DNA from: a virus | Taxonomy: Duplodnaviria > Heunggongvirae > Uroviricota > Caudoviricetes | Direction: 5' to 3' (one strand) | Virus record (IMG/VR): IMGVR_UViG_2541047714_000007 | DNA length: 35,964 nucleotides | Shown here: positions 1 to 35,964 of the stretch, piece by piece | Layout: each line of letters opens with the position of its first letter | Position numbering within the stretch: position 1 is the first letter of the stretch | Made by a program: the position numbers and the translations under genes | The notes under the pieces: generated by a model | What the model was told of the DNA's origin: nothing | Seen by the model: the letters and a program-made list of their open reading frames with translations, nothing else | The model's database searches: none

Positions 1-279
1 TGGTGTGGCGGCCAGCGTTTCAGAGGTGCTGTTGGTGGCACTGCTCAGTTGGGTGAACCCCTTAGCTGTCAGTGTCGCGTCCGGGTGGTTACGGGAACGT
101 ACGTGTTCAGCCAGTGACTGTGCGGCTTCCTCCGTTTTTTTCTTCAGCCATTTCGTCCTGTTTGCCAGTTGCCGGGGGGCTCGATTTGATATCCCGTCAG
201 CACCACCCAGAACCGGATCTGATGTCTCCAGTTGATAGATATTTTCTTCCCACTTTTCTGTTTCATTCAGGTTTCCCAT
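1..279 (-). CDS. Tail fibre protein, N-terminal fragment (gene continues beyond window start)
   Basis: Minus-strand ATG at 279 with GGGAG 9 nt upstream, 3 nt after the stop of the upstream gene. Translation MGNLNETEKWEEN...GFTQLSSATNSTSETLAATP carries the QLSSATNSTSETLAATP motif I recall from lambdoid/Mu-type tail fibre N-termini. Not in the ORF track because it is truncated by the window edge. Confidence 0.6.
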   Translation of the reverse strand, partial: MGNLNETEKWEENIYQLETSDPVLGGADGISNRAPRQLANRTKWLKKKTEEAAQSLAEHVRSRNHPDATLTAKGFTQLSSATNSTSETLAATP

Positions 280-281
280 AA

Positions 282-860
282 TCAACTGCTCCCGTGGTTA
301 TAACTGCCATCATGGATGGCGGTATTGTTATAGCGAATGGCCACAGACTGATACTCCAGGCTGGCCAGATGGCAGCGGGCCGGTGCAAATGCAGCGAGCG
401 TCTGACGCAGCATCGCGGCCTGATCGTTAGTAATGGGCTGTTTCAGAATAACGCGATAAACCGCCCAGGCGGCTGCATCTCCATGAACAAACAGTCCGTT
501 ATAGCTGCGATTGCCGTCGTAACTGAGACGACCTGTGCCTTCAATCAGATCCACTTCACCAAAGCCAAAACGGCGGATAACTTCCCGGATTGACCACGGC
601 GTCCCTTTATACCGGTGTAGTTCGATGGCTGCTTTTATAAGCATGCGGCGAACATCGTCCGATTCCGCCAGCTCCCAGCCATCGCCAGACAGTGAGAACT
701 GCTCGCCCAGCCATGGCAGCGCAGAACTGTCGACGATATCGACGAGAAAGACCATCAGTACGCTCAGGTCGATGTTATCCAGCCGTCCTGTCAGTCTTCC
801 CAGCGTCCTGAGACTGATATCACCCTCAAGCGGTGGCGGGAGTTGTAATGGCTCAGTCAT
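282..860 (-). CDS. Baseplate/tail protein, P2 gpI-like
   Basis: 192-aa ORF directly downstream of the J-like gene with an 8-nt overlap; position and size match the P2 I / Mu gp48 class. Assignment is by synteny and general sequence character. Confidence 0.7.
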   Translation of the reverse strand: MTEPLQLPPPLEGDISLRTLGRLTGRLDNIDLSVLMVFLVDIVDSSALPWLGEQFSLSGDGWELAESDDVRRMLIKAAIELHRYKGTPWSIREVIRRFGFGEVDLIEGTGRLSYDGNRSYNGLFVHGDAAAWAVYRVILKQPITNDQAAMLRQTLAAFAPARCHLASLEYQSVAIRYNNTAIHDGSYNHGSS

Positions 861-1956
861 CAGACACTCCAGTCATGTTAAGTGTGATCGCCGTACAGTT
901 TGCCCATTCGTTTTCTGCCACCACCCTCAGTGCCGGTGTCACCAGTTCAACCTGGTACACCCCGGAAACGGACAATGCACTGATAATCTGGCTGGGGACA
1001 ATATCGCGCCCCAGCGTGGCGGCACGTGATGCCACCCAGTTCTGGATGGCACTGTTGGCGGCATCTTTTACAGACCCGGCATCCTGATCACGATAGATCG
1101 TAATCCTGGCTTCAATGGTGTAATCCACCTTCACTGGTGTTTTAGCCCGCACTGTATCAGTGAGTGGCCTGACTTTCTCATCAGAGCAGAAACTCTCTAC
1201 CAGCGTGAGAACACCGCCGTCCGGCAGACCGGTACTGAGCAGCGGATACAGATCTACGGTCCCGGGAACCGGGGAAAGCACAGCAACATCGACAATGTTG
1301 GGATGGGCCTGCATGGCATGAAAGCGGTATGCGCCACGGCTTCCGGCATTGGTGAATGACTCCGGGGCCAGCCTGATACGCTCCCGGAGCCTGTCATCGT
1401 CTTCCTGTTCTGAACCGCCGGAACTGGCCGTCAGATTGCTCACCAGCAGGTCGACGTTATCAATCTCATCGAGTAACTGACTGACCTGCGCAGGTTGCCA
1501 GCCGTTACCAGCGGTACCGGGTTCGGTACAGGTGGCCGTGACATTGACCAGCAGCAATCCGGCCTTCAGTACCACATCTGTATCGGTGGCAAAAATAACG
1601 CTGTCGGAAGCGCTGACGCGGGTGCCTGCCGGGATCAGCACATCAATGGCCAGTGCCTCATCTACGGAGAACTGGAGCGTGGTGGTGGCAGGCTGCGCGG
1701 CAAGACGGTATACACCGACCAGTTCACCGAGGTAATCAATCATCGGCTCACGGGCAAAGGCGACAAGATTCTGCTTTGCTGCCTCCTGTACCGCAACCCT
1801 GACCAGCATTTCGCGATAGGCCCACAGATCAATCAGCAGACGTTCTGCCTGTGCCGGGTACAGCGTTTTGCCGGTATCCGCTTCATACTTCGCAATCATT
1901 TCTGCCGTGATTTTGTCGGCATCGCGTTCAATAAAATCGGGTTCTGTCAGCGCCAT
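853..1956 (-). CDS. Baseplate J-like protein
   Basis: 367-aa ORF between the W-like and I-like genes, typical size and position for baseplate J (Mu gp47 class); overlapping stop/start with neighbours. Confidence 0.8.
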   Translation of the reverse strand: MALTEPDFIERDADKITAEMIAKYEADTGKTLYPAQAERLLIDLWAYREMLVRVAVQEAAKQNLVAFAREPMIDYLGELVGVYRLAAQPATTTLQFSVDEALAIDVLIPAGTRVSASDSVIFATDTDVVLKAGLLLVNVTATCTEPGTAGNGWQPAQVSQLLDEIDNVDLLVSNLTASSGGSEQEDDDRLRERIRLAPESFTNAGSRGAYRFHAMQAHPNIVDVAVLSPVPGTVDLYPLLSTGLPDGGVLTLVESFCSDEKVRPLTDTVRAKTPVKVDYTIEARITIYRDQDAGSVKDAANSAIQNWVASRAATLGRDIVPSQIISALSVSGVYQVELVTPALRVVAENEWANCTAITLNMTGVSDD

Positions 1957-2294
1957 AGCAGCTCCTGAGTCCGGGTCTGTCCGTCTGAGCCTTTCCAGCT
2001 CACCCGGAGCGTAAGATGTTCGCCGTCGACGGCGGGTTTAACTGACATAAGCTGGCAGCGGGGCTCCCAGCGCCGGATGGCATCGACGGATTCGCGCACC
2101 ACATGCGGAATGGCCCGGTCTACAGGCCAGTCGATATAAAGATGCAGATTGCTGCCGAACTCCGGGCGATGCGGGTCGCTGCCGCGGGGAGTCCGCAGGA
2201 TAATTTGAATCGCCTGCCGGATATCATCCAGCCCCCGGACAATTTCGCCGGGAGCCTGCAGGGCTGGTTGCCAGAATACTGAGGTCGTTTTCAT
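1947..2294 (-). CDS. Baseplate wedge protein, GPW/gp25-like
   Basis: 115-aa ORF, size and position between V and J typical of the gene-25-like baseplate family. Confidence 0.75.
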   Translation of the reverse strand: MKTTSVFWQPALQAPGEIVRGLDDIRQAIQIILRTPRGSDPHRPEFGSNLHLYIDWPVDRAIPHVVRESVDAIRRWEPRCQLMSVKPAVDGEHLTLRVSWKGSDGQTRTQELLWR

Positions 2295-2348
2295 GGGGGC
2301 AGTATTGCCCCCGTGCGGGAACGCTGATATTAAAGGCGTTTAAAAAGC

Positions 2349-2945
2349 TCAGTGGGAGTGGTGGCTGGAGTTTTCGCCATCAGACAACATACTGCCCGTG
2401 GCATGGGCATTCCCTTTAATCTCGATATTGCCATGGATGGTCGCGGTAACACCTTCACCACCAGAACCCGCCATGCCTCCTTCGTAAATCAGCTTACCCC
2501 TGACACGCAGATCTCCGGTAAGTTCGGTTTCCGGTGCGTCAATCGTGGCTTTCTGTGTTTTCAATACCACATCAGCACCACACTCAATGACAATATGCTC
2601 AATGCCGCCCCGGATGATCAGAGTGTGCGTCTTCCGGTTATAGCTGTATTCTGCACCATCAGCAAACCGGGTTCCCCGGATATTTTTGTCACTGAACGGT
2701 GGTTTATCGACGTCTGAATACACCGCGCCCAGAATAACACCATCCTCGCCGTTGGCATCGAGCAGTACCTCAACCTGCTCCCCCACGTCAGGGAGCCAGT
2801 AATCTTTGTTATCCTGGGTATTGCGCTGCAGCACGTTAAGCCAGTTTGTGCGCAGGTTATCGCATTCAGGCAGACGAACGCGGGCCTGAACCCTGTCGGC
2901 ATCAACGGCACTGACCGTACCGACCTGACGAGTGACACCAGTCAT
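2349..2945 (-). CDS. Baseplate spike/assembly protein V-like
   Basis: 198-aa ORF immediately after the gpD-like gene; Gly-rich C-terminal tail consistent with gpV-type spike proteins. Confidence 0.75.
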   Translation of the reverse strand: MTGVTRQVGTVSAVDADRVQARVRLPECDNLRTNWLNVLQRNTQDNKDYWLPDVGEQVEVLLDANGEDGVILGAVYSDVDKPPFSDKNIRGTRFADGAEYSYNRKTHTLIIRGGIEHIVIECGADVVLKTQKATIDAPETELTGDLRVRGKLIYEGGMAGSGGEGVTATIHGNIEIKGNAHATGSMLSDGENSSHHSH

Positions 2946-4096
2946 TTTTTCTTCTCCTTAATCACCGTCGATGTACTGCCATCCGGGTGATAAACCGTGA
3001 GTTTCTGAGTTTTTTGTTTTTTACCTCTTGTGACTGGCCCCCGTGCCACTTCCAGCTCTGTGGTGTAGCCGCTGTTACGGTCAAACGCATGACGGGCAGT
3101 GGTTATGAGCCATGCCCCGGATAACTGCCCAAAACCCACCAGTTCAATTTTGTTGCCTGCTGTCAGTTGAGGTGTTCCCGTCAGCGTCAGGGAGCCGTTC
3201 TGCTGGTATTCGTTATGTCTGGCCAGTGCTGAATCCGCTTTAATCCGGGCACTGTCCGGGTCGCTGACGCGGCTGTTAACTTTAAGTGAGTCAGCACTGG
3301 TAACCTTACCACCTTTGAGCTTTTTGTCGCTTTCACGGGTACCACCATCAGCTTCGTAGACGATCAGTTTTTTACTGCTGCTTTTCTGGTGTTTTACCTT
3401 TGCAGATTTATAGACCCGGTTGATGGTGTCACGCAGGGAAAAGCGGGCCACATCCTGCGGTTTTAACTGCCTGACCGGCTCCTGACTGCGCAATGTGGCC
3501 AGATGAGAAAAAATCAGCTGGTCACTGACCACTTTCACTGCATAACCATACTCGCTGGCCAGCCGGCGCAGAAAACCCACGTCGGTTTCAGCATACTGGG
3601 TCACCCGGTCGATTCTGATGGACTCAATGCTGCCCACCAGTTTCAGCCGGTGCTTTCGGGCAATCCTTCCCGCGATGGCCGCCAGCGTGGTGTTCTCGAA
3701 ACCACGACTGGTTTTAGTCCGCAGGGCACTGTTAACCGAGGTGGCCACGCCACGGATAGAAACAACGGAAGCGGGCGAACTCACCTCGATCTCGTCTATA
3801 GAAAACGTACCGCAGGACAGCAGTTTCTCGCCCTGATAGCCCATTTTCAGCGTCAGCGTGTCACCTTTGCCCGGATACCACTTATCCAGCCAGCGGCCAT
3901 CGGTGTCGTCCAGCTCCACCTCAACAGTATCGGACTCATTTTTGATGTTATCGCTCCAGGTCACACGGGTGACATAAGGCGCGATATCAGAGGTGATGTT
4001 TTTCTGCAGATACCACAGAGTGAACACCGGTGTCAGCACATCGCTGACGCCGGTTAACGCTGATGTGACTTGCGCAGTGCTGTTTATCTCAGCCAT
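2942..4096 (-). CDS. Baseplate hub, P2 gpD-like (late control D family)
   Basis: 384-aa ORF following the X-like and U-like genes, matching the conserved U-X-D order of contractile tails; basic Lys-rich C-terminus. Confidence 0.75.
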   Translation of the reverse strand: MAEINSTAQVTSALTGVSDVLTPVFTLWYLQKNITSDIAPYVTRVTWSDNIKNESDTVEVELDDTDGRWLDKWYPGKGDTLTLKMGYQGEKLLSCGTFSIDEIEVSSPASVVSIRGVATSVNSALRTKTSRGFENTTLAAIAGRIARKHRLKLVGSIESIRIDRVTQYAETDVGFLRRLASEYGYAVKVVSDQLIFSHLATLRSQEPVRQLKPQDVARFSLRDTINRVYKSAKVKHQKSSSKKLIVYEADGGTRESDKKLKGGKVTSADSLKVNSRVSDPDSARIKADSALARHNEYQQNGSLTLTGTPQLTAGNKIELVGFGQLSGAWLITTARHAFDRNSGYTTELEVARGPVTRGKKQKTQKLTVYHPDGSTSTVIKEKKK

Positions 4097-4299
4097 GGGG
4101 CAATATCCTCTTCTGTACGGGCTTCTTCAGCCTCAATCACCGGGATCAGTAACAACAGCCCGGAGGGCAGCACCGGCGTGATGGCCACGTGCGGATTGGC
4201 GGCAATAATCCGGGGATAGCCCAGCGGGTCACCGTAGTACTGCCATGCCAGCGAATCCCAGCGCTCTCCGTCACGGGTAACATGTTCAAGAAACATCAC
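4084..4299 (-). CDS. Tail protein X-like
   Basis: 71-aa ORF between the U-like and D-like genes with overlapping stop/start on both sides. Confidence 0.65.
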   Translation of the reverse strand: MMFLEHVTRDGERWDSLAWQYYGDPLGYPRIIAANPHVAITPVLPSGLLLLIPVIEAEEARTEEDIAPWLR

Positions 4300-5180
4300 A
4301 CACTCCTCGTCAGTATTCTGGCGGCCATTGCACTTAATCCCGGAGACATGCGGTTGAATGCTGTGCCGGCGGCGTTAAGCTGCCCGGAAACGGTATCCAG
4401 AGCACCTGCAATATTTCTTTTGTCCACACCACTCAGCGCAGACTGTGCCTGCTGTACATACGTGGCTGCTTCGCTGGCTGTTCTGGCCAGACTGATGGCA
4501 TCGGGCATGGATTCAGAGAGTGCGTTAAACGCCGGAACACTTTTCCCCAGAGCCCCGGAGATATTACCCAGTCCGCTCATCAGCCCCGGCACACGGGTCA
4601 GTGCGACAACGGGGTTATCCTTCATTTTCTGTGTCACCCGAACGGCGCTGATAGTGGTCTGGAGTACAGACTGCGCCTGTTTCGCATAGTTGACGCCGTT
4701 GCGGATGAACTGCGCCACCCCTGAAGGTGAAGGAATGGCACCGGAGACCGCCCCGACACCCGGGAGCTTCGTGCGTATTGCCGGTGGTTGCAGAGGATTT
4801 TTCGGGTCACCGGTGTATTCCCGGAGAGACACGGTGGCACTGACAGCCAGCACGTTGCCGGTACTGTCAGTCTGCTCGCTGGTTGCAGTCACATCGGTAA
4901 TCACGAACCAGCCGCGATAGTCACCGTTGCCGAAGACCAGCGCCAGTGCCTGATGGGCTTTCATGGCTGTTCGCAGTCTCGCCAGCTCCACATCGGGTAC
5001 ACAATAATGCTGATGGAAAACCAGAGTTATCTGGATTTCGTCCAGCCTGTCGCCGACGAACTGCAGGCCAGGCTTACCCCCGATGCGGGCATGCTCCGCA
5101 TAATCGACGCCGAACGTGGCCTCGAAGCCGTCCCAGTAGGTAATCAGCTCAAACTCAATATCACCCAGTACGGCAAACAT
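4296..5180 (-). CDS. Tail protein, P2 gpU-like N-terminal domain with C-terminal extension
   Basis: 294 aa; N-terminus MFAVLGDIEFELI...GKPGLQFVGDRLDEIQITLVF resembles my recollection of the gpU / Mu N N-terminal domain. Start overlaps the tape-measure stop. Confidence 0.55.
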   Translation of the reverse strand: MFAVLGDIEFELITYWDGFEATFGVDYAEHARIGGKPGLQFVGDRLDEIQITLVFHQHYCVPDVELARLRTAMKAHQALALVFGNGDYRGWFVITDVTATSEQTDSTGNVLAVSATVSLREYTGDPKNPLQPPAIRTKLPGVGAVSGAIPSPSGVAQFIRNGVNYAKQAQSVLQTTISAVRVTQKMKDNPVVALTRVPGLMSGLGNISGALGKSVPAFNALSESMPDAISLARTASEAATYVQQAQSALSGVDKRNIAGALDTVSGQLNAAGTAFNRMSPGLSAMAARILTRSV

Positions 5181-8131
5181 CAGCGGTACTCCTTACGTTG
5201 TTTCTGAGCCAGCAGACGCTCCAGCATTTTTTCCAGCTCATGCAGGCTCATATTCAGGGCGCCAGTCAGTCCGGCAGGCGCTGTGGTTTCCCTGCCATTG
5301 AGGAAAAACTGAGGATTAAAGCTGACCTGGATACCACCAGACGTTCCACCGCCGGTTGCAGCTGCACCACGGCCTGAATATCCGGCAGCCATGATTTCAG
5401 GCGAGGGGATACGGGGAACATCCGGTGTCATCTCATTTGCCAGACGTTGCCCTGGTAAAATCGATGCCCGGGTGGAGAGCGGGATAGCGGGCATGGAAGA
5501 CAAACTATTGATTACGGCTCCGATCGCATTTTTAGCAGACGACATAAACCCGTTGATATCGGGCAACGGCATACTGAAGCGAACACCTGAAGTGTTATCC
5601 CGTATTTCTGGCCCCTGAATGCTCACGGGCATTCTGGGGAGCAGTTCACTGGCCATTCGCTGCCCGGCCAGAGCTGCAAGCGGAGTGGTCCGCTGCAGGC
5701 CAATGGCGGCCCCCTGCGCGATATTGTCACCAAAGCCCATAAACACGCGGCTCGGCGAATGAATGCCCAGCTTTTCGCTGAACCAGCCACTGATGCTGTC
5801 ACCCATTCCGGTTACACTGGATTTGAGCGACTCCCATTTGTTTTTGATACCGTTAATCAGACCATCGACAAGATGGCCACCGAAGTCGGTAAACTTTGCC
5901 GGCAGATCAACACCAAGATATTTCAGCGCAGCTGCAAAGGCTTTACAGAGCAGACCTGCCGGCGACCAGTTAATCAGCAGCTTACCAGTTCCCGCGATAC
6001 CGCCGTTAAAGGCTTCCTGAATGTCAGCCCAGCGTTGTTCAAACCAGCTACTGATGCTGTCACCCATTCCGGTTACACTGGATTTGAGCGACCCCCATTT
6101 GTTTTTGATACCGTTAATCAGACCGTCGACAAGATGGCCACCGAAGCCGGTGAACTTTGCCGGCAGAGCAACGCCGAAATATTTCAGCGCAGCCGCAAAG
6201 GCTTTATAGAGCAGGCCTGCCGGCGACCAGTTAATCAGCAACTTACCAATTCCCACAATGCCGCCGTTAAAGGCTTCCTGAATGTCAGCCCAGCGCTGTT
6301 TAAACCAGCCACTGACTGCCCCCCAGTTGCGGTAGATAAGGTAAGCTGCTGCCGCGACAGCGGTGATAACGAGACCGATGGGATTCATCATCAGCGCACG
6401 TCCAATCCAGAGAACAGCACGTCCGGCGAGCATAATTCCGCGAACCAGTCCCCCGGAGAGCACGCCACTCAGTGTTCTGGCTCCTCTGGCGACGGCGCTA
6501 AATCCGGTCACCAGCCAGCGGAGCTTACCGCCTTGCCCCAGTGCGAGCGACAGACGAAGCCAGTTGGCCCGAAGTAAAACAGCATTTTTCCAGACACTTA
6601 CAAAGGGGGAAATAAGGAGATTCAGCCCCAGTTTGAGACCAACAGTCGCTATCTTAATCGCAAGGAGCGCACTGATGAGCTTAAAAGCCCCACTGACAAA
6701 TTGCGGGTGAGTCGCTACCCAGTGTTTTGTCCCCTGAATGAGTGGGAGCAGTTCCTGAGTCAGAGAAATAAAAGATGGAGCTAATTGATCGCCCAGCGTA
6801 ATTGCCAGATCGCGACTGCTGACCATAAGTGCTTTAGTGGCTTCAAGGGGAGATTTCAGCCGCTGATCATAAGCACTGGCAAGCAAATCGTTATCCGCAG
6901 CCCTGAGAGCACCGGCGCGGATCTCGCGATATCTGTCCATGTTGGCCAGCATCGGGCGGATAAATGCCATGACCTGCATATCCGCGAACATATCACCCAG
7001 ACCAAAGTTTTTCGCCAGAGCCTGAAGTGCCTCATCTCTTGCCGTATCATTCTTTATTTTCATGGCGGATTTGAAGCCGGCCAGCGCTTCGGGGCTTTTG
7101 GCATTGAGGTAACGTTCTATAACACTCAACATCCCTTCAATCGGAGAGATCCCCGCAGCCTTATAACTCGCAATAGATCCCTGCAAATCAATACCCAGAT
7201 CAGCAAACTGTTTCTGAGTATCGCGGGCAAAAATTTTGGTAAGAAAGTTTTTAAAATTATTGGCTGCCTCGTCGGTGGAACCTGCACCGATTTTTGCTAT
7301 CTGGAGACTGGCCCCGATTTCAGCAACAGCCTCTTTTCCACTGGCAATACCCGCCATCATTGGGGCCAGGGACTGCATCCACTTGACCTGATCCGGGATT
7401 TCAAATGACCCCTGGTCACCGGCATAAGCCATAATATTCTGAACGGCACCAAAATCTCTGGCCGCACCTTTCAGGGAGTTTTGCCAGACTGCGGCCACTT
7501 TTGCCCAGTCCTGAGATGACGTGCGTGTTGCCGTTGCCGCGCGGGCAATATCCGGCATCAGAAAACCGATATCTGACAAGTTATCAATATTGTCGCTGAT
7601 GAGCGAACCCACCGCCTCCTGCAGCTCATCCTGATACTGATTGTATTTAAGCGCCCAGCCTTTTATCTGTCCGGCAAGTGCATCCCGCGTTTTATTGTCA
7701 TATTTTGCGGTGATCGACATATCAATCATTTTGTCCTGAAAAGACATGGACTGCTGAACGGCAGGGGAAACGGTATGATAAACAGTCTGTGCCATGCCAT
7801 ACGCTTCAATCCCCTGACCATACAGCGCCATGCGGTTAGCTTTCAGCGCATCACTGGTAGCGGATGCCGCTGACAGACGGCGCTGCTGGCGCTCAATTTG
7901 CTCCATGGTGCGGCTTACCCGCAGCAGCTCGCTGTTGAGATGCTGCATCCGGGAAGAACCCAGTTGACCATAACGTTCTGTTGCACGGGTTAAAGCGTTC
8001 TGACGTTCCTGCAGGCGGCGTGAGGTATCGCTCAGGGAATCAAGCGCACGGCGGGTACCGCTCATTGCAGAACGGAATGTGCTGCCAATCATCCCGCCGA
8101 TAACAACGCCGACTGAAAACTGTCCCGACAT
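5180..8131 (-). CDS. Tail tape measure protein
   Basis: 983-aa ORF, longest in the window, Ala/Gly/Ser-rich with predicted helical N-terminal part, located between tail chaperone and baseplate genes. GGAGG 8 nt upstream of the ATG at 8131. Contains a two-copy 87-aa tandem repeat. Confidence 0.9.
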   Translation of the reverse strand: MSGQFSVGVVIGGMIGSTFRSAMSGTRRALDSLSDTSRRLQERQNALTRATERYGQLGSSRMQHLNSELLRVSRTMEQIERQQRRLSAASATSDALKANRMALYGQGIEAYGMAQTVYHTVSPAVQQSMSFQDKMIDMSITAKYDNKTRDALAGQIKGWALKYNQYQDELQEAVGSLISDNIDNLSDIGFLMPDIARAATATRTSSQDWAKVAAVWQNSLKGAARDFGAVQNIMAYAGDQGSFEIPDQVKWMQSLAPMMAGIASGKEAVAEIGASLQIAKIGAGSTDEAANNFKNFLTKIFARDTQKQFADLGIDLQGSIASYKAAGISPIEGMLSVIERYLNAKSPEALAGFKSAMKIKNDTARDEALQALAKNFGLGDMFADMQVMAFIRPMLANMDRYREIRAGALRAADNDLLASAYDQRLKSPLEATKALMVSSRDLAITLGDQLAPSFISLTQELLPLIQGTKHWVATHPQFVSGAFKLISALLAIKIATVGLKLGLNLLISPFVSVWKNAVLLRANWLRLSLALGQGGKLRWLVTGFSAVARGARTLSGVLSGGLVRGIMLAGRAVLWIGRALMMNPIGLVITAVAAAAYLIYRNWGAVSGWFKQRWADIQEAFNGGIVGIGKLLINWSPAGLLYKAFAAALKYFGVALPAKFTGFGGHLVDGLINGIKNKWGSLKSSVTGMGDSISSWFEQRWADIQEAFNGGIAGTGKLLINWSPAGLLCKAFAAALKYLGVDLPAKFTDFGGHLVDGLINGIKNKWESLKSSVTGMGDSISGWFSEKLGIHSPSRVFMGFGDNIAQGAAIGLQRTTPLAALAGQRMASELLPRMPVSIQGPEIRDNTSGVRFSMPLPDINGFMSSAKNAIGAVINSLSSMPAIPLSTRASILPGQRLANEMTPDVPRIPSPEIMAAGYSGRGAAATGGGTSGGIQVSFNPQFFLNGRETTAPAGLTGALNMSLHELEKMLERLLAQKQRKEYR
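5768..6315. repeat. Tandem in-frame duplication (2 x 261 bp plus a short partial third unit) inside the tape measure gene
   Basis: Protein copies GWFKQRWADIQEAFNGGIVGIGKLLINWSPAGLLYKAF... and SWFEQRWADIQEAFNGGIAGTGKLLINWSPAGLLCKAF... are near-identical. On DNA, the unit starting near 5768 repeats at 6029 (period 261 bp). The plus-strand shadow ORFs 5763..6020 and 6021..6209 also have near-identical translations. Confidence 0.9.
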
Positions 8132-8206
8132 AGTGGTTAACCTCCGGGGAAGGTGAAAAGACGTGAGGGGATAACGCAGAACAGCCGCTACTGGCGGCTG
8201 TCTGTA

Positions 8207-8464
8207 CTATGATTTGTCGCCGTACTCGCTTTTGATTTGCTCTTCAGCCTGCTCCAGCCACATCTCCAGATCGTCAGTATCGAGGGCATCAATCTCCCCC
8301 GGCTGAAACCGGAACCATCTCGCCAGCAGCCCCTGCGCCTGCGTCAGCGCCCTGGTTGCTCTCACCCATCCCCGTGATGAGCTGAAATCGTTTCTGTAAC
8401 TGCAGGTAATCAGCCAGATCCATATTGTCGAGATCTTCCGGGAGAAGACCAGTACTGCGGGCAA
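8207..8464 (-). CDS. Putative frameshift extension of the tail assembly chaperone (E'-like)
   Basis: Open frame overlapping the 3' part of the chaperone gene and ending 76 bp before the tape-measure start. It has no ATG (nominal TTG start). It lies in the +1 frame relative to the chaperone (codon first bases at 8464-3k versus 8624-3k). Confidence 0.4.
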   Translation of the reverse strand: MPAVLVFSRKISTIWIWLITCSYRNDFSSSRGWVRATRALTQAQGLLARWFRFQPGEIDALDTDDLEMWLEQAEEQIKSEYGDKS

Positions 8465-8624
8465 TCAGCGGTTCGTCCCAGTCTGCCGGGTTTTTGCTGA
8501 TTTTGCGCACCTGCTTCAGGTCTTTTACCGTCAGGCGTTTCAATTCAACCTGCTCAATTCTGGTGCCGGCAGCAGTGGTGAAGGGATAAGACAATTTAAA
8601 AGTATCGGACTGGGTCTGTGACAT
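8289..8624 (-). CDS. Tail assembly chaperone (gpE/G-like)
   Basis: 111-aa acidic ORF between the tube and tape measure genes; AGGAG 7 nt upstream of the ATG at 8624; overlapped by a second ORF in another frame, as expected for tail chaperones. Confidence 0.65.
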   Translation of the reverse strand: MSQTQSDTFKLSYPFTTAAGTRIEQVELKRLTVKDLKQVRKISKNPADWDEPLIARSTGLLPEDLDNMDLADYLQLQKRFQLITGMGESNQGADAGAGAAGEMVPVSAGGD

Positions 8625-8700
8625 GATCGTGCTCCTGTGTAAGTTCAGGGCAGTATGTCGGGAGTAGCGCGTGACGGATATTAAAGGAGATTAAGAAGAA

Positions 8701-8716
8701 AGGGGCCGGAGCCCCT
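8701..8716 (-). terminator. Putative intrinsic terminator/attenuator between the tube region and the tail chaperone
   Basis: On the minus strand, hairpin AGGGGC-tccg-GCCCCT is followed by TTCTTCTTAATCTCCTTTAATAT. Confidence 0.35.
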
Positions 8717-8722
8717 GTGATG

Positions 8723-9004
8723 TCAGCGAGTGCGAAAACCCTTGCAGTTACGCAGAAAGGCAATGAGAAGCGCTTTTCCCTCAGATTTGCCGATGCCGGA
8801 GAACCAGTGGTCGGGAGGCTCCCATGCCTCAATCAAATCCGCCAGTTTGCGGACCTTTGAACGTGTGCAGTCAATCGGGTCATTGGTTTTACGGGTATTA
8901 AAAAGGTTTTCCACCCCCGGAATATCAAGGAGGGTAAACCACGTACCATTTGACATGCCCAGTGCTGCACATCGACCTCCTTTATCAGTCAGTTCAACAC
9001 TCAC
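8723..9004 (-). CDS. Hypothetical small protein downstream of the tail tube gene
   Basis: 93-aa ORF starting at GTG 3 nt after the tube stop; no convincing RBS, so coding status is uncertain. Confidence 0.3.
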   Translation of the reverse strand: MSVELTDKGGRCAALGMSNGTWFTLLDIPGVENLFNTRKTNDPIDCTRSKVRKLADLIEAWEPPDHWFSGIGKSEGKALLIAFLRNCKGFRTR

Positions 9005-9006
9005 TG

Positions 9007-9528
9007 TCAGCCCCCGATATTGATGCGGTAGTCGGTCAGTTGATCAACGCCACCAACGCGGAAGATGTTGGCCAGATAGTCCAGCTCCAGCAACTCTTCA
9101 CCATCCAGTACCTGCTTGATGTACGTGCAGGTGAAGCTACTGGAGAATTCGGCGTTCTCATGCTGTTTGAACGTCCCCAGCGGGTTCTTCTTGAACATGA
9201 TCGTCAGGAAGGTGACCAGCGGGATTTCGTCAATCAGCCCCTGCGAGCTGTAGCGCTGGACGCTTGAGCGACACTGCAGCGCCAGCGACTTGTACGGGTT
9301 CGCGGCAGACAGCATCGCGTCGCGGTAAAAGCTGTTCCACTTGATCTCGCCCTCAAGCTTGTCGAAGCCTGCCGGGAGTTCCACCTTGCCCACCATCCCC
9401 AGCGCCTTATGCTCCTGCATGGTCATGGAGACGTCCGGGAGTTTGACCTCCTCGGCACGCCCCAGCAGGTTAGCACCATCCAGGTAGATGTTGGCATTCG
9501 TGATGCGGTTGATCTCAATCTTTGCCAT
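9007..9528 (-). CDS. Tail tube protein
   Basis: 173-aa ORF immediately downstream of the sheath gene (stop/start overlap at 9528), the canonical sheath-tube order. Confidence 0.8.
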   Translation of the reverse strand: MAKIEINRITNANIYLDGANLLGRAEEVKLPDVSMTMQEHKALGMVGKVELPAGFDKLEGEIKWNSFYRDAMLSAANPYKSLALQCRSSVQRYSSQGLIDEIPLVTFLTIMFKKNPLGTFKQHENAEFSSSFTCTYIKQVLDGEELLELDYLANIFRVGGVDQLTDYRINIGG

Positions 9529-10955
9529 CAGCTATTCCCCTTCAGGGTTAACAGATATTCCGAGGTGATCTCGGTCTCAAACGTCAGCCGCTCCAGCGAC
9601 GGTGGCGGCGTGTATTTGTAGCTCAGCAACAGGTGACCTGCGGCAAGCTCCGTCTCTTCATTACGGGCCGGATCAAACCAGCAGCTGAAGCCCAGCAGCG
9701 CACCGTCGCCAATCAGTTTGCGACCATAGGCGTTGACCGACTCCGTCAGTGCATCAATCAGCGCCTGAGTAATCGGCATGTCGATGTACTGCTGGCTGAA
9801 GTAACGAATGGACTCATTGATCACATCACCGGTGCGACGAACGTTCTCAAAGTTACGCATATGGGTGACCGTTGGCCATGCTGCCGTCCGGTTACCCCAC
9901 AGACGAAGGCCGCTGCCGTAACTGCTGAATACCGTGGTGATCCCCTGTTCGTTGAGCAGGTTCACCTCGCTCTGCGGGTCGTCAATCATTGCTGACAGTT
10001 GGCGCTCCACACCAGTGATACCCAGAATCTCCTGGTTGGAGGACGACCACCAGTAACCCTTGTCCATGTCGACCCTGGCACGCAGACCTGCAGCACGCTG
10101 GCTCAGCGGCTCCAGCCGTTCGCTGTTGGTGACCGCGTCGTACACCTTGACGTGCGGGTAGCACAGACGGACGCGGTCGGAGCTGGTGTTGAAGTTAATG
10201 GTGCCTTCCGGGCCACGCCCCGCCAGAGCCTGAGCAAAAGTGGTACCAATCGGCGCGTCGATGTAAGTCACCGCGCCCAGCTTCTCAGCCATGGCGATAA
10301 GCTCAACCGAGACGCTGTTCTGGGTGCAGAATACCGGGGCAATCAGGATTTTTGCGAAGTAACCAAACAGGTTGAAGCTGTCGTTAAGCAGCTTCATACC
10401 GGTACGGTTGCCCGCCGCGTTAACGGCACCGATGATATCAGCCGGGGTGACTTTAGTTGGATCAGCATAGTTATAGCTGGCCTTCACCGTTGCATCTGCC
10501 GCGATGCTCTTACCGAGGTTGGTAATCGCCCCGGTCTGTGCATCAAGCGAGTAGTCCTGACCTTCCACATAAGGCTGGCCATCGTTGTCCGGTTTCAGTA
10601 CCAGCTGCGCGACCACCGGATTAGCCAGCTGTGCCTTGCCCGTCGCCTTGTCGAACGCTACATCTTCATCGGCCACAGCGGTTTTATGCACAGCCGGATC
10701 AAGCACGTTAATGACCAGAACGGTGCCTGCACCATGGTCATAAATCGCATCCAGCGCCTGCGGAATGGTAAAGCCGGTGAGCTGGTTGCCAAACGCAGCA
10801 GCATCTTTCTCAGACAGGCACTGCACCAGCGTATTGACGTCCCCCATCGGGGCGGTACCAATCAGGCCAATAACGGCAGATTTCACCGTTTTAACCGGGC
10901 GGGCTCCGTTTTCCACCTCAATGGTTTCGACGCCATGCAGATAGTTAGCTGCCAT
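9528..10955 (-). CDS. Contractile tail sheath protein
   Basis: 475-aa ORF, size and position typical of sheath; followed by tube, chaperone and tape measure. Confidence 0.85.
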   Translation of the reverse strand: MAANYLHGVETIEVENGARPVKTVKSAVIGLIGTAPMGDVNTLVQCLSEKDAAAFGNQLTGFTIPQALDAIYDHGAGTVLVINVLDPAVHKTAVADEDVAFDKATGKAQLANPVVAQLVLKPDNDGQPYVEGQDYSLDAQTGAITNLGKSIAADATVKASYNYADPTKVTPADIIGAVNAAGNRTGMKLLNDSFNLFGYFAKILIAPVFCTQNSVSVELIAMAEKLGAVTYIDAPIGTTFAQALAGRGPEGTINFNTSSDRVRLCYPHVKVYDAVTNSERLEPLSQRAAGLRARVDMDKGYWWSSSNQEILGITGVERQLSAMIDDPQSEVNLLNEQGITTVFSSYGSGLRLWGNRTAAWPTVTHMRNFENVRRTGDVINESIRYFSQQYIDMPITQALIDALTESVNAYGRKLIGDGALLGFSCWFDPARNEETELAAGHLLLSYKYTPPPSLERLTFETEITSEYLLTLKGNS

Positions 10956-11199
10956 GGGAGTCCTCCGTTTTCACTTCGCTGTCACTGCTGCTTCTGCGCT
11001 TTGGTGACTGCACAGCCGGTGTGACGGCGGGTTTAGTCTCTTCAGGTACCGGCGTCAGGTGCTTCAGCGCCACCAGTACCTTCACGTAGTCATGCTCCTC
11101 CGGCAGGGAAACCGTCTTCCCCGGCCAGAGCAGGATTTCGGTTCCGTCCGACAGCGTGACACCGCTGGCGGGGCCGGAATAGCGGTATTCTTTCATCAC
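10945..11199 (-). CDS. Hypothetical small protein (position of Mu gp38)
   Basis: 84-aa ORF overlapping the sheath start by 11 nt and the upstream gene by 4 nt (translational coupling). Confidence 0.45.
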   Translation of the reverse strand: MMKEYRYSGPASGVTLSDGTEILLWPGKTVSLPEEHDYVKVLVALKHLTPVPEETKPAVTPAVQSPKRRSSSDSEVKTEDSHGS

Positions 11200-11660
11200 T
11201 CGCTTTCCTCATAGTTCACTTCGGTTAACAGTGGGCCGGACGGTAAGTCGCTGTCTTCGATAAAGACGCTTTCTGTGGCAAAGTCGAGGGCGTACTGCCA
11301 CAGCCCTCTGACTTCGCCGATAAACACCTCACGGGTCAGCCAGATGCGACGGCGGCACCCGGGCGGGGTGTAGCCACCGAGAATGCGGCGGACAGCATCC
11401 AGGATATTAATCGCGCCTCTTTTACCGTTGAGCTGGCGAAAGACCACCGTGACGCAGAGCTGGATAGTCTGAGACTGGAGTACCGCACCGGTATCATCCG
11501 GCTTATCGAAGCGCGACCCGGCATAGCTCACCAGCAGCGCCCCGGCCGGATGATTCAGTCGGTATTCAGCTGGTTTCTCCGGGAAGTACTCCACCTGCAG
11601 TTGCGGCAGCTTCTCGCGTAACCGGGCCAGTACCGCATCAAGGACGGGCAGAACGTTCAT
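11196..11660 (-). CDS. Head-tail connector/completion protein (Mu gp37-like position)
   Basis: 154-aa ORF, coupled to its neighbours, between the gp36-like and sheath genes. Confidence 0.55.
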   Translation of the reverse strand: MNVLPVLDAVLARLREKLPQLQVEYFPEKPAEYRLNHPAGALLVSYAGSRFDKPDDTGAVLQSQTIQLCVTVVFRQLNGKRGAINILDAVRRILGGYTPPGCRRRIWLTREVFIGEVRGLWQYALDFATESVFIEDSDLPSGPLLTEVNYEESE

Positions 11661-12106
11661 CAGTATTTCTCCAGTAAACCGTCACGACCGCCGAAAGTGG
11701 CCGGGCGGCTGCGTACACGAAACTCGCCAGGTTCAGGCACATCTTTCTGAGTGGACGGCAGCCCCAGCGTGAGCCTGTTATCACGTAACTCCTTCAGTTG
11801 CCGCAGCGCTTCTTTGTGGTCATCCTTCACCGTATCCGGGAGGTCTCCTTCCGGGCGGCGGGCGTAGAGCCGGTAACGGACCAGCGTGATGGCAATGTCC
11901 CGCAGAACGGTCGGTATCTCCGCCAGCGGCAGGATATAGCGTCCGCGCAGATGGGCATCAATCAGCTCGTCGGCATAGCGGATACAGCTCTCCACCACAC
12001 GGGTATTCACTGTCGCAGGCGAGTCGAAGTCCATCTCTTCGCTGGTGAGCTCGATAAGCGTCCGCTCCGGCACCTGCTCAAGCAAATCCTCCAGGGTGCA
12101 GTACAT
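11660..12106 (-). CDS. Head-tail joining protein (Mu gp36-like position)
   Basis: Annotated from the internal ATG at 12106 (MYCTLEDLLEQ...), which sits 1 nt after the stop of the upstream ORF. The longer ORF-track start at 12268 would overlap the upstream gene. Confidence 0.55.
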   Translation of the reverse strand: MYCTLEDLLEQVPERTLIELTSEEMDFDSPATVNTRVVESCIRYADELIDAHLRGRYILPLAEIPTVLRDIAITLVRYRLYARRPEGDLPDTVKDDHKEALRQLKELRDNRLTLGLPSTQKDVPEPGEFRVRSRPATFGGRDGLLEKY

Positions 12107-12107
12107 G

Positions 12108-12446
12108 TCACACCCCGCGCAGGATACGAATGACGTCGCCTTCTGCTGTGGCTTCATCCAGGGCAATACCACAGGGTTTACCGTCGCCGGACTGCGGCAC
12201 GGCTCTGGCCTGAGCATCAGACTGTACAGCCACACCACGGCTGACAGCGGCCCCGGCCTCGACAGCAATAATGCCCAGAACGTTCACCGGCGTGCTGTCA
12301 CCGGTAACAGCATCCACTTCGGCAACCCCGAGCGCTGCAGCACCGGCTTTACAGGGGGTATTATCTGCCCCGACAAAACGCTGCTGTGCCAGTTCTGCAC
12401 CTGCCGTTACGGTTGTGATCAGAATGACCTGCTGAGTGGTTCCCAT
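12108..12446 (-). CDS. Small Ala/Gly/Val-rich structural protein (possible head decoration protein)
   Basis: 112-aa ORF directly downstream of the major capsid gene; composition typical of small capsid-associated proteins. Confidence 0.45.
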   Translation of the reverse strand: MGTTQQVILITTVTAGAELAQQRFVGADNTPCKAGAAALGVAEVDAVTGDSTPVNVLGIIAVEAGAAVSRGVAVQSDAQARAVPQSGDGKPCGIALDEATAEGDVIRILRGV

Positions 12447-12455
12447 AACGCCTCC

Positions 12456-13409
12456 TTATTTACTGATACCGGTGATGAGATACCCGGCATCGCCACCAAC
12501 CACGGCGACTTTGTAGATATCGGTATAACGGCAGTACTTCACCTTGCCACCGGCTCCGTCGTATTTGTCGGCAACAGGCATCCCCTTACGACGCAGGGTG
12601 TAGCCGAAGGACGGCTCGTTCTCGTCCGCGCTGTCCGCCCCCGGCTGCGGTTTGCCGACATAGTGCAGCATCAGATTGTCTCCCCAGATATCCGCCGGCA
12701 CGCTGTTCTTATCCATTGCCGCTTTCATGGACGGCAGGGAGACCGGGGCACCGATGACGACCTCTTCGATCTGAAAGAGGTCCTGCAGGATCTCTGTGGT
12801 GATGCGCTTGCGTTCGTTGGCTCCGATGGCGGCCTGAATCGCCGGGTGGAACTTCAGCAGCGCCATCACGCCGGCCCCCATGGTCATCAGGTTAGGACGC
12901 AGCCCCGTGGCCGTACGGACCGCTTCCATACCGGCTTCAATCACCCCGATGGGGTCCCCTTTACCACCGGCCCAGCGATCACTGGCTGTCAGTTTTTTGA
13001 CGTGCCCGGTACGGTAGACCTTTTCATCCTGAGCCAGACGGGCAGCGATAAGTTCACGGCGCAGGTTCACGCCGTTCGTGGCGCGACGGATGGCCTTGCT
13101 CTCTTCGTTAAACATGGACTCCGCCTGTTCGCGATAGTCCACCGGCGCAGCCAGATCGTGCTCACCCAGCACCAGATCAAGCGTGCCGGTTTTCTCACGG
13201 ACCAGAACATTGCTGTCCGCCCCGACGGCACGCTCGGTGTCATATTCCACAAAGGCGGTTTTCCCGAAGGTCGGCACACGCACGCCTTCCTTGTCCGTCA
13301 GCACGACGGGGAAAATACGTTCGCCGATGAATGCGGCATTTTTATAGCCTCGGGCGATACTGGTCAGTACCGGATCAACGACACGTTTACCTTTTAAGTA
13401 ATCAGACAT
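12456..13409 (-). CDS. Major capsid protein
   Basis: 317-aa ORF following the protease/scaffold gene, typical size and position. Confidence 0.75.
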   Translation of the reverse strand: MSDYLKGKRVVDPVLTSIARGYKNAAFIGERIFPVVLTDKEGVRVPTFGKTAFVEYDTERAVGADSNVLVREKTGTLDLVLGEHDLAAPVDYREQAESMFNEESKAIRRATNGVNLRRELIAARLAQDEKVYRTGHVKKLTASDRWAGGKGDPIGVIEAGMEAVRTATGLRPNLMTMGAGVMALLKFHPAIQAAIGANERKRITTEILQDLFQIEEVVIGAPVSLPSMKAAMDKNSVPADIWGDNLMLHYVGKPQPGADSADENEPSFGYTLRRKGMPVADKYDGAGGKVKYCRYTDIYKVAVVGGDAGYLITGISK

Positions 13410-13422
13410 GCTCTCTCCTTAA

Positions 13423-14538
13423 TTACAGGCAGCGTGCGACAGCAGCCTCATAGCTGATGCCTTCTTTTTTCGACAGGGCCACTGCTTTCTGATGCAGGGC
13501 CAGACGCTCAGGATCGGCTTCCGCAAACTCCGTCACATCCACCTTCACCGTGTCGCCGACACGCTCCTTTGTGGCCTGTTCGGCGAAATTCATCACCGGC
13601 TCCCCGTCGGAGAGCAATGAACGAAAGGCGGTCGCCAGCGGTGTGCGGCTTTCCCCCTCAGCAAACTCCACCGGCTTGTCGCCACCGGCGACGGCATCCA
13701 GCAGGGCAACCACCACGGAGGAGGCGCGGGGAGCCAGACGGCCCTCTGCGACCAGTTTTTCTGCAAAGGCCACATTGTCCTTATGCAGTTGCTCCTGTCT
13801 GACCTGTGCATCACGCGCATCGCGATCAGCAGCCTGCTGCTTCAGGCGGCGGTTCTCCTCCTGAAGGGCTTCAATCTCTTCTTTTGTCATCGATGATTCC
13901 TCGTTACTTGCGGAAGACGGCCCCGGGCCTGTCTCACTGAATTGTGCACCTGCTGCATCCTGCGACGGTGTGTCGCGGTACGCCTCTTCGCGCAGATTGT
14001 TGAGCTGCCATTCCGGCAGGACTTTTTCTGCTTCGTCCAGACTGAAGCGGGCGATCAGAAAATCGCGCAGCTTTCCCCACAGGGAGGCATTCGTGATGGC
14101 CTGCCAGTCGGCGAACTCCACCACACCTTCTTCCTGCTCACTGAAGGACACCTGTTTCAGCCCCTTGACGGAAGGTGGCTGTGCCCCGAGAAAGCCCACA
14201 TGGCGCAGGTAGAGCACGCCGGGCTTCGGATTGGACGGTGAATCCGGGAGGTAGAAAGAGGCGGACACTTTTTTGAATCGTCCGTCGGTGACCATCTCAG
14301 CAAACTGCGGGTCCAGCTGGGCAGGCTCTGCCATCAGATCGACGCCGCTGAGCGACAGGGCTTTCACCCAGCCCCACGCCGGGTCTTCCGTTCTGGGATG
14401 ACCAATCACGAGTGGTGCTTCATGGACGGACGGGTCATAGGCTTTCACGCAGGCGGCAAGATCGTCTGGCGTGAACGGCAGTTTTTTGCCGTGCATATCG
14501 GTATGAGTACCGGCTTTAAAAATGTGAATGGCTGACAT
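13423..14538 (-). CDS. Head maturation protease/scaffold protein (Mu I-like)
   Basis: 371 aa with a coiled-coil Glu/Arg/Gln-rich middle segment (EEIEALQEENRRLKQQAADRDARDAQVRQEQL); located just upstream of the capsid gene, as in Mu. Confidence 0.7.
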   Translation of the reverse strand: MSAIHIFKAGTHTDMHGKKLPFTPDDLAACVKAYDPSVHEAPLVIGHPRTEDPAWGWVKALSLSGVDLMAEPAQLDPQFAEMVTDGRFKKVSASFYLPDSPSNPKPGVLYLRHVGFLGAQPPSVKGLKQVSFSEQEEGVVEFADWQAITNASLWGKLRDFLIARFSLDEAEKVLPEWQLNNLREEAYRDTPSQDAAGAQFSETGPGPSSASNEESSMTKEEIEALQEENRRLKQQAADRDARDAQVRQEQLHKDNVAFAEKLVAEGRLAPRASSVVVALLDAVAGGDKPVEFAEGESRTPLATAFRSLLSDGEPVMNFAEQATKERVGDTVKVDVTEFAEADPERLALHQKAVALSKKEGISYEAAVARCL

Positions 14539-14752
14539 TTTGCTGTCCCGCGTTATGTTGTCGGAGACAGTTTGTGAGAAATGCAGGCCCGGCGATTTTA
14601 ATCTGCTTTAGAAAACATCAGGAGAGAAGGACAGGGAAAGCAATGCGGTGAACCGGAGGCGGTTATAAAACAGAGGCTGTAAAGCCTTTATAAAGGTAAT
14701 ACAGCCCCTCATCCGCTGGCAATGATAAATCACCCGCCTGAAGGGAGAAACC
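14539..14752 (-). promoter_or_regulatory. Intergenic region between the G-like and I-like genes; putative internal late promoter
   Basis: 214-bp non-coding gap in an otherwise tightly packed operon. In Mu a late promoter (P_I) sits at this position. Confidence 0.35.
14675..14706 (-). terminator. Hairpin / possible terminator downstream of the G-like gene
   Basis: Imperfect 16-bp inverted repeat GGCTGTAAAGCCTTTA / TAAAGGTAATACAGCC; on the minus strand it is followed by TCTGTTTTATAA. Confidence 0.35.
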
Positions 14753-15211
14753 TCAGCGACGGGCCGCTGATTCAAGATGGCGGACAATGGTATCGAGGAT
14801 GGGGATTACCACTTCAGGCTGTAGTTCTCCATCCCCTGTCACCGGCAGGAACGGGCGGGCCGGAAGTTCAACAGACTCATTACGCCCCGTTTTACCCCCG
14901 AACTGGTGAATGGCACCGTAAACAACGTTGGTCCCCACAACAGCCTGCCGGTCGTCATGGTCGGTTGATACTGACCCCATCAGACGCCCGGTATCCTGCA
15001 GTGTCTGCCCGTCACGTTCTTCCGCTGCCAGCGAGGGGATCCACCCCGGACGCCCCTCATCAAGAAAGTTAAACTGTGTTTCCGCCAGCAGGGTTCCGGC
15101 GATTTTGCGCATCGCGGGTTCCAGGTCTGTGGCAGCCAGGTCCAGCGCACGGAGGCTCCGGCGCAGGGATTTATCGTTAATGGTGATACTGACCAGGTTA
15201 TCGGAAGCCAT
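14753..15211 (-). CDS. Virion morphogenesis protein (Mu G-like)
   Basis: 152-aa ORF directly downstream of the F-like gene, matching Mu gene G in size and position. Confidence 0.7.
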   Translation of the reverse strand: MASDNLVSITINDKSLRRSLRALDLAATDLEPAMRKIAGTLLAETQFNFLDEGRPGWIPSLAAEERDGQTLQDTGRLMGSVSTDHDDRQAVVGTNVVYGAIHQFGGKTGRNESVELPARPFLPVTGDGELQPEVVIPILDTIVRHLESAARR

Positions 15212-15213
15212 TG

Positions 15214-16035
15214 TTATCCTCTCAGTTCCTGTTGTGCCAGTGGCTGAAGCGTACCCTGATAGCGGGAAAGGTCGGGACGGTATGCTGCCCCCGGTGCATA
15301 AGACCAGCCGACGTCGGTGGCCACCTTCGTGGTGCCGGTATTAAAGGTAGCCACGTTCCGCATTTCGCCGGTTTTCTCTGAGACCAGTTTCAGTTCCTGG
15401 CCCATGGCAGAGCCGGAGCTGATAACCTTCAGGCCACGGGCACGTACATCCGCCGCACTCAGGGCAATCACACTACAGCGGCAGCGCCAGCCGTTCGGCG
15501 GGTAAAATGCCTGCCAGAACGGGTCATCCCAGCGCAGCACCAGACCATGCAGCGCCAGATGGCTCCTGCGGGTATGGCTGTCGTTGATGCCGGTATACAT
15601 CCAGTACGGCCTGTCGTCGACGTTTTCCATCTGCTCCGCCCAACGACCGGCGCTGTAGAGTACGGACATATTGGTGCGAAAGATGGTATCGAGCCGCCAC
15701 GGACTGCCCTGCTGAATGGTGACCGGTTCACCCGTTACCGGGTCAGTCGTGTCACGCGGTCCCCACCATCCCTTGCGCTTCAGCGCCGGCTCCAGCTCCT
15801 GCCGGAACCAGCGATCGGTTTTTCCTTCATCGACAGCCTGCTGCAGTGCCCCGCGAATATCTTCCAGGATATCCAGGCGGGTCACTTTAGCAACGGTAAA
15901 GGCGCGGGCATGGGCCTCCTGCCACATTTCTTCCCAGTCCCAGGTAATCTGATACCCTTTGGACTTCAGGTAACTGACTGCCCGCTTCGGGGGAAGCGTC
16001 ATGCAGTACGCCAGTTCAGCCGTTGTCACGCTCAT
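15214..16035 (-). CDS. Head morphogenesis protein (Mu F-like)
   Basis: Annotated from the internal ATG at 16035 (MSVTTAEL...), which overlaps the portal stop by 20 nt; the ORF track extends to 16062. Position after the portal matches Mu F. Confidence 0.75.
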   Translation of the reverse strand: MSVTTAELAYCMTLPPKRAVSYLKSKGYQITWDWEEMWQEAHARAFTVAKVTRLDILEDIRGALQQAVDEGKTDRWFRQELEPALKRKGWWGPRDTTDPVTGEPVTIQQGSPWRLDTIFRTNMSVLYSAGRWAEQMENVDDRPYWMYTGINDSHTRRSHLALHGLVLRWDDPFWQAFYPPNGWRCRCSVIALSAADVRARGLKVISSGSAMGQELKLVSEKTGEMRNVATFNTGTTKVATDVGWSYAPGAAYRPDLSRYQGTLQPLAQQELRG

Positions 16036-17509
16036 GCAGACGTCCCCAGATATTTGCCACAAAGAGAATGCGGGCCAGCCGTTCCTGCAGATCGTCCGTG
16101 TTCATCTGAGGGTAGAGCTCCGCCAGTTCGCCCAGCAGCTCAGTCGGGTTAACCCCGTTTTCGACCCGCTTAAACAGAGGTGCCAGGACGGGTTCCAGCG
16201 TGCCATTTAACACACCTCCGTTCATCAGAATGTCCAGCGCGTCGTCAAGCTGCTGTTGTGCATCATGATCGGCGCTTATCGCCTCGGCAAACTCCGCAGG
16301 CACTGCCCCGTCCGCAACCGGTGCATCAGAGAGGTCAATATCCCCCTCCTGCAGCTGGTACTCCCGCATGAAGTACTGCGGGGTCAGACGCAGACCCGCC
16401 CGGGTGAGTTTTTCGTCGCGGGTGGCACGGGTGTCATCAATGGCCTCCTGTTCCCACATGGCCCAGACCGGACACGGCACATCGCCGAAGTTCAGGGTGA
16501 CCACCGTTCTGATGACCTGATTCACTGCCGCCTGAATGATGTCCGCATCCGCATCGCGGATATCAGCCGTTACCTCCAGCCCGGCCTGTGCAGAGGCCTT
16601 GTTACTGTTCGCTTCCGTGGTCTGATTCTGACCGAGTAATGCAATGGAGATCTCACTGCGTGACAGTGTGATCAGCTCGCGGAATACCTCGCTGCTGTCC
16701 GCCTTGCCATCCGCTGCTTTGAGTTCGATACTGCTGTCATCGGGGATGGCGGCCACCGCGTCCTCCACCATCTGCTCCATGGAGTCCAGCAGTTTTTCAA
16801 TCTCTGCATCATTTGCACCCCTCGGGTGCTTACCGATCACCCACGGGGAGCCAAACTTTTCGGCAAAGCGGAGCCAGAATTTCATCCCGCCTTTCTTGAA
16901 GGCGACCGGCCAGAAGCACATGGACAGGTCCGGGAAACCGTAAGGATTGTCATACGAGGCATCCTGTGCCGGCACCACGAATTTTGACGGTGACAGCAGC
17001 TCACCCTCCACACCCGCATCACGCGCCCGGAAGCGCAGGCAGTTGTCCGTATCAAACTGAAACCACTCAGGCGGTTTGCCGACAATATCCGTCACCGCCC
17101 ACGCCCTGACCGAACGGCCCCACATGATTTCACAGGGCTGATACCCGTAGAGCACGGCATCGCTCATCTCACCGATGATGCGGGACAGATCCAGATCGTC
17201 GAGCATGTCGCGGATGAAACGGAAGACCCGGGCAGAAGCGTGACCGCGCTCCAGTCCACGCTCCAGCGATTTGAGCGCTGCTTTACGTCTGCGGATACAG
17301 CCCCCGACCAGCGGGTCGGTGCGCAGTTCGCGGTAGATACGGATATCCCGTCCCTGAGCCTTGAGAATGGGATCAGGATTGGGCAGATACATGCCCAGTC
17401 CGTAAAAGTCGATCGCGCGGCTGCGGGAGGCAATCTGCGCGGTCAGTGATTTCTGAGGCTCAGAAAAAGCAACAAATTCATCGGGTGAAACCCAGATACC
17501 CCTCGCCAT
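16016..17509 (-). CDS. Portal protein (Mu gp29-like)
   Basis: 497-aa ORF immediately downstream of the terminase large subunit (start overlaps its stop at 17509). Confidence 0.8.
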   Translation of the reverse strand: MARGIWVSPDEFVAFSEPQKSLTAQIASRSRAIDFYGLGMYLPNPDPILKAQGRDIRIYRELRTDPLVGGCIRRRKAALKSLERGLERGHASARVFRFIRDMLDDLDLSRIIGEMSDAVLYGYQPCEIMWGRSVRAWAVTDIVGKPPEWFQFDTDNCLRFRARDAGVEGELLSPSKFVVPAQDASYDNPYGFPDLSMCFWPVAFKKGGMKFWLRFAEKFGSPWVIGKHPRGANDAEIEKLLDSMEQMVEDAVAAIPDDSSIELKAADGKADSSEVFRELITLSRSEISIALLGQNQTTEANSNKASAQAGLEVTADIRDADADIIQAAVNQVIRTVVTLNFGDVPCPVWAMWEQEAIDDTRATRDEKLTRAGLRLTPQYFMREYQLQEGDIDLSDAPVADGAVPAEFAEAISADHDAQQQLDDALDILMNGGVLNGTLEPVLAPLFKRVENGVNPTELLGELAELYPQMNTDDLQERLARILFVANIWGRLHERDNG

Positions 17510-18825
17510 CAGAATCCCTCCAGTATATGACCAGCCTCACGGCGGTGACGCGAACGGGCCATCACCGGCCCTGACGGTCCGTCAGTGGCGTTTATTGCCA
17601 GAAAACAGGCCCATGTGCGGTCGGCGTGACCTGCTGCATCACTTTCGGCCACAAAGCGGGGAGTTCCGGTAGGCCCGGTAACCTTGCGAAGTTTATGCAG
17701 ATCACTGCGCAGGACCACATCTCCCGCCGGAATACGCAGGCGGCGGTCCTCAAACATCTCCCTGCCACGGGTCGCGAGGGTGAGCTTGTTCGGGCTGTTA
17801 AATATCACCCCCTCCACACGGCTTCTGCCATGGCGACCCTGTGCATCCTCCACCGGCTTTTCTCCCATCCCGGTCTGATCCATACAGCAGCGCAGCACGC
17901 GGTAACGGAAAAATACGTCATCCAGCAAAGCATCCTGCTCAGCAAAGGTGGCCCGTTTACGGGTGATGATTTCCCGGGTCCAGTAGACATCCCCCACCTG
18001 TTCAAGCACCCAGATGACAAACAGGTCATTACGAACAGCAATATCCACCCCCACAAAGCAGGGGCCACCCGTATAGTGCACCGGCAGCCCGGCAGCATCG
18101 TGCTCCACGCCGTCAATCAGTTCAAACGTCAGCCAGGCCGATGCCTCATCCAGCCACTTCAGTTCAAACTCCTGTGCCCAGGCGTCATCATCGTTGAGCG
18201 CCTGTCGCATCTGTGCAATATCCCGCGGCAGACCATCACGCACGGCACGGTAAATATCCACGATGTGACGTGACCAGACATTTTCAAGGGTGTTGCTGGT
18301 CATCAGTTCATAAAACTTGTTTCCCTTGCCGTTCGGTGTCGATGTCACACGCAGTCTGTAGCCGTTGGAAATGACCGGAAACAGAGCGGTCCAGATTTTG
18401 CGACTGTCGGCATGGAAGGCGAACTCATCCAGAAAGACGTTAGCCGCAAACCCACGAGCCGTGTCGGGATTCGCCGGCAGGGCCGTGATACGGGAGCCGC
18501 CGGGTAACTCCACCTCAAGCATGGTGTAGCGTTCGCCGCTTTCAGCACGGTAATAACTTTCCACCTCACGGGCCGCCATCCGGTAGGCGCTGCAGTGTTT
18601 TTTCACCCCCTCCACCATGGCTTCTTTTGCCTGACGCTCCCCGCGCGAGAGGATCACCCAGCGTGTACGTCCCCCTGAGGCCTCCGTTTCAAAACAGTCA
18701 TCAACCAGTTCCAGCGTGGTGGTGAACGTCTTGCCCGTCTGACGGGCAAACATACCAATCTTGAAACGGGCACGATCCAGAAACCACGACTGCTGATAGG
18801 GATACAGCTGAATGGCCGCTGTCAT
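17509..18825 (-). CDS. Terminase large subunit (Mu gp28-like)
   Basis: 438 aa; N-terminal Walker A-like FARQTGKT; position between small-subunit-like and portal genes. Confidence 0.8.
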   Translation of the reverse strand: MTAAIQLYPYQQSWFLDRARFKIGMFARQTGKTFTTTLELVDDCFETEASGGRTRWVILSRGERQAKEAMVEGVKKHCSAYRMAAREVESYYRAESGERYTMLEVELPGGSRITALPANPDTARGFAANVFLDEFAFHADSRKIWTALFPVISNGYRLRVTSTPNGKGNKFYELMTSNTLENVWSRHIVDIYRAVRDGLPRDIAQMRQALNDDDAWAQEFELKWLDEASAWLTFELIDGVEHDAAGLPVHYTGGPCFVGVDIAVRNDLFVIWVLEQVGDVYWTREIITRKRATFAEQDALLDDVFFRYRVLRCCMDQTGMGEKPVEDAQGRHGRSRVEGVIFNSPNKLTLATRGREMFEDRRLRIPAGDVVLRSDLHKLRKVTGPTGTPRFVAESDAAGHADRTWACFLAINATDGPSGPVMARSRHRREAGHILEGF

Positions 18826-19376
18826 GAGATCACCCCGTAAATCTGTTCCCGCACCATCTTCAGGGTTTCCAGACTCAGGCGGGTGTCGCCGGACTTCGCC
18901 TGTTTTTCCAGAGCATTCATCCGCGCCTCAATTTTTGCCAGCACCTCGGCCCGGAATCGCTTGTGGGTCACCGAAGCCCGTACCAGTGTGGCTATACTTT
19001 CCGAAGCAGTGGCCAGCAGTTTTGCGCGTTTTGCAGGGTCATCATTTTCCCCGATTTCCTGCAGACGCATCAGAACATCCAGCATCTCGGTCTGAATAAG
19101 TGCCATCATCCCGGCAGAACGATCGTCCGCCTCGTCACCGGCTTCCTGTGCCATCAGACGCGCGGCCTCGGTGGCGGCGCGGATGCGGGCCAGTTGTCGC
19201 TCCATTTTGTAGCCAAACCGCTGCAGGGAAGAGCGGGTGATGACGTATCCCTTCTCCTTCAGCAGGGCTTCCAGCCGGGCATATCCACTGAAGTTATTCT
19301 CCGTCAGTGCCCGCTCCAGCCAGCGGCGGACCTCCGTCGGCAGAGAATCAATGCTGCTGCGACGTCCCATAATCAC
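18822..19376 (-). CDS. Putative terminase small subunit (Mu gp27-like)
   Basis: 184-aa helical/charged ORF immediately upstream of, and overlapping, the large terminase gene. Confidence 0.55.
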   Translation of the reverse strand: MIMGRRSSIDSLPTEVRRWLERALTENNFSGYARLEALLKEKGYVITRSSLQRFGYKMERQLARIRAATEAARLMAQEAGDEADDRSAGMMALIQTEMLDVLMRLQEIGENDDPAKRAKLLATASESIATLVRASVTHKRFRAEVLAKIEARMNALEKQAKSGDTRLSLETLKMVREQIYGVIS

Positions 19377-19684
19377 TCACTCCAGTATTTTTCCGGGCGG
19401 GCAATACCCGGGCCGCATTCCACGGTGTATTCCACAATATCCACACCAAGGCGACTCAGATCGGCAAACCAGTCACCGGACGGTCTCTTCTCCAGCTCCA
19501 CCATTTTGCGATCTGCCAGATAATCAAGCTCCCGGCGCAGCTCCAGTTGCGTGGTGTCCGGGTAGATGGCACGGGACACGTCCAGCAGCAACGTTTCGCT
19601 GGCGGTGTAAGGGCGGGTTTTGTTCAGGGCAACCAGCAGACTCCAGCGCAGGGATTCGCGGCGTACCCGGGTAATATCGACCAT
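19373..19684 (-). CDS. Hypothetical protein (conserved position in Mu-like late operons)
   Basis: 103-aa ORF translationally coupled to both neighbours. Confidence 0.45.
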   Translation of the reverse strand: MVDITRVRRESLRWSLLVALNKTRPYTASETLLLDVSRAIYPDTTQLELRRELDYLADRKMVELEKRPSGDWFADLSRLGVDIVEYTVECGPGIARPEKYWSE

Positions 19685-20010
19685 TATTGACCTCCGGTAT
19701 TGCGGTACTGCTGTACCACTTCCAGTTTGTTGTAAAGTGCGTCCAGTTTGGCCTCGATGACTGTCTGGCCACGGATATAATCCTCGCGACGGACATAATT
19801 CAGCGGTAAATCCGCTTTAAATCGCATAAATTCCTTTTCCAGCTCGCCCCAGTTGGAGGCGGACTGTTGCAGGGCCTGTTCAAGGGAGGCGAATCGTGCA
19901 GCCTGACGTTCCTCCGCTTTACTGAACAGCCATTTGGCCATACCGCCAACAAAGCTCATGAAGGTGATGAGAAAGCCCACCACCGTCCAGAATTCAACCT
20001 GCAGTGTCAT
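19684..20010 (-). CDS. Hypothetical membrane-anchored protein
   Basis: 108 aa with N-terminal hydrophobic helix FWTVVGFLITFMSFVGGMAKWLF followed by a coiled-coil-like segment. Confidence 0.45.
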   Translation of the reverse strand: MTLQVEFWTVVGFLITFMSFVGGMAKWLFSKAEERQAARFASLEQALQQSASNWGELEKEFMRFKADLPLNYVRREDYIRGQTVIEAKLDALYNKLEVVQQYRNTGGQ

Positions 20011-20657
20011 TTCTGTAATCCTTCCCGTTCATCCAGCAGCGCGTTTATCTGGTTTCGCCAGCGACGACATTGCCCTGCGTTGTCGATGATGTTGGCGAGG
20101 ACGTCACGCTGGGAGACACCCGAATTGCGTAACCGGGCGTCAGCGGTTTCAGGTTGCCCGGTCGCTGTGCCAGAGCGGGTGCCAGCGGCGGCAACTGAGT
20201 CTGAATGACCGCTGTCGACGGATGCGTTGTCATATCCGAGTGCGGCGTTGTACTGGCGCACGAAACCGCGAGTAAACACGCACTCAATGGGATGGCTCTT
20301 ACCTTTTTCATCAATCCAGCGCTGTGTGACATCGTTAATTTGCCCCTGTAGTTGTTTATTCCGGCTCTCCAGTTGAGCAATCTGCTCAAGATAACCGGCT
20401 TCAGCCCGCTGCCCGGCAGCCACCTGCTCCTGATACCGTCTGGCCCAGGCCCGCAGCGCAGCATTCTCAAGCGTTGCCTGCTCCGTTTTGTACGCGTCAA
20501 ATGCTGACTGCAACTGACTGAGCGCGGTATCACCGTCACGCTTTGCAGAGTCATGACCACTTCTGTATCCCATGGCATACAGGCCGACCAGAAAGGCATT
20601 GATAAGAATGACCAGCAGAATGCCGCGCCACGGCAGCTTTTTCACCAGATGCCACAC
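20007..20657 (-). CDS. i-spanin (Rz-like)
   Basis: N-terminal TM helix WRGILLVILINAFLVGLYAMGY followed by a long helical periplasmic domain. Proposed GTG start at 20657 has GGAGG 8 nt upstream; the ORF-track start at 20759 is less likely. Contains an embedded lipoprotein ORF. Confidence 0.6.
   Translation of the reverse strand: MWHLVKKLPWRGILLVILINAFLVGLYAMGYRSGHDSAKRDGDTALSQLQSAFDAYKTEQATLENAALRAWARRYQEQVAAGQRAEAGYLEQIAQLESRNKQLQGQINDVTQRWIDEKGKSHPIECVFTRGFVRQYNAALGYDNASVDSGHSDSVAAAGTRSGTATGQPETADARLRNSGVSQRDVLANIIDNAGQCRRWRNQINALLDEREGLQK
20045..20311 (-). CDS. o-spanin (Rz1-like lipoprotein) embedded in the i-spanin gene
   Basis: ATG at 20311 begins MKKVRAIPLSACLLAVSCAS with a lipobox (LAVSC), followed by a Pro/Ser/Thr-rich mature region. 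Lies entirely inside the i-spanin gene in the +1 frame. Confidence 0.6.
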   Translation of the reverse strand: MKKVRAIPLSACLLAVSCASTTPHSDMTTHPSTAVIQTQLPPLAPALAQRPGNLKPLTPGYAIRVSPSVTSSPTSSTTQGNVVAGETR

Positions 20658-21375
20658 AACTGCTGCCTCCCCATGTGAGATATCGCGGTGCCAGTTCGCG
20701 CAGGATGCGCTGCGGATAATGGCGGTTCTCCCGCCAGCTGGCCGCATTGCGTCCGGCATTCACCGTGGCGACATGTCCGAACCAGCGGGTGCTGTCCAGA
20801 CCTTTCTGTGATGCAAGCCGCCTGTCCCGTTGTACCCAGCCCAGACCACCGTTATAGCCCGACAGTGTCATGGCCATACGCTCGCAGTCACTGGCGGCGC
20901 TGACGCGCTGCCACAGCCAGCGGTCATAGCTGACCAGCGCCCGGATGGCCCATGCCGGATTAAACGGCTCACGGCTGTTAAGCCCCGGCATCAGCTGACT
21001 TATCCAGTCAGCAGTGGCGGGCATGAACTGCGCCAGTCCCTGAGCGCCAGCCGGCGAGACCGCATCAGGTCGCCAGCCGCTTTCCTGATGCAGTTGCGCG
21101 GCGAAATCGGCCACCGGCGCAGACAGTCCCCATTCAAGCCGGGCATTACGGATCACATCATCGCGATACTGCAGCGCAGCCTGCGGAGGTTGTGCTGCGC
21201 ATGCCTGGCTGAAAAAGCCGCCACACCAGAGCAGCCAGACAATCACCAGGTTGCCAGCAAGCTGCCACCAGAAGCTGTATTTATCGTTACGTGGTTCGCC
21301 GTGTCTGATGGCGGTTACGCCCAGACCAAAGGCGAACAGAATAATGAGGGTGATTTGAGGCCAGTTCATGGTCAC
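20551..21375 (-). CDS. Endolysin, lytic transglycosylase (SLT domain) with N-terminal membrane/SAR-like region
   Basis: SLT catalytic motif region LHQESGWRPDAVSPAGAQGLAQFMPATA; two N-terminal hydrophobic segments (ITLIILFAFGLGVTAI, LAGNLVIVWLLWCGGFF). The 3' end overlaps the spanin gene by about 100 nt in another frame. Confidence 0.8.
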   Translation of the reverse strand: MTMNWPQITLIILFAFGLGVTAIRHGEPRNDKYSFWWQLAGNLVIVWLLWCGGFFSQACAAQPPQAALQYRDDVIRNARLEWGLSAPVADFAAQLHQESGWRPDAVSPAGAQGLAQFMPATADWISQLMPGLNSREPFNPAWAIRALVSYDRWLWQRVSAASDCERMAMTLSGYNGGLGWVQRDRRLASQKGLDSTRWFGHVATVNAGRNAASWRENRHYPQRILRELAPRYLTWGGSSCVASGEKAAVARHSAGHSYQCLSGRPVCHGIQKWS

Positions 21376-21722
21376 AGTCCTGTTGCCACAGCCAGACAGA
21401 CCGCTGCAACAATCAGTGCACGGCGGATTAACGCAGCAGAAAATACAAGGTGAAGGCCGGTCTGCACAGGGAAACGCCCTTCAGCCATCAGCCTGTCGTC
21501 ATGTTTCAGGTACTGACCGGGACGGGCTTTGGGGAAGAGCGAACGGTCAAGCCAGTAACCCAGCACTGCTGCCAGTGTGATGAGTGCCAGCTTGTAGATC
21601 ACAACAGGTAACTGCTGTGGTGAGACCAGAGCGATGGTGCCCAGCAACAGCACTGAGGTCAGCAGCCAGCCGCTGAGGCGAGGTTTTTTAACAGGGGGAA
21701 TGAATTTTTTCAGGTTTTTCAT
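21372..21722 (-). CDS. Putative holin / lysis membrane protein
   Basis: Multi-TM protein immediately upstream of the endolysin. Proposed start is the ATG at 21722 (MKNLKK...) with GGAGAC 4 nt upstream; the ORF-track start at 21755 lacks an RBS. Confidence 0.5.
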   Translation of the reverse strand: MKNLKKFIPPVKKPRLSGWLLTSVLLLGTIALVSPQQLPVVIYKLALITLAAVLGYWLDRSLFPKARPGQYLKHDDRLMAEGRFPVQTGLHLVFSAALIRRALIVAAVCLAVATGL

Positions 21723-21852
21723 GTGTGTCTCCTTGTCTGGTGGAGACAGCATCACAAATACAGGGCGCGAAGGATTTTAAAGCGCGTTAAGAGAGCCGGG
21801 GATACGGGATGTGCAGGATAAACGATGAATTATTCACAGAGGAGAATGCAAC
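21723..21852. promoter_or_regulatory. Divergent promoter region: late operon start (minus) and P-loop gene (plus)
   Basis: 130-bp gap between the first late gene and the oppositely oriented P-loop gene. Inverted repeat GTCTCC(21727-21732)/GGAGAC(21742-21747) overlaps the holin RBS. Confidence 0.35.
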
Positions 21853-22596
21853 ATGACACATACACTGAATCCGGTCATCACTGTCACCGTGTCCGGTCCT
21901 GTGGGCAGCGGTAAAAGTTACGTACTGGCGCGGATAGAGGAAGTGGTGAAACAGGAACTCGGAAACAGCGTCATTGTCGATGCCGCAGACGTGGACGGTG
22001 AGCGCCGTATGAGTGGCGATGATCTGACGACCTGGCAGAAGCCACGGGCTGGCACAGTGATCAGGCTGGAGGAATACACGGGACAGGGCCTGTTGTCATA
22101 CGGCGAGGAGCGTATCTGTCGGACGAATGAGCTACTGGATGTTATATGCCCCACGGGCCGGCAACCCTGGATACTGCCCGATGCACTGCATGCCACCATT
22201 GCGGCACTGATGACAGTTTACGATCAGGAGCTGCTCATGAAGGAGTTACGTAAACTCACCGGTCAGCCAACAGAATGTTGTTCGTCCCCGAAGTACGGGA
22301 AACAGGAACACATCCCGGTAAACACAATCCCCGTTAACCAGCCTCCCCGGTTCTTCGACGAATACATTCTGACACCGGAAAATAAAGCTGAGCATGAAGA
22401 GATCAAAGCGGCGTTGTTCCGGGAAATCAGGAAGATTGCTGAAATGCAGCTGGGGGGCGGGCTGGACAGAGTGATGGCGAGAGGAGAATGGGCATCGCTG
22501 TTTGAAAGAGTTTCCCCGGAATTACTTCCCCTCGCACTGGCTATCGGGATTATGCAGACAGCAGATAAACCTCACTTACGTTCATTAAACACGTAA
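21853..22596 (+). CDS. P-loop NTPase, kinase-like (function unknown)
   Basis: 247 aa; Walker A VSGPVGSGKSY at residues 13-23, then SVIVDAADVD about 18 residues later, an arrangement like small P-loop kinases (shikimate/gluconate-kinase or zeta-toxin-like fold). GGAG upstream of the ATG. Confidence 0.6.
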   Translation: MTHTLNPVITVTVSGPVGSGKSYVLARIEEVVKQELGNSVIVDAADVDGERRMSGDDLTTWQKPRAGTVIRLEEYTGQGLLSYGEERICRTNELLDVICPTGRQPWILPDALHATIAALMTVYDQELLMKELRKLTGQPTECCSSPKYGKQEHIPVNTIPVNQPPRFFDEYILTPENKAEHEEIKAALFREIRKIAEMQLGGGLDRVMARGEWASLFERVSPELLPLALAIGIMQTADKPHLRSLNT

Positions 22597-22976
22597 CGCA
22601 TAATCCGGGATACGCATTCAGCGATGACTGCATTTTCGCCGGTTTTTACTGCATCCAGAAGCAACTCTTTAAATGGTACGGGCCGGGGCTGCAGAAAGGT
22701 CGGCATGGCATTGAGCAGACAGAGCGTTTTTTCCGTGAGGACGACATCAGCCGCTCCCACAGCCAGCAACTGAGAGTAACGAATATAGCTGTTATCCCGA
22801 AGCCATATCAGCGTATCAATAAAATACCGGCACTTTTTCTGGTCGTGATCAACCTGGTCCGGGATATCGAAAAAACCAGAATAAATCAAAACCTGAGGTG
22901 CCGGATGCGTGTTCAGTAATCGGCAGAATATTTTGCCGGTGAGTACATAAAAATCATCATTTAAGGAGTGCATCAT
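22572..22976 (-). CDS. Hypothetical protein, convergent with the P-loop gene
   Basis: 134-aa ORF starting ATGATG at 22976; its 3' end overlaps the P-loop gene 3' end by 25 bp. Slightly AT-richer than the surrounding phage genes by eye. Confidence 0.4.
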   Translation of the reverse strand: MMHSLNDDFYVLTGKIFCRLLNTHPAPQVLIYSGFFDIPDQVDHDQKKCRYFIDTLIWLRDNSYIRYSQLLAVGAADVVLTEKTLCLLNAMPTFLQPRPVPFKELLLDAVKTGENAVIAECVSRIMRYVFNERK

Positions 22977-23190
22977 GAATCCCCGATTAACGTTAACAGA
23001 ACATCAGCGCCGTGCCGAAGCAGTGAACAATGTTCTGGAAGATATTATCCGGTTACATCGCGGAGAACTGAGTATCTGTCGTGCCACTGTTCATTTTCAG
23101 GAAATACAAAAGCAGTTCGATACTTCTGTTTTTGCAGAAGGGATCACTTATGCCCTGGACCAGATAAAGGCAGACAATCACCCCGGATAA
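22975..23190 (+). CDS. Hypothetical small protein
   Basis: 71-aa ORF with AAGGAG 6 nt upstream of the ATG at 22975; its start codon overlaps the divergent start codon of the 134-aa ORF. Confidence 0.35.
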   Translation: MNPRLTLTEHQRRAEAVNNVLEDIIRLHRGELSICRATVHFQEIQKQFDTSVFAEGITYALDQIKADNHPG

Positions 23191-23224
23191 TCCCTAAACC
23201 ACATTAACAGAAATCCCACTATCC

Positions 23225-23345
23225 CTGCCGCATCATGAAAGAACGACCAGCCCGGTGCTTCGGACCCACCGGACTGGCCATCGTCCCACAGAAGTGGCTG
23301 TGAGCCGACCGAGGTTCAGTCAGTCTCGCGAGACCAGACTAGCCT
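23225..23345. other. GC-rich structured intergenic element upstream of the methyltransferase gene
   Basis: Hairpin CCAGCCCGGTG-cttcggacc-CACCGGACTGG (11-bp stem, one mismatch) and a perfect 12-bp palindrome GTCTCGCGAGAC; no ORF. Confidence 0.35.
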
Positions 23346-23381
23346 GCCATATTTTTAATAATTGTAAAAGGCTTACAGATT

Positions 23382-24146
23382 ATGAAAATGCAGACATTAC
23401 CCATCGTTCCATGGATTGGTGGCAAACGCCGCCTTGCAAAACACATTCTGCCGCTGTTTCCGGCGCATGAATGTTATGTGGAGCCGTTCTGTGGGGCAGC
23501 AGCGCTCTATTTTCTTAAGACACCCGGCAAGATCGAAGTCATTAATGATATCAACGGTGAACTGGTGAATCTGTACCGGGTGGTAAAGCATCACCTGGAA
23601 GAATTTGTCCGCCAGTTCAAATGGGCGCTGGTCAGCCGTCAGATCTACAAATGGCTGCAGATCACCCCGGAAGAAACACTGACGGATATCCAGCGTGCGG
23701 CACGGTTCTACTACCTTCAGAAGCAGGCGTTTGGCGGCAAGGTGGCAGAGCACAGCTTCGGTACCTCCACCACATCCCCGCCACGCTTCAACCTGCTGCG
23801 TATTGAAGAAGAACTGTCAGCAGCACACCTGCGGCTTTCCAGAACAGTCATAGAACACATGGACTGGCAACAGTGCATTGAGCGTTATGATCGTCCGCAC
23901 ACGCTGTTCTACTGCGACCCACCGTACCTGGGTACGGAAGGCTATGGTGTGGATTTTCCTGAAGAGAACTACACACTACTCGCAGAACTGGCCCGGTGCA
24001 TCAGAGGAAAGATGATTATCTCGGTGAACGACATTCCGCAGATGCGTCGGGTGTTCACTGAACTGAACATACAGACGGTGAATATCAACTACAGTCTGGC
24101 GGGTAAACCCACGCCGCGCCGTGAACTGGTAATCTGCAACTTCTGA
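23382..24146 (+). CDS. DNA adenine N6-methyltransferase, Dam family
   Basis: N-terminus PIVPWIGGKRRLAKHILPLFPAHECYVEPFCGAAALYF parallels E. coli Dam (WAGGK...LVEPFVGAGSVF); catalytic DPPY motif present (YCDPPYLGTEGYG). Confidence 0.9.
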   Translation: MKMQTLPIVPWIGGKRRLAKHILPLFPAHECYVEPFCGAAALYFLKTPGKIEVINDINGELVNLYRVVKHHLEEFVRQFKWALVSRQIYKWLQITPEETLTDIQRAARFYYLQKQAFGGKVAEHSFGTSTTSPPRFNLLRIEEELSAAHLRLSRTVIEHMDWQQCIERYDRPHTLFYCDPPYLGTEGYGVDFPEENYTLLAELARCIRGKMIISVNDIPQMRRVFTELNIQTVNINYSLAGKPTPRRELVICNF

Positions 24147-24154
24147 AACAAAAC

Positions 24155-24180
24155 CGGAAAGCACAATGCTTTCCGGTAAA
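24155..24180. terminator. Hairpin between the convergent methyltransferase and repressor genes (putative terminator)
   Basis: Perfect 11-bp stem ACCGGAAAGCA-caa-TGCTTTCCGGT; on the minus strand it is followed by TTTGTTTC. Confidence 0.4.
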
Positions 24181-24262
24181 TCAGCCCATTCCTGCCATGC
24201 TACTGACGGCGCTTTCTGAAAGCGTCCAGATCAACCACCTGTCCTTTGTGTCCGGGTCAGAA

Positions 24263-24610
24263 TCAGCCTGTAAATTTACTTGGTTTGGGTTGAGTATAGA
24301 ATCGCCCAACCTCAAGAAATGAGCGTCGTTGTTCCGGAGTCATTTCATCAAATGCGTCCATTAATTTTTGTTTTTCTGGTGACATTTTTGGGACAACATT
24401 GGTCATTACATCCCCTCTCTGTCCTGTAACAACGTAAAGCACGTCAAGCCCTAAAGTAGCCCAAATTGCCAAAGCATCTGCTCCGGGAGCGGATTCATCC
24501 TTTTCCCACCGCAATTGGCTTTTATAGGATGCCCCCACCAATTCAGCAAACTCAGACTGACTAAATCCTAGGCGGTTTCTTTCTTCTTTTAATCGTGAGC
24601 CAAGTGACAT
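24263..24610 (-). CDS. XRE-family HTH repressor (immunity repressor candidate)
   Basis: HTH region SRLKEERNRLGFSQSEFAELVGASYKSQLRWEKDES typical of Cro/C1-type; divergent from the early operon. Start chosen at the internal ATG at 24610 (MSLGSRLKEE...); the ORF track extends to 24640. Confidence 0.65.
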   Translation of the reverse strand: MSLGSRLKEERNRLGFSQSEFAELVGASYKSQLRWEKDESAPGADALAIWATLGLDVLYVVTGQRGDVMTNVVPKMSPEKQKLMDAFDEMTPEQRRSFLEVGRFYTQPKPSKFTG

Positions 24611-24702
24611 TTTTGTCCAATACCTATTTACATATCCCATTTTTGGGATAATAATCTAACATATATAGAGCAAACATCATTGCGTTAATAAAGGAGGCAA
24701 CA
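24611..24702. promoter_or_regulatory. Immunity switch region (divergent promoters/operators)
   Basis: AT-rich 92-bp gap between the repressor and the Ner/Cro-like gene; inverted repeat TATCCCA-tttt-TGGGATA at 24623-24640. Confidence 0.4.
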
Positions 24703-24891
24703 ATGACTGCAGAGCAGGTCAAAGCCCATTTCCGCCGCAACGGAATCACCTTTACCCAGTGGGCAAAACAGAACAACTACACCCGAGCAGAGGTTTACCG
24801 CGTACTGAATGGACAGGTAAAAGCGAACTATGGCAAAGCCCATGAAATCGCCGTCAAGCTGGGATTAAAAACCATCACTGACGCCGCTTAA
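24703..24891 (+). CDS. Ner/Cro-like small DNA-binding protein
   Basis: 62 aa; AAAGGAGG upstream of the ATG; pattern RRNG...TR.EVYRVLNG...GKAHEIAVKLGL resembles Ner/Nlp-family proteins; first gene of the rightward operon. Confidence 0.55.
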   Translation: MTAEQVKAHFRRNGITFTQWAKQNNYTRAEVYRVLNGQVKANYGKAHEIAVKLGLKTITDAA

Positions 24892-24943
24892 AAAGATACA
24901 GCATGCGAAAAAGATTATCACATATTGAAAAAGAGGTATGCAG

Positions 24944-25252
24944 ATGAGTAAGACGAATGTTTCAAGCTCCGGCAGTCGCATCCTCCGGGTACTCAAAGCG
25001 CTGCGCGGTCATGCCCTGAACGGTATTTCCAACGGTGAACTGGCAGCAGCACTGCACGAGTCACCGGCAAACATCAACCGGGCACTCAACACCCTCATTG
25101 AAGAAGGGCTGGCCCTGAAACTGGAGAATGGACGTTTTGCTCCTGGCATCCAGTTACTGCAGATCGCCATGGCTCACAGTAACGAGATGGCACGAGCGCA
25201 GGATCGTATTAACGAAATCAACCAACGTGTCATTTCAGGTAGTCGTTTGTAA
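24944..25252 (+). CDS. Putative winged-helix transcriptional regulator
   Basis: Start taken at the second ATG (24944), with AGAGG 7 nt upstream. N-terminal segment ILRVLKALRGHALNGISNGELAAALHESPANINRALNTLIEEGL looks like an IclR/MarR-type HTH. Confidence 0.45.
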   Translation: MSKTNVSSSGSRILRVLKALRGHALNGISNGELAAALHESPANINRALNTLIEEGLALKLENGRFAPGIQLLQIAMAHSNEMARAQDRINEINQRVISGSRL

Positions 25253-25262
25253 GGAGTAATCA

Positions 25263-26174
25263 ATGGGACGCACCAAATCACCGGTTAGCACTGAACTGAA
25301 CGCCGAGATACCGCTGTCTGATGATCTCAACGTCAGCCTGAATGCCATGACACAGCATCGTATGGAGATCATGCAGCAGTTCGGCGACGGCCTGCCCTAT
25401 GAACGTAATCGCATCGTTCACGAAACTCGGTTTTATATGGACCAGAGTGCGGAGGCTATGCTGGAGGCAGGTAAACGTTTGGTTATCCTGAAGGAAAATG
25501 AACCTCATGGAGAATACGTACAAATCGTCAAAGAACAGTTGAACCTTGAGCCACGCATAGCCCAAAAAATGGCCCAAGCTGCTCTGAAGTTTTTATCTCC
25601 AGAGCTGACATCAAAAGCGAAAACGTTTTCGCATTTGGGAAGATCAAAACTGTACGAATTGATGTTAGAGGATGATGAAGACCTTGCCGAACTGGCCGAC
25701 GGTGGCACAGTTGCCGGACTGACGCTTGACGACGTTGATCGCATGTCAGTACGTGAATTGCGTCAGTCTCTTCGCGAAGCCCGCGAAACCAACGCAGCAC
25801 AACAGCGCGTGCTGGCCGACAAAAATGAAAAAATAGACTCACTCTCCACCAGACTGGAGAAGAAATCCCGTATTCAGCCGCCTGAGCCTGACGAAGAGGT
25901 GAAGAAACTGCGGGCGGAAGTGACAGCGTTAGCGGTTGAGGCGGAATCAGCTATCGCCGTCCGACTGTCCAGCGCTTTTGAGACGCTGTGTGCATATTGT
26001 GCTGAAAACATGATTGATACCCCCAGAGACTTCATGGCAGGCCTGGTCTGTCAACTGGAAAGCACAGCGCGTAGCCTGCGCTCCACATTTGACCTGCCGG
26101 ACGAGCCAACAGGCGATGTCGCGCCTTCATGGCTGACTGAGCCGACGCCACAGATTAACGGGCTGGAGGCATAA
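25263..26174 (+). CDS. Hypothetical protein (303 aa) upstream of the transposase
   Basis: AGGAG upstream of the ATG; acidic, helical; no motif I can assign. Confidence 0.55.
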   Translation: MGRTKSPVSTELNAEIPLSDDLNVSLNAMTQHRMEIMQQFGDGLPYERNRIVHETRFYMDQSAEAMLEAGKRLVILKENEPHGEYVQIVKEQLNLEPRIAQKMAQAALKFLSPELTSKAKTFSHLGRSKLYELMLEDDEDLAELADGGTVAGLTLDDVDRMSVRELRQSLREARETNAAQQRVLADKNEKIDSLSTRLEKKSRIQPPEPDEEVKKLRAEVTALAVEAESAIAVRLSSAFETLCAYCAENMIDTPRDFMAGLVCQLESTARSLRSTFDLPDEPTGDVAPSWLTEPTPQINGLEA

Positions 26175-26177
26175 CCA

Positions 26178-27947
26178 ATGAATGCTGCCCTGACTGAACG
26201 ACTGGTTTATGTCGCCCGCGCGGCACGTGACGCGGGGCATGGTAAACGCGGTGCAATATATGACGCTGCCTGTGCTGAACTTGGCATGTCCCGCGCCACT
26301 CTGCTGCGCAGGCTGAAGGAGGTCTCTGTGACTGATAAACGCAAAAAACGCGCCGATGCCGGGCGCAGCGCCCTGACCCGCGACGAAGCCGCGCTGATAT
26401 CTGCCACACTGCGTGAGGCCACCCGCAAGAACGGTAAGCGTCTCTATTCCATCGCAGATGCAGTGGAAACCCTGCGGGCTAACGGCTTTATCACCGCAGG
26501 CAGAACAGATGAAACCACCGGTGAGTTTTTCCCGTTGTCCGAAGATGCCATCAGTCGTGCCCTGCGTAACTATGGCCTGCACCCGGAACAACTGGATGCC
26601 CCTGCGCCGCATACCGAAGTGGCCAGTCTGCATCCCAATCATGTCTGGCAGATTGACGCCTCACTCTGCACGCTTTACTACCTGAGCAATGGACATAAAG
26701 GGCTGCAGGTGATGGACAGCGCGAAGTTCTACAAGAACAAGCCCGCTAACCTTGCCCGTATCGCCAGTGACCGCGTGTGGAGTTACGAGATTACCGACCA
26801 TGCCAGCGGCTGGATTTACGTTGAGTATGTGACGGGCGCGGAATCCGGTGAGAACCTGTGTTCTGTGCTTATCAACGCCATGCAGGAGCGTGGCGGCGCA
26901 GACGTGCTGCACGGCGTGCCGAAAATACTCTATCTCGACCCCGGCTCGGCAAACACCGCGGGTATGACGAAAAACATGTGCCGCTCACTGGGCATCGACC
27001 TGATAGCGCACAAGCCGCATAACGCCCGCGCCACCGGACAGGTGGAAAAGGCGCGTGACATTATCGAACGCAAGCTGGAGCCGGGTCTGAAGTTCCAGCC
27101 GGTTCACAGTCTGGAAGAACTCAACGCGCTGGCCGCGAAATGGCGCAGCCACTTTAACGCCACGGCTGTTCACAGCCGCCACGGTAAAACCCGCACGGAT
27201 ATCTGGCTGAAGATTACTGCTGAGCAGCTGAAAAAAGCGCCTTCCGTTGAGGTATGCCGTGAACTGGCTGTGGCGGCACCAGAACTCCGCAAAGTCACGC
27301 CAAAACTTCGTGTCTCGTTCCGGGGCACTGAATTTGACGTATCAACGGTACCTGACGTACTGGTCGGTGAAAAACTGATGATTACCCGTAACCCGTGGCG
27401 CAGCGATGTGGCACAGGTGGTTCTGACCGGTGAGGACGGCCACGAGACGTTCTTCCTGGTCGAAGAGGTCAGAAAGAACGAGTTTGGCTTTGCTGAAGGC
27501 GCGGCGGTATTTGGCGAAAGTTACAAAGCCCTGCCGGAAACCCCGGCACAGATGGCGGCAAAAGAAACCGAAGCGCTGGTTACCGGTACAGACAACGCCG
27601 CAGATGCAGCCGCCGCACGCAAGGCGAAGGCGCTGCCGTTCGGCGGGCAGCTTGACCCGTATAAACATATCGACGACACCACACTTCCGGCCTATATGCC
27701 GAAGCGTGGTCAGGCCTCTGACGTACGCGGGCCGCGCACTGAACAACGTCCCATGACTCATGTGGAGGCCGCGAAAGCCCTGCGCGATAAGTTCAGCGCC
27801 GACGGCCTTACCTGGACGCCGGAACATTACCGCCAGTTAACGGCACAGTACCCGGACGGCGTACCGGAAGCCGCACTGGATGAAGTCATGGCCACGCTGA
27901 CCACACCGGCCCGCAGCAGTGTTATCAGCATTGTTAACGGCAACTGA
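26178..27947 (+). CDS. DDE transposase, MuA-like (integrase catalytic core)
   Basis: Candidate DDE triad in HVWQIDAS, ILYLDPGSANTAG and ATGQVEKA, with spacing typical of rve-type cores; followed immediately by a MuB-like ATPase gene; GGAGG upstream. Confidence 0.85.
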   Translation: MNAALTERLVYVARAARDAGHGKRGAIYDAACAELGMSRATLLRRLKEVSVTDKRKKRADAGRSALTRDEAALISATLREATRKNGKRLYSIADAVETLRANGFITAGRTDETTGEFFPLSEDAISRALRNYGLHPEQLDAPAPHTEVASLHPNHVWQIDASLCTLYYLSNGHKGLQVMDSAKFYKNKPANLARIASDRVWSYEITDHASGWIYVEYVTGAESGENLCSVLINAMQERGGADVLHGVPKILYLDPGSANTAGMTKNMCRSLGIDLIAHKPHNARATGQVEKARDIIERKLEPGLKFQPVHSLEELNALAAKWRSHFNATAVHSRHGKTRTDIWLKITAEQLKKAPSVEVCRELAVAAPELRKVTPKLRVSFRGTEFDVSTVPDVLVGEKLMITRNPWRSDVAQVVLTGEDGHETFFLVEEVRKNEFGFAEGAAVFGESYKALPETPAQMAAKETEALVTGTDNAADAAAARKAKALPFGGQLDPYKHIDDTTLPAYMPKRGQASDVRGPRTEQRPMTHVEAAKALRDKFSADGLTWTPEHYRQLTAQYPDGVPEAALDEVMATLTTPARSSVISIVNGN

Positions 27948-27957
27948 GGAGGGAAAC

Positions 27958-29124
27958 ATGCTGGTACTGAAGCAGCAACTGAAAGAGGCCCGTATTCCAC
28001 AGGCGGTGGTGGCGAGAGCTGTCGATGTTTCTGAGGCCACGCTGGCCCAGATTGTGAATCATAACGCGTGGCCCCGCACCAGCCCCGGAGAAGTGCGCCG
28101 GCGTCTTGCGTCCTGGCTGGAAAGTCAGGGGATTGATACAGCGAAGAGTTTTGATGCTGTACAGGGCGCGACCACGCCCCGTACAGCGGGTACCACAGAT
28201 AAAACGAGCCTCAGTGAGGAAGAGAATATGTTACTCAAAAAACAGGTGTTATTCCCGGCAACCAAAAAAGCGTTTGGTCTTTTCCGTGACCCGTTCGCCG
28301 ACGAAGCCATGCAGGGTTCTGATGATGTGTTCACCACCCCGGACATTCGCTACGTGCGTGAGGCGTTGTACCAGACAGCCCGTCATGGTGGGTTTATGGC
28401 CGTCATCGGTGAGTCCGGTGCGGGTAAATCCACGCTGCGCCGCGACCTGACTGAACGTATCAACCGCGAGAATGCGCCGGTAATTGTTATCGAGCCATAC
28501 ATCATCGCTATGGAAGACAACGATGTGAAAGGGAAAACCCTGAAGGCAGCAGCGATTGCCGAAGCCATTATCAGTACCATCGCACCACTGGAAAGCATCA
28601 GACGCAGTCAGGACGCCCGCTTTCGCCAGTTGCATCGCGTCCTGAAAGACAGCAGCCAGGCGGGGTTCAGCCACGTTCTGGTGATTGAGGAGGCCCACAG
28701 TCTGCCTATTCCGACACTGAAACACCTCAAACGCTTTTTTGAGCTGGAGTCCGGTTTCAAAAAACTGCTGTCCATCGTGCTGATTGGCCAGCCGGAACTG
28801 GCGACAAAACTGTCTGAACGCAATATGGAAGTCCGTGAAGTCGTTCAGCGCTGTGAGGTGGTCGAACTTCTGCCTCTGGACAATAACCTTGAAGAGTTTC
28901 TGACGTTCAAACTGCAACGGGCCGGTAAACAACTGACGGACATTATGGACGCCAGCGCAGTGGATGCCATACGCGCCCGCCTGAGCAATCCGGGAAGTCA
29001 TCGTAAAAATATGGTCAGCCTGCTGTATCCGCTGGCCGTCAGTAACCTGGTAATAGCCGCCATGAATCTGGCCGCTGAAATCGGGGTTCCACAGGTCAAC
29101 GCTGACGTTGTCAAAGGGGTTTAA
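27958..29124 (+). CDS. Transposition ATPase, MuB-like AAA+ protein
   Basis: Walker A GESGAGKST and Walker B-like HVLVIEEAH; N-terminal HTH-like segment. Start taken at the ATG at 27958 (MLVLKQ...) with GAGGAGGG upstream. Confidence 0.75.
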   Translation: MLVLKQQLKEARIPQAVVARAVDVSEATLAQIVNHNAWPRTSPGEVRRRLASWLESQGIDTAKSFDAVQGATTPRTAGTTDKTSLSEEENMLLKKQVLFPATKKAFGLFRDPFADEAMQGSDDVFTTPDIRYVREALYQTARHGGFMAVIGESGAGKSTLRRDLTERINRENAPVIVIEPYIIAMEDNDVKGKTLKAAAIAEAIISTIAPLESIRRSQDARFRQLHRVLKDSSQAGFSHVLVIEEAHSLPIPTLKHLKRFFELESGFKKLLSIVLIGQPELATKLSERNMEVREVVQRCEVVELLPLDNNLEEFLTFKLQRAGKQLTDIMDASAVDAIRARLSNPGSHRKNMVSLLYPLAVSNLVIAAMNLAAEIGVPQVNADVVKGV

Positions 29125-29126
29125 TA

Positions 29127-29396
29127 ATGAAATCCACCACAGGTATCAACCAGCAAATCAGCAAAGTGCAGTCAGCCATTATGGCGCTTAAGGCGACGAA
29201 CACGGATGTACAAAGCATCACCATCAGGGGTAACAAACCTGTCATCCGCGTTTCCCGGAGTGCGCATTGCATGCGCATGCTTGAGCAGGGAAAGGCCTGT
29301 TATCTGTATACCGGACATGACAACAGGGGACGTTTCCGTCAGGGCGTTTTCGAACTGCACGGCTGTCGCGTCGTGTGGCCGGAATCTTTGTGGTAA
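29127..29396 (+). CDS. Hypothetical small protein (position of Mu kil/cim)
   Basis: 89-aa ORF translationally coupled to the B-like gene. Confidence 0.45.
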   Translation: MKSTTGINQQISKVQSAIMALKATNTDVQSITIRGNKPVIRVSRSAHCMRMLEQGKACYLYTGHDNRGRFRQGVFELHGCRVVWPESLW

Positions 29397-29423
29397 TCAG
29401 CATAACCGGAGAAATCATAAAAT

Positions 29424-29954
29424 ATGGCAAAAAGTACAAAAGGGGCAAAACGTATCAAGTCCGCAGCGGCACTCTGGGTACCAGGGACACGCGAAGAGGT
29501 CATTGAGGGCATCAGACTGCTCGGTGACGCACAACGTGAACTGGTCAGGGCTGAAACAGAAATGAATGACGCCATTGGCGATATCACCGCACGTTATGCC
29601 CCGCTCACCGAGAGCCTGAAAAAACGCATGGCCGAACTGCAGTCCGGTATTCAGACATGGTGTGAGGCACACCGTGATGAACTGACCGGCAACGGGAAGG
29701 TGAAGTTTGCTAACCTCACCACCGGCGAGGTGCAGTGGCGAAACCGTCCGCCGTCAGTCAGCATTCGCGGAGCGGATAATGTTATTGAACTACTGAGACG
29801 TCTGGGGCTTGAGCGCTTTATTCGTGTAAAAGAGGAAATAAATAAAGACGCCATCCTGAATGAAAAAGAGGCCGTGAAAAATATTCCCGGTATTACCATA
29901 AAAAGCGATATTGAGGATTTTTCAATAATTCCTTTTGAGCAGGATGTGCAGTAA
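29424..29954 (+). CDS. gam: Gam-like host-nuclease inhibitor (DNA end-binding protein)
   Basis: 176 aa. Segments MAKSTKGAKRIKSAAA, TEMNDAI, WCEAHRDELT, VRPPSVSIRG and IEDFSIIPFEQ closely track my recollection of Mu Gam (174 aa). Confidence 0.85.
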   Translation: MAKSTKGAKRIKSAAALWVPGTREEVIEGIRLLGDAQRELVRAETEMNDAIGDITARYAPLTESLKKRMAELQSGIQTWCEAHRDELTGNGKVKFANLTTGEVQWRNRPPSVSIRGADNVIELLRRLGLERFIRVKEEINKDAILNEKEAVKNIPGITIKSDIEDFSIIPFEQDVQ

Positions 29955-30048
29955 ACACACCACGTTAATTATTTAATAAAAACATTTTCTTTTTTATTCC
30001 GGCGTCAGCGCCGCGGGCTTCTGCACGCCGGAAACAGGAGAATTCATC
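29955..30048 (+). promoter_or_regulatory. AT-rich tract plus GC-rich inverted repeat in the early operon
   Basis: TTAATTATTTAATAAAAACATTTTCTTTTTTATT followed by CCGGCGTCAG...CTGCACGCCGG inverted repeat, then AGGAG RBS of the next gene. Confidence 0.3.
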
Positions 30049-30243
30049 ATGATATTTAAATGTATTCAGTGCGAAAGAGATATTACAACCCTGCGTTTTC
30101 ACAGCGCCATCGCCGTGATGTCCGGTAAATACCACATCCCTGCGGTACGCGTCACCCTGGTCTGCCCGTACTGCAGCCAGCATTTTTCGGCAGATGTGCC
30201 CGTTATGGAGTTCTCACGCCCGGACAGGGAGGACGCGCAATGA
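30049..30243 (+). CDS. Small zinc-ribbon protein
   Basis: 64 aa with CxxC...CxxC (CIQCERD ... CPYCSQ); AGGAG upstream. Confidence 0.5.
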   Translation: MIFKCIQCERDITTLRFHSAIAVMSGKYHIPAVRVTLVCPYCSQHFSADVPVMEFSRPDREDAQ

Positions 30244-30512
30244 TTACCCCACAGGAAGCACATCAGCGCGCCCGCGCCCTTGTTGAACGGTACCTCAACG
30301 AGTGTGAATGCCGTGACCTCACCGATATCATGTGCGCCCTGACGGCGTTAATCAGCATGGCCACGCAGGCCATTGTGGCGACTAACGGAAAGGAGGCCGC
30401 CCTGCAGATACTGGTGAACACACTCACCCACGCGGCAGAGCACGAGGTGCCGTACCGGATGGAAATCACTGCAGAAGGCGATCTGCACATCATTGTTGAC
30501 CGGAAGCACTGA
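30240..30512 (+). CDS. Hypothetical protein
   Basis: 90-aa ORF translationally coupled to its neighbours. Confidence 0.45.
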   Translation: MITPQEAHQRARALVERYLNECECRDLTDIMCALTALISMATQAIVATNGKEAALQILVNTLTHAAEHEVPYRMEITAEGDLHIIVDRKH

Positions 30513-30521
30513 GGGCGCGGT

Positions 30522-30827
30522 ATGACACGGAACACCATACTCACACGCACTGCCCTCTATCGTCTGGCCCTGCAGCGTTTCGGGCCGGACGCACAGGCCC
30601 TGAAACTGACAGAAGAGGCCGCTGAACTGGCGGCCAGTGCCGCCCGCAACCTGAACGGACAGGGCAGCGAAAGTGACCTCGCGGCAGAGCTGGCAGACGT
30701 GGAAATCATGACAGAGCAGTTGCGCCTTCAGGGGATGGGCCGGCTGATTGACTTCCACAAACAGAAAAAACTGGAACGCCTTGCCGCACGGCTGGGCGTC
30801 ATGTACACCGGAGATACTGAACAATGA
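30522..30827 (+). CDS. MazG-like nucleotide pyrophosphohydrolase (small all-alpha NTP-PPase)
   Basis: 101 aa with an E-x2-E ... E-x2-D arrangement (LTEEAAELAA ... AAELADVEIM) typical of MazG-like domains. Confidence 0.55.
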   Translation: MTRNTILTRTALYRLALQRFGPDAQALKLTEEAAELAASAARNLNGQGSESDLAAELADVEIMTEQLRLQGMGRLIDFHKQKKLERLAARLGVMYTGDTEQ

Positions 30828-31507
30828 CAGACCAGAATAAACACATTGAGAAATTGAAAAAGTTGCTGGCGCTGGCCGCATCCGGCAACCCACACGAGGC
30901 CGCTCTGGCACTGCGCCGTGCCCGTAAACTGATGGATGTTCACGGCATCACACATTCCGACATTGCCATGAGTGATATTGATGAAACCATCAGTCATTAC
31001 TGGCCGACAGGCAGTCTCCGTCCACCGCGCTACATGCTGGGCCTGATGAACATCATCCGCGAGGCATTTGGTGTTAACTCCATCATTCACCCCGGCACAT
31101 ATCCGGGTGTGGGGTTCTACGGCAACCGGGAACGTGCGGCACTGGCTGCATACACCTGGGAAGTGCTGGCCCGTCAGCTGAAAAAGGCGCGTCAGCAGTA
31201 TATCAGCACACAGAACAAAAGAATAAAAACTGCCACCCGTACCAGCCGTGGTGACCAGTTTGCTGAAGGCTGGGTGCTGGCCGTTATCAGTGAAATACAG
31301 TCCTTCGCCCTGACCGATGACGAACGTGAACTGATGCAGCAGTGGCTGGAACATAAATACCCGCAAACGCAAACCACCAGAGCGCGTAAACCGGGAAGAA
31401 GCCGCAATGGCGACGCCTCGCGCTATGCGGGGTTTCGTGAAGGGCAGAACGTCAGACTGCACCGCCCGGTCAGTGGGCAGGCACAACAGAAACTGGAGGC
31501 CAGATGA
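30824..31507 (+). CDS. Hypothetical protein with DUF2786-like N-terminal region
   Basis: 227 aa; N-terminus IEKLKKLLALAASGNPHEAALALRRARKLM resembles a widespread phage/plasmid domain of unknown function. Confidence 0.5.
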   Translation: MTDQNKHIEKLKKLLALAASGNPHEAALALRRARKLMDVHGITHSDIAMSDIDETISHYWPTGSLRPPRYMLGLMNIIREAFGVNSIIHPGTYPGVGFYGNRERAALAAYTWEVLARQLKKARQQYISTQNKRIKTATRTSRGDQFAEGWVLAVISEIQSFALTDDERELMQQWLEHKYPQTQTTRARKPGRSRNGDASRYAGFREGQNVRLHRPVSGQAQQKLEAR

Positions 31508-31734
31508 TTACGCTATCAGGTAAAAGCCGGAAATTAAAAGCCTGCCGAATATCTGCCAGATACCTTTTTGCCCGCGCCTTTTTTAAGAACGTCAGGCCGG
31601 GGATCACAATTGGTGTTATTGCCGGACGCGAACAGGTTGAAAAATACATGTCAGGTGCATGGTGGGATAACGACCCTGTCATTGCTGCCCGTAATATTCA
31701 TATCAGTTGGGGGGATATTCAGAATGACGGCTGA
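31504..31734 (+). CDS. Hypothetical small protein
   Basis: 76-aa ORF overlapping its neighbours at start and stop. Confidence 0.4.
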   Translation: MITLSGKSRKLKACRISARYLFARAFFKNVRPGITIGVIAGREQVEKYMSGAWWDNDPVIAARNIHISWGDIQNDG

Positions 31735-31939
31735 ATCTGTTGTATGTGCCCTGTTCTGGTATTGTTTTGTCGGTTGGTGTACTGCTGAACTGCACCGCCG
31801 TTCAGGGTTTTATTCACGTTACAGTGGTGCCGGCTACTGGATTAGCTGGTCGGTGATGTTCCTGTGCTGGCCTGTGGCGCTTCCTTTATATGTCGATTAT
31901 ATCGGTGGCGCAGGTAAAAGGAGCAACGATGATGACTAA
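31724..31939 (+). CDS. Small hydrophobic protein
   Basis: Start taken at the ATG at 31724 (MTAESVVCALFWYCFVGWCTAEL...); two hydrophobic segments. Confidence 0.4.
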   Translation: MTAESVVCALFWYCFVGWCTAELHRRSGFYSRYSGAGYWISWSVMFLCWPVALPLYVDYIGGAGKRSNDDD

Positions 31940-32381
31940 ACAACGTCTTATCCAGCTCATTCATATTGCCCGTAATGAACTGGGTATGGATGAAGACACC
32001 TACCGCCAGATGTTACAGGGGCTGACCGGTAAAGCCTCAACCAAAGGAATGGATACCACACAACTAAACTGCGTGCTGGAATCCATGAAAAAGAAAGGCT
32101 TTCGCGTTAAACCAGCCAGAAAAGCCAGCTCCGGTTTACCGCTGGATAACCATCCGCAGTCCAGGAAAATTCGTGCGCTATGGCTTGAAATGGCTGCTGC
32201 CGGCATTGTTCGTGACCGTTCAGAAAATGCATTAGCGAGGTGGATCAAGCGGGAAACGGGCATCAGCGCCCTGCGCTGGCTCAGTACTGAACAGGCAAGC
32301 AGTGTTATTGAGAAACTGAAGAAGTGGCAGCGCAGAGCTGCGGGAGTCAAACATGAGCGACCTGAATCAGTTTCGAAGTAA
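31929..32381 (+). CDS. gemA: GemA-like protein (Mu gp16 family)
   Basis: Start at ATGATG 31929 with AAGGAG upstream; sits immediately upstream of the Mor-like gene, as gemA does in Mu. Confidence 0.65.
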   Translation: MMTKQRLIQLIHIARNELGMDEDTYRQMLQGLTGKASTKGMDTTQLNCVLESMKKKGFRVKPARKASSGLPLDNHPQSRKIRALWLEMAAAGIVRDRSENALARWIKRETGISALRWLSTEQASSVIEKLKKWQRRAAGVKHERPESVSK

Positions 32382-32739
32382 AGGGCCGGAACTCCTGGTG
32401 GAGCTGGCACAGCATACCTCTGAGACCGTTCGCGAGATTATTGATATTGAGCCCGAAGTTGCCGACCAGATTGGTCAGGCCGTCGCGAACCGCATGATGC
32501 AGGTCTGGGGCGGGCAAAACGTTTATTTTCCTATGGGGATGAGATGGAAGATAAGCCAGCGTGACCGTGAAATCTATGAGGCGTTTAACGGACGTAACCA
32601 CCACGAACTGTCCCGCAGATTCAGGGTTTCAGTTCCCTGGATTTACAACCTGGTGAAGCGCGTAAGAAAGGAAGAAATCAGCCGGTTGCAGGGGCAGTTA
32701 TTCGAAGACGATGATGAACCGGATGACAGCCGGGATTAA
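32353..32739 (+). CDS. mor: Mor/C-family transcriptional activator
   Basis: 128 aa, acidic C-terminus, central region ...YFPMGMRWKISQRDREIYEAFNGRNHHELSRRFRVSVPWIYNLVKRVR... characteristic of the Mor family; located at the end of the early operon. Confidence 0.75.
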   Translation: MSDLNQFRSKGPELLVELAQHTSETVREIIDIEPEVADQIGQAVANRMMQVWGGQNVYFPMGMRWKISQRDREIYEAFNGRNHHELSRRFRVSVPWIYNLVKRVRKEEISRLQGQLFEDDDEPDDSRD

Positions 32740-32756
32740 TCAAAAGCGAGGTGATA

Positions 32757-32993
32757 ATGCGCTATAAAACCCCCAACAGCGCCCCCCTGAAGAAGGCAGA
32801 CCATGCAGATATGGCGATGGAAATTATCCGGCATTTTTTTGACGGTCTGACTTCTGCTGAGGCGAGATATGTTCTCCGGGAATGCGACAGGCTGATTGAC
32901 AACTCGCGCCTGCATATCGGGCCTGATGAAAATTGTGTTTTGTATTACGGGAAAGTTTTACGTAACCCACCACCACCGCCACCAAAGTGTTAA
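32757..32993 (+). CDS. Hypothetical small protein with poly-Pro C-terminus
   Basis: Start at the ATG at 32757 with GCGAGG 6 nt upstream; ends ...NPPPPPPKC. Confidence 0.4.
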   Translation: MRYKTPNSAPLKKADHADMAMEIIRHFFDGLTSAEARYVLRECDRLIDNSRLHIGPDENCVLYYGKVLRNPPPPPPKC

Positions 32994-33021
32994 CGAACGT
33001 CAATAAATTCCCGGTTTATGA

Positions 33022-33055
33022 AAAGCGCAATGGATAACCTGTTGCGCTTTTTTTA
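33022..33055 (+). terminator. Rho-independent terminator at the end of the early operon
   Basis: Stem AAAGCGCAA (33022-33030) / TTGCGCTTT (33042-33050) with an 11-nt loop, followed by a T-run. Confidence 0.65.
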
Positions 33056-33087
33056 TTCTGGCAGAAAAACATATCACCGGAGGAAAT

Positions 33088-33732
33088 ATGTTTGATGCAT
33101 CCTTGCTGAATCTGCCATGGGCAACGCTGGTGACGCTCACCAGTGGTTATATCGGCTATTTTATTGCGAACGTGGGGCTGAAGAACCATCACAAACCCAT
33201 TGAGGTGACGTTTTCGACGCTGATTTTTGGTTTGCTGTCAATGATGGTTTACCAGGCTGTTATGTGGGCAGGTCTGAATTCGTGGCTGGCGACACCTCCA
33301 ACACTTCTTTGCGCTTTTGCATACGCTGCATTATGGAGAAAATATGGGCGTAAATGGATGTACAGATTCCTCAGAAATAAGGATATATCATGGTCTGATG
33401 ATACCCCCTCTGCCTGGATGCGTATGTTTGATCAACATGGATACTATATCAGCGAGGCGTATGTCTATCTGAAGAATGGTACTGTGCTGCTTTCTGAAAA
33501 TCCGGGGAAATTTGAAGGCCAGGCCAGCGGTTCTTTTGTGTTAGGAGTGGAAAAAGACATAGTGATGTATGTCACTCATGAAAAAAAACCGGGGCGCGAT
33601 GAATGGATTGAAAAAGATGTTGAAAGTAAAAGCTGGGGAGCGATGGCAACCTATATCCCTGCAGATCAGATTGCCATGGTGAGGATCAGACGAACCAGAA
33701 ATAAAGCTATTAGCGCACGGCAGAAAGATTAG
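33088..33732 (+). CDS. Membrane protein (3 predicted TM helices + soluble C-terminal domain), function unknown
   Basis: 214 aa; hydrophobic segments WATLVTLTSGYIGYFIANVGL, VTFSTLIFGLLSMMVYQAVMWAGL and PPTLLCAFAYAALW; GGAGG upstream; gene visibly more AT-rich than the flanking phage genes. Confidence 0.6.
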   Translation: MFDASLLNLPWATLVTLTSGYIGYFIANVGLKNHHKPIEVTFSTLIFGLLSMMVYQAVMWAGLNSWLATPPTLLCAFAYAALWRKYGRKWMYRFLRNKDISWSDDTPSAWMRMFDQHGYYISEAYVYLKNGTVLLSENPGKFEGQASGSFVLGVEKDIVMYVTHEKKPGRDEWIEKDVESKSWGAMATYIPADQIAMVRIRRTRNKAISARQKD

Positions 33733-34027
33733 TCCCGTGGTGGCGGTGCATCGTCATCAGACTGAGAAGAACGGTTATCTGATGAATCGCCTGATGGTCC
33801 ATAACGTTCTGACTCAAAGGTAACGCATCCTTTCATATCTTCGGAAAAGTCAGATGGGTTGCTATTTTTATCGGGCATGGGCAATATTTCTCCATTCACG
33901 GAACACGGATTAGAAATTTTACCACTCATATTCTCTGTTTTTTGTGAACTGCTACCGTTTCACATACAGCAAAACAATTTCATAAAATTATTCGGTAGCA
34001 TTCGTTTTAACCCACTCCCGTTCGAAA

Positions 34028-34060
34028 TTATCTCACGAATCACCATTCATTTATCTCACG
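34028..34060 (+). repeat. Direct repeat TTATCTCACG x2 in an AT-rich non-coding region
   Basis: Copies at 34028-34037 and 34051-34060, 23 bp apart, upstream of the TraR-like gene. Confidence 0.4.
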
Positions 34061-34120
34061 TCCCTTCACATTGATTCAGCATCAGAAATCGAAGAATTAC
34101 AGCGCAATACAGCAATAAAA

Positions 34121-34276
34121 ATGCGTCGTCTGAACTACCAGACTGTATCCGCAACTCATTGTTGTGAGTGTGGCGATCCGATAGATGAGCGAAGACGCCT
34201 GGCTGTTCAGGGTTGTCGGACTTGTGCAAGTTGCCAGGAGGAGATCGAACTTAAGAACAAACAATGGGGACTATGA
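34121..34276 (+). CDS. TraR/DksA-family C4 zinc-finger protein
   Basis: 51-aa ORF (below the ORF-track size cut-off) MRRLNYQTVSATHCCECGDPIDERRRLAVQGCRTCASCQEEIELKNKQWGL with the C-x2-C-x17-C-x2-C spacing of the DksA/TraR family. Confidence 0.55.
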   Translation: MRRLNYQTVSATHCCECGDPIDERRRLAVQGCRTCASCQEEIELKNKQWGL

Positions 34277-34323
34277 TGGCCTCAAAGCAGCAAATTTCAA
34301 CATCGTCCAACTGAGGTGTAAAA

Positions 34324-34602
34324 ATGTTCAGAATCATTTTTCCTAACACCTGGTACGTCGACCACCACGGCACTCCCTGCAAAATCCTGCGTTCTACCCA
34401 CAACAAAGTTCACTACATCCGAAAAGGCAGAACATGTATCGCCAGCATGTTCCGCTTTAATCATGACTTTGAACCTGTGAATAAAGCTGATGCAGATCGG
34501 ATAGCAGAAGAGATCGAAACGGCAGAACACATTAAGAAGTTACGTGACATGCGTTCAAAAAGCAGAGGTAACCATGGAATCATACAGCCTCACACTCGAT
34601 GA
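34324..34602 (+). CDS. Hypothetical protein
   Basis: 92-aa ORF with GAGGTG 5 nt upstream of the ATG; 3' end overlaps the excisionase start. Confidence 0.45.
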   Translation: MFRIIFPNTWYVDHHGTPCKILRSTHNKVHYIRKGRTCIASMFRFNHDFEPVNKADADRIAEEIETAEHIKKLRDMRSKSRGNHGIIQPHTR

Positions 34603-34945
34603 GGCCTGTCAGTTTCTTAAGATATCCAGACCAACCGCCACCAACTGGATACGAACAGGCCGCCTACAGGCAACACGTAAAGATCCAACCAAGCCAAAAT
34701 CTCCTTACCTCACAACACGGCAAGCCTGCATTGCGGCGCTTCAGTCTCCGCTGCATACTGTCCAGGTGAGCGCGGGTGATGGCATAACAGAGGAAAGAAA
34801 ATGTCACTCTTCCGCAGAAATGAAATATGGTATGCCTCGTATTCGCTCCCGGGCGGGAAACGAATTAAGGAATCTCTTGGCACAAAGGACAAGCGGCAAG
34901 CTCAGGAGTTGCACGACAAGCGAAAAGCAGAACTCTGGCGAGTAG
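34574..34945 (+). CDS. xis: Excisionase (Xis-family DNA-binding protein); 3' end uncertain
   Basis: Start at the ATG at 34574 ([32 protein letters not shown]...) with GAGGT 4 nt upstream. The open frame overlaps the integrase start by 145 nt. Confidence 0.6.
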
Positions 34946-35964
34946 AAAAGCTAGGGGATTTACCTGATGTCACTTTTGAAGAGGCCTGCCTAAGATGGCT
35001 TGAGGAAAAAGCTGATAAAAAATCTCTCGATTCAGATAAAAGCCGGATTGAGTTCTGGCTTGAACATTTTGAGGGTATAAGGCTTAAAGATATCTCGGAG
35101 GCAAAGATTTACTCTGCTGTAAGCAGAATGCATAACAGAAAGACGAAAGAAATATGGAAACAGAAAGTTCAGGCCGCCATCAGGAAAGGTAAAGAACTGC
35201 CTGTTTATGAACCAAAGCCAGTATCAACTCAGACAAAGGCAAAGCATCTTGCCATGATAAAGGCCATTCTCCGTGCTGCAGAACGCGACTGGAAGTGGCT
35301 GGAAAAAGCGCCTGTCATCAAGATACCAGCGGTCAGAAACAAGCGAGTCAGATGGCTGGAAAAGGAGGAAGCAAAACGCCTTATTGATGAGTGCCCCGAA
35401 CCACTGAAATCTGTCGTCAAGTTTGCGCTGGCAACTGGTCTGAGAAAGTCGAACATCATAAATCTGGAATGGCAACAAATCGACATGCAGCGACGAGTTG
35501 CCTGGGTGAATCCAGAAGAGAGCAAATCAAACCGCGCCATTGGTGTGGCGCTGAACGATACCGCCTGTAAAGTGTTGCGTGATCAAATAGGCAAGCATCA
35601 CAAATGGGTGTTTGTACATACCAAGGCGGCTAAGCGAGCAGATGGAACATCAACGCCTGCGGTCAGGAAGATGCGCATCGACAGCAAGACATCATGGCTA
35701 TCAGCTTGTCGTCGTGCAGGAATTGAAGATTTCCGTTTCCATGACCTCAGACACACCTGGGCAAGCTGGCTGATTCAGTCAGGCGTCCCATTATCAGTGC
35801 TTCAGGAAATGGGCGGATGGGAGTCCATAGAAATGGTTCGTAGGTATGCTCACCTTGCGCCTAATCATTTGACAGAGCATGCGAGGAAAATAGACGACAT
35901 TTTTGGTGATAATGTCCCAAATATGTCCCACTCTGGAATTATGGAGGATATAAAGAAGGCGTAA
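34801..35964 (+). CDS. int: Tyrosine integrase, lambdoid (DLP12 IntD-like)
   Basis: 387 aa; N-terminus [40 protein letters not shown] and C-terminal catalytic region [47 protein letters not shown] closely match my recollection of E. coli prophage integrase IntD. Stop codon is the last 3 bases of the window. Confidence 0.9.

What the first reader, a model, noticed from the sequence alone, without database searches (positions are those of the whole stretch)
5768..6315. In-frame 261-bp tandem duplication inside the tape measure gene
Two near-identical 87-aa units plus the start of a third are present in the tape measure protein. Tape measure length sets tail length, so an in-frame duplication predicts a longer tail than in relatives with a single unit. 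The repeat is also a substrate for recombinational expansion or contraction.
Basis: seen in the sequence. Interest (0 to 1): 0.5.

Follow-up and report, generated by a model that had tools for sequence, protein, structure and literature searches.

The report
Copy-variable repeat in phage tape measure
A 261-bp stretch of the tail tape measure gene of a Mu-like E. coli prophage is really duplicated in frame, and related E. coli prophages carry one to four copies of it, so this is a clear natural example of a known way in which phages are thought to change tail length.

Summary
Window 5781-6315 holds two head-to-tail 261-bp copies that are 242/261 nt and 78/87 aa identical. A 13-nt junction motif is present three times. 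The array lies in frame in the 983-aa tape measure gene (5180-8131, minus strand) of a BcepMu-like transposable prophage with a P2-type contractile tail.

It is not an assembly artefact. The identical gene occurs in 7 complete E. coli genomes, and two-unit alleles dominate among about 630 complete genomes that carry this prophage.

Relatives fall into exact length classes of 896, 983, 1070 and 1157 aa, which is 1, 2, 3 and 4 units. A systematic sample gave about 4%, 71%, 23% and 2%. More distant relatives (KP12, BcepMu, phiE255, a Pseudomonas phage, a Salmonella prophage) have one unit.

One-unit alleles are A|B chimeras with four different switch points. Three- and four-unit alleles carry B|A chimeric or duplicated inner units. 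This is the signature of recurrent in-register unequal recombination.

Both units are under purifying selection (dN/dS 0.25). Each unit should add about 13 nm of tail; this is inferred, not measured.

The same segment has been duplicated with other periods in other tape measure lineages. It is a new member of a known kind, of modest interest.

The parts
5180..8131 (-). Tail tape measure protein gene, 983 aa
   Evidence: ORF list and translation. PF10145 at aa 159-340, 72.6 bits. TIGR01760 at 56.2 bits against a cut-off of 28.8. PHROG 28 'tail length tape measure protein', E 1e-134. An identical 2952-bp gene is present in complete E. coli genomes.
6044..6304 (-). Repeat unit 1 ('type A'), aa 610-696
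   Evidence: Unit HMM match 610-696 at 188 bits; coordinates.
5783..6043 (-). Repeat unit 2 ('type B'), aa 697-783; differs from unit 1 at 19 nt and 9 aa
   Evidence: Unit HMM match 697-783 at 190.8 bits. dS 0.187, dN 0.046, dN/dS 0.25.
6303..6315 (-). 13-nt junction motif (encodes S-G-W-F) at the upstream edge of unit 1
   Evidence: Exact AACCAGCCACTGA. The same (S/G)(S/G)WF motif flanks the single unit in KP12 and in the 821-aa E. coli lineage.
6042..6054 (-). Junction motif between unit 1 and unit 2 (one mismatch; S-S-W-F)
5781..5793 (-).
   Evidence: the protein continues GWFSEKLGIHSPSRVF.
6332..6703 (-). Hydrophobic segments of the tape measure protein (aa 477-513 and 572-600) immediately upstream of the repeat
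   Evidence: Kyte-Doolittle 19-aa windows of at least 1.5.
8289..8624 (-). Context: tail assembly chaperone (gpE-like) upstream of the tape measure gene
   Evidence: PF10109, E 3.5e-22.
4296..5180 (-). Context: P2 gpU-like tail protein immediately downstream of the tape measure gene
   Evidence: PF06995, E 7e-39.

Best explanation
This is a genuine in-frame tandem duplication of an 87-aa segment of the tail tape measure protein. The host element is a BcepMu-like transposable prophage of E. coli with a P2-type contractile tail.

The ancestral protein had one copy of the segment, bounded on both sides by a short S-G-W-F-coding direct repeat. Recombination or slippage at that microhomology probably made the first duplication (inferred). 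Since then the two 261-bp copies have acted as substrates for in-register unequal homologous recombination and gene conversion. That has repeatedly produced alleles with 1, 2, 3 and 4 units (shown by chimeric units).

A tape measure protein lies extended inside the tail tube and stops tube polymerisation. Each unit is therefore expected to add about 12.6-13 nm, roughly three tube/sheath rings (inferred from other phages). The lineage would then carry a discrete tail-length polymorphism, and this window holds the commonest, two-unit allele.

The confidence given is for the whole statement. The sequence-level parts (real duplication, copy-number polymorphism, recombination signatures) are near certain; the tail-length effect is about 0.75.
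For: **The repeat is real and in frame:**

**The gene is a tape measure gene in a tail-gene cluster:**

**It is not an artefact.**
- Seven complete genomes carry the identical 2952-bp gene.
- 464 of 5426 complete genomes hold a match covering at least 80% of the gene.

**Length classes differ by exactly one unit.**
- Homologues of 896, 983 and 1070 aa contain 1, 2 and 3 unit-HMM matches.
- A 1157-aa, four-unit allele occurs in two complete genomes.
- In an evenly spaced sample of 60 of 634 genomes, 40 had 2 units, 13 had 3, 2 had 1 and 1 had 4.
- At least 13 complete genomes have one unit.

**The ancestral state is one unit.** KP12, phiE255, BcepMu, Komp_PAO1_1 and a Salmonella prophage each have one unit. 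The KP12 unit is equidistant from A and B: 226 and 225 of 261 nt identical.

**Recombination signatures at the 19 diagnostic sites.**
- Four one-unit alleles are A|B chimeras with different switch points.
- One of them (IPCEC48) has 0 differences in 2430 flanking nt from a two-unit allele (JJ1887).
- Three-unit alleles are of two kinds: A, B|A, B and A, A, B.
- The units of the four-unit allele are mosaics.

**Both copies are constrained.** dN/dS between the units is 0.25, and dS of 0.19 exceeds allelic dS of 0.03-0.09 in the flanks. All alleles examined are intact ORFs.

**Ruler principle.** About 0.145-0.15 nm per residue was measured in TP901-1 and lambda (PMC5099701). Length determination is also reported for T4 (cited in PMC13585406).
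Against: - No tail-length measurement exists for any allele of this phage, so the length effect is extrapolated.
- The structure prediction of the region was all-helical but of low confidence (pLDDT 42). It does not show that the unit is extended in the tube.
- Copy number in draft assemblies can be wrong (PhiKM gap). Only the complete-genome counts are trustworthy, and I could not check how each of those was assembled.
- The mechanism of the first duplication (microhomology) is inferred from the junction motif alone.
Confidence: 0.8

Rival explanations
1. Assembly artefact: a single unit was wrongly expanded, or the copy number is otherwise wrong in this window.
For: Short-read assemblies do fail at this repeat. 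Phage PhiKM has a 100-N gap and a split tape measure gene exactly there.
Against: The two units differ at 19 positions, so they are not a simple read pile-up. The identical 2952-bp gene is present in 7 complete genomes from unrelated sources: armadillo, human, chicken and wastewater. Two-unit alleles are the majority class in complete genomes.
Confidence: 0.01
2. The duplication is real, but the unit does not act as ruler length. It lies after the hydrophobic segments and may belong to the distal part of the protein that sits in the baseplate or forms the membrane channel. Copy number would then alter DNA delivery or have no structural effect on tail length.
For: The unit follows two hydrophobic segments and precedes the conserved GIHSPSRV C-terminal region. 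In TP901-1 about 127 residues at the ends do not contribute to length.
Against: In TP901-1, deleting the hydrophobic Tm2-3 region just before the repeats still shortened the tail, and about 810 of 937 residues count toward length. Here the unit ends 200 residues from the C-terminus. Length classes are tolerated from 896 to 1157 aa with intact ORFs.
Confidence: 0.15
3. The copy-number variation is neutral noise in decaying prophages that no longer build tails, so it has no phenotypic meaning.
For: Some carriers show damage. The tail chaperone gene next to the one-unit allele of strain E30 has an internal stop, and a baseplate gene is frameshifted in strain A24. In-register recombination preserves the frame automatically, so intact ORFs are weak evidence of selection.
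Against: Tape measure flanks evolve under purifying selection (dN/dS 0.11-0.21), as do the units (0.25). A 96%-identical phage, PhiKM, was deposited as a phage isolate. The same segment has been multiplied and retained in many other tape measure lineages.
Confidence: 0.15

Closest known systems
Lambda gpH and TP901-1 tape measure proteins (Katsura & Hendrix 1984; Pedersen 2000; Mahony 2016, PMC5099701)
   Same: In-frame deletions or duplications inside the tape measure gene change protein length, and tail length follows at about 0.145-0.15 nm per residue. In TP901-1 the repeat region also follows hydrophobic segments.
   Different: Those phages have non-contractile tails and the variants were engineered. 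Here the tail is contractile and P2-type, the variants are natural alleles, and no tail has been measured.
Tape measure tandem repeats with 11-aa W/F periodicity (Belcaid et al. 2011, PMC3271669)
   Same: Natural duplication and loss of repeat units inside tape measure genes, with conserved Trp and Phe residues.
   Different: The unit here is 87 aa. That is not a multiple of 11, and aromatic residues show no excess at lag 11. There are only 1-4 copies of a large unit rather than many short ones.
BcepMu gp44, phiE255 gp18 and P2 gpT tape measure proteins
   Same: Homologous proteins (33-36% identity over aa 1-816) in the same gene order; they contain the same segment.
   Different: They carry one copy of the segment, against two in this window and up to four in E. 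coli.
T4 gp29 (Abuladze et al. 1994, as cited in PMC13585406)
   Same: Precedent that a tape measure protein sets length in a contractile tail.
   Different: No sequence relationship was tested, and the T4 variants were engineered.

Membership tests
Phage tail tape measure protein (PF10145 / TIGR01760, TP901 family core) | Profile match above the curated cut-off | tested here: met
   PF10145 at 72.6 bits (cut-off 33.2). TIGR01760 at 56.2 bits (cut-off 28.8). PHROG 28, E 1e-134.
Phage tail tape measure protein (PF10145 / TIGR01760, TP901 family core) | Gene lies between the tail assembly chaperone and the distal tail/baseplate hub genes, downstream of the sheath and tube genes | tested here: met
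   Order on the minus strand: sheath 9528-10955, tube 9007-9528, chaperone 8289-8624, tape measure 5180-8131, gpU-like 4296-5180, gpD-like 2942-4096.
Phage tail tape measure protein (PF10145 / TIGR01760, TP901 family core) | Long, largely alpha-helical protein with internal hydrophobic segments | tested here: inconclusive
   Hydrophobic segments at aa 477-513 and 572-600. AlphaFold2 single-sequence model of aa 560-830 is all-helical, but pLDDT is 42.
Phage tail tape measure protein (PF10145 / TIGR01760, TP901 family core) | Protein length sets tail length | not testable with these tools
   Needs electron microscopy of particles from alleles with different unit numbers.
Bcepmuvirus-like transposable phage | DDE (rve) transposase plus AAA+ partner, close relationship to a classified member, and insertion at varied chromosomal sites | tested here: met
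   rve transposase at 26178-27947 and AAA protein at 27919-29124. The tape measure gene is 96.4% nt identical to that of Escherichia phage PhiKM, classified in Bcepmuvirus. The prophage carrying the identical tape measure gene interrupts mdfA in strain A24.
Tandem array evolving by unequal homologous recombination | Alleles differ by whole units, with chimeric units at the predicted positions: A|B in contractions, B|A inner units in expansions | tested here: met
   Gene lengths of 2691, 2952, 3213 and 3474 nt. Diagnostic-site patterns.
11-aa W/F periodic tape measure repeats (Belcaid type) | Repeat period of 11 aa with aromatic residues at fixed positions | tested here: not met
   The period is 87 aa. 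Aromatic autocorrelation shows no outstanding peak at lag 11.

The most novel reading that the evidence does not exclude
The 87-aa segment is a natural tail-length 'rheostat'. On this reading, a single E. coli prophage lineage (present in about 12% of complete genomes, including O25:H4/ST131 strains) maintains four discrete tail lengths through recurrent unequal recombination. The same site of the tape measure protein has also been multiplied independently, with other periods (76, 83, 87, 105, 113-114 aa), in unrelated lineages. Together that would imply a structurally permissive site under selection for tuning the length of contractile tails, for instance to match envelope or capsule thickness.
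Probability: 0.3. Interest if true: 0.5.

Novelty: new member of a known kind. Interest (0 to 1): 0.3.

Why it matters
That tape measure length sets tail length is textbook, and tandem repeats in these proteins are well described, so the finding in itself is ordinary. Two things are useful.

- It offers a ready-made natural allelic series of 1, 2, 3 and 4 units, in one case with identical flanking sequence. The series sits in a contractile-tailed, inducible-type prophage of a genetically tractable host. It could be used to test the ruler rule and ring quantisation in P2-type tails without any engineering.
- It carries a practical warning. Short-read assemblies and automatic annotation break at this repeat: PhiKM has a gap there, and PGAP calls an intact three-unit gene a pseudogene. 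Copy number should therefore be read only from long-read assemblies.

Tried and rejected
1. **Apparent mosaic C-terminus.** The three-unit alleles matched only query positions 1-2351, and 1070-aa proteins showed '80% coverage'. This suggested a mosaic boundary at the end of the repeat. Direct comparison showed only 4-8 differences in the 603 nt after the repeat, so it was an artefact of how BLAST pieces are reported.
2. **Counting alleles by coverage.** I tried the '>=80% coverage' statistic with one-unit and three-unit queries. The tool joins pieces across repeats, so the statistic is not usable. I counted spans in the listed rows instead.
3. **Structure prediction.** AlphaFold2 on aa 560-830 gave pLDDT 42. 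I did not use it and ran no fold search.
4. **Literature on tail lengths.** Searches for PhiKM and for BcepMu/KS10 tail lengths found no measurements.
5. **11-aa aromatic periodicity.** Tested and not found.
6. **Opposite-strand ORF 5759-6577 (+), 272 aa.** No PHROG match. I treat it as a by-product of the coding strand.

Full report
**Observation**

Tandem Repeats Finder reports a single array in the region, at 5781-6315: period 261, 2.0 copies, 92% matches, no indels, score 937. The ungapped repeat finder gives 5781-6041 against 6042-6302 at 93% identity. The array lies inside the ORF 5180..8131 on the minus strand, 983 aa.

In the reading frame the units are:
- aa 610-696, window 6044-6304, called type A here;
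- aa 697-783, window 5783-6043, called type B here.

They differ at 19 of 261 nt and 9 of 87 aa. A 13-nt motif, AACCAGCCACTGA on the plus strand, encodes S-G/S-W-F. It occurs at 6303-6315, at 6042-6054 (one mismatch) and at 5781-5793. The array is therefore motif, body, motif, body, motif.

**What the gene is**

- The ORF matches PF10145 (72.6 bits, cut-off 33.2) and TIGR01760 'tape_meas_TP901' (56.2 bits, cut-off 28.8). It also matches several PHROG tape measure families.
- It sits in the canonical position on the minus strand: sheath (9528-10955), tube (9007-9528), gpE-type chaperone (8289-8624), tape measure, P2 gpU-like (4296-5180), gpD-like (2942-4096).
- The window also encodes an rve-family transposase and an AAA+ protein.
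- The tape measure gene is 96.4% identical to that of Escherichia phage PhiKM, which is classified in Bcepmuvirus.
- In strain A24 the prophage that carries the identical tape measure gene interrupts mdfA.

The element is thus a BcepMu-like transposable prophage with a P2-type contractile tail. Two hydrophobic segments (aa 477-513 and 572-600) lie just before the repeat. The conserved GIHSPSRV region follows it.

**Not an artefact**

The exact 2952-bp gene is present in seven complete E. coli genomes from unrelated sources, and an eighth differs minimally. In all, 464 of 5426 complete genomes have a match covering at least 80% of the gene.

The repeat does break short-read assemblies and annotation:
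- PhiKM has a 100-N gap inside it and a split tape measure annotation.
- PGAP annotates the three-unit gene of strain A1.S1.65 as two pseudogene fragments, although it translates as an intact 1070-aa ORF.

**Copy number varies from one to four**

- The closest 120 protein clusters fall into length classes of 896, 983 and 1070 aa.
- An HMM built from the two window units finds exactly 1, 2 and 3 full units in those classes.
- Complete genomes confirm genes of 2691 nt (E30, IPCEC48, UPEC129, F1140), 2952 nt, 3213 nt (A1.S1.65, 10034292-3, CU568-3, S22EC) and 3474 nt, which is 1157 aa and four units (LR-31).
- The four-unit allele is also in a second complete genome, LH50-c.
- At least 13 complete genomes hold one-unit alleles.
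- An evenly spaced sample of 60 of the 634 matching genomes contained 40 two-unit, 13 three-unit, 2 one-unit and 1 four-unit alleles. It also held 3 genes of a more distant single-unit lineage (821 aa, KP12-like) and 1 truncated gene.
- The 603 nt after the repeat are not divergent in the three-unit alleles (4-8 differences). The apparent '80% coverage' was a reporting artefact.

**Polarity and age**

More distant tape measure proteins each have a single copy of the segment. These are Klebsiella phage KP12, Burkholderia phages phiE255 and BcepMu, Pseudomonas phage Komp_PAO1_1 and a Salmonella Infantis prophage. The KP12 unit is equally distant from type A and type B, with 226 and 225 of 261 nt identical. 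One unit is therefore the ancestral state, and the duplication arose in the E. coli lineage.

In single-unit relatives the segment is already flanked on both sides by (S/G)(S/G)WF(K). This is a plausible microhomology for the primary event, but that step is inferred.

Between A and B, dS is 0.187 and dN is 0.046, giving dN/dS of 0.25. Allelic dS in the 2427 nt of non-repeat tape measure sequence is 0.03-0.09, with dN/dS of 0.11-0.21. The duplication is thus older than the sampled allelic diversity, and both copies are under purifying selection.

**Mechanism of change**

I scored the 19 sites that distinguish A from B.

| Allele | Units | Pattern at diagnostic sites |
|---|---|---|
| E30 | 1 | A up to nt 98, B from nt 111 |
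| UPEC129 | 1 | Switches between nt 90 and 98 |
| F1140 | 1 | Switches after nt 212 |
| IPCEC48 | 1 | B-like from nt 45 |
| A1.S1.65, 10034292-3 | 3 | A, B|A chimera (B at nt 45-56, then A), B |
| CU568-3, S22EC | 3 | A, A, B |
| LR-31 | 4 | All four units are mosaics |

- The four one-unit alleles have four different switch points. IPCEC48 shows 0 differences in 2430 flanking nt from the two-unit allele of JJ1887, so that contraction is recent.
- The three-unit alleles are of two kinds.
- One-, two- and three-unit alleles occur in both major flank clades, which differ by about 70-80 nt.

These are the expected reciprocal products of in-register unequal recombination, with some conversion. They imply at least four contractions and three expansions among eleven alleles. 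The units share exact runs of 43, 35, 31 and 25 nt, which is enough for homologous exchange. That last point rests on general knowledge of RecA minimal homology.

**Consequence (inferred)**

In TP901-1 the tail shortens linearly with tape measure deletions, at 0.145 nm per residue. Lambda gave 0.15 nm per residue. The principle is also reported for T4. On that basis 87 aa is worth 12.6-13 nm. With a ring rise of about 4 nm in contractile tails (my own knowledge, not tested here), this is about three extra tube/sheath rings per unit. No tail of this phage has been measured. The single-sequence structure model was helical throughout, but its confidence was too low to use (pLDDT 42).

**Wider pattern**

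I searched one unit against 1.84 billion cluster representatives. This gave 545 proteins at E <= 0.001. Of the 94 listed proteins of at least 700 aa, 22 carry two to four copies of the segment. The periods are 76, 83, 87, 105 and 113-114 aa.

In several of these proteins the copies within a protein are more alike than any copy elsewhere. Examples are P0123 (period 113-114) and P0134 (period 83). This points to independent duplications with different boundaries at the same site of the protein. The segment is not a recognised repeat family: NCBIfam has no model for it, and only its C-terminal half matches general tape measure PHROGs. It also lacks the 11-aa aromatic periodicity of the classical tape measure repeats (PMC3271669).

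**Comparison and verdict**

Tandem duplication and loss inside tape measure genes, and their link to tail length, are established (PMC3271669, PMC5099701, PMC13585406). I found no paper on this particular E. coli prophage polymorphism in the searchable library, but that library is incomplete.

Its value is mainly as a natural allelic series for testing the ruler rule in a contractile tail, and as an assembly and annotation caveat. Interest 0.3.

Noticed in passing
L001 4915-5014 (PQ738613.1, Escherichia phage PhiKM): The deposited phage genome has a 100-N gap inside the repeat, and its tape measure gene is annotated as two CDS, 'disrupted by sequencing gap'. The repeat evidently defeats short-read assembly.
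   Followed up: yes
L003 1501-4713 (NZ_CP146591.1, strain A1.S1.65): PGAP annotates the three-unit tape measure gene as two partial pseudogenes, yet the 3213-nt stretch translates as one intact 1070-aa ORF. This looks like an annotation artefact caused by the repeat.
   Followed up: partly
L012 974-3859 (NZ_CP069528.1, FDAARGOS_1252); proteins P0085, P0087: A 961-aa allele class has two units but lacks 22 aa (about aa 540-561) just upstream of the repeat. This is a second in-frame length change in the same region.
   Followed up: partly
Proteins P0036 (995 aa) and P0018 (1084 aa): P0036 has a 12-aa tandem duplication, GDSISSWFKQCW, at the unit junction. P0018 has a 101-aa duplication with different boundaries (about aa 533-634). 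Each comes from a single contig, so they may be real variants or assembly errors.
   Followed up: no
L002 8-343 (NZ_CM143888.1, strain E30): The tail assembly chaperone gene next to the one-unit tape measure allele is annotated as a pseudogene with an internal stop, so that prophage may be defective. Other one-unit carriers have it intact.
   Followed up: no
L015 29442-32380 (NZ_CP028751.1, strain A24): The prophage carrying the identical tape measure gene ends with tail-fibre gene fragments in both orientations next to a small serine recombinase. This resembles a Mu G-segment-like invertible host-range switch. The prophage abuts a truncated mdfA, consistent with transpositional insertion.
   Followed up: no
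window 5759-6577 (+): A 272-aa ORF on the strand opposite the tape measure gene spans the repeat. It has no PHROG match and is probably not a gene.
   Followed up: partly
Proteins P0122-P0210 (cluster representatives): In other tape measure lineages the homologous segment is present in 2-4 copies with periods of 76, 83, 105 and 113-114 aa. Some copies are more alike within a protein than between proteins, suggesting independent duplications at the same site.
   Followed up: partly
L014 986-3451 (NZ_CP155528.1, strain 3-72) and L006 (Klebsiella phage KP12): A second, about 87%-identical tape measure lineage of 821 aa with a single unit coexists in E. coli and is nearly the same as that of Klebsiella phage KP12. 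The KP12 record is classified under Vequintavirinae, which looks inconsistent with a P2/BcepMu-type tail module.
   Followed up: no

Follow-up and report, generated by a model that had tools for sequence, protein, structure and literature searches.

Programmed frameshifting in tail chaperone genes is a textbook case of recoding, and its direction is known to vary. The DNA analyzed here, a stretch of 35,964 nucleotides from the IMG/VR virus record IMGVR_UViG_2541047714_000007 (the window), carries a tail chaperone gene that is overlapped by a second open reading frame in a different frame. The question raised by this locus is whether ribosomes pass from the first frame into the second and, if they do, at which codon and in which direction. 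A preliminary description had read the two frames as a chaperone pair of the G/GT or E/E+E' type, had assigned the second frame to +1, had concluded that a fused product would need a +1 or -2 shift, and had seen no canonical heptamer in the overlap. These readings were borne out by the analysis that follows. The shift site, which the preliminary description had left unlocated, is placed by comparative data 96 nt upstream of the stop codon of the short form. We put at roughly three in four the probability that the gene would yield both a 111-aa short form and a 138-aa fusion by means of a +1 slip in the ribosomal P site at CGA_UUU_C.

Escherichia phage PhiKM (genus Bcepmuvirus) matches the window region at 97% identity, and Klebsiella phage KP12 and BcepMu are further relatives. 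The window is a BcepMu-like prophage, and this prophage is present in 641 of 5426 complete E. coli genomes (~12%). Its minus strand carries a P2/BcepMu-type tail module, within which the chaperone gene lies between the tail tube gene and the tape measure gene, with one small open reading frame intervening (Table 1). The tail tube protein is the presumed partner of the E' extension. The small open reading frame, which separates the tube gene from the chaperone gene, has a counterpart in PhiKM, KP12, and E. coli R9, and is missing from the corresponding position in BcepMu and P2.

Table 1. Features of the tail module and of the chaperone locus (positions are those of the window)
Feature	Position	Strand	Basis or remark
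Tail sheath protein	9528..10955	-	PF04984 + PF17482
Tail tube protein (P2 FII-like)	9007..9528	-	PF04985, E 1e-54
Small conserved ORF, 93 aa	8723..9004	-	phrog_1239, E 1e-46
Tail assembly chaperone, short form, 111 aa, frame 0	8289..8624	-	PF10109 Phage_TAC_7, 78.7 bits
Proposed +1 shift site CGA_UUU_C	8384..8390	-	CGA 8390-8388, E site; UUU 8387-8385, P site (Phe80); C 8384
+1-frame ORF as first listed, TTG to stop	8207..8464	-	mechanical ORF call
+1-frame extension, 58 codons (8383-8210) and TAG stop (8209-8207)	8207..8383	-	pN/pS, phrog_8286
E'-like core of the extension, fusion aa 100-132, LARWFRFQPGEIDALDTDDLEMWLEQAEEQIKS	8228..8326	-	PF06528 Phage_P2_GpE
G5 run GCC_GGG_GGA, three codons before the frame-0 stop	8296..8300	-	rival slip site; considered as the conserved one and rejected
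Tape measure protein, 983 aa, client of the chaperone	5180..8131	-	PF10145 PhageMin_Tail, E 5e-20

Several other features of the module were recorded. A terminator-like GC hairpin, AGGGGC-UCCG-GCCCCU followed by UUCUUCUUAA, lies on the minus strand at 8701-8716, between the small open reading frame and the chaperone start. It could lower expression of the chaperone and tape measure relative to that of the sheath and tube; the scan that found it returned 2 terminator-like sites where 1.1 were expected, which makes the hairpin weak evidence. A 7-bp GC-rich inverted repeat, CAGCCGC-tact-GGCGGCTG, lies at 8182-8200, between the stop of the +1 frame and the tape measure start, and has no T tract. 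Within the tape measure gene (window 5781-6315, minus strand) there is a 261-bp tandem duplication in 2.0 copies of 92% identity, in frame and amounting to ~87 aa per copy, which would lengthen the tape measure and hence perhaps the tail. The PhiKM record reports a sequencing gap within its tape measure gene, and we would guess that the gap is linked to this repeat.

The chaperone open reading frame runs from an ATG at 8624 to a TGA at 8291-8289. Its product matched the Pfam family "tail assembly chaperone E/41/14" well above the cutoff of 25 bits, over amino acids 8 to 81; this conserved domain is followed by a variable low-complexity tail of amino acids 82 to 111. The position of the frame-0 stop shifts between homologues, giving short forms of 90 aa or of 102 to 111 aa. 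We recomputed the frames by three-frame translation from the ATG at 8624. The offset, (8624 - 8464) mod 3 = 1, puts the second open reading frame in the +1 frame, which is the same as -2, in agreement with the arithmetic of the preliminary description and with the shift that it had said a fusion would need. The +1 frame is open from a stop at 8467-8465 to the stop at 8209-8207 and ends 75 nt before the tape measure ATG at 8131. The TTG at 8464 is simply the first start-like codon past a stop; it is not conserved, and it lacks a Shine-Dalgarno-like sequence. The part of the listed frame from 8464 to 8384 is probably not translated in the +1 frame, and the remainder, the extension proper, would be translated only after a shift, giving a predicted fusion of 138 aa encoded by join(8624..8385, 8383..8210). 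The overlap contains no X_XXY_YYZ heptamer phased to frame 0; the gene has a single such heptamer, A_AAC_CCG (mRNA nt 132), and it precedes the overlap.

The extension matched phrog_8286 at an E value of 2.7e-34. Against the P2 GpE family, the window's fusion scored an E value of 0.0018 and 18.2 bits, under the cutoff of 23, and 9 of 17 homologous fusions matched this family at an E value of ≤0.01, the best at 1.2e-6. A profile of the predicted fusions aligned to P2 E+E' with an hhalign probability of 88% and an E value of 3.1e-6 (columns 5-128 versus 3-135), and within this alignment the E'-like core was aligned to P2 E'. Judged by these profile comparisons, the +1-frame extension and the E' part of P2 E+E' are homologous. 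The assignment of the locus to the G/GT or E/E+E' type is thus carried by the family of the short form, by its position between tube and tape measure, and by the alignment to P2 E+E'. A PDB sequence search with the predicted fusion gave no match, nor did a search of NCBIfam.

We gathered 146 homologous loci from Enterobacterales, Burkholderiales, and Pseudomonas and assigned the frame of the extension in each by HMM. The preliminary description had named conservation of the downstream frame as a point on which its reading could fail. The extension was in the +1 frame in 139 of the 146 loci, across Gamma- and Betaproteobacteria, the homologues being phylogenetically related and their counts not independent events. 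The exceptions were two loci of Pasteurellaceae whose extension is in the -1 frame (one of them, L089, has a canonical A_AAG_GGA heptamer), four loci with indel-fused frames, and one broken gene. In L104 (Apirhabdus apintestini) and L099 (Erwinia tracheiphila), a single continuous frame covers both the chaperone and the E' part, and in L104 it already reads GAT_TTC across the site; these are either natural fusions or the result of pseudogene or assembly indels.

We then computed pN/pS over 79 unique ungapped sequences. Frame 0 gave a ratio of 0.35 upstream of codon 80, where the other frames gave 1.07 or more. Over +45 to +177 nt, the ratio was 0.30 for the +1 frame, while frame 0 gave 1.82 and the -1 frame 1.58. 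The +1-frame extension is under purifying selection; with its retention in 139 of the 146 loci, this makes the arrangement more than a product of chance. The linker just after the site was weakly constrained in both frames (pN/pS of 0.78 and 0.66), so the selection data alone place the shift only within ~15 codons. Past the TTT of codon 80, the codon position that varies most ceases, within ~0-45 nt, to be the third of frame 0 and becomes the third of the +1 frame, with the switch setting in at about +15 to +45 nt.

Stop codons narrow this interval. Among the homologues, the upstream open limit of the +1 frame ranges from -8 to -260 nt relative to the TTT, the shortest lead, only 8 nt before the Phe80 codon, being that of the Ralstonia, Pandoraea, Undibacterium, and Verminephrobacter loci. 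At the other end, frame 0 stops 30 nt past the TTT in Pseudomonas phage Bise and 33 nt past it in an E. coli variant (L021/L022). Taken together, the stop codons of different homologues confine the shift to ~13 codons around TTT_C. The E. coli variant is an allele with CAG changed to TAG at chaperone codon 91 (L021, L022, P0014), the 90-aa product of which is on record in 914 contigs; in the alignment, read by eye, the change is synonymous in the +1 frame. That this allele is common suggests that the last 21 residues of the short form are dispensable.

Within the permitted span of ~13 codons, TTT_C comprises the only invariant nucleotides, with an entropy of zero at the TTT and at the C. The Phe80 codon is TTT in 95 of 95 unique sequences, and the base after it is C in 100 of 100, though the residue encoded there varies among Q, H, L, and R. 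Of 14 conserved residues with degenerate codons, Phe80 is the sole one encoded by a single codon, the other 13 using 2 to 6 codons each. In the window's own chaperone gene, TTT_Y occurs once in frame 0, at Phe80. TTT_C also persists in high-GC phages in which TTC dominates; BcepMu gp39, gp40, and gp44 together use TTT 5 times and TTC 33 times. These and the arginine codon counts were taken from selected or annotated genes, because counts from all long open reading frames in high-GC loci are contaminated by spurious ones. The codon before the TTT is CGA in 85 of 100 sequences and CGG in one. CGA accounts for 5 of 148 arginine codons in seven genes of the window prophage and for 2 of 95 at the conserved Arg30. 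The BcepMu group has UCC, GCC, or UCU followed by UUU_CGC/U at the site, and Pseudomonas phage Bise has GCA_UUU_CAA. The A-site codon is CAG in 72 of 100, with CGC, CAA, CTG, and others in the rest; CAG is not a rare codon in E. coli. The comparison across homologues that the preliminary description had proposed as a way of finding a conserved shift site has thus yielded a candidate, CGA_UUU_C. By this comparison, the shift likely occurs at Phe80, 31 codons (96 nt) ahead of the stop of the short form.

We also looked around the site for elements that might stimulate a shift. No conserved RNA structure was found downstream of it (the RNAalifold consensus was -5 kcal/mol, with negligible covariation, and single-sequence folds were inconsistent), and no Shine-Dalgarno-like stimulator was visible upstream when the sequence was read by eye. 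In some folds, CGAUUUC formed a 7-nt pairing with GAGAUUG/GAAAUCG, which encodes E-I-D ~85 nt downstream; we judged this a coding coincidence. The GGG_G of GCA_GGG_GCU (mRNA 292-295) was tried as a +1 site and rejected, its fourth base being variable (GGGC, GGGT, or GGGA) through changes that are synonymous in the +1 frame. Single-ORF database proteins of 138 aa were considered as markers of the junction. Their junctions fall at differing indel sites and several have further frame errors; they are most likely assembly errors or mutants and uninformative. The G5 run near the frame-0 stop is prone to indels in public assemblies (L076, L082, P0003-P0005, P0007); one-G deletions there, which are sequencing errors or real mutants, join frame 0 to the end of the +1 frame.

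The same G5 run could itself be the site of the shift, as in phage Mu. The extension of Mu gp41 occupies the same relative frame, gp41 carries the sequence CGG_GGG_CGA, and a -2 shift is documented for it (PMC5009743, PMC3498833). In the window, the run stands three codons ahead of the frame-0 stop in GCC_GGG_GGA_GAU_UGA (8300-8296), where tRNA-Gly might slip -2 from GGA to GGG or +1 from GGG to GGG, and database proteins with a one-G deletion at the run read ...VSAGEIDALD. A slip here would join the full short form to just the last ~28 residues (EIDALD...). We regard this as improbable for the conserved event. In most homologues the frame-0 stop (GTT_TAG) lies upstream of the run, so that the run cannot be their site, and distant homologues have CCGAGTGAG in its place. 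Moreover, 50 nt or more ahead of the run, the +1 frame is already under purifying selection (QAQGLLARWFRFQP), its GGN/GCN changes being synonymous; well upstream of the run, variation in the +1 frame is confined to synonymous changes, such as CAG_GGN_CUG and GCN_CAG. In the window itself, the G5 run might all the same allow an additional, minor slip, separately from the conserved event. Nor need the frame change be ribosomal or take place at one homologous position: it could come about by transcriptional slippage or at sites that differ by lineage. Related phages do differ in their shift sites (-1 in P2, -2 in Mu, and A_AAG_GGA in the -1 frame in Pasteurella phage AFS-2018a), and CGA_UUU_C is a proposed site with a proposed mechanism. 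We consider such a route unlikely, given that the permitted span has no homopolymer long enough for polymerase slippage, with runs of at most 3-4 nt, and that the stop-codon bounds from separate lineages converge on one span of ~13 codons holding the invariant TTT_C.

A fusion would not be needed at all if the +1 frame were a separate small gene with its own start codon. Gene callers do list the extension alone, as phrog_8286 (function unknown) and as BcepMu gp42, and the TTG at 8464 is available as a start in the window. However, there is no positionally conserved start codon; an ATG, GTG, or TTG behind a Shine-Dalgarno-like motif was present in only 11 of 100 unique loci, and 5 loci are without any start codon before the E' core. 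The homologous segment of P2, according to the annotation of its record, is expressed solely as a fusion. We find a separate gene very unlikely for these reasons. We give less credence still to the idea that the downstream frame is a decaying relic and that the short product alone is made. The annotation does cover the short CDS only, but the pN/pS of the +1 frame equals that of the chaperone domain itself, and the frame is open in 139 loci across two classes of Proteobacteria, Gamma- and Betaproteobacteria.

Under the reading that we favor, a +1 slip at CGA_UUU_C, most ribosomes would stay in frame 0 and produce the 111-aa short chaperone. In a minority, the tRNA-Phe (anticodon GAA) paired with the UUU of codon 80 in the P site would slip one base forward onto UUC; AGC would be read next, and translation would continue in the +1 frame to the TAG at 8209-8207. 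The predicted fusion is MSQ...LQLQKRF followed by SSSRGWVRATRALTQAQGLLARWFRFQPGEIDALDTDDLEMWLEQAEEQIKSEYGDKS, 138 aa in all, and a +1 slip at UUU_C should leave the junction peptide ...LQLQKRFSSSRGW... in it. The fusion would consist of the chaperone domain, a short linker, and a helical tail resembling E'. If lambda gpG/gpGT and P2 E/E+E' are a guide, the tape measure protein would be coated by both forms, and the tail of the minor form would recruit the tail tube protein; the assembly function assigned to the two forms here is thus borrowed from lambda and P2. The frame relationship, the homology of both halves, the selection on the +1 frame, and the nucleotide invariance of UUU_C are direct observations; that the shift is ribosomal and goes in the +1 direction is what we infer, together with its efficiency, the role of CGA in the E site, and the function in assembly. 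On direction, the triplet two bases back is GAU, so re-pairing after a -2 shift at the UUU site is not plausible.

UUU_Ynn has a particular tendency toward +1 shifting in bacteria, even where no stop codon is present, as in argI and YopN-TyeA (PMC5009743). In influenza PA-X, UCC_UUU_CGU shifts at ~1% with no stimulator and with an effect of the E-site codon (PMC3498833). With no downstream structure, no Shine-Dalgarno-like element, and a common CAG in the A site, which would cause no "hungry codon" pause, a low efficiency is expected at the site described here, and it may be only ~1%. We would expect a low efficiency to suit a chaperone pair that is needed at a skewed ratio. The ratio of the lambda tail chaperones is ~30:1 (PMC5009743), and the tail chaperone shift of phage Mu is a -2 shift (PMC5009743) with an efficiency of ~2.2% (PMC3498833). 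The conserved CGA, a rare codon, may pair weakly in the E site.

We found no joined CDS at this locus in the PGAP annotation of E. coli genomes or in the phage records inspected; in E. coli genomes, PGAP annotates just the short "phage tail assembly protein." The frameshift arrangement of tail chaperone genes is already known, as is the UUU_Y slip. The preliminary description had called a +1 frame unusual, which is fair, but it is not unprecedented, since -1, -2, and +1 tail chaperone shifts are all on record (PMC5009743; PMC10885494) and the SEA-PHAGES training set includes 350 "forward" cases (PMC10885494). What appears to be undocumented, in the literature searched (Xu et al. 2004 and Summer et al. 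2004 excepted) and the records inspected, is the +1 use of CGA_UUU_C in the BcepMu-like family, the location of the site 31 codons before the stop of the short form, and its match to the P2 T_TTT_TTG boundary. The locus would add a large and easily tested family, the BcepMu-like prophages of E. coli, Salmonella, Pectobacterium, Burkholderia, Ralstonia, and Pseudomonas, in which the long form is absent from all annotation inspected. The site is distant from the stop codon, outside the region that annotators and heptamer-based tools inspect. Conceptually the gain is modest, the practical consequence being improved annotation. The locus is also a natural setting in E. coli in which +1 slippage at UUU_C without a stimulator, and the effect of the E-site codon, could be studied.

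One known counterpart is the same locus in the type phage of the genus, BcepMu (AY539836), whose depositors already suspected ribosomal slippage. In their record, gp42 is named the "G" protein, and its slipped C terminus is identified with gp43 (L003, 2708-3469). Our comparison indicates instead that the chaperone is gp41, with gp42 as its E'-like extension in the +1 frame, and gp43, which lies in the gp41 frame past the gp41 stop, looks like a spurious open frame in high-GC DNA. The BcepMu record thus appears to misassign the long form.

The likeness to lambda gpG/gpGT is one of arrangement: in both, two forms share an N terminus, the frameshift-extended form is the minor one, and the gene lies just upstream of the tape measure gene (PMC5009743), whereas lambda uses a -1 shift on a canonical heptamer. 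P2 gpE/gpE+E' is closer. Its gene also lies between the tube and tape measure genes, its N-terminal domain is homologous (PF10109), and its shift occurs on Phe codons at the matching domain boundary, with Phe80 no more than 2 residues from P2's T_TTT_TTG. P2, however, makes a -1 slip on that heptamer near the end of E, whereas the window has its extension in the +1 frame, with UUU_C as the candidate site and a short form that continues for 31 codons beyond it. Mu gp41 is the "41" in the title of PF10109, and its extension is in the same relative frame, +1 being equal to -2. The only visible candidate in Mu is a G run, CGG_GGG_CGA, toward the end of gp41; the G run of the window, in contrast, is unconserved and lies downstream of sequence that is already selected in the +1 frame.

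With E. coli argI, Yersinia YopN-TyeA, and influenza PA-X, the window shares a zero-frame UUU followed by a pyrimidine and the lack of an obvious RNA stimulator (PMC5009743, PMC3498833). It differs from them in that the genes are unrelated and in having a common CAG in the A site and a conserved rare CGA in the E site; the slowly decoded A-site codon of UUU_Y slippage is not seen here, CAG being the commonest. The PA-X motif, UCC_UUU_CGU, is closely resembled by the UCC_UUU_CGC of the BcepMu relatives. A more ambitious proposal, which we hold to have an even chance of being right, is that CGA_UUU_C (UCC/GCC_UUU_CGC in BcepMu) is a dedicated, stimulator-free +1 cassette at the Phe-codon domain boundary at which P2 has its -1 site T_TTT_TTG, that CGA, a rare E-site codon weakly paired through an I:A wobble, tunes its efficiency, and that the family has switched the direction of its shift among -1, -2, and +1 while keeping the fusion. 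If so, the cassette would be a bacterial counterpart of the influenza PA-X motif, active in a prophage of ~12% of complete E. coli genomes.

Follow-up and report, generated by a model that had tools for sequence, protein, structure and literature searches.

Organization of the accessory island

The window (the whole stretch of 35,964 nucleotides analysed here) is a BcepMu-like transposable prophage, the same element as Phi2 of the ST131 strain EC958, with matches of 95% to the Bcepmuvirus phage PhiKM and of 100% to Escherichia coli MS1657; matches to the prophage were found in 636 of 5426 complete genomes. The accessory island extends from 21794 to 23235 (strand not assigned) and is delimited by the homology breakpoints in E. 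coli N21 (L003), in which homology to the window ends at 21793 and restarts at 23236, with 32 bp between. It is an indel separating the late-promoter region from the leader of the Dam gene, flanked by the lysis/late operon (holin, 21372–21755; SLT, 20551–21375) on one side and the HTH repressor gene (24263–24640) on the other, which is where an earlier reading of this DNA from the letters alone (the sequence-only reading) had placed it. That reading had also taken the region for an accessory slot of a Mu-type prophage that may vary among related phages, and comparison with related prophages bears this out: close relatives either lack the island or have a replacement for it. Among complete E. 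coli genomes, about 9% carry the island, the pandemic ST131 lineage included, and the GC content of two of its genes, B (0.46) and C (0.45), lies below that of the window (0.545).

Three genes make up the island: gene A (21853–22596, plus strand, 247 aa), gene B (22572–22976, minus strand, 134 aa), and gene C (22975–23190, plus strand, 71 aa). These limits agree with the sequence-only reading, as do the 25-nt overlap between the 3′ ends of the convergent A and B (22572–22596) and the 2-nt overlap between the starts of the divergent B and C within CATCATG; the latter two starts lie 1 nt apart should B begin at its second Met, the start annotated in most homologues. Gene B thus fills the stretch from A to C on the antisense strand, leaving no intergenic DNA. 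All three are real genes and not chance open reading frames, because they have end-to-end PHROG matches (A, phrog_3787, E 7e-167; B, phrog_2266, E 1e-43; C, phrog_4490, E 1e-49) and their layout is kept in Serratia prophages at 38–53% protein identity; divergent relatives are assigned to the same families. Across six lineages the starts of B and C overlap by 2–8 nt in every case, and the 3′ overlaps of A and B range from 4 to 54 nt. The ribosome-binding sites of B and C are each embedded in the first codons of the other gene, the Shine-Dalgarno sequence of C (AAGGAG, 22963–22968) lying inside B codons. With the two 5′ ends interlocked and no spacer between them, any mRNA making B would be complementary to any mRNA making C, and a rightward transcript through A, C, and Dam would, from the geometry of the sequence, have to cross all of B antisense.

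None of the three is a core Mu-type gene, as had been supposed, and all are annotated as hypothetical protein in RefSeq. Pfam, NCBIfam, and PADLOC scans, divergent relatives included, gave matches at the level of the Walker A motif for A and nothing for B and C; no profile of a described or candidate defence system in PADLOC was matched above that level. The name DUF2513, carried by the UniRef entry of a Serratia homologue (P0031), was rejected, as PF10711 was matched neither by the window protein (E ≤ 1), nor by P0031 and P0024 (E ≤ 10), nor by four further relatives. No paper on the genes came up when the literature was searched by accession, by PHROG id, and by DUF name, an Rfam search of 21300–24800 found no RNA family, and the repeat scan and the promoter/terminator scan of the island found nothing above chance.

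Modular structure of gene A

Gene A encodes a mosaic protein, whose module limits were derived from its relatives: a P-loop N-domain (aa 1–75; 21853–22077, plus strand), a helical middle part (aa ~83–136), a Pro-rich linker (aa 141–173), and a C-terminal helical module (aa ~174–240; 22372–22572, plus strand). In the AF2 model, the pLDDT exceeds 90 for aa 11–70 and falls below 50 for aa 141–173, the latter stretch being the disordered, Pro-rich linker to the C-module. The N-domain contains the two motifs noticed earlier, the Walker A sequence GPVGSGKSY at aa 15–23 (GPVGSGKS, aa 15–22, corresponding to nt 21895–21918) and the IVDAAD strand at aa 41–46, and is the sole part common to the whole family: a search of 1.84e9 representative proteins gave 51 matches, nearly all confined to query residues 1–75. 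The GxxxxGK[ST] signature is retained in 31 of 36 family members, three others having GKN, and half of the 75-aa domain is missing from natural variants of 182 aa. Behind the N-domain, C-terminal modules recombine across relatives, the helical modules being shuffled. The C-module of the window protein exists as a stand-alone gene of 89 aa in Serratia (BLASTP, aa 182–233 of A against aa 14–67, 46% identity, E 2e-11), and is also C-terminal in P0050 and P0043, where B-like genes follow again.

The sequence-only reading had regarded gene A as a small P-loop kinase or zeta-type toxin, with B and C serving as antitoxin or regulatory partners in a toxin-antitoxin or abortive-infection system. The Walker A motif and the hhhhD strand right after helix 1 do resemble nucleotide kinases over their first 45 residues, the weak matches at the Walker A level include Zeta_toxin, and the gene sits in a variable prophage slot. 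The Zeta_toxin match (E 0.18, 11.7 bits) is, however, well under the cutoff of 22.3 bits; the top Pfam match was AAA_30 (E 0.007), and all Pfam matches lie within aa 4–50 and belong to generic P-loop families. Likewise, NCBIfam and PDB sequences gave nothing past Walker A (the PDB matches include designed P-loop proteins), and PADLOC-DB 2.0.0 gave Walker A-level matches only (E ≥ 0.005). The conserved part comprises 75 residues, fewer than a P-loop NTPase fold needs, and the 182-aa variants lose half of it; a complete α/β fold of this type was not recognized in gene A. Moreover, the Serratia cassette includes B and C but lacks a P-loop, some P-loop proteins are found with neither B nor C, B is deleted beside an intact A in two natural variants, and B and C are scored as non-essential by transposon insertion (both described below). 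The kinase-toxin model is therefore largely refuted, and we consider it very improbable; the supposed kinase amounts to no more than a motif domain of the ATP-binding type, 75 residues long, to which unrelated pieces are joined.

Properties of the B and C proteins

Homologues of gene B with 27–53% identity were found in Serratia, in two other BcepMu-like lineages, in P2-like phages, and in a Campylobacter prophage, whereas searches of Pfam, PADLOC, and NCBIfam gave no match and sequence and profile searches of PDB nothing significant. The motif WLrdNgYI ... vvLTeKtL of B has a likeness, by eye only, to the recognition helix and wing of winged-helix DNA-binding regulators (AF2 pLDDT, 57); the near-neutral pI (6.8) does not speak for a role of this kind. 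The protein has a GRAVY of 0.05 and a borderline highest 19-residue hydropathy of 1.61, with no clear transmembrane segment. A likeness to T7 gp5.5/gp5.7, derived from a record of phage Midge (HHpred probability, 91.2%), was not reproduced when an 8-sequence family alignment was compared by hhalign with gp5.5 (0.2%) and gp5.7 (1.1%), a comparison of low sensitivity with single-sequence templates. A 135-aa gene adjoining the repressor in one relative (L004) was rejected as a B homologue on comparison, and a profile search of genome contigs with the B alignment confirmed no relative.

Gene C encodes a hydrophilic protein with one Cys, which is 38% identical to a Serratia protein of 73 aa (E 7e-12); a gene of the same size occupies the position of C in L030, L032, Midge, and a Klebsiella phage. 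It matched nothing in Pfam, NCBIfam, and PADLOC and nothing significant in PDB searches.

Linkage and distribution of the parts

Genes B and C and the C-module of A occur in identical numbers in E. coli (499 genomes, 529 places), whereas the P-loop N-domain of A occurs in 570 genomes at 620 places. The Serratia cassette consists of B, C, and the separate 89-aa C-module gene. In the two natural variants mentioned above (L022 and L023, IMG/VR), the segment 22605–22922 is lost, with window position 22604 fused to 22923, so that B is gone and A and C are kept; in addition, the match to the interior of B falls below 80% in 7 of the 499 E. coli genomes. The view that the small genes are partners of the P-loop protein is thus not supported: there are P-loop proteins lacking B and C, the variants that lost B keep the P-loop gene, and B and C co-vary instead with the C-terminal helical module of A.

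The same convergent overlapping layout recurs in L030 and L032, and a B–C pair with a CATG start overlap is located inside the gpA–gpQ hotspot of P2-like phages, which was defined as a defence hotspot in PMC9122126; the small partner in this pair, WP_001407038, is a hypothetical cargo of that hotspot according to the same study. Two unrelated phage backbones carry the B–C architecture, which spans Escherichia, Serratia, Klebsiella, and Salmonella. The deepest conserved unit is the pair of 134-aa and 71-aa genes, whose starts overlap on opposite strands; it resides in variable slots of two E. coli prophage families that are unrelated to each other. In the Campylobacter prophage, the B homologue, whose neighbours are unrelated to A or C, is part of an early operon of the ordinary, co-directional kind and has no C-like partner; antisense coupling is thus not obligatory for the B protein.

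Transposon insertions and selection

In the TraDIS data of EC958, the three genes EC958_1098, EC958_1099 (B), and EC958_1100 (C, 200 bp) carry 30, 39, and 27 insertion sites, respectively, and all are scored as non-essential, with no phenotype in LB or serum; the repressor gene EC958_1102 has just 1 insertion site. In reading these counts, it should be considered that the known antitoxin gene yeeU is also scored as non-essential there, that polar effects are possible, and that insertions in C may sever B from its promoter. Because insertions are tolerated in all three genes and not in the repressor gene, a classic toxin-antitoxin system is disfavoured. Of the earlier proposal of a toxin-antitoxin, abortive-infection, or anti-defence module, a conflict role still represents the most plausible class.

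These data also bear on the idea that B and C form a self-contained addiction system, with B as the toxin, the C protein and/or C mRNA as the antitoxin (a type I/II hybrid), and A incidental, which would stabilize the prophage or act as an abortive infection trigger. Strict co-occurrence of B and C, their 5′ ends overlapping, in six lineages on two phage backbones points in this direction, as do the antisense overlap, which spans both Shine-Dalgarno sequences in the manner of 5′-overlapping type I systems, and the fact that B alone can be lost (L022 and L023). We nevertheless regard it as quite unlikely, since the 27 sites in C mark it as non-essential (subject to the yeeU and B-promoter caveats), B has neither a clear membrane segment nor a toxin-family match, and the Campylobacter homologue of B lacks a C partner.

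The three genes might alternatively be decaying or neutral hitch-hikers, namely functionless morons whose overlaps are accidents of compaction. The absence of a TraDIS phenotype in LB and serum, the relaxed-looking pN/pS of B (0.54) and C (0.76) within E. coli, which on very few substitutions give no strong proof of purifying selection over such short distances, and the frequent fusion, truncation, and deletion variants would all be expected from such genes. Against this, intact open reading frames and the odd architecture persist at 27–53% identity in four genera and two backbones, the island is carried by ~9% of complete E. coli genomes, and the modules of A show pN/pS of 0.1–0.3, making this the most improbable of the explanations considered here.

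Control region and the rightward unit

An imperfect 20-bp palindrome (ATTTTAAAGC/GCGTTAAGAG; 21774–21793) lies at the centre of the divergent holin/gene A control region. Its core is unchanged in seven relatives, the island-less N21 and Serratia included, and the pattern is also found at 2330–2345 and 32754–32769, all sites being intergenic (4 matches against 0.29 expected). The palindrome is probably a regulatory site common to the late (lysis) operon and the rightward A–C–Dam unit, its function being deduced from position and recurrence. The downstream boundary of the island is formed by the conserved Dam leader (23236–23381, plus strand) with a GC hairpin (23247–23277), which is kept in the island-less N21 and in Serratia and has no Rfam match. 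The final gene of the rightward unit encodes a D12-class DNA adenine methyltransferase (23382–24146, plus strand; PF02086, E 8.5e-29; PADLOC MTase_II, E 1e-111), whose counterpart was identified in EC958 Phi2 (M.EcoMIV). Transcription of this Phi2 gene is far below that of the host dam in log-phase EC958 (PMC4659465). A terminator-like hairpin (24153–24177), with an 11-bp stem followed by a T-run on the minus strand, is located in the gap between Dam and the repressor gene.

The promoter scan found no sigma-70 consensus upstream of A and no sigma-70-like promoter near B, the only minus-strand candidates being 23388–23361 and the internal 22811–22782; the promoters and the timing of expression of A, B, and C proposed below are thus predictions. 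B or C as the late activator was rejected, because the prophage has a Mor-family gene (32353–32739) and functional relatives lack the island.

Proposed function of the island

Based on these observations, we tentatively propose that the island is a composite of two layers, forming a conflict cassette in which expression of the two strands is mutually exclusive. The first layer would be the family built of the 75-residue Walker A mini-domain and freely shuffled small helical modules, which in the window appears to be fused via the disordered linker to the second. The latter would consist of the ~70-residue helical module at the C-terminus of A together with B and C, the B–C pair being its presumed oldest core. 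The rightward unit (A, C, and Dam), starting beside the palindrome common with the lysis operon, is probably an activator-dependent transcript of the lytic phase, and B may be made while this unit is silent, that is, in the lysogen. It is possible that B acts as the effector or regulator of a phage–phage or phage–host conflict function, for example exclusion, and that C and the C-module of A act as its lytic-phase antagonists. Several findings speak against this proposal: A, B, and C have no homology to characterised defence, anti-defence, toxin, or regulator families, B has a near-neutral pI and no sigma-70-like promoter close by, its Campylobacter homologue sits in a co-directional operon, and the pN/pS values of B and C are no strong proof of selection.

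A related reading is that all three genes act for the phage, the island being an operon of the lytic phase that serves counter-defence or host takeover and accompanies the phage Dam, in analogy to the late mom operon of Mu, and in which the shuffled modules of A would serve as decoys or inhibitors of host immunity proteins. A and C have the same orientation as the anti-restriction-type Dam and lie directly upstream of it; A is preceded by no sigma-70 consensus, the palindrome is common with the late lysis operon, and Dam is weakly transcribed in the lysogen, where the genes are non-essential. The constant N-domain combined with extreme module shuffling also suggests an arms race. Conversely, that transcript cannot include B, which is encoded by the other strand, the P2-like B–C pair sits in a hotspot typical of lysogen-expressed defence genes, and there is no similarity to known anti-defence proteins, the T7 gp5.5 link not having been reproduced with the low-sensitivity hhalign comparison. 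We judge this operon reading somewhat unlikely.

The two-layer conflict cassette has a more specific form, which is unlikely as a whole: B–C would be a new mobile two-gene switch of mutually silencing mRNAs, with B as an exclusion or regulatory factor of the lysogen and C with the A module as its off-switch, and the mini P-loop would be a stand-alone handle for effector modules, equal in size to the laboratory 'P-loop prototypes'. If true, it would be an unusual case of two protein-coding genes coupled by obligatory antisense 5′ ends. The unit worth testing is in any case the B–C pair with overlapping start codons, not a kinase with partners. The transfer of this pair between Mu-like and P2-like phages and its place in a proven defence hotspot make it a concrete candidate for a phage-conflict system of a new kind. 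With 51 representatives in 1.84 billion, the mini P-loop proteins and their shuffled modules form a rare family, which may prove interesting as a minimal module for nucleotide binding.

Comparison with known systems

Gene A resembles the P-loop nucleotide kinases and zeta toxins (PF06414) in the order of strand, Walker A, helix, and a hydrophobic strand ending in Asp. It differs from them in that conservation reaches residue 75 only, with no significant profile or fold match, in the lack of a co-directional epsilon-like antitoxin, and in the replacement of the Walker A Ser/Thr by Asn in some family members. The co-directional bicistronic operon of small genes that characterizes type II systems is likewise not found, as A and B are convergent and B and C divergent, and no gene behaves as a cognate antitoxin that must be retained wherever the toxin is present, as judged from L022/L023, the A-type genes without B and C, and TraDIS.

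The symE/SymR and tisB/IstR-1 loci are 5′-overlapping, antisense-controlled type I toxin-antitoxins, and immI of phage P22 (mnt/arc-ant with sar RNA) is a second, non-essential prophage control region. The B–C pair is comparable to all of these in that its predicted divergent transcripts would be complementary over the ribosome-binding site and start, by which one strand could silence the other. In contrast to symE/SymR and tisB/IstR-1, both strands here encode conserved proteins (134 and 71 aa) in place of a small hydrophobic toxin and a non-coding RNA; a small hydrophobic membrane toxin of type I was not recognized in B (134 aa, GRAVY 0.05) or in the hydrophilic C. The island also differs from immI and the type I systems in lacking any intergenic operator region, and no sequence similarity links A, B, and C to Mnt, Arc, Ant, or the known type I toxins.

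The late com–mom operon of phage Mu carries a DNA-modification gene in a separate unit next to activator-dependent late promoters. The prophage studied here is alike in having its methylase gene in a separate, probably activator-dependent unit, in which A and C follow the promoter region and precede the methylase leader. The enzyme is, however, a D12 Dam-type methylase and not Mom, C with its one Cys is not a Com-type zinc finger, and in N21-type prophages Dam retains its leader and works without the island.

The closest parallel is the cargo of the gpA–gpQ hotspot of P2-like phages (old and tin; Rousset et al. 2022, PMC9122126). A validated three-gene 'hp+hp+hp' system of that hotspot (335, 364, and 228 aa) was checked and is unrelated to A, B, and C. 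The BcepMu-like island differs from this cargo in belonging to a probably lytic-phase unit, in not adjoining the repressor gene, and in having no PADLOC match, whereas it shares with it the variable slot of near-identical prophages, the low GC content, and the exchange across unrelated phage backbones; the B–C pair itself is located there, recorded as hypothetical cargo (PMC9122126).

Genomic context and limits of the island

The window corresponds to prophage Phi2 of EC958, the ST131 reference strain: a transposable prophage of BcepMu-like type, 95% identical to Escherichia phage PhiKM (genus Bcepmuvirus). The region is 100% identical in E. coli MS1657; among 5426 complete E. coli genomes, 636 have matches. 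The minus-strand late/lysis operon (holin, SLT transglycosylase) is followed by gene A (+), gene B (−), gene C (+), the gene for the D12-class DNA adenine methyltransferase Dam (23382–24146, +), and the HTH repressor gene (24263–24640, −), beyond which lies the early operon with transposase, an ExeA-type MuB analogue, Gam, and Mor. The MS1657 copy has an IS66-family insertion (ISCro1; L010 10188–12803) in the head-gene region, absent from the window, and a tape-measure gene annotated as pseudogene.

Genes A (21853–22596, 247 aa), B (22572–22976, 134 aa), and C (22975–23190, 71 aa) are real genes, each fitting one PHROG family full-length (phrog_3787, E 7e-167; phrog_2266, E 1e-43; and phrog_4490, E 1e-49, respectively). 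None of the three families has a known function, and RefSeq annotates all three genes as hypothetical. A sequence-only reading had been exact as to these ORFs, the Walker A (GPVGSGKSY, aa 15–23) and IVDAAD (aa 41–46) motifs of gene A, the 25-nt overlap of the gene A and gene B 3′ ends, and the overlapping start codons of genes B and C, which have 2 nt in common within CATCATG. Among E. coli, gene C diverges more than its neighbours (only 90–95% identical in 465 of 499 genomes); gene B shows 95–99% identity in 482 of the 499, with unusually low synonymous divergence (pS 0.018 versus 0.04–0.14 in neighbours, from small counts).

Homology between E. coli N21 and the window ends at 21793 and restarts at 23236, 32 bp separating the two blocks, and the island is therefore defined as 21794–23235. 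In Eco889, homology stops at 22318, within the gene A linker, and two unrelated minus-strand genes follow. The GC content of genes B and C is 0.46 and 0.45, respectively, against 0.545 for the window. The locus is a genuine accessory island, as first proposed: an indel in a variable prophage slot, absent from N21 and replaced in part by other genes in Eco889. A second variable slot lies between Dam and the repressor (equivalent to window ~24150–24260; L003 [N21] 5031–7246, and L002 4668–6326 and L004 7738–8820 in two relatives); it holds a weak KwaA-like protein (E 8e-5) and an NA37 nucleoid-associated-family protein in N21, and unrelated genes of unknown function in the other relatives.

Gene A and its P-loop

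The sequence-only reading likened the 247-aa protein to small P-loop kinases and zeta-type toxins. Scans against Pfam, NCBIfam, and PADLOC gave Walker-A-level matches only, at aa 4–50, with Zeta_toxin (E 0.18, 11.7 bits) below its cutoff of 22.3. When 1.84 billion representative proteins were searched exhaustively with HMMER, only 51 relatives emerged, in almost all of which residues 1–75 are the sole matched part; behind this constant mini-domain stand at least eight short helical modules in different combinations. GxxxxGK[ST] is present in 31 of 36 family members and GKN in three, and natural 182-aa variants are devoid of aa 52–87 and 96–124. Because of this profile, family-shape, and motif evidence, the kinase likeness is confined to the first ~45 residues. 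The assignment was rejected, the P-loop ‘kinase’ being a red herring, and a kinase toxin, which the Walker A motif had suggested, is a very unlikely explanation of the island. The AF2 model of the N-domain (21853–22077; m32353a71e6b6) has pLDDT >90 and a DSSP string of helices only, without β-strand, unlike its sequence, which has three strand-like segments.

Genes B and C accompany the C-terminal module

Genes B and C belong with the C-terminal helical module of gene A (C-module), not with the P-loop. Serratia BcepMu-like prophages carry, between holin and Dam, genes for 89-, 139- (convergent, 37-nt overlap), and 73-aa proteins; the first matches gene A at aa 182–233 (46% identity, E 2e-11) with the P-loop unmatched, and the others are 53% and 38% identical to genes B and C, respectively. 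In two more BcepMu-like lineages, A-type proteins with the same C-terminal module (P0050 and P0043) precede a phrog_2266 gene (147/168 aa, 34%/27% identity to gene B) that is convergent and overlaps, and atop whose start codon a small gene starts. In complete E. coli genomes, the N-domain and middle module of gene A occur at 620 places in 570 genomes, and the C-module, gene B, and gene C each at 529 places in 499 genomes. Moreover, two relatives (L004 and L005) have a P-loop protein directly followed by Dam, without genes B and C. The Serratia module, these counts, and these two relatives speak against the initial view of the small ORFs as partners of the P-loop protein. Two deletion variants (L022 and L023) have lost gene B by a 318-bp deletion (22605–22922) and retain genes A and C, and the gene B interior is <80% matched in about 7 of the 499 genomes. 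That the island is neutral or decaying cargo is the least probable explanation weighed.

Antisense geometry and control region

Gene B occupies the entire space between genes A and C on the opposite strand. The gene C Shine-Dalgarno sequence (AAGGAG, 22963–22968) lies within gene B codons 2–4, and that of gene B within the first codons of gene C. Six lineages keep the start-start overlap of 2–8 nt, and four keep the A/B 3′ overlap. From this geometry, the gene B and gene C mRNAs are necessarily complementary across both ribosome-binding sites, and a transcript reading rightward from gene A into gene C is antisense to gene B over its full length. We tentatively favour an antisense-toggled conflict cassette, in which the two strands would be expressed exclusively of each other, gene B would give the lysogen-state product, an exclusion or regulatory factor, and gene C and the gene A helical module would act as lytic-phase antagonists. 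The gene B product (pI 6.8) has a motif, WLrdNgYI ... vvLTeKtL, that by eye resembles a recognition helix and wing, a likeness unsupported by profile and fold searches.

Midway between holin and gene A, an imperfect 20-bp palindrome (21774–21793) is the best-conserved part of this intergenic region across seven relatives, island-less N21 among them. Its TTTTAAAGCGCKTTAA-type motif, palindromic and located here at 21775–21792, has four matches in the window against 0.29 expected by chance, with further intergenic copies before a gp25-like baseplate gene (2330–2345) and directly after mor (32754–32769), the Mor-family activator gene (32353–32739). It may serve as the late-activator site or form a promoter core rich in −10 elements; a sigma-70 consensus was looked for upstream of gene A and none was found. 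We infer a putative common activator-dependent control site for the lysis operon and the rightward A–C–Dam unit.

The holin Shine-Dalgarno sequence (GGAGAC) is hairpin-paired with 21742–21747 (window 21727–21747, minus-strand mRNA), and Serratia has a different yet complementary pair at the same place (CTCCAT...ATGGAG), which suggests translational control of lysis. The Dam leader of about 150 nt (23236–23381) is conserved in Serratia as well as in E. coli, both where the island is present and where it is absent. Its GC-rich hairpin (23247–23277), whose arms vary by lineage with complementarity kept, has no T-run and no Rfam match; the leader might serve in processing, attenuation, or translational control.

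Published data for EC958

In the EC958 TraDIS data (Phan et al. 2013, PMC3789825, Table S1), EC958_1098 (3′ part of gene A), EC958_1099 (gene B), EC958_1100 (gene C), and EC958_1101 (Dam) had 30, 39, 27, and 78 insertion sites, respectively, and scored as non-essential, and the repressor EC958_1102 had one and scored as essential; serum-selection fold changes of EC958_1098–1101 were not significant. These data argue against a classic addiction module, although the known antitoxin gene yeeU also scored non-essential and insertions may be polar. A hybrid type I/II toxin–antitoxin formed by genes B and C is, in our estimate, unlikely. Log-phase transcription of Phi2 Dam (M.EcoMIV, EC958_1101) is far below that of host dam, and its activity was not detected (Forde et al. 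2015, PMC4659465). This suggests that the rightward unit is mostly silent during lysogeny. A lytic-phase counter-defence operon riding with Dam is a possible reading, to which we give less weight than to the antisense-toggled cassette.

EC958_1112 and EC958_1114 are in the serum-resistome table, and the O-antigen pattern is altered in the EC958_1112 mutant (PMC3789825). As genes 10 and 12 after the repressor, they apparently lie, by locus-tag order, in the Phi2 early region, equivalent to window ~29200–31500.

The B–C pair in other phages

The B–C pair is the oldest unit. With a divergent gene B relative as tblastn query, P2-like phages were retrieved (Escherichia phage Midge, Klebsiella phage ST147-VIM1phi7.1, and Salmonella FSLSP004), in which a 143-aa gene B homologue and a 63/64-aa gene lie on opposite strands with starts overlapping by 2 nt (CATG), between replication gene A/DinI and portal gene Q. 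An E. coli D3 prophage has the same arrangement and location; of 5426 complete E. coli genomes, 94 carry the P2-type pair. A Campylobacter curvus prophage early operon contains a gene B homologue (30% identity) with co-directional, unrelated neighbours.

Rousset et al. (2022, PMC9122126) showed that anti-phage systems cluster in a hotspot between gpA and gpQ, and the small partner of the P2-type pair, WP_001407038, is hypothetical cargo in Table S5A of that study. The three-gene ‘hp+hp+hp’ system validated there (335, 364, and 228 aa) is unrelated. The uncharacterised B–C pair, mobile between phage families with its antisense coupling obligatory, is the target for follow-up. Two families of prophages carry it in hotspots, and it is frequent among clinical E. 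coli. The island, which has no characterised family-level relative, is best read as prophage hotspot cargo, probably with antisense-coupled expression.

What the first reader, a model, noticed from the sequence alone, without database searches (positions are those of the whole stretch)
23225..24146. Phage-borne Dam-family methyltransferase preceded by a GC-rich structured element with a perfect 12-bp palindrome
A Dam-type N6-adenine methyltransferase (DPPY, FxGxA motifs) is encoded between the accessory island and the repressor, without an obvious cognate nuclease. An orphan methyltransferase can protect phage DNA from restriction or act in epigenetic control. The 190-bp leader contains an 11-bp-stem hairpin and the palindrome GTCTCGCGAGAC, suggesting a regulator binding site or RNA structure controlling its expression.
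Basis: partly seen in the sequence, partly recalled or inferred. Interest (0 to 1): 0.5.

Follow-up and report, generated by a model that had tools for sequence, protein, structure and literature searches.

The report
Conserved RNA switch guarding phage methylase
The hairpin and palindrome in front of this prophage DNA-methylase gene belong to a widely conserved ~150-bp RNA control module that matches no Rfam family: a structured antisense RNA plus a leader that masks the ribosome-binding site, and it travels with the methylase gene through hundreds of proteobacterial phages.

Summary
An intact 254-aa D12/Dam-family adenine methyltransferase gene (23382-24146) lies in a BcepMu-like E. coli prophage. 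It is preceded by a 191-nt spacer holding a 10/11-bp hairpin and the unique palindrome GTCTCGCGAGAC.

Both features belong to one ~150-bp module (23233-23390). In relatives the module is better conserved than the gene. It sits directly upstream of this methylase family, or of a com-methylase pair, in about 70 of 80 genomes and 98 of 100 viral contigs, including phages B3, VP882 and phi1026b. No Rfam 15 family matches it.

Covariation splits the module between the two strands.
- **Minus strand:** 23236-23340 folds into a Y-shaped RNA plus a palindromic hairpin (RNAalifold -42.9 kcal/mol against -16.7 for the plus strand; mismatches in the closing helix are 54 G.U to 1 A.C when read on the minus strand).
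- **Plus strand:** a 9-nt box (23298-23306) pairs with the Shine-Dalgarno region (23370-23378).

My best reading is a cis-antisense RNA plus a self-masking leader that gates translation of a potentially harmful methylase, a functional analogue of Mu com/mom.

Four things remain open: expression of the antisense RNA, its promoter, the sign of regulation, and the methylase target. The E. coli Dam residues that contact GATC are not conserved. This looks like a new RNA family of a known regulatory kind.

The parts
23233..23390 (.). The whole conserved regulatory module that travels with the methyltransferase gene. It is the only copy in the window.
   Evidence: Covariance model R1 scores 131 bits, E 3e-41. 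No other copy was found with filters off. In phages KP12 and Phi06_2974B homology starts at 23235 and the module is better conserved than the CDS.
23245..23279 (-). The conserved loop is YNNNAR as read on the plus strand.
   Evidence: All 12 pairs show compensatory changes. Mismatches are A.C 68 against G.U 30 on the plus strand. On the minus strand it is followed by a pyrimidine/U-rich tail and was flagged as terminator-like.
23280..23311 (-). Helix P2'. The core is CACAG 23287-23291 with CUGUG 23298-23302. On the minus strand it is extended by G.U-rich pairs between the two conserved 'GGUUGA'-type strands.
   Evidence: RNAalifold predicted it de novo on the minus strand with 11 pairs, 91% paired. 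The core pairs vary AU42/GC14 and AU43/UA10/GC4.
23236..23244 (-). 3' strand of the closing helix P0' (minus-strand sense). On the plus strand this is the purine tract UGAAAGAAC. It pairs with 23314-23322.
   Evidence: The inner pairs are 93-100% paired, with GC38/CG10/AU7, AU40/GC15 and GC51/AU7. This helix was not part of the covariance model. Mismatches are A.C 54 against G.U 1 on the plus strand.
23314..23322 (-). 5' strand of the closing helix P0' (minus-strand sense). On the plus strand the same bases can pair with AGCCU 23341-23345 (outer P3 helix).
23318..23340 (-).
   Evidence: A perfect even palindrome of 8 nt or more occurs in 64% of 84 unique variants, against 5% for P1. Arm mismatches are A.C 69 against G.U 8 on the plus strand.
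23298..23306 (+). Anti-Shine-Dalgarno box CUGUGAGCC. It is the 5' strand of the long-range helix AS.
   Evidence: The helix is in the MFE of the window's leader. RNAalifold predicted it de novo on a MAFFT alignment. It is 88.9% paired and 8 of 9 pairs show compensatory changes. G.U 77 against A.C 31 favours the plus strand.
23367..23378 (+). Shine-Dalgarno AAAGG (23367-23371) and GGCUUACAG (23370-23378), the 3' strand of helix AS. It ends 3 nt before the ATG.
23353..23369 (+). Weak A/U hairpin P4. Its 3' arm runs into the Shine-Dalgarno sequence.
   Evidence: 93% paired. G.U 12 against A.C 1 favours the plus strand.
23382..24146 (+). The methyltransferase CDS: 254 aa, D12/Dam family, phage B3 ORF48 type.
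23361..23388 (-). Promoter-like site on the minus strand (TTTTCA, 16 nt, TACAAT) that could start the antisense RNA in this phage. It is not conserved in relatives.
   Evidence: Conservation tests were weak or negative.
23195..23210 (+). Degenerate copy of the box TAAAnnGCGTTAAnAG. The intact copy lies at 21771-21793. In relatives this box directly precedes the module, so it may be a promoter or activator site for sense transcription.
24153..24177 (.). An 11-bp hairpin between the convergent methyltransferase and repressor genes. It looks like a terminator.

Best explanation
The 'structured element' is part of a ~150-bp regulatory module that is inherited together with a B3-ORF48-type Dam-family adenine methyltransferase gene. 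In some phages a com gene sits between the module and the methylase.

The module encodes two RNAs.

1. **Minus strand.** A structured RNA of roughly 100-110 nt, antisense to the methylase 5' UTR.
2. **Plus strand.** In the mRNA leader a 9-nt box (23298-23306) pairs with the Shine-Dalgarno region (23370-23378). At equilibrium the ribosome-binding site is therefore closed.

**What is shown**
- The module is conserved and almost exclusively linked to this gene family.
- Both sets of helices are supported by covariation.
- Each set carries its own strand signature.
- The Shine-Dalgarno sequence lies inside helix AS.

**What is inferred**
- The minus-strand RNA is transcribed.
- Together with the self-masking leader it gates translation of a potentially harmful DNA-modifying enzyme, so that the enzyme is made only during late lytic growth. 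This is the same logic as com/mom in phage Mu and as mRNA folding plus antisense RNA in hok/sok.

The antisense RNA covers the anti-SD box but not the SD itself. Pairing could therefore repress (duplex formation and RNase III decay, acting as a threshold filter against read-through transcripts; my slight preference) or activate (by unmasking the SD). The sign is not resolved.
For: **Distribution**
- Homology with phages whose methylase is only ~80% identical, and whose neighbouring genes differ, begins exactly at the module.
- Covariance model R1 finds the module on the gene strand just upstream of the operon in about 70 of 80 genome loci that were retrieved through the protein alone.
- It finds it in 98 of 100 viral contigs.
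- It is present in B3 (before com), VP882, phi1026b and PhiBt-E264.1.
- Retrievals that did not depend on the methylase gave the methylase directly downstream in 99+35 cases and com followed by the methylase in 2+3 cases. The exceptions were chance matches, contig ends, four truncated remnants, one com-only locus (L114) and one variant upstream of a holin-like ORF (L095).

**Plus-strand masking helix**
- It is in the MFE of the window's leader, z -3.29.
- RNAalifold predicted it de novo.
- It is 88.9% paired, and 8 of 9 pairs show compensatory changes.
- G.U 77 against A.C 31.

**Minus-strand RNA**
- Mismatches read on the plus strand are P0 A.C 54 / G.U 1, P3 apical hairpin 69 / 8, P2 13 / 1 and P1 68 / 30.
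- RNAalifold on MAFFT alignments of 38 diverse sequences gives -42.9 kcal/mol with 31 pairs (25 compensatory) for the minus strand. The plus strand gives -16.7 kcal/mol with 14 pairs.
- On the minus strand 92.1% of cells are paired. The covariation score is 0.58 against 0.26 in shuffles (0 of 500 reach it), and slid controls reach at most 55%.
- The window's own sequence 23233-23354 folds at -55.3 kcal/mol, z -3.90, on the minus strand. On the plus strand it folds at -37.0, z -0.87.
- Two of three relatives tested give a weak hit to the antisense family ctRNA_pGA1 on the minus strand.

**Biological rationale**
- Mu-like prophages carry com plus adenine methyltransferases at the mom position, and these stay silent in lysogens (PMC3299994).
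Against: - There are no expression data.
- No canonical sigma-70 promoter is conserved for the minus-strand RNA. It was found in 29 of 142 sequences against 17.8 expected in shuffles. Only a weak TTtnCA, 16-17 nt, (T/C)AGGCT arrangement recurs.
- The tail after P1' is pyrimidine-rich but is often not a canonical U-tract.
- The ctRNA hits are far below gathering score (23-25 bits against 45).
- In the E. coli lineage P0' is short: 7 of 9 positions pair, with an internal mismatch.
- P1 and the P2 core can also form on the plus strand. A sense-strand switch that uses them is therefore not excluded.
- Covariation counts are not phylogenetically corrected.
Confidence: 0.6

Rival explanations
1. A single sense-strand bistable leader, either a riboswitch-like or a kinetic folding switch. 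A 5' three-way junction (P0-P1-P2) would sequester the anti-SD box and compete with the P3/AS fold that masks the Shine-Dalgarno sequence. A ligand, a protein or co-transcriptional timing would decide between the two folds. No antisense RNA would be needed.
For: The alternative helices are mutually exclusive and each covaries. Constrained folds of the two conformers are close in energy: means -49.2 and -51.0 kcal/mol, with the second more stable in 36 of 58 sequences. Prefix folding gives P2 in 84% and P0 in 47% of sequences before the downstream strands exist. The cassette works in unrelated phages and hosts, which fits a self-contained switch.
Against: The helices that define the putative aptamer carry the wrong wobble signature for the sense strand. 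P0 shows A.C 54 against G.U 1, and P2 shows 13 against 1. The conserved 'junction' strands pair with each other through G.U pairs only on the minus strand. RNAalifold finds little plus-strand structure in this region, and the window's plus strand has z -0.87. No riboswitch family matches it.
Confidence: 0.15
2. The minus-strand structure is only a terminator or insulator. It would stop antisense transcription arising in or beyond the methylase gene, for example read-through from the convergent repressor gene. It would have no trans-acting or pairing role.
For: A GC-rich hairpin P1' followed by a pyrimidine/U-rich tail was flagged as terminator-like. In some relatives the closing helix is followed by a run of 5-8 U.
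Against: A terminator does not need three further covarying helices, conserved G.U-rich strands or a conserved hairpin loop. The tail is often poor in U. The module keeps its position relative to the start codon in very different gene contexts, including the B3 tail operon, the phi1026b lysis cassette and the region after VP882 gene D.
Confidence: 0.1
3. A DNA-level operator. The 12-bp palindrome would be the binding site of a dimeric regulator that controls the methylase promoter.
For: The dyad is perfect, it is unique in the window, and it lies upstream of the gene. Methylases of restriction-modification systems are often controlled through palindromic operators (general knowledge).
Against: The palindrome sequence is not conserved. 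There are 19 different central hexamers, and no regulator gene co-varies with it in the cassette. The imperfections in its arms are almost all A.C on the plus strand, which is an RNA signature. The flanking sequence is conserved as paired RNA.
Confidence: 0.04
4. The minus-strand RNA is not a regulator of the gene. It would be a partner or cofactor of the methyltransferase, or an independent phage small RNA with targets elsewhere that merely shares the locus.
For: The co-occurrence with this methylase family is almost exclusive. The enzyme lacks the sequence-reading residues of Dam.
Against: The RNA overlaps the 5' UTR and the anti-SD box of the gene. In many phages it precedes com rather than the methylase. 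Several apical palindromes contain no adenine (CGCGCG, CCCGGG), so they cannot specify adenine-methylation targets.
Confidence: 0.05

Closest known systems
Phage Mu com-mom operon (translational control of a harmful DNA-modification gene)
   Same: Both sit in the accessory or late position of a transposable phage. Both encode a DNA adenine-modifying enzyme whose untimely expression is harmful. In both, the ribosome-binding site is held in an inhibitory RNA structure. Many relatives of this cassette carry a Com zinc-finger gene between the module and the methylase (PMC3299994).
   Different: This window has no Com ORF. The enzyme is a methyltransferase, not Mom. Mu itself has no such module: Pmom abuts the com ribosome-binding site, and the covariance model finds nothing there. 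An antisense RNA is not part of the Mu system (from my own knowledge).
hok/sok-type (type I toxin-antitoxin) mRNA folding plus cis-antisense RNA
   Same: In both, a long-range intramolecular helix keeps the Shine-Dalgarno sequence closed, and a structured antisense RNA is encoded opposite the 5' leader. One segment covaries with two different partners, the 'coupled covariations' described for hok mRNAs (from my own knowledge of Gultyaev, Franch and Gerdes 1997).
   Different: The protected gene here is a 254-aa enzyme, not a small membrane toxin. No 3' processing or post-segregational killing is indicated. In this module the two partners of each shared segment belong to different strands. No Rfam type I family matches it.
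Counter-transcribed RNAs of plasmids (Rfam RF00236 ctRNA_pGA1) and antisense RNAs of restriction-modification systems
   Same: Both are short structured antisense RNAs ending in a GC-rich hairpin and tail, encoded opposite a 5' leader. Two relatives give weak full-length matches on the minus strand.
   Different: The scores of 23-25 bits are far below the gathering score of 45, and the window itself gives no hit. The Y-shaped fold with closing helix P0' and a palindromic 5' hairpin is not the ctRNA fold.
Hia5 / Hin1523 / Nma1821 non-specific adenine methyltransferases of Mu-like prophages (Drozdz et al. 2012, PMC3299994)
   Same: All are Dam-related methyltransferases that replace mom in Mu-like prophages. 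They are often paired with com, and no extra methylation was detected in the lysogens. This gives a rationale for tight control.
   Different: That paper states that B3 ORF48, which belongs to the family of this gene, was not among the 1000 sequences closest to Hia5, and that its activity was untested. I did not test relatedness or specificity here.
Translational riboswitches
   Same: Both have a conserved structured element upstream of one gene class and an anti-SD/SD helix.
   Different: The structured domain reads on the opposite strand. No Rfam family matches it, and no ligand is indicated.

Membership tests
D12-class / Dam-family N6-adenine DNA methyltransferase (PF02086, TIGR00571) | Pfam MethyltransfD12 domain above gathering score | tested here: met
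   101.5 bits against a cut-off of 22, covering profile positions 1-248 of 253. PHROG 56 matches at E 2.5e-99.
D12-class / Dam-family N6-adenine DNA methyltransferase (PF02086, TIGR00571) | Catalytic motif IV (DPPY) and SAM-binding motif I (FxGxG/A) | tested here: met
   DPPY lies at aa 179-182 and FCGAA at aa 36-40. Both align with the corresponding motifs of DpnM and E. coli Dam.
D12-class / Dam-family N6-adenine DNA methyltransferase (PF02086, TIGR00571) | NCBIfam TIGR00571 'dam' curated cut-off | tested here: inconclusive
   114.6 bits against a cut-off of 114.85.
GATC-specific Dam (E. coli Dam equivalog) | Residues that read GATC in E. coli Dam: K9, N120, L122, R124 (from my own knowledge of the 2g1p structure paper) | tested here: not met
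   They align with P10, G118, K120 and A122. The equivalog NF008152 scores 67 bits against a cut-off of 441. The alignment in this loop has low confidence.
Solitary (orphan) methyltransferase | No restriction endonuclease gene adjacent | tested here: met
   The neighbours 21853-22596, 22572-22976 (minus strand) and 22975-23190 have no nuclease or any other domain hit. They fall in PHROGs of unknown function, so this is absence of evidence.
Mu com-mom type control | Com zinc-finger translational activator gene immediately upstream of the modification gene | tested here: not met
   No CxxC...CxxC Com-like ORF lies near the gene in the window. One is present in many relatives and in B3.
cis-antisense regulatory RNA | Conserved RNA secondary structure specific to the strand opposite the target 5' UTR | tested here: met
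cis-antisense regulatory RNA | Own promoter and terminator on the antisense strand | tested here: inconclusive
   The window has a 9/12 sigma-70-like site at 23388-23361 and a terminator-like P1'. The promoter is not conserved, and the tail is variable.
cis-antisense regulatory RNA | The antisense transcript exists and affects target expression | not testable with these tools
   This needs strand-specific RNA-seq or Northern blots, plus genetics.
Any Rfam 15 family (including riboswitches, ctRNAs, type I antitoxins, c4 and phage motifs) | A match at the family's gathering score | tested here: not met
   The window and 20 diverse loci gave no match at gathering thresholds. E-value mode on four leaders gave only sub-threshold hits.
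Translational riboswitch | Conserved aptamer fold on the mRNA strand | tested here: not met
   The covarying multi-helix domain carries a minus-strand wobble signature. The plus-strand consensus fold is weak.
Hia5/Hin1523 non-specific adenine methyltransferases | Sequence membership and non-specific adenine methylation | not tested
PMC3299994 reports that B3 ORF48 is not among the close relatives of Hia5.

The most novel reading that the evidence does not exclude
The module would be a new, widespread class of sense/antisense RNA gate resembling a type I toxin-antitoxin system. The Y-shaped antisense RNA, with its self-complementary 5' hairpin loop, would pair with the anti-SD arm of the leader and so decide whether a promiscuous Mom-like adenine methyltransferase is translated. 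It might act as an obligatory activator that unmasks the Shine-Dalgarno sequence, a cis-encoded AND gate. That would make the methylase cassette an autonomous, portable unit carrying both anti-restriction and self-silencing functions.
Probability: 0.25. Interest if true: 0.8.

Novelty: new member of a known kind. Interest (0 to 1): 0.68.

Why it matters
- **A strongly covarying RNA family absent from Rfam 15.** It sits in about one in ten complete E. coli genomes (556 of 5426). It is also present in model phages (B3, VP882, phi1026b, and the B. thailandensis E264 prophage), where it has gone unannotated or been called as tiny ORFs.
- **A mechanism for silent phage methylases.** Mom-like and Dam-like methylases encoded by phages are potentially mutagenic or toxic. 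This module offers a concrete, testable way for them to be kept silent in lysogens and released late. It extends the com/mom paradigm to an RNA-only layer of control.
- **A clear example of one DNA segment under RNA-structure selection on both strands.** This is instructive for motif-discovery pipelines, which assume a single strand.
- **A caution for methylome studies.** The prophage methylase need not be GATC-specific, and it need not be expressed in lysogens.

Tried and rejected
- **Known RNA family.** Rfam at gathering thresholds on the window and on 20 loci, and in E-value mode on four leaders, gave only sub-threshold noise and the weak ctRNA_pGA1 hits.
- **Small ORF or Com in the leader.** The 22-codon ATG frame at 23235 is not conserved: relatives lack the start codon and the hairpins vary in length. 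No Com-like zinc-finger ORF lies nearby.
- **Sense-strand bistable riboswitch.** This was my working model through. I demoted it after the A.C/G.U asymmetry and the strand-specific RNAalifold results.
- **A 'P5' helix (AAGCCU with AGGCUU).** It appeared in constrained folds but never in unconstrained MFEs, and its covariation is contradictory.
- **A late-activator site repeated at other promoters.** The palindrome is unique in the window. The TAAAnnGCGTTAAnAG box recurs only once, at 21778, which is no more than chance for the degenerate pattern, although its full 22-nt form matches the relatives.
- **A canonical antisense promoter.** It is not conserved.
- **Literature.** Eight searches found no description of this element. 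A 2026 bioRxiv preprint on coevolutionary mining of non-coding elements (10.64898/2026.09.22.753630) surfaced in a search but could not be opened, so prior description cannot be excluded.
- **Phage Mu.** It has no equivalent module.
Full report
**Context.** The window is a BcepMu-like (Bcepmuvirus) transposable prophage of E. coli.
- Region 22900-24300 is 100% identical to E. coli A20 and 94% identical to phage PhiKM. It occurs in 556 of 5426 complete E. coli genomes.
- Late genes run on the minus strand down from the holin (21372-21755) and the SLT lysin.
- An accessory region (21853-24146) follows. Then come an HTH repressor-like gene (24263-24640, minus strand), a ner-like gene, and the DDE transposase on the plus strand.

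- ORF 23382-24146 is intact at 254 aa. It matches PF02086 at E 8.5e-29. DPPY lies at aa 179-182 and FCGAA at aa 36-40.
- None of the three neighbouring ORFs has a nuclease or any other domain hit.

**The upstream element is a conserved module, not a local curiosity.**
- In Klebsiella phage KP12 and phage Phi06_2974B the methylase is only ~80% identical and the neighbouring genes differ. Homology nevertheless starts exactly at 23235, and the ~150 nt before the ATG are better conserved than the coding sequence.
- I retrieved 80 genome loci through the protein alone (62-87% amino-acid identity), mainly from Enterobacterales, Betaproteobacteria and other Gammaproteobacteria. A covariance model built from 28 of these leaders finds the element on the gene strand just upstream of the operon in about 70 of them. 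It finds only one copy in the window.
- In many loci a small Com-like zinc-finger ORF lies between the element and the methylase. Phage B3 shows this arrangement. There the element (L205 1195-1342) precedes com (ORF47) and overlaps two tiny annotated ORFs.
- VP882, phi1026b and the B. thailandensis E264 prophage also carry it.
- Two scans of viral contigs used sequence patterns taken from the element only.
  - In the first scan, 101 of 120 hits had the methylase downstream (99 directly, 2 with com between). The other 19 were chance matches, contig ends, four truncated remnants, one com-only locus and one variant upstream of a holin-like ORF.
  - In the second scan, all 38 hits with the rest of the motif upstream were followed by the methylase: 35 directly and 3 via com, and the covariance model confirmed those 3.
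- Phage Mu has no such element.
- No Rfam 15 family matches it.

**Plus-strand feature.**
- The box CUGUGAGCC (23298-23306) pairs with GGCUUACAG (23370-23378). This helix overlaps the Shine-Dalgarno AAAGG and ends 3 nt before the ATG.
- It is in the MFE of the window's leader, z -3.29.
- RNAalifold predicted it de novo on a MAFFT alignment.
- It is 88.9% paired, with compensatory changes in 8 of 9 pairs. Examples are CUGCAAGUC/GGCUUGCAG, GUGAGCC/GGCUCAC, CCGUUGGCC/GGCCAAUGG and GUGAAUU/AAUCCAC.
- Its non-Watson-Crick cells are G.U 77 against A.C 31, the signature of the mRNA strand. The small hairpin P4 next to it shows 12 against 1.
- The ribosome-binding site of the first cistron, whether the methylase or com, is therefore masked by design.

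**Minus-strand feature.** I first read the remaining helices as a sense-strand switch. The same segments covary with two partners. The wobble statistics contradict that reading.
- Read on the plus strand, P0 has 360 Watson-Crick cells, 54 A.C and 1 G.U.
- The arms of the P3 apical hairpin have 69 A.C against 8 G.U. P2 has 13 against 1, and P1 has 68 against 30. On the minus strand these mismatches are G.U pairs.
- RNAalifold was run independently on MAFFT alignments of the same 38 diverse sequences.
  - The minus strand gives -42.9 kcal/mol with 31 pairs, 25 of them compensatory.
  - The plus strand gives -16.7 kcal/mol with 14 pairs.
- The minus-strand fold is a closing helix P0', an 11-bp G.U-rich hairpin P2', and the 13-bp hairpin P1'. 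P2' is formed by the two conserved strands I had taken for junctions.
  - 92.1% of cells are paired.
  - The covariation score is 0.58 against 0.26 in shuffles (0 of 500 reach it).
  - Slid controls reach at most 55%.
- The window's own 23233-23354 has z -3.90 on the minus strand and z -0.87 on the plus strand, each against shuffles of the same strand.
- Two of three relatives tested give weak full-length matches to an antisense RNA family on the minus strand.
- I conclude that the 'coupled covariations' reflect two RNAs read from opposite strands of the same DNA.

**Mechanism.**
- Shown:
  - a portable module tied to one gene family;
  - a leader that masks its own Shine-Dalgarno sequence;
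  - a structured RNA domain selected on the opposite strand that covers the 5' UTR, including the anti-SD box.
- Inferred:
  - the minus-strand RNA is transcribed and pairs with the leader;
  - the purpose is to keep a potentially harmful adenine methyltransferase off, except when late sense transcription is high.
- This parallels com/mom, and Mu-like prophages are known to carry com plus adenine methyltransferases at the mom position. No additional methylation was detected in those lysogens (PMC3299994).
- The antisense RNA spans the anti-SD box but not the SD. It could therefore repress (duplex formation and decay, acting as a threshold filter) or activate (by unmasking the SD). I slightly prefer repression but cannot decide.

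**Weak points.**
- There are no expression data.
- There is no conserved canonical promoter. The window has a 9/12 site at 23388-23361. Across relatives only a weak TTtnCA, 16-17 nt, (T/C)AGGCT arrangement recurs. Canonical sites barely exceed shuffles.
- The 3' tail is pyrimidine-rich but variable.

**Unexplained.** The P3 apical hairpin is a perfect even palindrome of 8 nt or more in 64% of 84 unique variants, against 5% for P1. Its 4-nt loop is therefore self-complementary. There are 19 different restriction-site-like central hexamers. Possible explanations are RNA homodimerisation, template-switch mutation bias, or a DNA-level role at the antisense start.

**The enzyme.**
- It is a Dam-family member. 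TIGR00571 scores 114.6 bits against a cut-off of 114.85. The closest solved structures are DpnM and E. coli Dam.
- The residues that read GATC in E. coli Dam are not conserved in the alignment.
- Its family (B3 ORF48) is distinct from the characterised non-specific Hia5 group and was untested as of that paper. Its target is therefore open.

**Verdict.**
- The element is a new RNA family of a known regulatory kind. It combines a cis-antisense RNA with SD sequestration and is associated almost exclusively with this methylase family.
- Prior description cannot be excluded. One possibly relevant 2026 preprint could not be read.

Noticed in passing
window 21771-21793 and 23195-23210: The box GGATTTTAAAGCGCGTTAAGAG lies upstream of ORF 21853 (+), between the divergent holin gene and the accessory genes. 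A degenerate copy (TAAACCACATTAACAG) sits just before the RNA module. In Brenneria, Photorhabdus and Symbiopectobacterium prophages the intact box directly precedes the module. This suggests that the extra accessory genes 21853-23190 were inserted between a promoter or activator site and the methylase cassette.
   Followed up: partly
window 24153-24177: An 11-bp hairpin (ACCGGAAAGCA TTG TGCTTTCCGGT) lies between the convergent methylase and repressor genes. It was flagged as terminator-like on the minus strand. It would limit read-through of the repressor transcript into the antisense of the methylase gene.
   Followed up: no
whole window; 23191-23381: GATC is under-represented in the window: 101 observed against 138 (mononucleotide model) to 180 (Markov model) expected. 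It is absent from the 191-nt spacer.
   Followed up: no
L205 (phage B3, AF232233) 1067-1198 and 1212-1292: The annotated tiny ORFs 45 and 46 lie next to or on the RNA module (1195-1342). ORF46 lies wholly inside it and is probably a spurious call. ORF45 overlaps it by only 4 nt.
   Followed up: partly
L095, L114, L132/L186/L187/L137 (IMG/VR contigs): These are exceptions to the link between module and methylase. L095 has a variant with P1, P2 and P3 but no anti-SD pairing, upstream of a holin-like membrane ORF. L114 has the module followed by com, with no methylase within 1.3 kb. The other four loci carry truncated remnants.
   Followed up: partly
L042 (Yersinia pekkanenii), L055 (Ca. Pantoea bathycoeliae), L064 (Ca. 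Sodalis) upstream of the methylase homologue: These relatives lack the RNA module. Instead they have clusters of GATC sites in an AT-rich upstream region, which suggests methylation-sensitive transcriptional control and GATC specificity for that subgroup.
   Followed up: no
L047 4035-4105 (minus strand): A TwoAYGGAY RNA (RF01731) scores 44.2 bits, just above its gathering score of 43. It lies about 300 nt downstream of the methylase gene in a Pseudomonadota MAG.
   Followed up: no
L068, L069, L072, L075, L079, L080, L082 (Methylophaga thiooxydans DMS010); L043, L052, L065 (Paludibacterium denitrificans): The same methylase and module locus appears on seven or more scaffolds of one genome and at three sites of another chromosome. 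This fits multi-copy transposable prophages or assembly repeats.
   Followed up: no
window about 34160 (+) and about 30061 (+): Two small zinc-finger ORFs lie in the early region. One is a TraR/DksA-type C4 finger and the other a zinc ribbon. Neither resembles Com.
   Followed up: no
window 23318-23340 and its equivalents in all loci: The self-complementary loop of the apical hairpin (a perfect even palindrome with 19 different restriction-site-like cores) is not explained by any model considered.
   Followed up: partly

Follow-up and report, generated by a model that had tools for sequence, protein, structure and literature searches.

A BcepMu-like transposable prophage joined to a lambda-like integrase arm at argU in Escherichia coli: two prophages, probably nested

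Genes and right end of the transposable prophage

We analyzed a stretch of 35,964 nucleotides (the window). Positions 1 to 34,068 hold most of a BcepMu/B3-type transposable prophage of about 38 kb. About 4.1 kb of the element, the end with the tail fibre, invertible segment, and Gin recombinase, is missing from the window and lies inside an assembly gap. The late genes are on the minus strand (1 to 21,755) and the early genes on the plus strand (24,703 to 32,739), with the repressor gene divergent from the early operon. The features of this part are as follows.

1 to 34,068, strand not given: BcepMu-like (Bcepmuvirus-type) transposable prophage, by identity to sibling copies and synteny with BcepMu
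24,263 to 24,640, minus: repressor with a helix-turn-helix (HTH) domain (Pfam HTH_3; 36% identical to BcepMu gp17)
24,703 to 24,891, plus: first early gene, small HTH protein in the Ner position (49% identical to BcepMu gp16)
26,178 to 27,947, plus: TnpA, DDE transposase of the rve/Tn552-B3-BcepMu type (Pfam rve only)
27,958 to 29,124, plus: TnpB, transposition ATPase of the AAA_22/ExeA family (Pfam AAA_22, E = 4e-20)
29,424 to 29,954, plus: Gam host-nuclease inhibitor (Pfam Phage_Mu_Gam, E = 6e-41)
31,890 to 32,381, plus: GemA (Pfam GemA, E = 1e-40)
32,353 to 32,739, plus: Mor late-transcription activator (Pfam Mor, E = 5e-41)
33,020 to 33,052, plus: intrinsic terminator closing the early operon (14-bp stem, then a T run)
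33,088 to 33,732, plus: 214-aa membrane protein of unknown function (PHROG 12870, E = 7e-92)
34,026 to 34,037 and 34,049 to 34,060 (span, 34,026 to 34,060), plus: two putative transposase-binding repeats, (A/T)TTATCTCACG, from a pattern search and alignment with BcepMu
34,067 to 34,068, plus: terminal CA dinucleotide, the right end of the transposable prophage, from the limits of sibling and lambdoid matches

The initial annotation, made from the sequence alone, had called this operon Mu-type. Pfam confirmed its Gam, GemA, and Mor. The gene taken for Ner-like does encode a small HTH protein and occupies the Ner position, but it had no Ner family match in Pfam and only weak HTH matches. The transposase had been called MuA-like. 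However, the sole Pfam domain of TnpA is rve (35.8 bits), no MuA-family Pfam domain was found, and TnpA is 68% identical to BcepMu gp09 and 57% identical to phage B3 TnpA (tblastn, 98 to 100% of the length). It is therefore of the BcepMu/B3/Tn552 type. MuA structures are deposited in the PDB, and a phmmer search of TnpA against all PDB chains gave no match to a chain named transposase at an E value of ≤0.01. TnpB had no informative match among PDB sequences. An ATPase is indeed present where a MuB-like one had been proposed, and we type it as AAA_22/ExeA; it is 59% identical to BcepMu gp08.

The rightward operon had been described as terminating at about 33,055. The early-operon terminator fits that position, but the element itself does not end there and runs about 1 kb farther, through the membrane-protein gene, to 34,068. 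This gene is low-GC, end-proximal cargo of the transposable phage and adjoins the element end in every sibling copy. PADLOC, run on the accessory genes, returned a methyltransferase only and no match for the membrane protein. No terminator-like site was found on the plus strand between 33,052 and 34,900.

A search for Mu-type ends near 33,000 to 34,100 had been proposed, and it located the CA terminus with two repeats just inside it. The right end reads ...CCCTTCA, with its last base at 34,068, and the opposite end, read in sibling copies, begins with TG. The two putative transposase-binding repeats are spaced 23 bp apart and are the only two matches to their pattern in the 36-kb window. The terminus and both repeats match their counterparts at the BcepMu left end, and the TG...CA termini with their 23-bp-spaced repeats can be aligned with both BcepMu ends.

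The lambdoid arm at argU

Matches to sibling copies all stop at 34,068, and matches to lambdoid prophages all begin at 34,069. From there on, the DNA matches at 100% identity the TraR/DksA-DUF4222-Xis-IntD arm carried by lambdoid prophages and by active lambdoid phages. It contains the following genes.

34,069 to 34,276, plus: 3' part of a lambdoid TraR/DksA-family zinc-finger gene (PHROG 54, profile positions 24 to 71)
34,324 to 34,602, plus: DUF4222 protein of the lambdoid prophage (Pfam DUF4222, E = 2e-19)
34,574 to 34,945, plus: excisionase, long form of 123 aa (PHROG 2907, residues 1 to 116 of a 117-position profile, E = 6e-46)
34,801 to 35,964, plus: IntD-type tyrosine integrase (Pfam Phage_integrase, E = 5e-47; RefSeq name, intD)

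The excisionase and the tyrosine integrase thus point toward the window edge, as first described, and their genes overlap by 145 nt. PGAP labels xis a pseudogene. We rejected this label, because the 123-aa reading frame is a full-length PHROG 2907 match and is identical in active phages; ev243, 2G7b, PhiR30_1, Turner, and other phages encode the same protein at 100% identity. The window itself contains no tRNA gene. The source scaffold, KE699264.1 (GCA_000456725.1), matches the window at 100% identity across 8,877 nt, and beyond the window edge it runs on into argU and fimZ. In it, the tRNA-Arg(UCU) gene argU lies 15 nt after the int stop codon and starts 16 nt past the window end, which is where a tRNA had been predicted.

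The TraR/DksA gene is cut after nucleotide 11, and its first 11 nt lie on the other side of the insert. At the empty site in lambdoid locus L002, TraR is intact (7990 to 8208). The insertion point maps between 8000 and 8001 of that locus, and the window picks the gene up again at its nucleotide 12. In L002, too, tRNA-Arg(UCU) follows the lambdoid int at a distance of 15 nt. A look-up of the 51-aa truncated TraR reading frame found other genomes that carry a different mobile unit within this gene.

The arm resembles that of lambdoids at argU (the DLP12 site; ev243, 2G7b, and the PhiR series) in adjoining tRNA-Arg(UCU) and in its sequence, with many E. coli prophages carrying the entire TraR-int arm at 100% identity. 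It differs from them in that a 38-kb insert splits it from the rest of the prophage and disrupts TraR.

Sibling copies and relatives of the transposable prophage

The prophage is 99.53% identical, over 34,071 aligned nt, to two complete 38.15-kb copies (L001 and L003). Copies of about 99.5% identity occupy about 20 different E. coli chromosomal sites, with distinct flanks that include sgbU, ycbJ/elyC, yeiE, nlpA, and cysS. In all eight sibling copies that were read at both ends, the target duplication is 6 bp (TGCCAA, GCCAGA, GCACAT, GTTTGC, GCTTTA, GTACGG, CTTGAC, and GGTAGG), not the 5 bp first expected. When the empty ycbJ/elyC site was reconstructed with one copy of its hexamer, it matched uninterrupted genomes at 100%. 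Duplications of 6 bp and TG-CA ends are reported for B3/Tn552-family transposable phages (PMC8705779), and rve/Tn552-type transposases are reported for BcepMu relatives (PMC2628397).

Escherichia phage PhiKM, which is classified in Bcepmuvirus, has 95% nucleotide identity over 82% of the query. BcepMu, PhiKM, and Klebsiella phage KP12 share one gene order with the prophage, in which the early operon runs opposite to the late genes. The initial annotation was right to ascribe divergent early and late modules to BcepMu-type phages, and a gene-by-gene comparison with BcepMu showed complete synteny and the same inversion as here. The two also share an rve/Tn552-type TnpA and an ExeA-type TnpB, the presence of Gam, GemA, and Mor with Mor and GemA adjoining one genome end, Mu-like head genes together with P2-like contractile-tail genes (the sheath is 78% identical), and TGAAG... 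termini with two spaced repeats. Unlike BcepMu, the element described here is in an E. coli host, and it has a Dam-type methylase region (21.8 to 24.1 kb) and the end-adjoining 214-aa membrane protein. In the sibling copies, a Mu-like invertible tail-fibre segment and a Gin-type recombinase take the place of the BcepMu acyltransferase gene.

Phage B3 of Pseudomonas is a siphovirus. Besides its similar TnpA, it shares the inverted early region, but its DNA similarity to the prophage is negligible. B3-like phages have inverted early regions, 6-bp target duplications, and TG-CA ends (PMC5977238 and PMC8705779). The resemblance to phage Mu lies in near-random transposition, in a repressor and small HTH gene followed by transposase and ATPase genes, in Gam, GemA, and Mor, and in the Gin-type invertible fibre segment. 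The prophage differs from Mu in having no MuA-family domain or sequence match, a 6-bp duplication (read in sibling copies) instead of 5 bp, and an early operon that is inverted with respect to the late genes.

Probable nesting of the two prophages

We queried 5,426 complete E. coli genomes by megablast with window positions 32,000 to 35,964, and the matches split sharply at 34,068/34,069. The left part was found at 98 to 100% identity in 10 genomes, at no fewer than seven unrelated loci (at least 7). The right part (TraR-DUF4222-xis-intD) was found in more than a thousand genomes. In none of the 5,426 did a single place cover both sides. Exact-pattern scans of GTDB representatives, IMG/VR, and JGI metagenomes found neither the observed right junction nor the predicted left junction, the latter with a 5- or 6-bp duplication allowed.

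These data bear on whether one phage could own both modules. A single hybrid with Mu-type transposition and lambdoid Int/Xis modules, able to integrate by either, had been offered as one reading, and the modules do lie side by side on a single strand of the window. However, each half is common alone, and their junction was seen in none of the complete E. coli genomes. A canonical TG...CA terminus stands directly before the int-side DNA, the sibling copies are complete and have moved to about 20 other sites with no integrase of their own, and the int arm is that of ordinary lambdoid phages, with a lambdoid gene split by the insert. We give a hybrid practically no credence. The transposase module comes from one known phage and the integrase module from another, and their nesting is ordinary.

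The other flank was read from the source scaffold. Beyond the insert and a gap of 2,479 Ns, lambdoid DNA starts again 74 nt before the insertion point. It follows L002 collinearly, at 99.96 to 100%, across exo, bet, gam, kil, cI, and O. The left junction falls inside this gap, and the order and orientation across it are the depositor's scaffolding. A simple insertion therefore rests on the flanks coming within 74 nt of each other, not on both junction sequences. It predicts that the Mu-like left end abuts ...ATGGCAGACATCATTGA and that the gap would read ...GACATCATTGA joined directly to TGATGCGCCGCG... The duplication length of the sibling copies points to the following hexamer, whose partner would lie at the left junction within the gap.

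34,069 to 34,074, plus: CATTGA, predicted right-hand copy of the 6-bp target-site duplication

It is very unlikely that a transposition-mediated deletion or inversion, or a Mu-like end beside a decayed DLP12-like remnant, produced this arrangement instead of a simple insertion. Replicative transposition can yield adjacent deletions and inversions, and the left junction of this copy is within the gap. However, the scaffold has correctly oriented, collinear lambdoid DNA 74 nt from the insertion point, and on the far flank the genes exo, bet, gam, kil, cI, and O are all intact. It is extremely improbable that the 34,068/34,069 junction arose from an assembly misjoin at a repeat boundary. The source assembly is 2013-era and scaffold-level, and it has a gap where the element's other end lies, but the right junction is within gap-free contig sequence and joins an exact transposon terminus to an interior, nonrepeated position in TraR. 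On the far side, the scaffold resumes 74 nt from that same position, and a misjoin by chance would not give these features together.

We conclude that the locus very probably holds two independent, nested prophages, a BcepMu/B3-type transposable phage inserted in a lambda-like prophage at argU, because of the exact CA terminus at 34,068, the split TraR/DksA gene, the collinear lambdoid flanks, and the same element at many other loci. This agrees with one proposal of the initial annotation, that a Mu-like prophage had transposed into a lambdoid one. That proposal spoke of a lambdoid remnant. However, the int-xis arm is identical to that of active phages, the early region is apparently full, and the lambdoid partner is not visibly a remnant, nor an obvious DLP12-like one. 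The transposable phage itself appears intact.

In the most likely sequence of events, a lambda-like prophage first integrated beside the argU tRNA-Arg gene by means of its IntD tyrosine integrase. Its leftward early operon runs cI ... kil, gam, bet, exo ... TraR/DksA, DUF4222, xis, int. A BcepMu/B3-type phage of about 38 kb, with TG...CA ends and two terminal transposase-binding repeats per end, later entered this operon by DDE transposition (an rve/Tn552-type TnpA and an AAA+ TnpB), after nucleotide 11 of the TraR/DksA gene.

The insert places xis and int 38 kb away from the lambdoid pL promoter, so the lambdoid prophage probably excises less well upon induction. Any composite that did excise would exceed 80 kb, more than could be packaged. 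We consider it unlikely that the two phages are functionally coupled. In one form of such coupling, the 38-kb insert would sever xis-int from pL and fix the lambdoid prophage at its site, with the transposable phage still active. In another, transcription leaving the Mu-like right end would drive DUF4222-xis-int, so that induction of one phage would excise the other.

For annotation, prophage callers and readers are prone to fuse the two elements into one "phage" with both a transposase and an integrase, and the true boundary is 34,068/34,069. The locus would be a further example of one prophage grounded by a transposable phage, which will not surprise a specialist. Duplications of 6 bp at near-random sites are now documented for E. 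coli BcepMu-like phages.

Gene content and the boundary at 34068/34069

The Pfam search bore out the gene content given in the initial annotation; a repressor, transposase, ATPase, Gam, GemA, Mor, and integrase were all recovered. There are no tRNA genes in the window.

Features of the window
23382-24146, Dam-type adenine methyltransferase, within accessory region 21853-24146
24263-24640, minus strand, HTH repressor (Pfam)
26178-27947, rve-core DDE transposase, TnpA (Pfam)
27958-29124, AAA_22/ExeA-type ATPase, TnpB (Pfam)
29424-29954, Gam (Pfam)
31890-32381, GemA (Pfam)
32353-32739, Mor (Pfam)
33020-33052, strong intrinsic terminator
33088-33732, 214-aa predicted membrane protein (PHROG 12870)
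34324-34602, DUF4222 gene (Pfam)
34574-34945, HTH_17 protein, xis (Pfam; PHROG 2907 excisionase)
34801-35964, tyrosine integrase, intD (Pfam)

With megablast, we compared window 32000-35964 with 5,426 complete E. coli genomes. The match breaks at one single base, 34068/34069. The sequence up to 34068 was found in ten genomes at 98 to 100% identity, and the surrounding host genes are unrelated (sgbU, ycbJ, yeiE, a sulfatase gene, nlpA, and others). The sequence from 34069 on is shared by many genomes at 100% identity as TraR/DksA-DUF4222-HTH-intD, and its best match was at least 99% identical in 1,721 records. The two parts were found at one place in none of the 5,426 genomes. The left part finishes with ...TTTATCTCACGTCCCTTCA, so CA is the terminal dinucleotide of the element. 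Only two copies of the motif ATTTATCKCRCG are present in the entire window (34026-34037 and 34049-34060), as a pair 23 bp apart immediately inside the 34068 end. The initial annotation proposed looking for Mu-type ends near 33,000-34,100; the CA end and the two repeats agree with this, but the target duplication in sibling copies is 6 bp, not 5.

Two readings had been offered at the outset, nested prophages or a hybrid. A true hybrid element carrying both integration systems is contradicted, because the two modules lack any conserved linkage in the 5,426 genomes and a canonical terminus lies between them. Nested prophages are the reading that stands, with the 34068 end in TraR and lambdoid DNA on both sides.

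Family and mobility of the transposable phage

Left of the boundary lies a mobile phage of the BcepMu type. TnpA is 68% identical to BcepMu gp09, 69% to its phiE255 counterpart, and 57% to that of Pseudomonas phage B3, and TnpB is 59% identical to BcepMu gp08. The portal, major capsid, sheath (78%), baseplate J, holin, and transglycosylase also match BcepMu, with their order kept. As in BcepMu, Mor-GemA-...-TnpB-TnpA run toward one end, opposite to the lysis, head, and tail genes, in agreement with the divergent early and late modules noted earlier for such phages. The window terminus, whose reverse complement is TGAAGGGACGTGAGATAAATG...CGTGAGATAATTT, can be aligned to the left end of BcepMu, TGAAGAGAGGTGAGATATTTC...CGCGCGATATTTC. 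Among deposited phages, Escherichia phage PhiKM (Bcepmuvirus) is the closest, sharing 95% nucleotide identity across 82% of the query. The transposase was first described as MuA-like DDE; its rve core is of DDE type, but no MuA-family Pfam domain was found, and the type is Tn552. When all PDB chains were searched by sequence, none named transposase came up at E<=0.01. BcepMu relatives have rve/Tn552-related transposases and TG...CA ends (PMC2628397), the target duplication is 6 bp in B3/Tn552-family phages versus 5 bp in Mu (PMC8705779), and the early operon is inverted in B3-like phages (PMC5977238).

Complete copies from five genomes (L001 and L003 to L006; 38.15 to 38.8 kb) all start with TGATGCGCCGCGCGATAAATG... 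and end with ...CCCTTCA. They are flanked by the 6-bp direct repeats TGCCAA, GCCAGA, GCACAT, GTTTGC, and GCTTTA, and both ends could be read in three further genomes reached by protein look-ups (GTACGG, CTTGAC, and GGTAGG). The ycbJ/elyC target, rebuilt with one hexamer copy, aligned end to end at 100% identity with uninterrupted genomes, and this settles both the boundaries and the 6-bp length of the duplication. In all, the insertions occupied about 20 different sites. Over 34,071 aligned nt, the window shares 99.53% identity with the sibling copies L001 and L003. One insertion site adjoins head genes of another prophage: in L012 (14456-20000) and L041 (GCA_050194545.1), the phage directly abuts podovirus-type head genes (Head-tail_con, GP7, and Bbp16/Bbp19 families). 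This copy is probably inside that prophage and, if so, is a second case of nesting.

The phage also has accessory regions. The gene for the 214-aa protein lies 3' of the early-operon terminator and adjoins the element end (33733-34068). Its GC content is low (about 44%), PHROG 12870 is of unknown function, and the protein has a weak DUF6338 match and no PADLOC match. It is kept in every sibling copy, appears in 1,211 blocks of the assembly collection, and could be a lysogenic-conversion or exclusion gene. Region 21853-24146, lying between lysis genes and repressor, encodes PHROGs 3787, 2266, and 4490 (function unknown) besides the methyltransferase. It is diverged or replaced in sibling copies L004 to L006 and thus looks like a variable cargo hotspot.

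The lambdoid prophage on both sides of the insert

To the right of the boundary lies the int-proximal arm of a lambdoid prophage. L002, where the prophage lacks the transposable phage, shows the uninterrupted order: cI (S24 peptidase), kil, gam, bet, exo, DUF1317, DUF1382, a 73-aa gene, TraR/DksA (7990-8208), DUF4222, xis, and intD; tRNA-Arg follows 15 nt after int, and then fimZ and the sfm genes. The window picks up at nucleotide 12 of the L002 TraR gene, between ...ATGGCAGACAT and CATTGATTC..., and the remaining fragment matches positions 24 to 71 of a DksA-like zinc-finger PHROG.

PGAP/RefSeq labels xis (window 34574-34945; L002 8506-8571) a pseudogene, as a 66-nt fragment. We rejected this label. 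The 123-aa ORF matches PHROG 2907 end to end (116/117 positions, E 6e-46) and is 100% identical in isolated, active lambdoid phages (e.g., ev243, 2G7b, PhiR30_1, and Turner). On these matches we treat xis as intact, and the label is probably a systematic annotation error.

Elsewhere in E. coli, the TraR/DksA gene is cut about 50 nt further in, at L017 (8443-10000; GCA_958430955.1) and at the contig starts of L019 and L020. The interrupting unit carries genes for a DDE_Tnp_1-family transposase, a class C beta-lactamase, a lipocalin (blc-like), and a sugE-like protein, followed by colicin Ia and microcin genes. The unit resembles a resistance/plasmid segment that has entered the chromosome, and the int-proximal lambdoid arm seems to collect insertions.

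The source scaffold, KE699264.1 (GCA_000456725.1; L029), came up in a look-up of the 214-aa protein near the element end. Scaffold and window agree at every base along 8,877 nt, junction included. Past the int end it continues into tRNA-Arg(UCU), the tRNA anticipated just past 35,964, and then fimZ and fimbrial genes. An assembly misjoin at the junction is unlikely, because the right junction lies in contiguous sequence, where the exact end of the transposon meets a non-repeated position in the interior of a gene. On the other side (L037), reached through baseplate protein J, the tail-fibre gene stops at a run of 2,479 N (record coordinates about 755373-757851); the window starts 2 nt from this gap, which explains its left edge. 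Beyond the gap, the sequence picks up at L002 coordinate 7927, 74 nt before the insertion point. From there as far as replication protein O it is collinear with L002 at 99.96 to 100%, a stretch that takes in the 73-aa gene, DUF1382, DUF1317, exo, bet, gam, kil, cI, and YdaS/YdaT. The IS21 inside exo (YqaJ) of L002 (4875-6844) is absent here, and exo is intact. Therefore, the same lambdoid prophage flanks the transposable element on both sides. The gap accounts for the missing ~4.1 kb of the element, its left junction, and the predicted second CATTGA. A transposition-mediated rearrangement in place of simple insertion is unlikely, because the two flanks approach each other to within 74 nt and are correctly ordered and oriented.

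Window 1-281 lies inside the tail-fibre gene. Complete copies (L001 36675-40956 and equivalents in L003, L004, and L005) have a multi-cassette invertible fibre segment with a Gin-type recombinase. Its arrangement differs from genome to genome, which probably caused the assembly break.

Proposed insertion model and its probable consequences

A lambdoid prophage sits at argU, the exact terminus of a BcepMu-type phage lies inside the lambdoid TraR gene, and the same transposable element is mobile elsewhere with 6-bp duplications. In the proposed mechanism, TnpB would have selected the target and TnpA would have cut it at CATTGA with a 6-bp stagger. Simple insertion predicts a left junction of ...ATGGCAGACATCATTGA followed by TGATGCGCCGCGCGATAAATG..., with CATTGA on both sides. 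The insert would lie inside the pL-driven operon upstream of xis, so that xis would probably be uncoupled from pL and lambdoid excision hindered. An excised composite would be too large for lambdoid packaging. The plus strand showed no terminator-like site from 33052 to 34900, and read-through from the Mu-like end into xis-int might occur.

The arrangement is an ordinary nesting of two phage types, both already sequenced. Its value is in annotation: the boundary at 34068/34069, the 6-bp duplication made by sibling copies, the Tn552-type transposase, and an intact xis.

What the first reader, a model, noticed from the sequence alone, without database searches (positions are those of the whole stretch)
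33088..33929. AT-rich stand-alone membrane protein gene next to the Int/Xis module: candidate superinfection-exclusion or abortive-infection moron
The gene follows a strong terminator, has its own RBS, and is markedly more AT-rich than the flanking phage genes, all signs of a horizontally acquired moron. The product has three N-terminal TM helices and a roughly 120-aa soluble domain with no recognisable motif. Single membrane proteins in this kind of location often encode exclusion or Abi functions. An antisense 66-aa acidic ORF (33,729-33,929) overlaps its 3' end; it has a weak RBS and may be non-coding.
Basis: partly seen in the sequence, partly recalled or inferred. Interest (0 to 1): 0.6.

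Follow-up and report, generated by a model that had tools for sequence, protein, structure and literature searches.

The report
Membrane protein plus proline-tailed microprotein cassette
The AT-rich membrane-protein gene is real, but it is not a stand-alone gene of the Int/Xis phage: it is one half of a conserved and uncharacterised two-gene cargo cassette at the very end of a Mu-like transposable prophage, and its partner is the "antisense ORF", a genuine 49-residue proline-tailed protein.

Summary
The sequence features hold. The gene is at 33088-33732, preceded by a hairpin terminator and a GGAGG ribosome-binding site. Its GC is 45% against 55% for the phage. The product has three TM helices.

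The context is wrong. Identical DNA in 10 E. coli genomes stops at 34068 and different host genes follow, so 34068 is the end of a BcepMu-type transposable prophage. Int/Xis belongs to a lambdoid prophage into which it inserted.

Relatives with 73-100% identical Mor carry the cassette in 20 loci and lack it in 27, so it is accessory cargo (a moron).

The product is a sub-threshold DUF6338 relative. Its cytoplasmic domain models as an Sm/LSm-like beta-barrel.

The antisense ORF is a real gene (33729-33878, 49 aa):
- A convergent, stop-abutting small ORF occurs in 44 of 51 distinct homologue loci, in Enterobacterales and Alphaproteobacteria.
- 39 of those end in a proline-rich tail, against 3 of 427 control genes.
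- dN/dS is 0.005-0.2.
- It has a conserved promoter of its own.
- Similar proline-rich small proteins beside a DUF6338 gene were detected by mass spectrometry in P. stutzeri.

Function is untested. My best guess is a self-regulated, membrane-acting module, toxin-antitoxin-like, abortive-infection or exclusion. No known defence, TA, exclusion, holin or channel family matches.

The parts
32757..32993 (+). Upstream 78-aa ORF ('orf80') ending in NPPPPPPKC. It is extra cargo in the E. coli lineage only. It is possibly a second proline-tailed protein, and it is not homologous to the small partner.
   Evidence: Annotated by PGAP as WP_001610543.1. It does not match the partner profile. It has no Pfam, PHROG, PADLOC or NCBIfam hit.
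33020..33057 (+). Hairpin plus T-run, acting as an intrinsic terminator that insulates the cassette from the early operon. An A-tract on its 5' side makes it potentially bidirectional.
   Evidence: Found by the terminator scan. Free energy is -13.1 kcal/mol. It is conserved in 10 lineages, with compensatory changes in 6 of 13 pairs.
33031..33059 (+). Possible weak promoter overlapping the terminator (TGGATA, 17 nt, TATTCT). This is an inference only.
   Evidence: The loop motif (T)GGAT and the TATTCT after the T-run are conserved across lineages. The consensus scan did not report it.
33079..33083 (+). Shine-Dalgarno GGAGG of the membrane-protein gene.
   Evidence: Read directly from the sequence.
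33088..33732 (+). Gene for a 214-aa inner-membrane protein, a DUF6338-like member of PHROG 12870. It has three TM helices and an N-out/C-in topology.
   Evidence: ORF. PHROG 12870 at E 7e-92. DUF6338 at 16.3 bits, with 21 of 40 relatives also hitting it. AF2 model. Family alignment.
33118..33345 (+). Transmembrane region (TM1 residues 11-28, TM2 37-60, TM3 65 to about 86). TM1 carries the invariant G20-Y21-x2-Y24-x2-A27-x2-G30 motif.
   Evidence: Loop 1 (KNHHK) and the segment after TM3 (WRKYGRKWMYRFLRNK) are both basic, which places them in the cytoplasm.
33430..33702 (+). Cytoplasmic Sm/LSm-like small beta-barrel domain (residues about 115-205).
33729..33878 (-). Convergent partner gene for a 49-aa acidic, serine/aspartate/proline-rich protein ending in APPPRD. 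Its CDS overlaps the membrane gene's CDS by 4 nt at the stop codons.
   Evidence: Conserved in 44 of 51 loci. dN/dS is 0.005-0.2. The 49-aa form is called on 254 contigs and the 66-aa form on 2.
33890..33893 (-). Shine-Dalgarno GGAG of the small gene, 11 nt upstream of the ATG at 33878.
   Evidence: Read from the sequence.
33916..33924 (-). Extended -10 promoter element TGgTAAAAT of the small gene.
   Evidence: The position, 43-49 nt from the ATG, is conserved. Other enteric lineages have TTGAAA, 18 nt, TAGAAT at the same place.
33955..34068 (.). Terminal region of the Mu-like prophage. It holds the repeats TTATCTCACG at 34028-34037 and 34051-34060. These are likely transposase-binding sites, which is an inference. 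The phage ends ...TTCA at 34068.
   Evidence: Identity to 10 E. coli genomes stops at 34068 and different host genes follow. The homologous terminal region follows mor directly in relatives that lack the cassette. A 6-bp direct repeat TCTGGC flanks the prophage in strain R9.

Best explanation
Shown:
- The gene is the membrane component of a self-contained two-gene accessory cassette. The cassette sits between mor and the terminal transposase-binding region of a BcepMu-type transposable prophage.
- Component 1 is a 214-aa inner-membrane protein. It has three TM helices, an N-out/C-in topology, and a cytoplasmic Sm/LSm-like beta-barrel.
- Component 2 is a 49-aa compositionally disordered (inferred), acidic, proline-tailed protein. 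It is encoded convergently, and its stop codon overlaps that of component 1.
- The small gene has its own conserved sigma-70 promoter, next to the phage's terminal region.
- The membrane gene follows a conserved terminator.

Inferred mechanism:
- No terminator lies between the two genes, so each transcript must run antisense into the other. The better-promoted small gene would therefore damp expression of the membrane gene.
- At the protein level, the small protein's short motifs would dock onto the Sm/SH3-like barrel and hold the membrane protein inactive. These motifs are an aromatic-x-E-x-P-K core and a PxxP-plus-charged-residue tail.
- The balance could be lost through infection by another phage, host shut-off, or loss of the labile small protein. 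The membrane protein would then oligomerise, as Sm barrels typically do, and act on the inner membrane. The outcome would be abortive infection, exclusion, or a toxin-antitoxin-like addiction of the prophage.
For: Context:
- The phage end is at 34068, with unrelated host flanks in 10 genomes.
- A target-site duplication flanks the prophage in strain R9.
- The block containing Int/Xis is shared with lambdoid phages.

Accessory status:
- The cassette is present in 20 and absent in 27 loci among Mor-related phages.
- Cassette GC is 43.6-45.4% against 54.9% for the phage.
- The same pair sits after Mor in Klebsiella, Serratia and Salmonella Mu-like prophages.
- It also occurs in non-Mu contexts, next to TA or defence-type genes, in Bartonella and Allosphingosinicella.

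The partner is real:
- 44 of 51 distinct loci have a convergent abutting ORF. 39 of these carry a proline-rich tail, against 3 of 427 control genes.
- dN/dS is 0.14 for the window versus the L026 homologue (82% identical membrane protein; the top database relative at that identity is from Proteus mirabilis). It is 0.005 for L018 versus L020.
- It has a conserved promoter and a conserved start.
- The 49-aa form is called on 254 contigs.
- Mass spectrometry detected proline-rich small proteins ending in PPPPKK next to a DUF6338 gene in P. stutzeri (PMC10433244). SEP2 matches the partner profile better than 499 of 500 shuffles.

Fold and topology:
- AF2 mean pLDDT is 84.5.

Antisense geometry:
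- The only terminator-like site is upstream of the membrane gene. It is conserved and flanked by an A-tract.
Against: - No toxicity, binding or phage-resistance data exist.
- PADLOC has no hit.
- In P. stutzeri the small proteins are on the same strand as the DUF6338 gene, so antisense control cannot be universal.
- Some loci have an intact membrane gene without a recognisable partner (L012, L047, L057, L112). This argues against an obligate antitoxin. For L012, a second copy with a partner sits in the same genome.
- The promoter of the membrane gene is only inferred. If the gene is expressed only by read-through of the early operon, it would be a lytic-cycle gene rather than a lysogen-expressed defence gene.
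- Enteric partner tails are variable (APPPRD, PPAPLNNK, PSLPFPSEE).
Confidence: 0.4

Rival explanations
1. A single stand-alone inner-membrane protein is expressed from the prophage and blocks DNA entry or aborts infection. The antisense ORF is irrelevant.
For: - It is a membrane protein with a moron-like position and low GC.
- Some homologue loci lack the partner.
Against: - The partner is conserved in 44 of 51 loci under purifying selection and has its own promoter.
- No homology to known Sie or Abi proteins was found.
- The Int/Xis context that motivated the idea is wrong.
Confidence: 0.12
2. The cassette serves the phage's own lytic development. The membrane protein is made by read-through of the early or middle transcript. 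It could, for example, tether phage or host factors carrying proline tails to the membrane, or modulate the timing of lysis or host take-over. The small protein, expressed in the lysogen, keeps it silent in the prophage.
For: - The gene lies co-directionally at the distal end of the early operon, after Mor.
- No strong promoter of its own was found.
- In the E. coli lineage the upstream ORF also ends in a polyproline tail.
- The TM part shows a weak resemblance to 3-TM LydA-type holins (E about 0.04, not significant).
Against: - The cassette is dispensable, since 27 of 47 testable relatives lack it.
- It occurs outside Mu-like phages and outside recognisable prophages.
- A conserved terminator separates it from the early operon.
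Confidence: 0.2
3. The Sm-like domain makes this a membrane-tethered RNA- or ssDNA-binding ring, analogous to Hfq or LSm. It would capture nucleic acid at the membrane, and the small acidic protein would act as a nucleic-acid mimic or competitor.
For: - The fold is Sm/LSm.
- The sequence has an Sm1-like stretch, LKNGT...G...D.VM.
- The enteric partners are strongly acidic, net charge -7 in the window.
Against: - The canonical RNA-pocket residues (Asn of Sm1, Arg-Gly of Sm2) are not conserved as such.
- The window protein gave no Pfam LSM or Hfq hit at E<=1, and none of the 40 family members hit one at E<=0.01.
- The alphaproteobacterial partners are basic, not acidic.
Confidence: 0.1
4. The small ORF is only a cis-regulatory device, either an antisense RNA or a polyproline ribosome-stalling leader. 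Its peptide has no function of its own.
For: - The convergent, stop-overlapping geometry is strictly conserved.
- From established knowledge, PPP motifs stall ribosomes without EF-P.
Against: - Amino-acid sequence is under purifying selection throughout, not only at the tail.
- Motifs outside the tail are conserved.
- The P. stutzeri counterparts are on the same strand and are abundant, stable peptides.
Confidence: 0.06
5. The small proteins are precursors of secreted or modified proline-rich peptides (bacteriocin or RiPP-like). The membrane protein would be their exporter or immunity factor.
For: - Some loci have tandem arrays of 3 small genes (Sphingobium L022; P. stutzeri).
- The paper notes that DUF6338 occurs in biosynthetic clusters.
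- The peptides resemble proline-rich antimicrobial peptides.
Against: - No modification enzymes, signal peptide or transporter domain are present.
- The peptides were detected unmodified, at 98-100% coverage for the two whose records I read, in a study that analysed no membrane fraction.
Confidence: 0.05

Closest known systems
Pfam DUF6338 (PF19865) and PHROG 12870
   Same: The protein is a full-length match to PHROG 12870 (E 7e-92). It is a sub-threshold match to DUF6338, and 21 of 40 relatives also hit DUF6338. Length is about 200 aa, with N-terminal TM helices.
   Different: The window protein scores 16.3 bits, below the gathering score of 26.5 bits. Both families are annotated only as 'unknown function', so membership explains nothing about mechanism.
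P. stutzeri DUF6338 gene plus three proline-rich small proteins (Anal Chem 2023, PMC10433244)
   Same: A DUF6338 gene sits immediately beside proteins of under 50 aa that are proline-rich and end in PPPPKK. SEP2 matches the partner profile. The peptides are proven by mass spectrometry.
   Different: There the small genes are on the same strand and tandem, and here the partner is convergent with overlapping stops. The authors reported the peptides as not conserved beyond P. stutzeri. SEP1 is not significantly similar. No function is known there either.
Sm/LSm/Hfq small beta-barrel domains, including peptide-binding LSm domains such as Edc3, and SH3 domains
   Same: The fold of residues about 115-205 matches. 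The sequence has an Sm1-like LKNGT stretch. From established knowledge, such barrels form rings and/or bind short linear motifs.
   Different: This domain is membrane-anchored by three TM helices. There is no sequence-level Pfam match. RNA-pocket residues are not conserved. Oligomeric state is unknown.
MscS-type mechanosensitive channels (three TM helices plus an Sm-like beta domain)
   Same: The gross architecture and N-out/C-in topology are the same.
Type I toxin-antitoxin pairs with convergent, 3'-overlapping genes (for example txpA/RatA and bsrG/SR4, from my own knowledge)
   Same: The pair combines a membrane protein gene with a convergent overlapping transcription unit that has its own stronger promoter. 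The location is a prophage.
   Different: The 'toxin' here is 214 aa with a folded domain, not a peptide of under 60 aa. The convergent unit encodes a conserved protein rather than a non-coding RNA. Toxicity is untested.
Phage morons and superinfection-exclusion membrane proteins (HK97 gp15, P22 SieA/SieB, T4 Imm, from my own knowledge)
   Same: It is accessory cargo with deviant GC, is bounded by a terminator, encodes a membrane protein, and is variably present among related phages.
   Different: There is no sequence or fold similarity to any of them. It has a two-gene architecture. Expression from the lysogen has not been shown.

Membership tests
Pfam DUF6338 (PF19865) | HMM score at or above the gathering threshold (26.5 bits). 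| tested here: not met
   The window protein scores 16.3 bits, E 0.0075. 21 of 40 homologues hit at E<=0.01, best 1.4e-6. Several relatives are precomputed as PF19865. It is therefore a divergent relative rather than a threshold-passing member.
PHROG 12870 | Full-length significant match to the family profile. | tested here: met
   E 6.9e-92, residues 1-205 against profile positions 1-206 of 210.
Sm/LSm fold | Five-stranded, strongly bent small beta-barrel superposable on Sm proteins. | tested here: met
Sm/LSm fold | Ring oligomerisation (hexamer or heptamer) and a uridine-binding pocket (Asn of Sm1, Arg-Gly of Sm2). | tested here: inconclusive
   D157 and R201 are invariant, but the Asn position is Tyr and the RG motif is RR or R-x. 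Oligomeric state is not testable with these tools.
MscS-like channel | Homology of the TM3 plus beta-domain core (Pfam MS_channel) and a structural match to MscS. | tested here: not met
Known anti-phage defence systems (PADLOC-DB v2) | Match of any component to a defence-system HMM. | tested here: not met
   Zero families at E<=1 for the membrane protein, the small protein and orf80.
Phage moron | Present in some and absent from other closely related phages at the same position. | tested here: met
   Present in 20 and absent in 27 loci among phages with 73-100% identical Mor. In the largest group of loci that lack it, mor is followed by about 161 nt of terminal sequence and then host DNA. A few other groups carry a different gene there.
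Phage moron | Base composition deviating from the host phage. | tested here: met
   45.4% for the CDS and 43.6% for the cassette, against 54.9% for the phage. This is the 2.4th percentile.
Phage moron | Own promoter and terminator, and expression from the repressed prophage. | tested here: inconclusive
   The upstream terminator is conserved. The small gene has a conserved sigma-70 promoter. The membrane gene's promoter is only a weak inferred match. Expression is not testable here.
Toxin-antitoxin module | Two adjacent co-conserved genes, one small and labile. | tested here: met
   Co-occurrence in 44 of 51 loci. The small product is compositionally disordered: 10 Ser, 9 Asp and 6 Pro in 49 aa. 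Lability itself is not tested.
Toxin-antitoxin module | Toxicity of one partner, neutralised by the other. | not testable with these tools
   This needs expression experiments.
Superinfection-exclusion proteins (SieA, SieB, Imm, Cor, HK97 gp15) | Homology to a characterised exclusion protein, or a demonstrated block of DNA entry. | tested here: not met
   No Pfam, PHROG-annotated, PADLOC or NCBIfam match. The phenotype is not testable.
Mu-like (BcepMu-type) transposable prophage (the context of the gene) | DDE transposase plus an AAA+/ExeA-type B protein, Gam, GemA and Mor; TG...CA ends; random insertion sites with a short target duplication. | tested here: met
   Gene content in PGAP annotation. 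Five or more different insertion sites. Ends TGAAGGG...CA and a TCTGGC direct repeat in strain R9. The ExeA homologue as a BcepMu trait is from PMC2628397.

The most novel reading that the evidence does not exclude
DUF6338-type membrane-anchored Sm-barrel proteins and their proline-tailed microproteins form a widespread, previously unrecognised two-component system, carried by Mu-like and other prophages and by genomic islands in Proteobacteria. The microprotein would be both an antisense-encoded and a protein-level regulator of a membrane effector. In other words, this would be a new class of phage-borne toxin-antitoxin or abortive-infection module. The orphan proline-rich small proteins found by proteomics in P. 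stutzeri would be its first experimentally detected members.
Probability: 0.3. Interest if true: 0.8.

Novelty: categorically new. Interest (0 to 1): 0.66.

Why it matters
- It would give a first functional handle on a Pfam domain of unknown function. The profile of this family alone recovers 527 clusters at 50% identity in public data.
- It would give a biological context to proline-rich microproteins that were seen by mass spectrometry but reported as species-specific orphans.
- It defines a cargo slot at the end of enterobacterial Mu-like prophages.
- It illustrates how small convergent genes are missed by standard annotation. PGAP does not call the partner in the RefSeq genomes examined.
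- If the cassette is a defence or addiction module, it adds a new architecture to the repertoire: a membrane-tethered Sm barrel with a microprotein that bears short linear motifs.
- It is also a cautionary case. A Mu-like phage had transposed into a lambdoid prophage, so adjacency to Int/Xis was misleading.

Tried and rejected
- **Complex prediction.** No interface model exists.
- **afdb50 fold library.** It was unavailable.
- **Profile search of PDB sequences.** Only noise was found, with RRP4 at E 0.18.
- **MscS-like channel idea.** The architecture is similar, but no structural or sequence match was found. Rejected as membership and kept only as an analogy.
- **Holin idea.** BFVD gives only weak (E about 0.04) matches of the TM helices to LydA-type holins. 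This is not significant.
- **NCBIfam and PADLOC.** Nothing was found.
- **tblastn against phage genomes.** The only hit was a 30%-identical gene in Synechococcus phage Ssp-JY41. It was not followed up.
- **orf80 as a paralogue of the small partner.** Rejected. It does not match the partner profile and shares only a polyproline tail.
- **P. stutzeri SEP1 as a homologue.** Not significant, with 86 of 500 shuffles scoring as high. SEP2 is significant, with 1 of 500.
- **Sigma-70 promoter for the membrane gene.** The consensus scan found none. Only a weak conserved candidate overlapping the terminator was seen.
Rejected in favour of Met18.
Full report
**1. What is at the coordinates**

The ORF 33088-33732 (+) encodes 214 aa. 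A GGAGG lies 4 nt upstream of its ATG. The only terminator-like site in 32300-34300 is a 14-pair hairpin with a T-run at 33020-33057, about 30 nt before the gene.

The CDS has 45.4% GC and the stretch 32994-34068 has 43.6%. The rest of the phage has 54.9%. Only 2.4% of 645-nt windows in the phage are as AT-rich as the CDS.

The antisense ORF 33729-33929 (-) exists.

**2.

Megablast of 33000-34070 against complete E. coli genomes finds 10 full-length matches at 98.5-100% identity (nine at 99.9% or more). All ten end at window position 34068. One nominally runs 2 nt further, which I take as a chance match. Different host genes follow in different strains, among them ygfM, ycbJ, nlpA, yeiE and an L-ribulose-5-phosphate epimerase gene.

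Upstream, PGAP annotates these genes in order:
- a DDE 'integrase catalytic domain' transposase
- an ExeA-family AAA+ protein
- Gam
- a DUF2786 protein
- gp16/GemA
- Mor

This is the early region of a BcepMu-type transposable phage. The ExeA homologue is a known BcepMu trait (PMC2628397). The window begins inside the P2-like tail genes of the same prophage.

Read from outside, the element begins TGAAGGGACGTGAGATAA and carries two TTATCTCACG repeats. In strain R9 the whole prophage, about 38 kb, lies between ycbJ and elyC. A direct repeat TCTGGC flanks it there.

From 34069 onward the window is 97-99.9% identical to lambdoid phages: a DksA-like zinc-finger gene, DUF4222, Xis and a P22-type Int. 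In phage Turner that block is preceded by exo and RecT genes.

So a Mu-like phage transposed into a lambdoid prophage. The membrane-protein gene is the last plus-strand gene of the Mu-like element. Its proximity to Int/Xis is accidental.

**3. It is accessory cargo**

I used Mor to collect related phages (73-100% identity).
- 20 loci carry a homologue of the gene downstream of mor.
- 27 loci with enough sequence do not.
- 32 loci were too short to judge.

In the largest group of loci that lack it, mor is followed by about 161 nt of terminal sequence (...TTTATCTCAAGTCTAATCA) and then unrelated host DNA. A few groups carry a different gene there.

The cassette thus occupies a variable slot between mor and the terminal transposase-binding region. 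That satisfies the presence/absence and composition criteria of a moron.

The same gene follows Mor in otherwise different Mu-like prophages of Klebsiella, Serratia and Salmonella. More distant homologues lie in other settings:
- a Bartonella prophage, next to SocA/Panacea, HicB and HigB/RelB genes
- beside a DUF4411 and M78-peptidase pair in Allosphingosinicella
- among small hypothetical genes in Bradyrhizobium
- between a Dam methylase and an S24 repressor in another phage

**4. The protein**

PHROG 12870 (unknown function) matches over the full length at E 7e-92. Pfam gives only a sub-threshold DUF6338 hit, 16.3 bits against a cut-off of 26.5. However, 21 of 40 aligned relatives also hit DUF6338. 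PADLOC, NCBIfam and PDB sequences give nothing.

A word-indexed search found 85 relatives at 90% clustering. A profile search of 1.84 billion representatives found 527 clusters at E<=1e-3.

The family alignment shows these conserved features:
- an almost invariant first helix (LPWATLVTLxSGYxGYFIANVG)
- a basic loop (KxHHK)
- WRKYGRK after the third helix
- a conserved ISWSDDTxSAW linker
- invariant G148, G153, D157, T163, G184, I195 and R201 in the C-terminal domain

AlphaFold2 run with this alignment gives mean pLDDT 84.5. The model has helices at 11-28, 37-60 and 65-97, and a beta domain at about 120-203. Positive charges lie only in loop 1 and after TM3, which implies an N-out/C-in topology with a cytoplasmic beta domain.

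MscS shares the three-TM plus Sm-like layout but does not appear among the matches. The viral-structure library gives only weak holin-like matches to the helices.

**5. The antisense ORF is a real, conserved partner gene**

Gene callers had already placed a small minus-strand gene directly after the homologue in Klebsiella, Bradyrhizobium, Bartonella, Serratia and Salmonella. I then examined loci from genomes, viral contigs and metagenomes.

Of 51 distinct full-length homologues with at least 200 nt downstream:
- 44 have a convergent ORF of 30-110 aa whose stop lies within -35 to +60 nt of the homologue's stop.
- 39 of those have at least 3 prolines in their last 12 residues.
- Among other long ORFs in the same loci, 124 of 427 have any such ORF and 3 of 427 have a proline-rich tail.
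- Several of the 'negatives' still carry recognisably homologous partners with weaker tails, or partners slightly further away.

The products are 40-65 aa, hydrophilic and low in complexity.
- Typical endings are PPAPLNNK, PPPSPKKK, PPPPKK, PPPAPDKD and, in the window, APPPRD.
- Enteric members share D-Y/F-S-E-x-P-K. The window has DFSEDMKG.
- Alphaproteobacterial members carry one to three N-Y/F-x-P motifs.

Codon-level comparison in the minus frame shows purifying selection:

| Pair | Synonymous differences | Non-synonymous differences | dN/dS |
|---|---|---|---|
| Window vs L026 (82% identical membrane protein) | 20 | 20 | 0.14 |
| L018 vs L020 | 20 | 1 | about 0.005 |
| Other pairs with an unsaturated dS | – | – | mostly 0.09-0.21 (one 0.39) |

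Two near-identical pairs had too few differences to be informative, and dS was saturated in three more.

The start is probably Met18 (33878):
- The L026 homologue starts there.
- GGAG lies 11 nt upstream.
- A -10 element (TGgTAAAAT, 33924-33916) lies inside the longer reading frame.
- In other enteric lineages a good promoter (TTGAAA, 18 nt, TAGAAT) sits at the same distance.
- The 49-aa form has been called on 254 contigs and the 66-aa form on 2.

The two coding sequences overlap by 4 nt at their stops (33729-33732).

**6. Independent experimental support**

The only paper in the library that mentions DUF6338 is PMC10433244. It reports three novel proline-rich proteins of under 50 aa, detected by digest-free mass spectrometry with 44-114 spectra. 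Coverage was 100% and 98% for the two whose records I read.

They are encoded immediately downstream of the DUF6338 gene of P. stutzeri. Two of them end in PPPPKK and PPPPPKKGG. The authors considered them unique to P. stutzeri.

A profile of 36 partners from this study scores SEP2 at 7.5 bits, and only 1 of 500 composition-preserving shuffles reaches that. SEP1 is not significant.

Those genes lie on the same strand as the DUF6338 gene. That argues that the association is maintained at the protein level, not only through antisense RNA.

**7. Regulation**

The hairpin upstream of the membrane gene is conserved in ten enteric lineages. Compensatory changes occur in 6 of 13 pairs, and an A-tract lies on its 5' side. 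It is therefore a genuine terminator that separates the cassette from the early operon, and it may be bidirectional.

The conserved loop motif TGGAT(A), together with TATTCT after the T-run, could form a weak promoter. This is inference only, and the scan did not report it.

No terminator lies between the convergent genes. Each transcript must therefore extend antisense into the other gene.

**8. Interpretation**

Shown:
- the element boundaries
- the accessory status of the cassette
- the two-gene architecture
- the coding status of the partner
- the fold and topology, on a predicted model

Inferred:
- Together with antisense transcription, this would restrain a membrane-active, probably ring-forming protein.

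The biological output could be abortive infection, exclusion or prophage addiction. It is a guess based on analogy with morons and toxin-antitoxin logic, and on occasional neighbourhood with TA and defence genes.

Points against this reading:
- Partner-less loci exist.
- The P. stutzeri arrangement is same-strand.
- No promoter is proven for the membrane gene.
- No defence-database match was found.

Rival readings are scored separately: a lytic-cycle function, a membrane-tethered RNA-binding ring, a purely regulatory small ORF, and peptide export.

**9. Novelty**

The protein family is catalogued only as a DUF and an unannotated PHROG. I found no description of its pairing with a conserved proline-tailed microprotein, of its Sm-like domain, or of its position as terminal cargo of Mu-like prophages. 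Beyond the single-species proteomic report, nothing in the held literature covers this. That literature is limited to open-access PMC papers and bioRxiv preprints, and the search was a single term.

No known system passes a membership test. I therefore rate it as lying outside known kinds, while stressing that its function is untested.

Noticed in passing
window 1-34068 and 34069-35964: The window is a composite. A BcepMu-type transposable prophage has its end at 34068, and the window starts inside its P2-like tail genes. It is inserted into the exo-xis region of a lambdoid prophage whose DksA-like zinc-finger, DUF4222, Xis and P22-type Int genes fill 34069-35964.
   Followed up: yes
window 32757-32993 (+): The 78-aa ORF between mor and the terminator ends in NPPPPPPKC. 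Equivalent upstream ORFs in other lineages end in SPPPRD (L068) or PSRPPRPLSKG (L109). This may be a second class of proline-tailed ligand for the same membrane protein, or it may be coincidence. It is not homologous to the convergent partner.
   Followed up: partly
window 33959-33988 (+): A promoter-like site (TTCACA, 18 nt, TAAAAT; 10 of 12 matches) points outward through the phage end toward flanking DNA. It could drive neighbouring genes after transposition. On the opposite strand the same stretch contains CAGTATGTGAAAC, which is conserved in the terminal region of relatives with and without the cassette.
   Followed up: no
window 34028-34037 and 34051-34060; strain R9 locus L115 about 6270-6300: The direct repeats TTATCTCACG at this end, and GCGATAAATG-type repeats (inverted) at the other end, are likely transposase-binding sites. 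The prophage in strain R9 is flanked by TCTGGC, which suggests a 5-6 bp target duplication.
   Followed up: partly
L022 (Sphingobium) about 610-830 nt from the homologue's start; P. stutzeri CP036186.1 2666728-2667116: Some loci carry three tandem proline-tailed small genes instead of one. This shows copy-number variation of the partner.
   Followed up: partly
L112 3720-4046 (-): In one distant phage homologue the convergent neighbour is not a proline-tailed microprotein. It is a 108-aa predicted lipoprotein (MNFLTKLLLVVLAFALSAC...), which may be an alternative partner.
   Followed up: no
L011 and L012 (Bartonella sp., two replicons of one genome): There are two copies of the homologue in related prophages. 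One has the small partner and the other has a degenerate partner region. This would be compatible with trans-complementation.
   Followed up: no
PP438431.1 (Synechococcus phage Ssp-JY41) 94-726 (-): This is the only hit in the isolated-phage collection. It is a 30%-identical homologue at the extreme end of a 20-kb cyanophage record.
   Followed up: no
L159, L162, L163, L173, L176 and L150, downstream of mor: Some Mu-like relatives carry a different gene of about 115 aa in the slot after mor (MARPSNIDKLPEDVRAELH...). The slot therefore holds alternative cargo.
   Followed up: no
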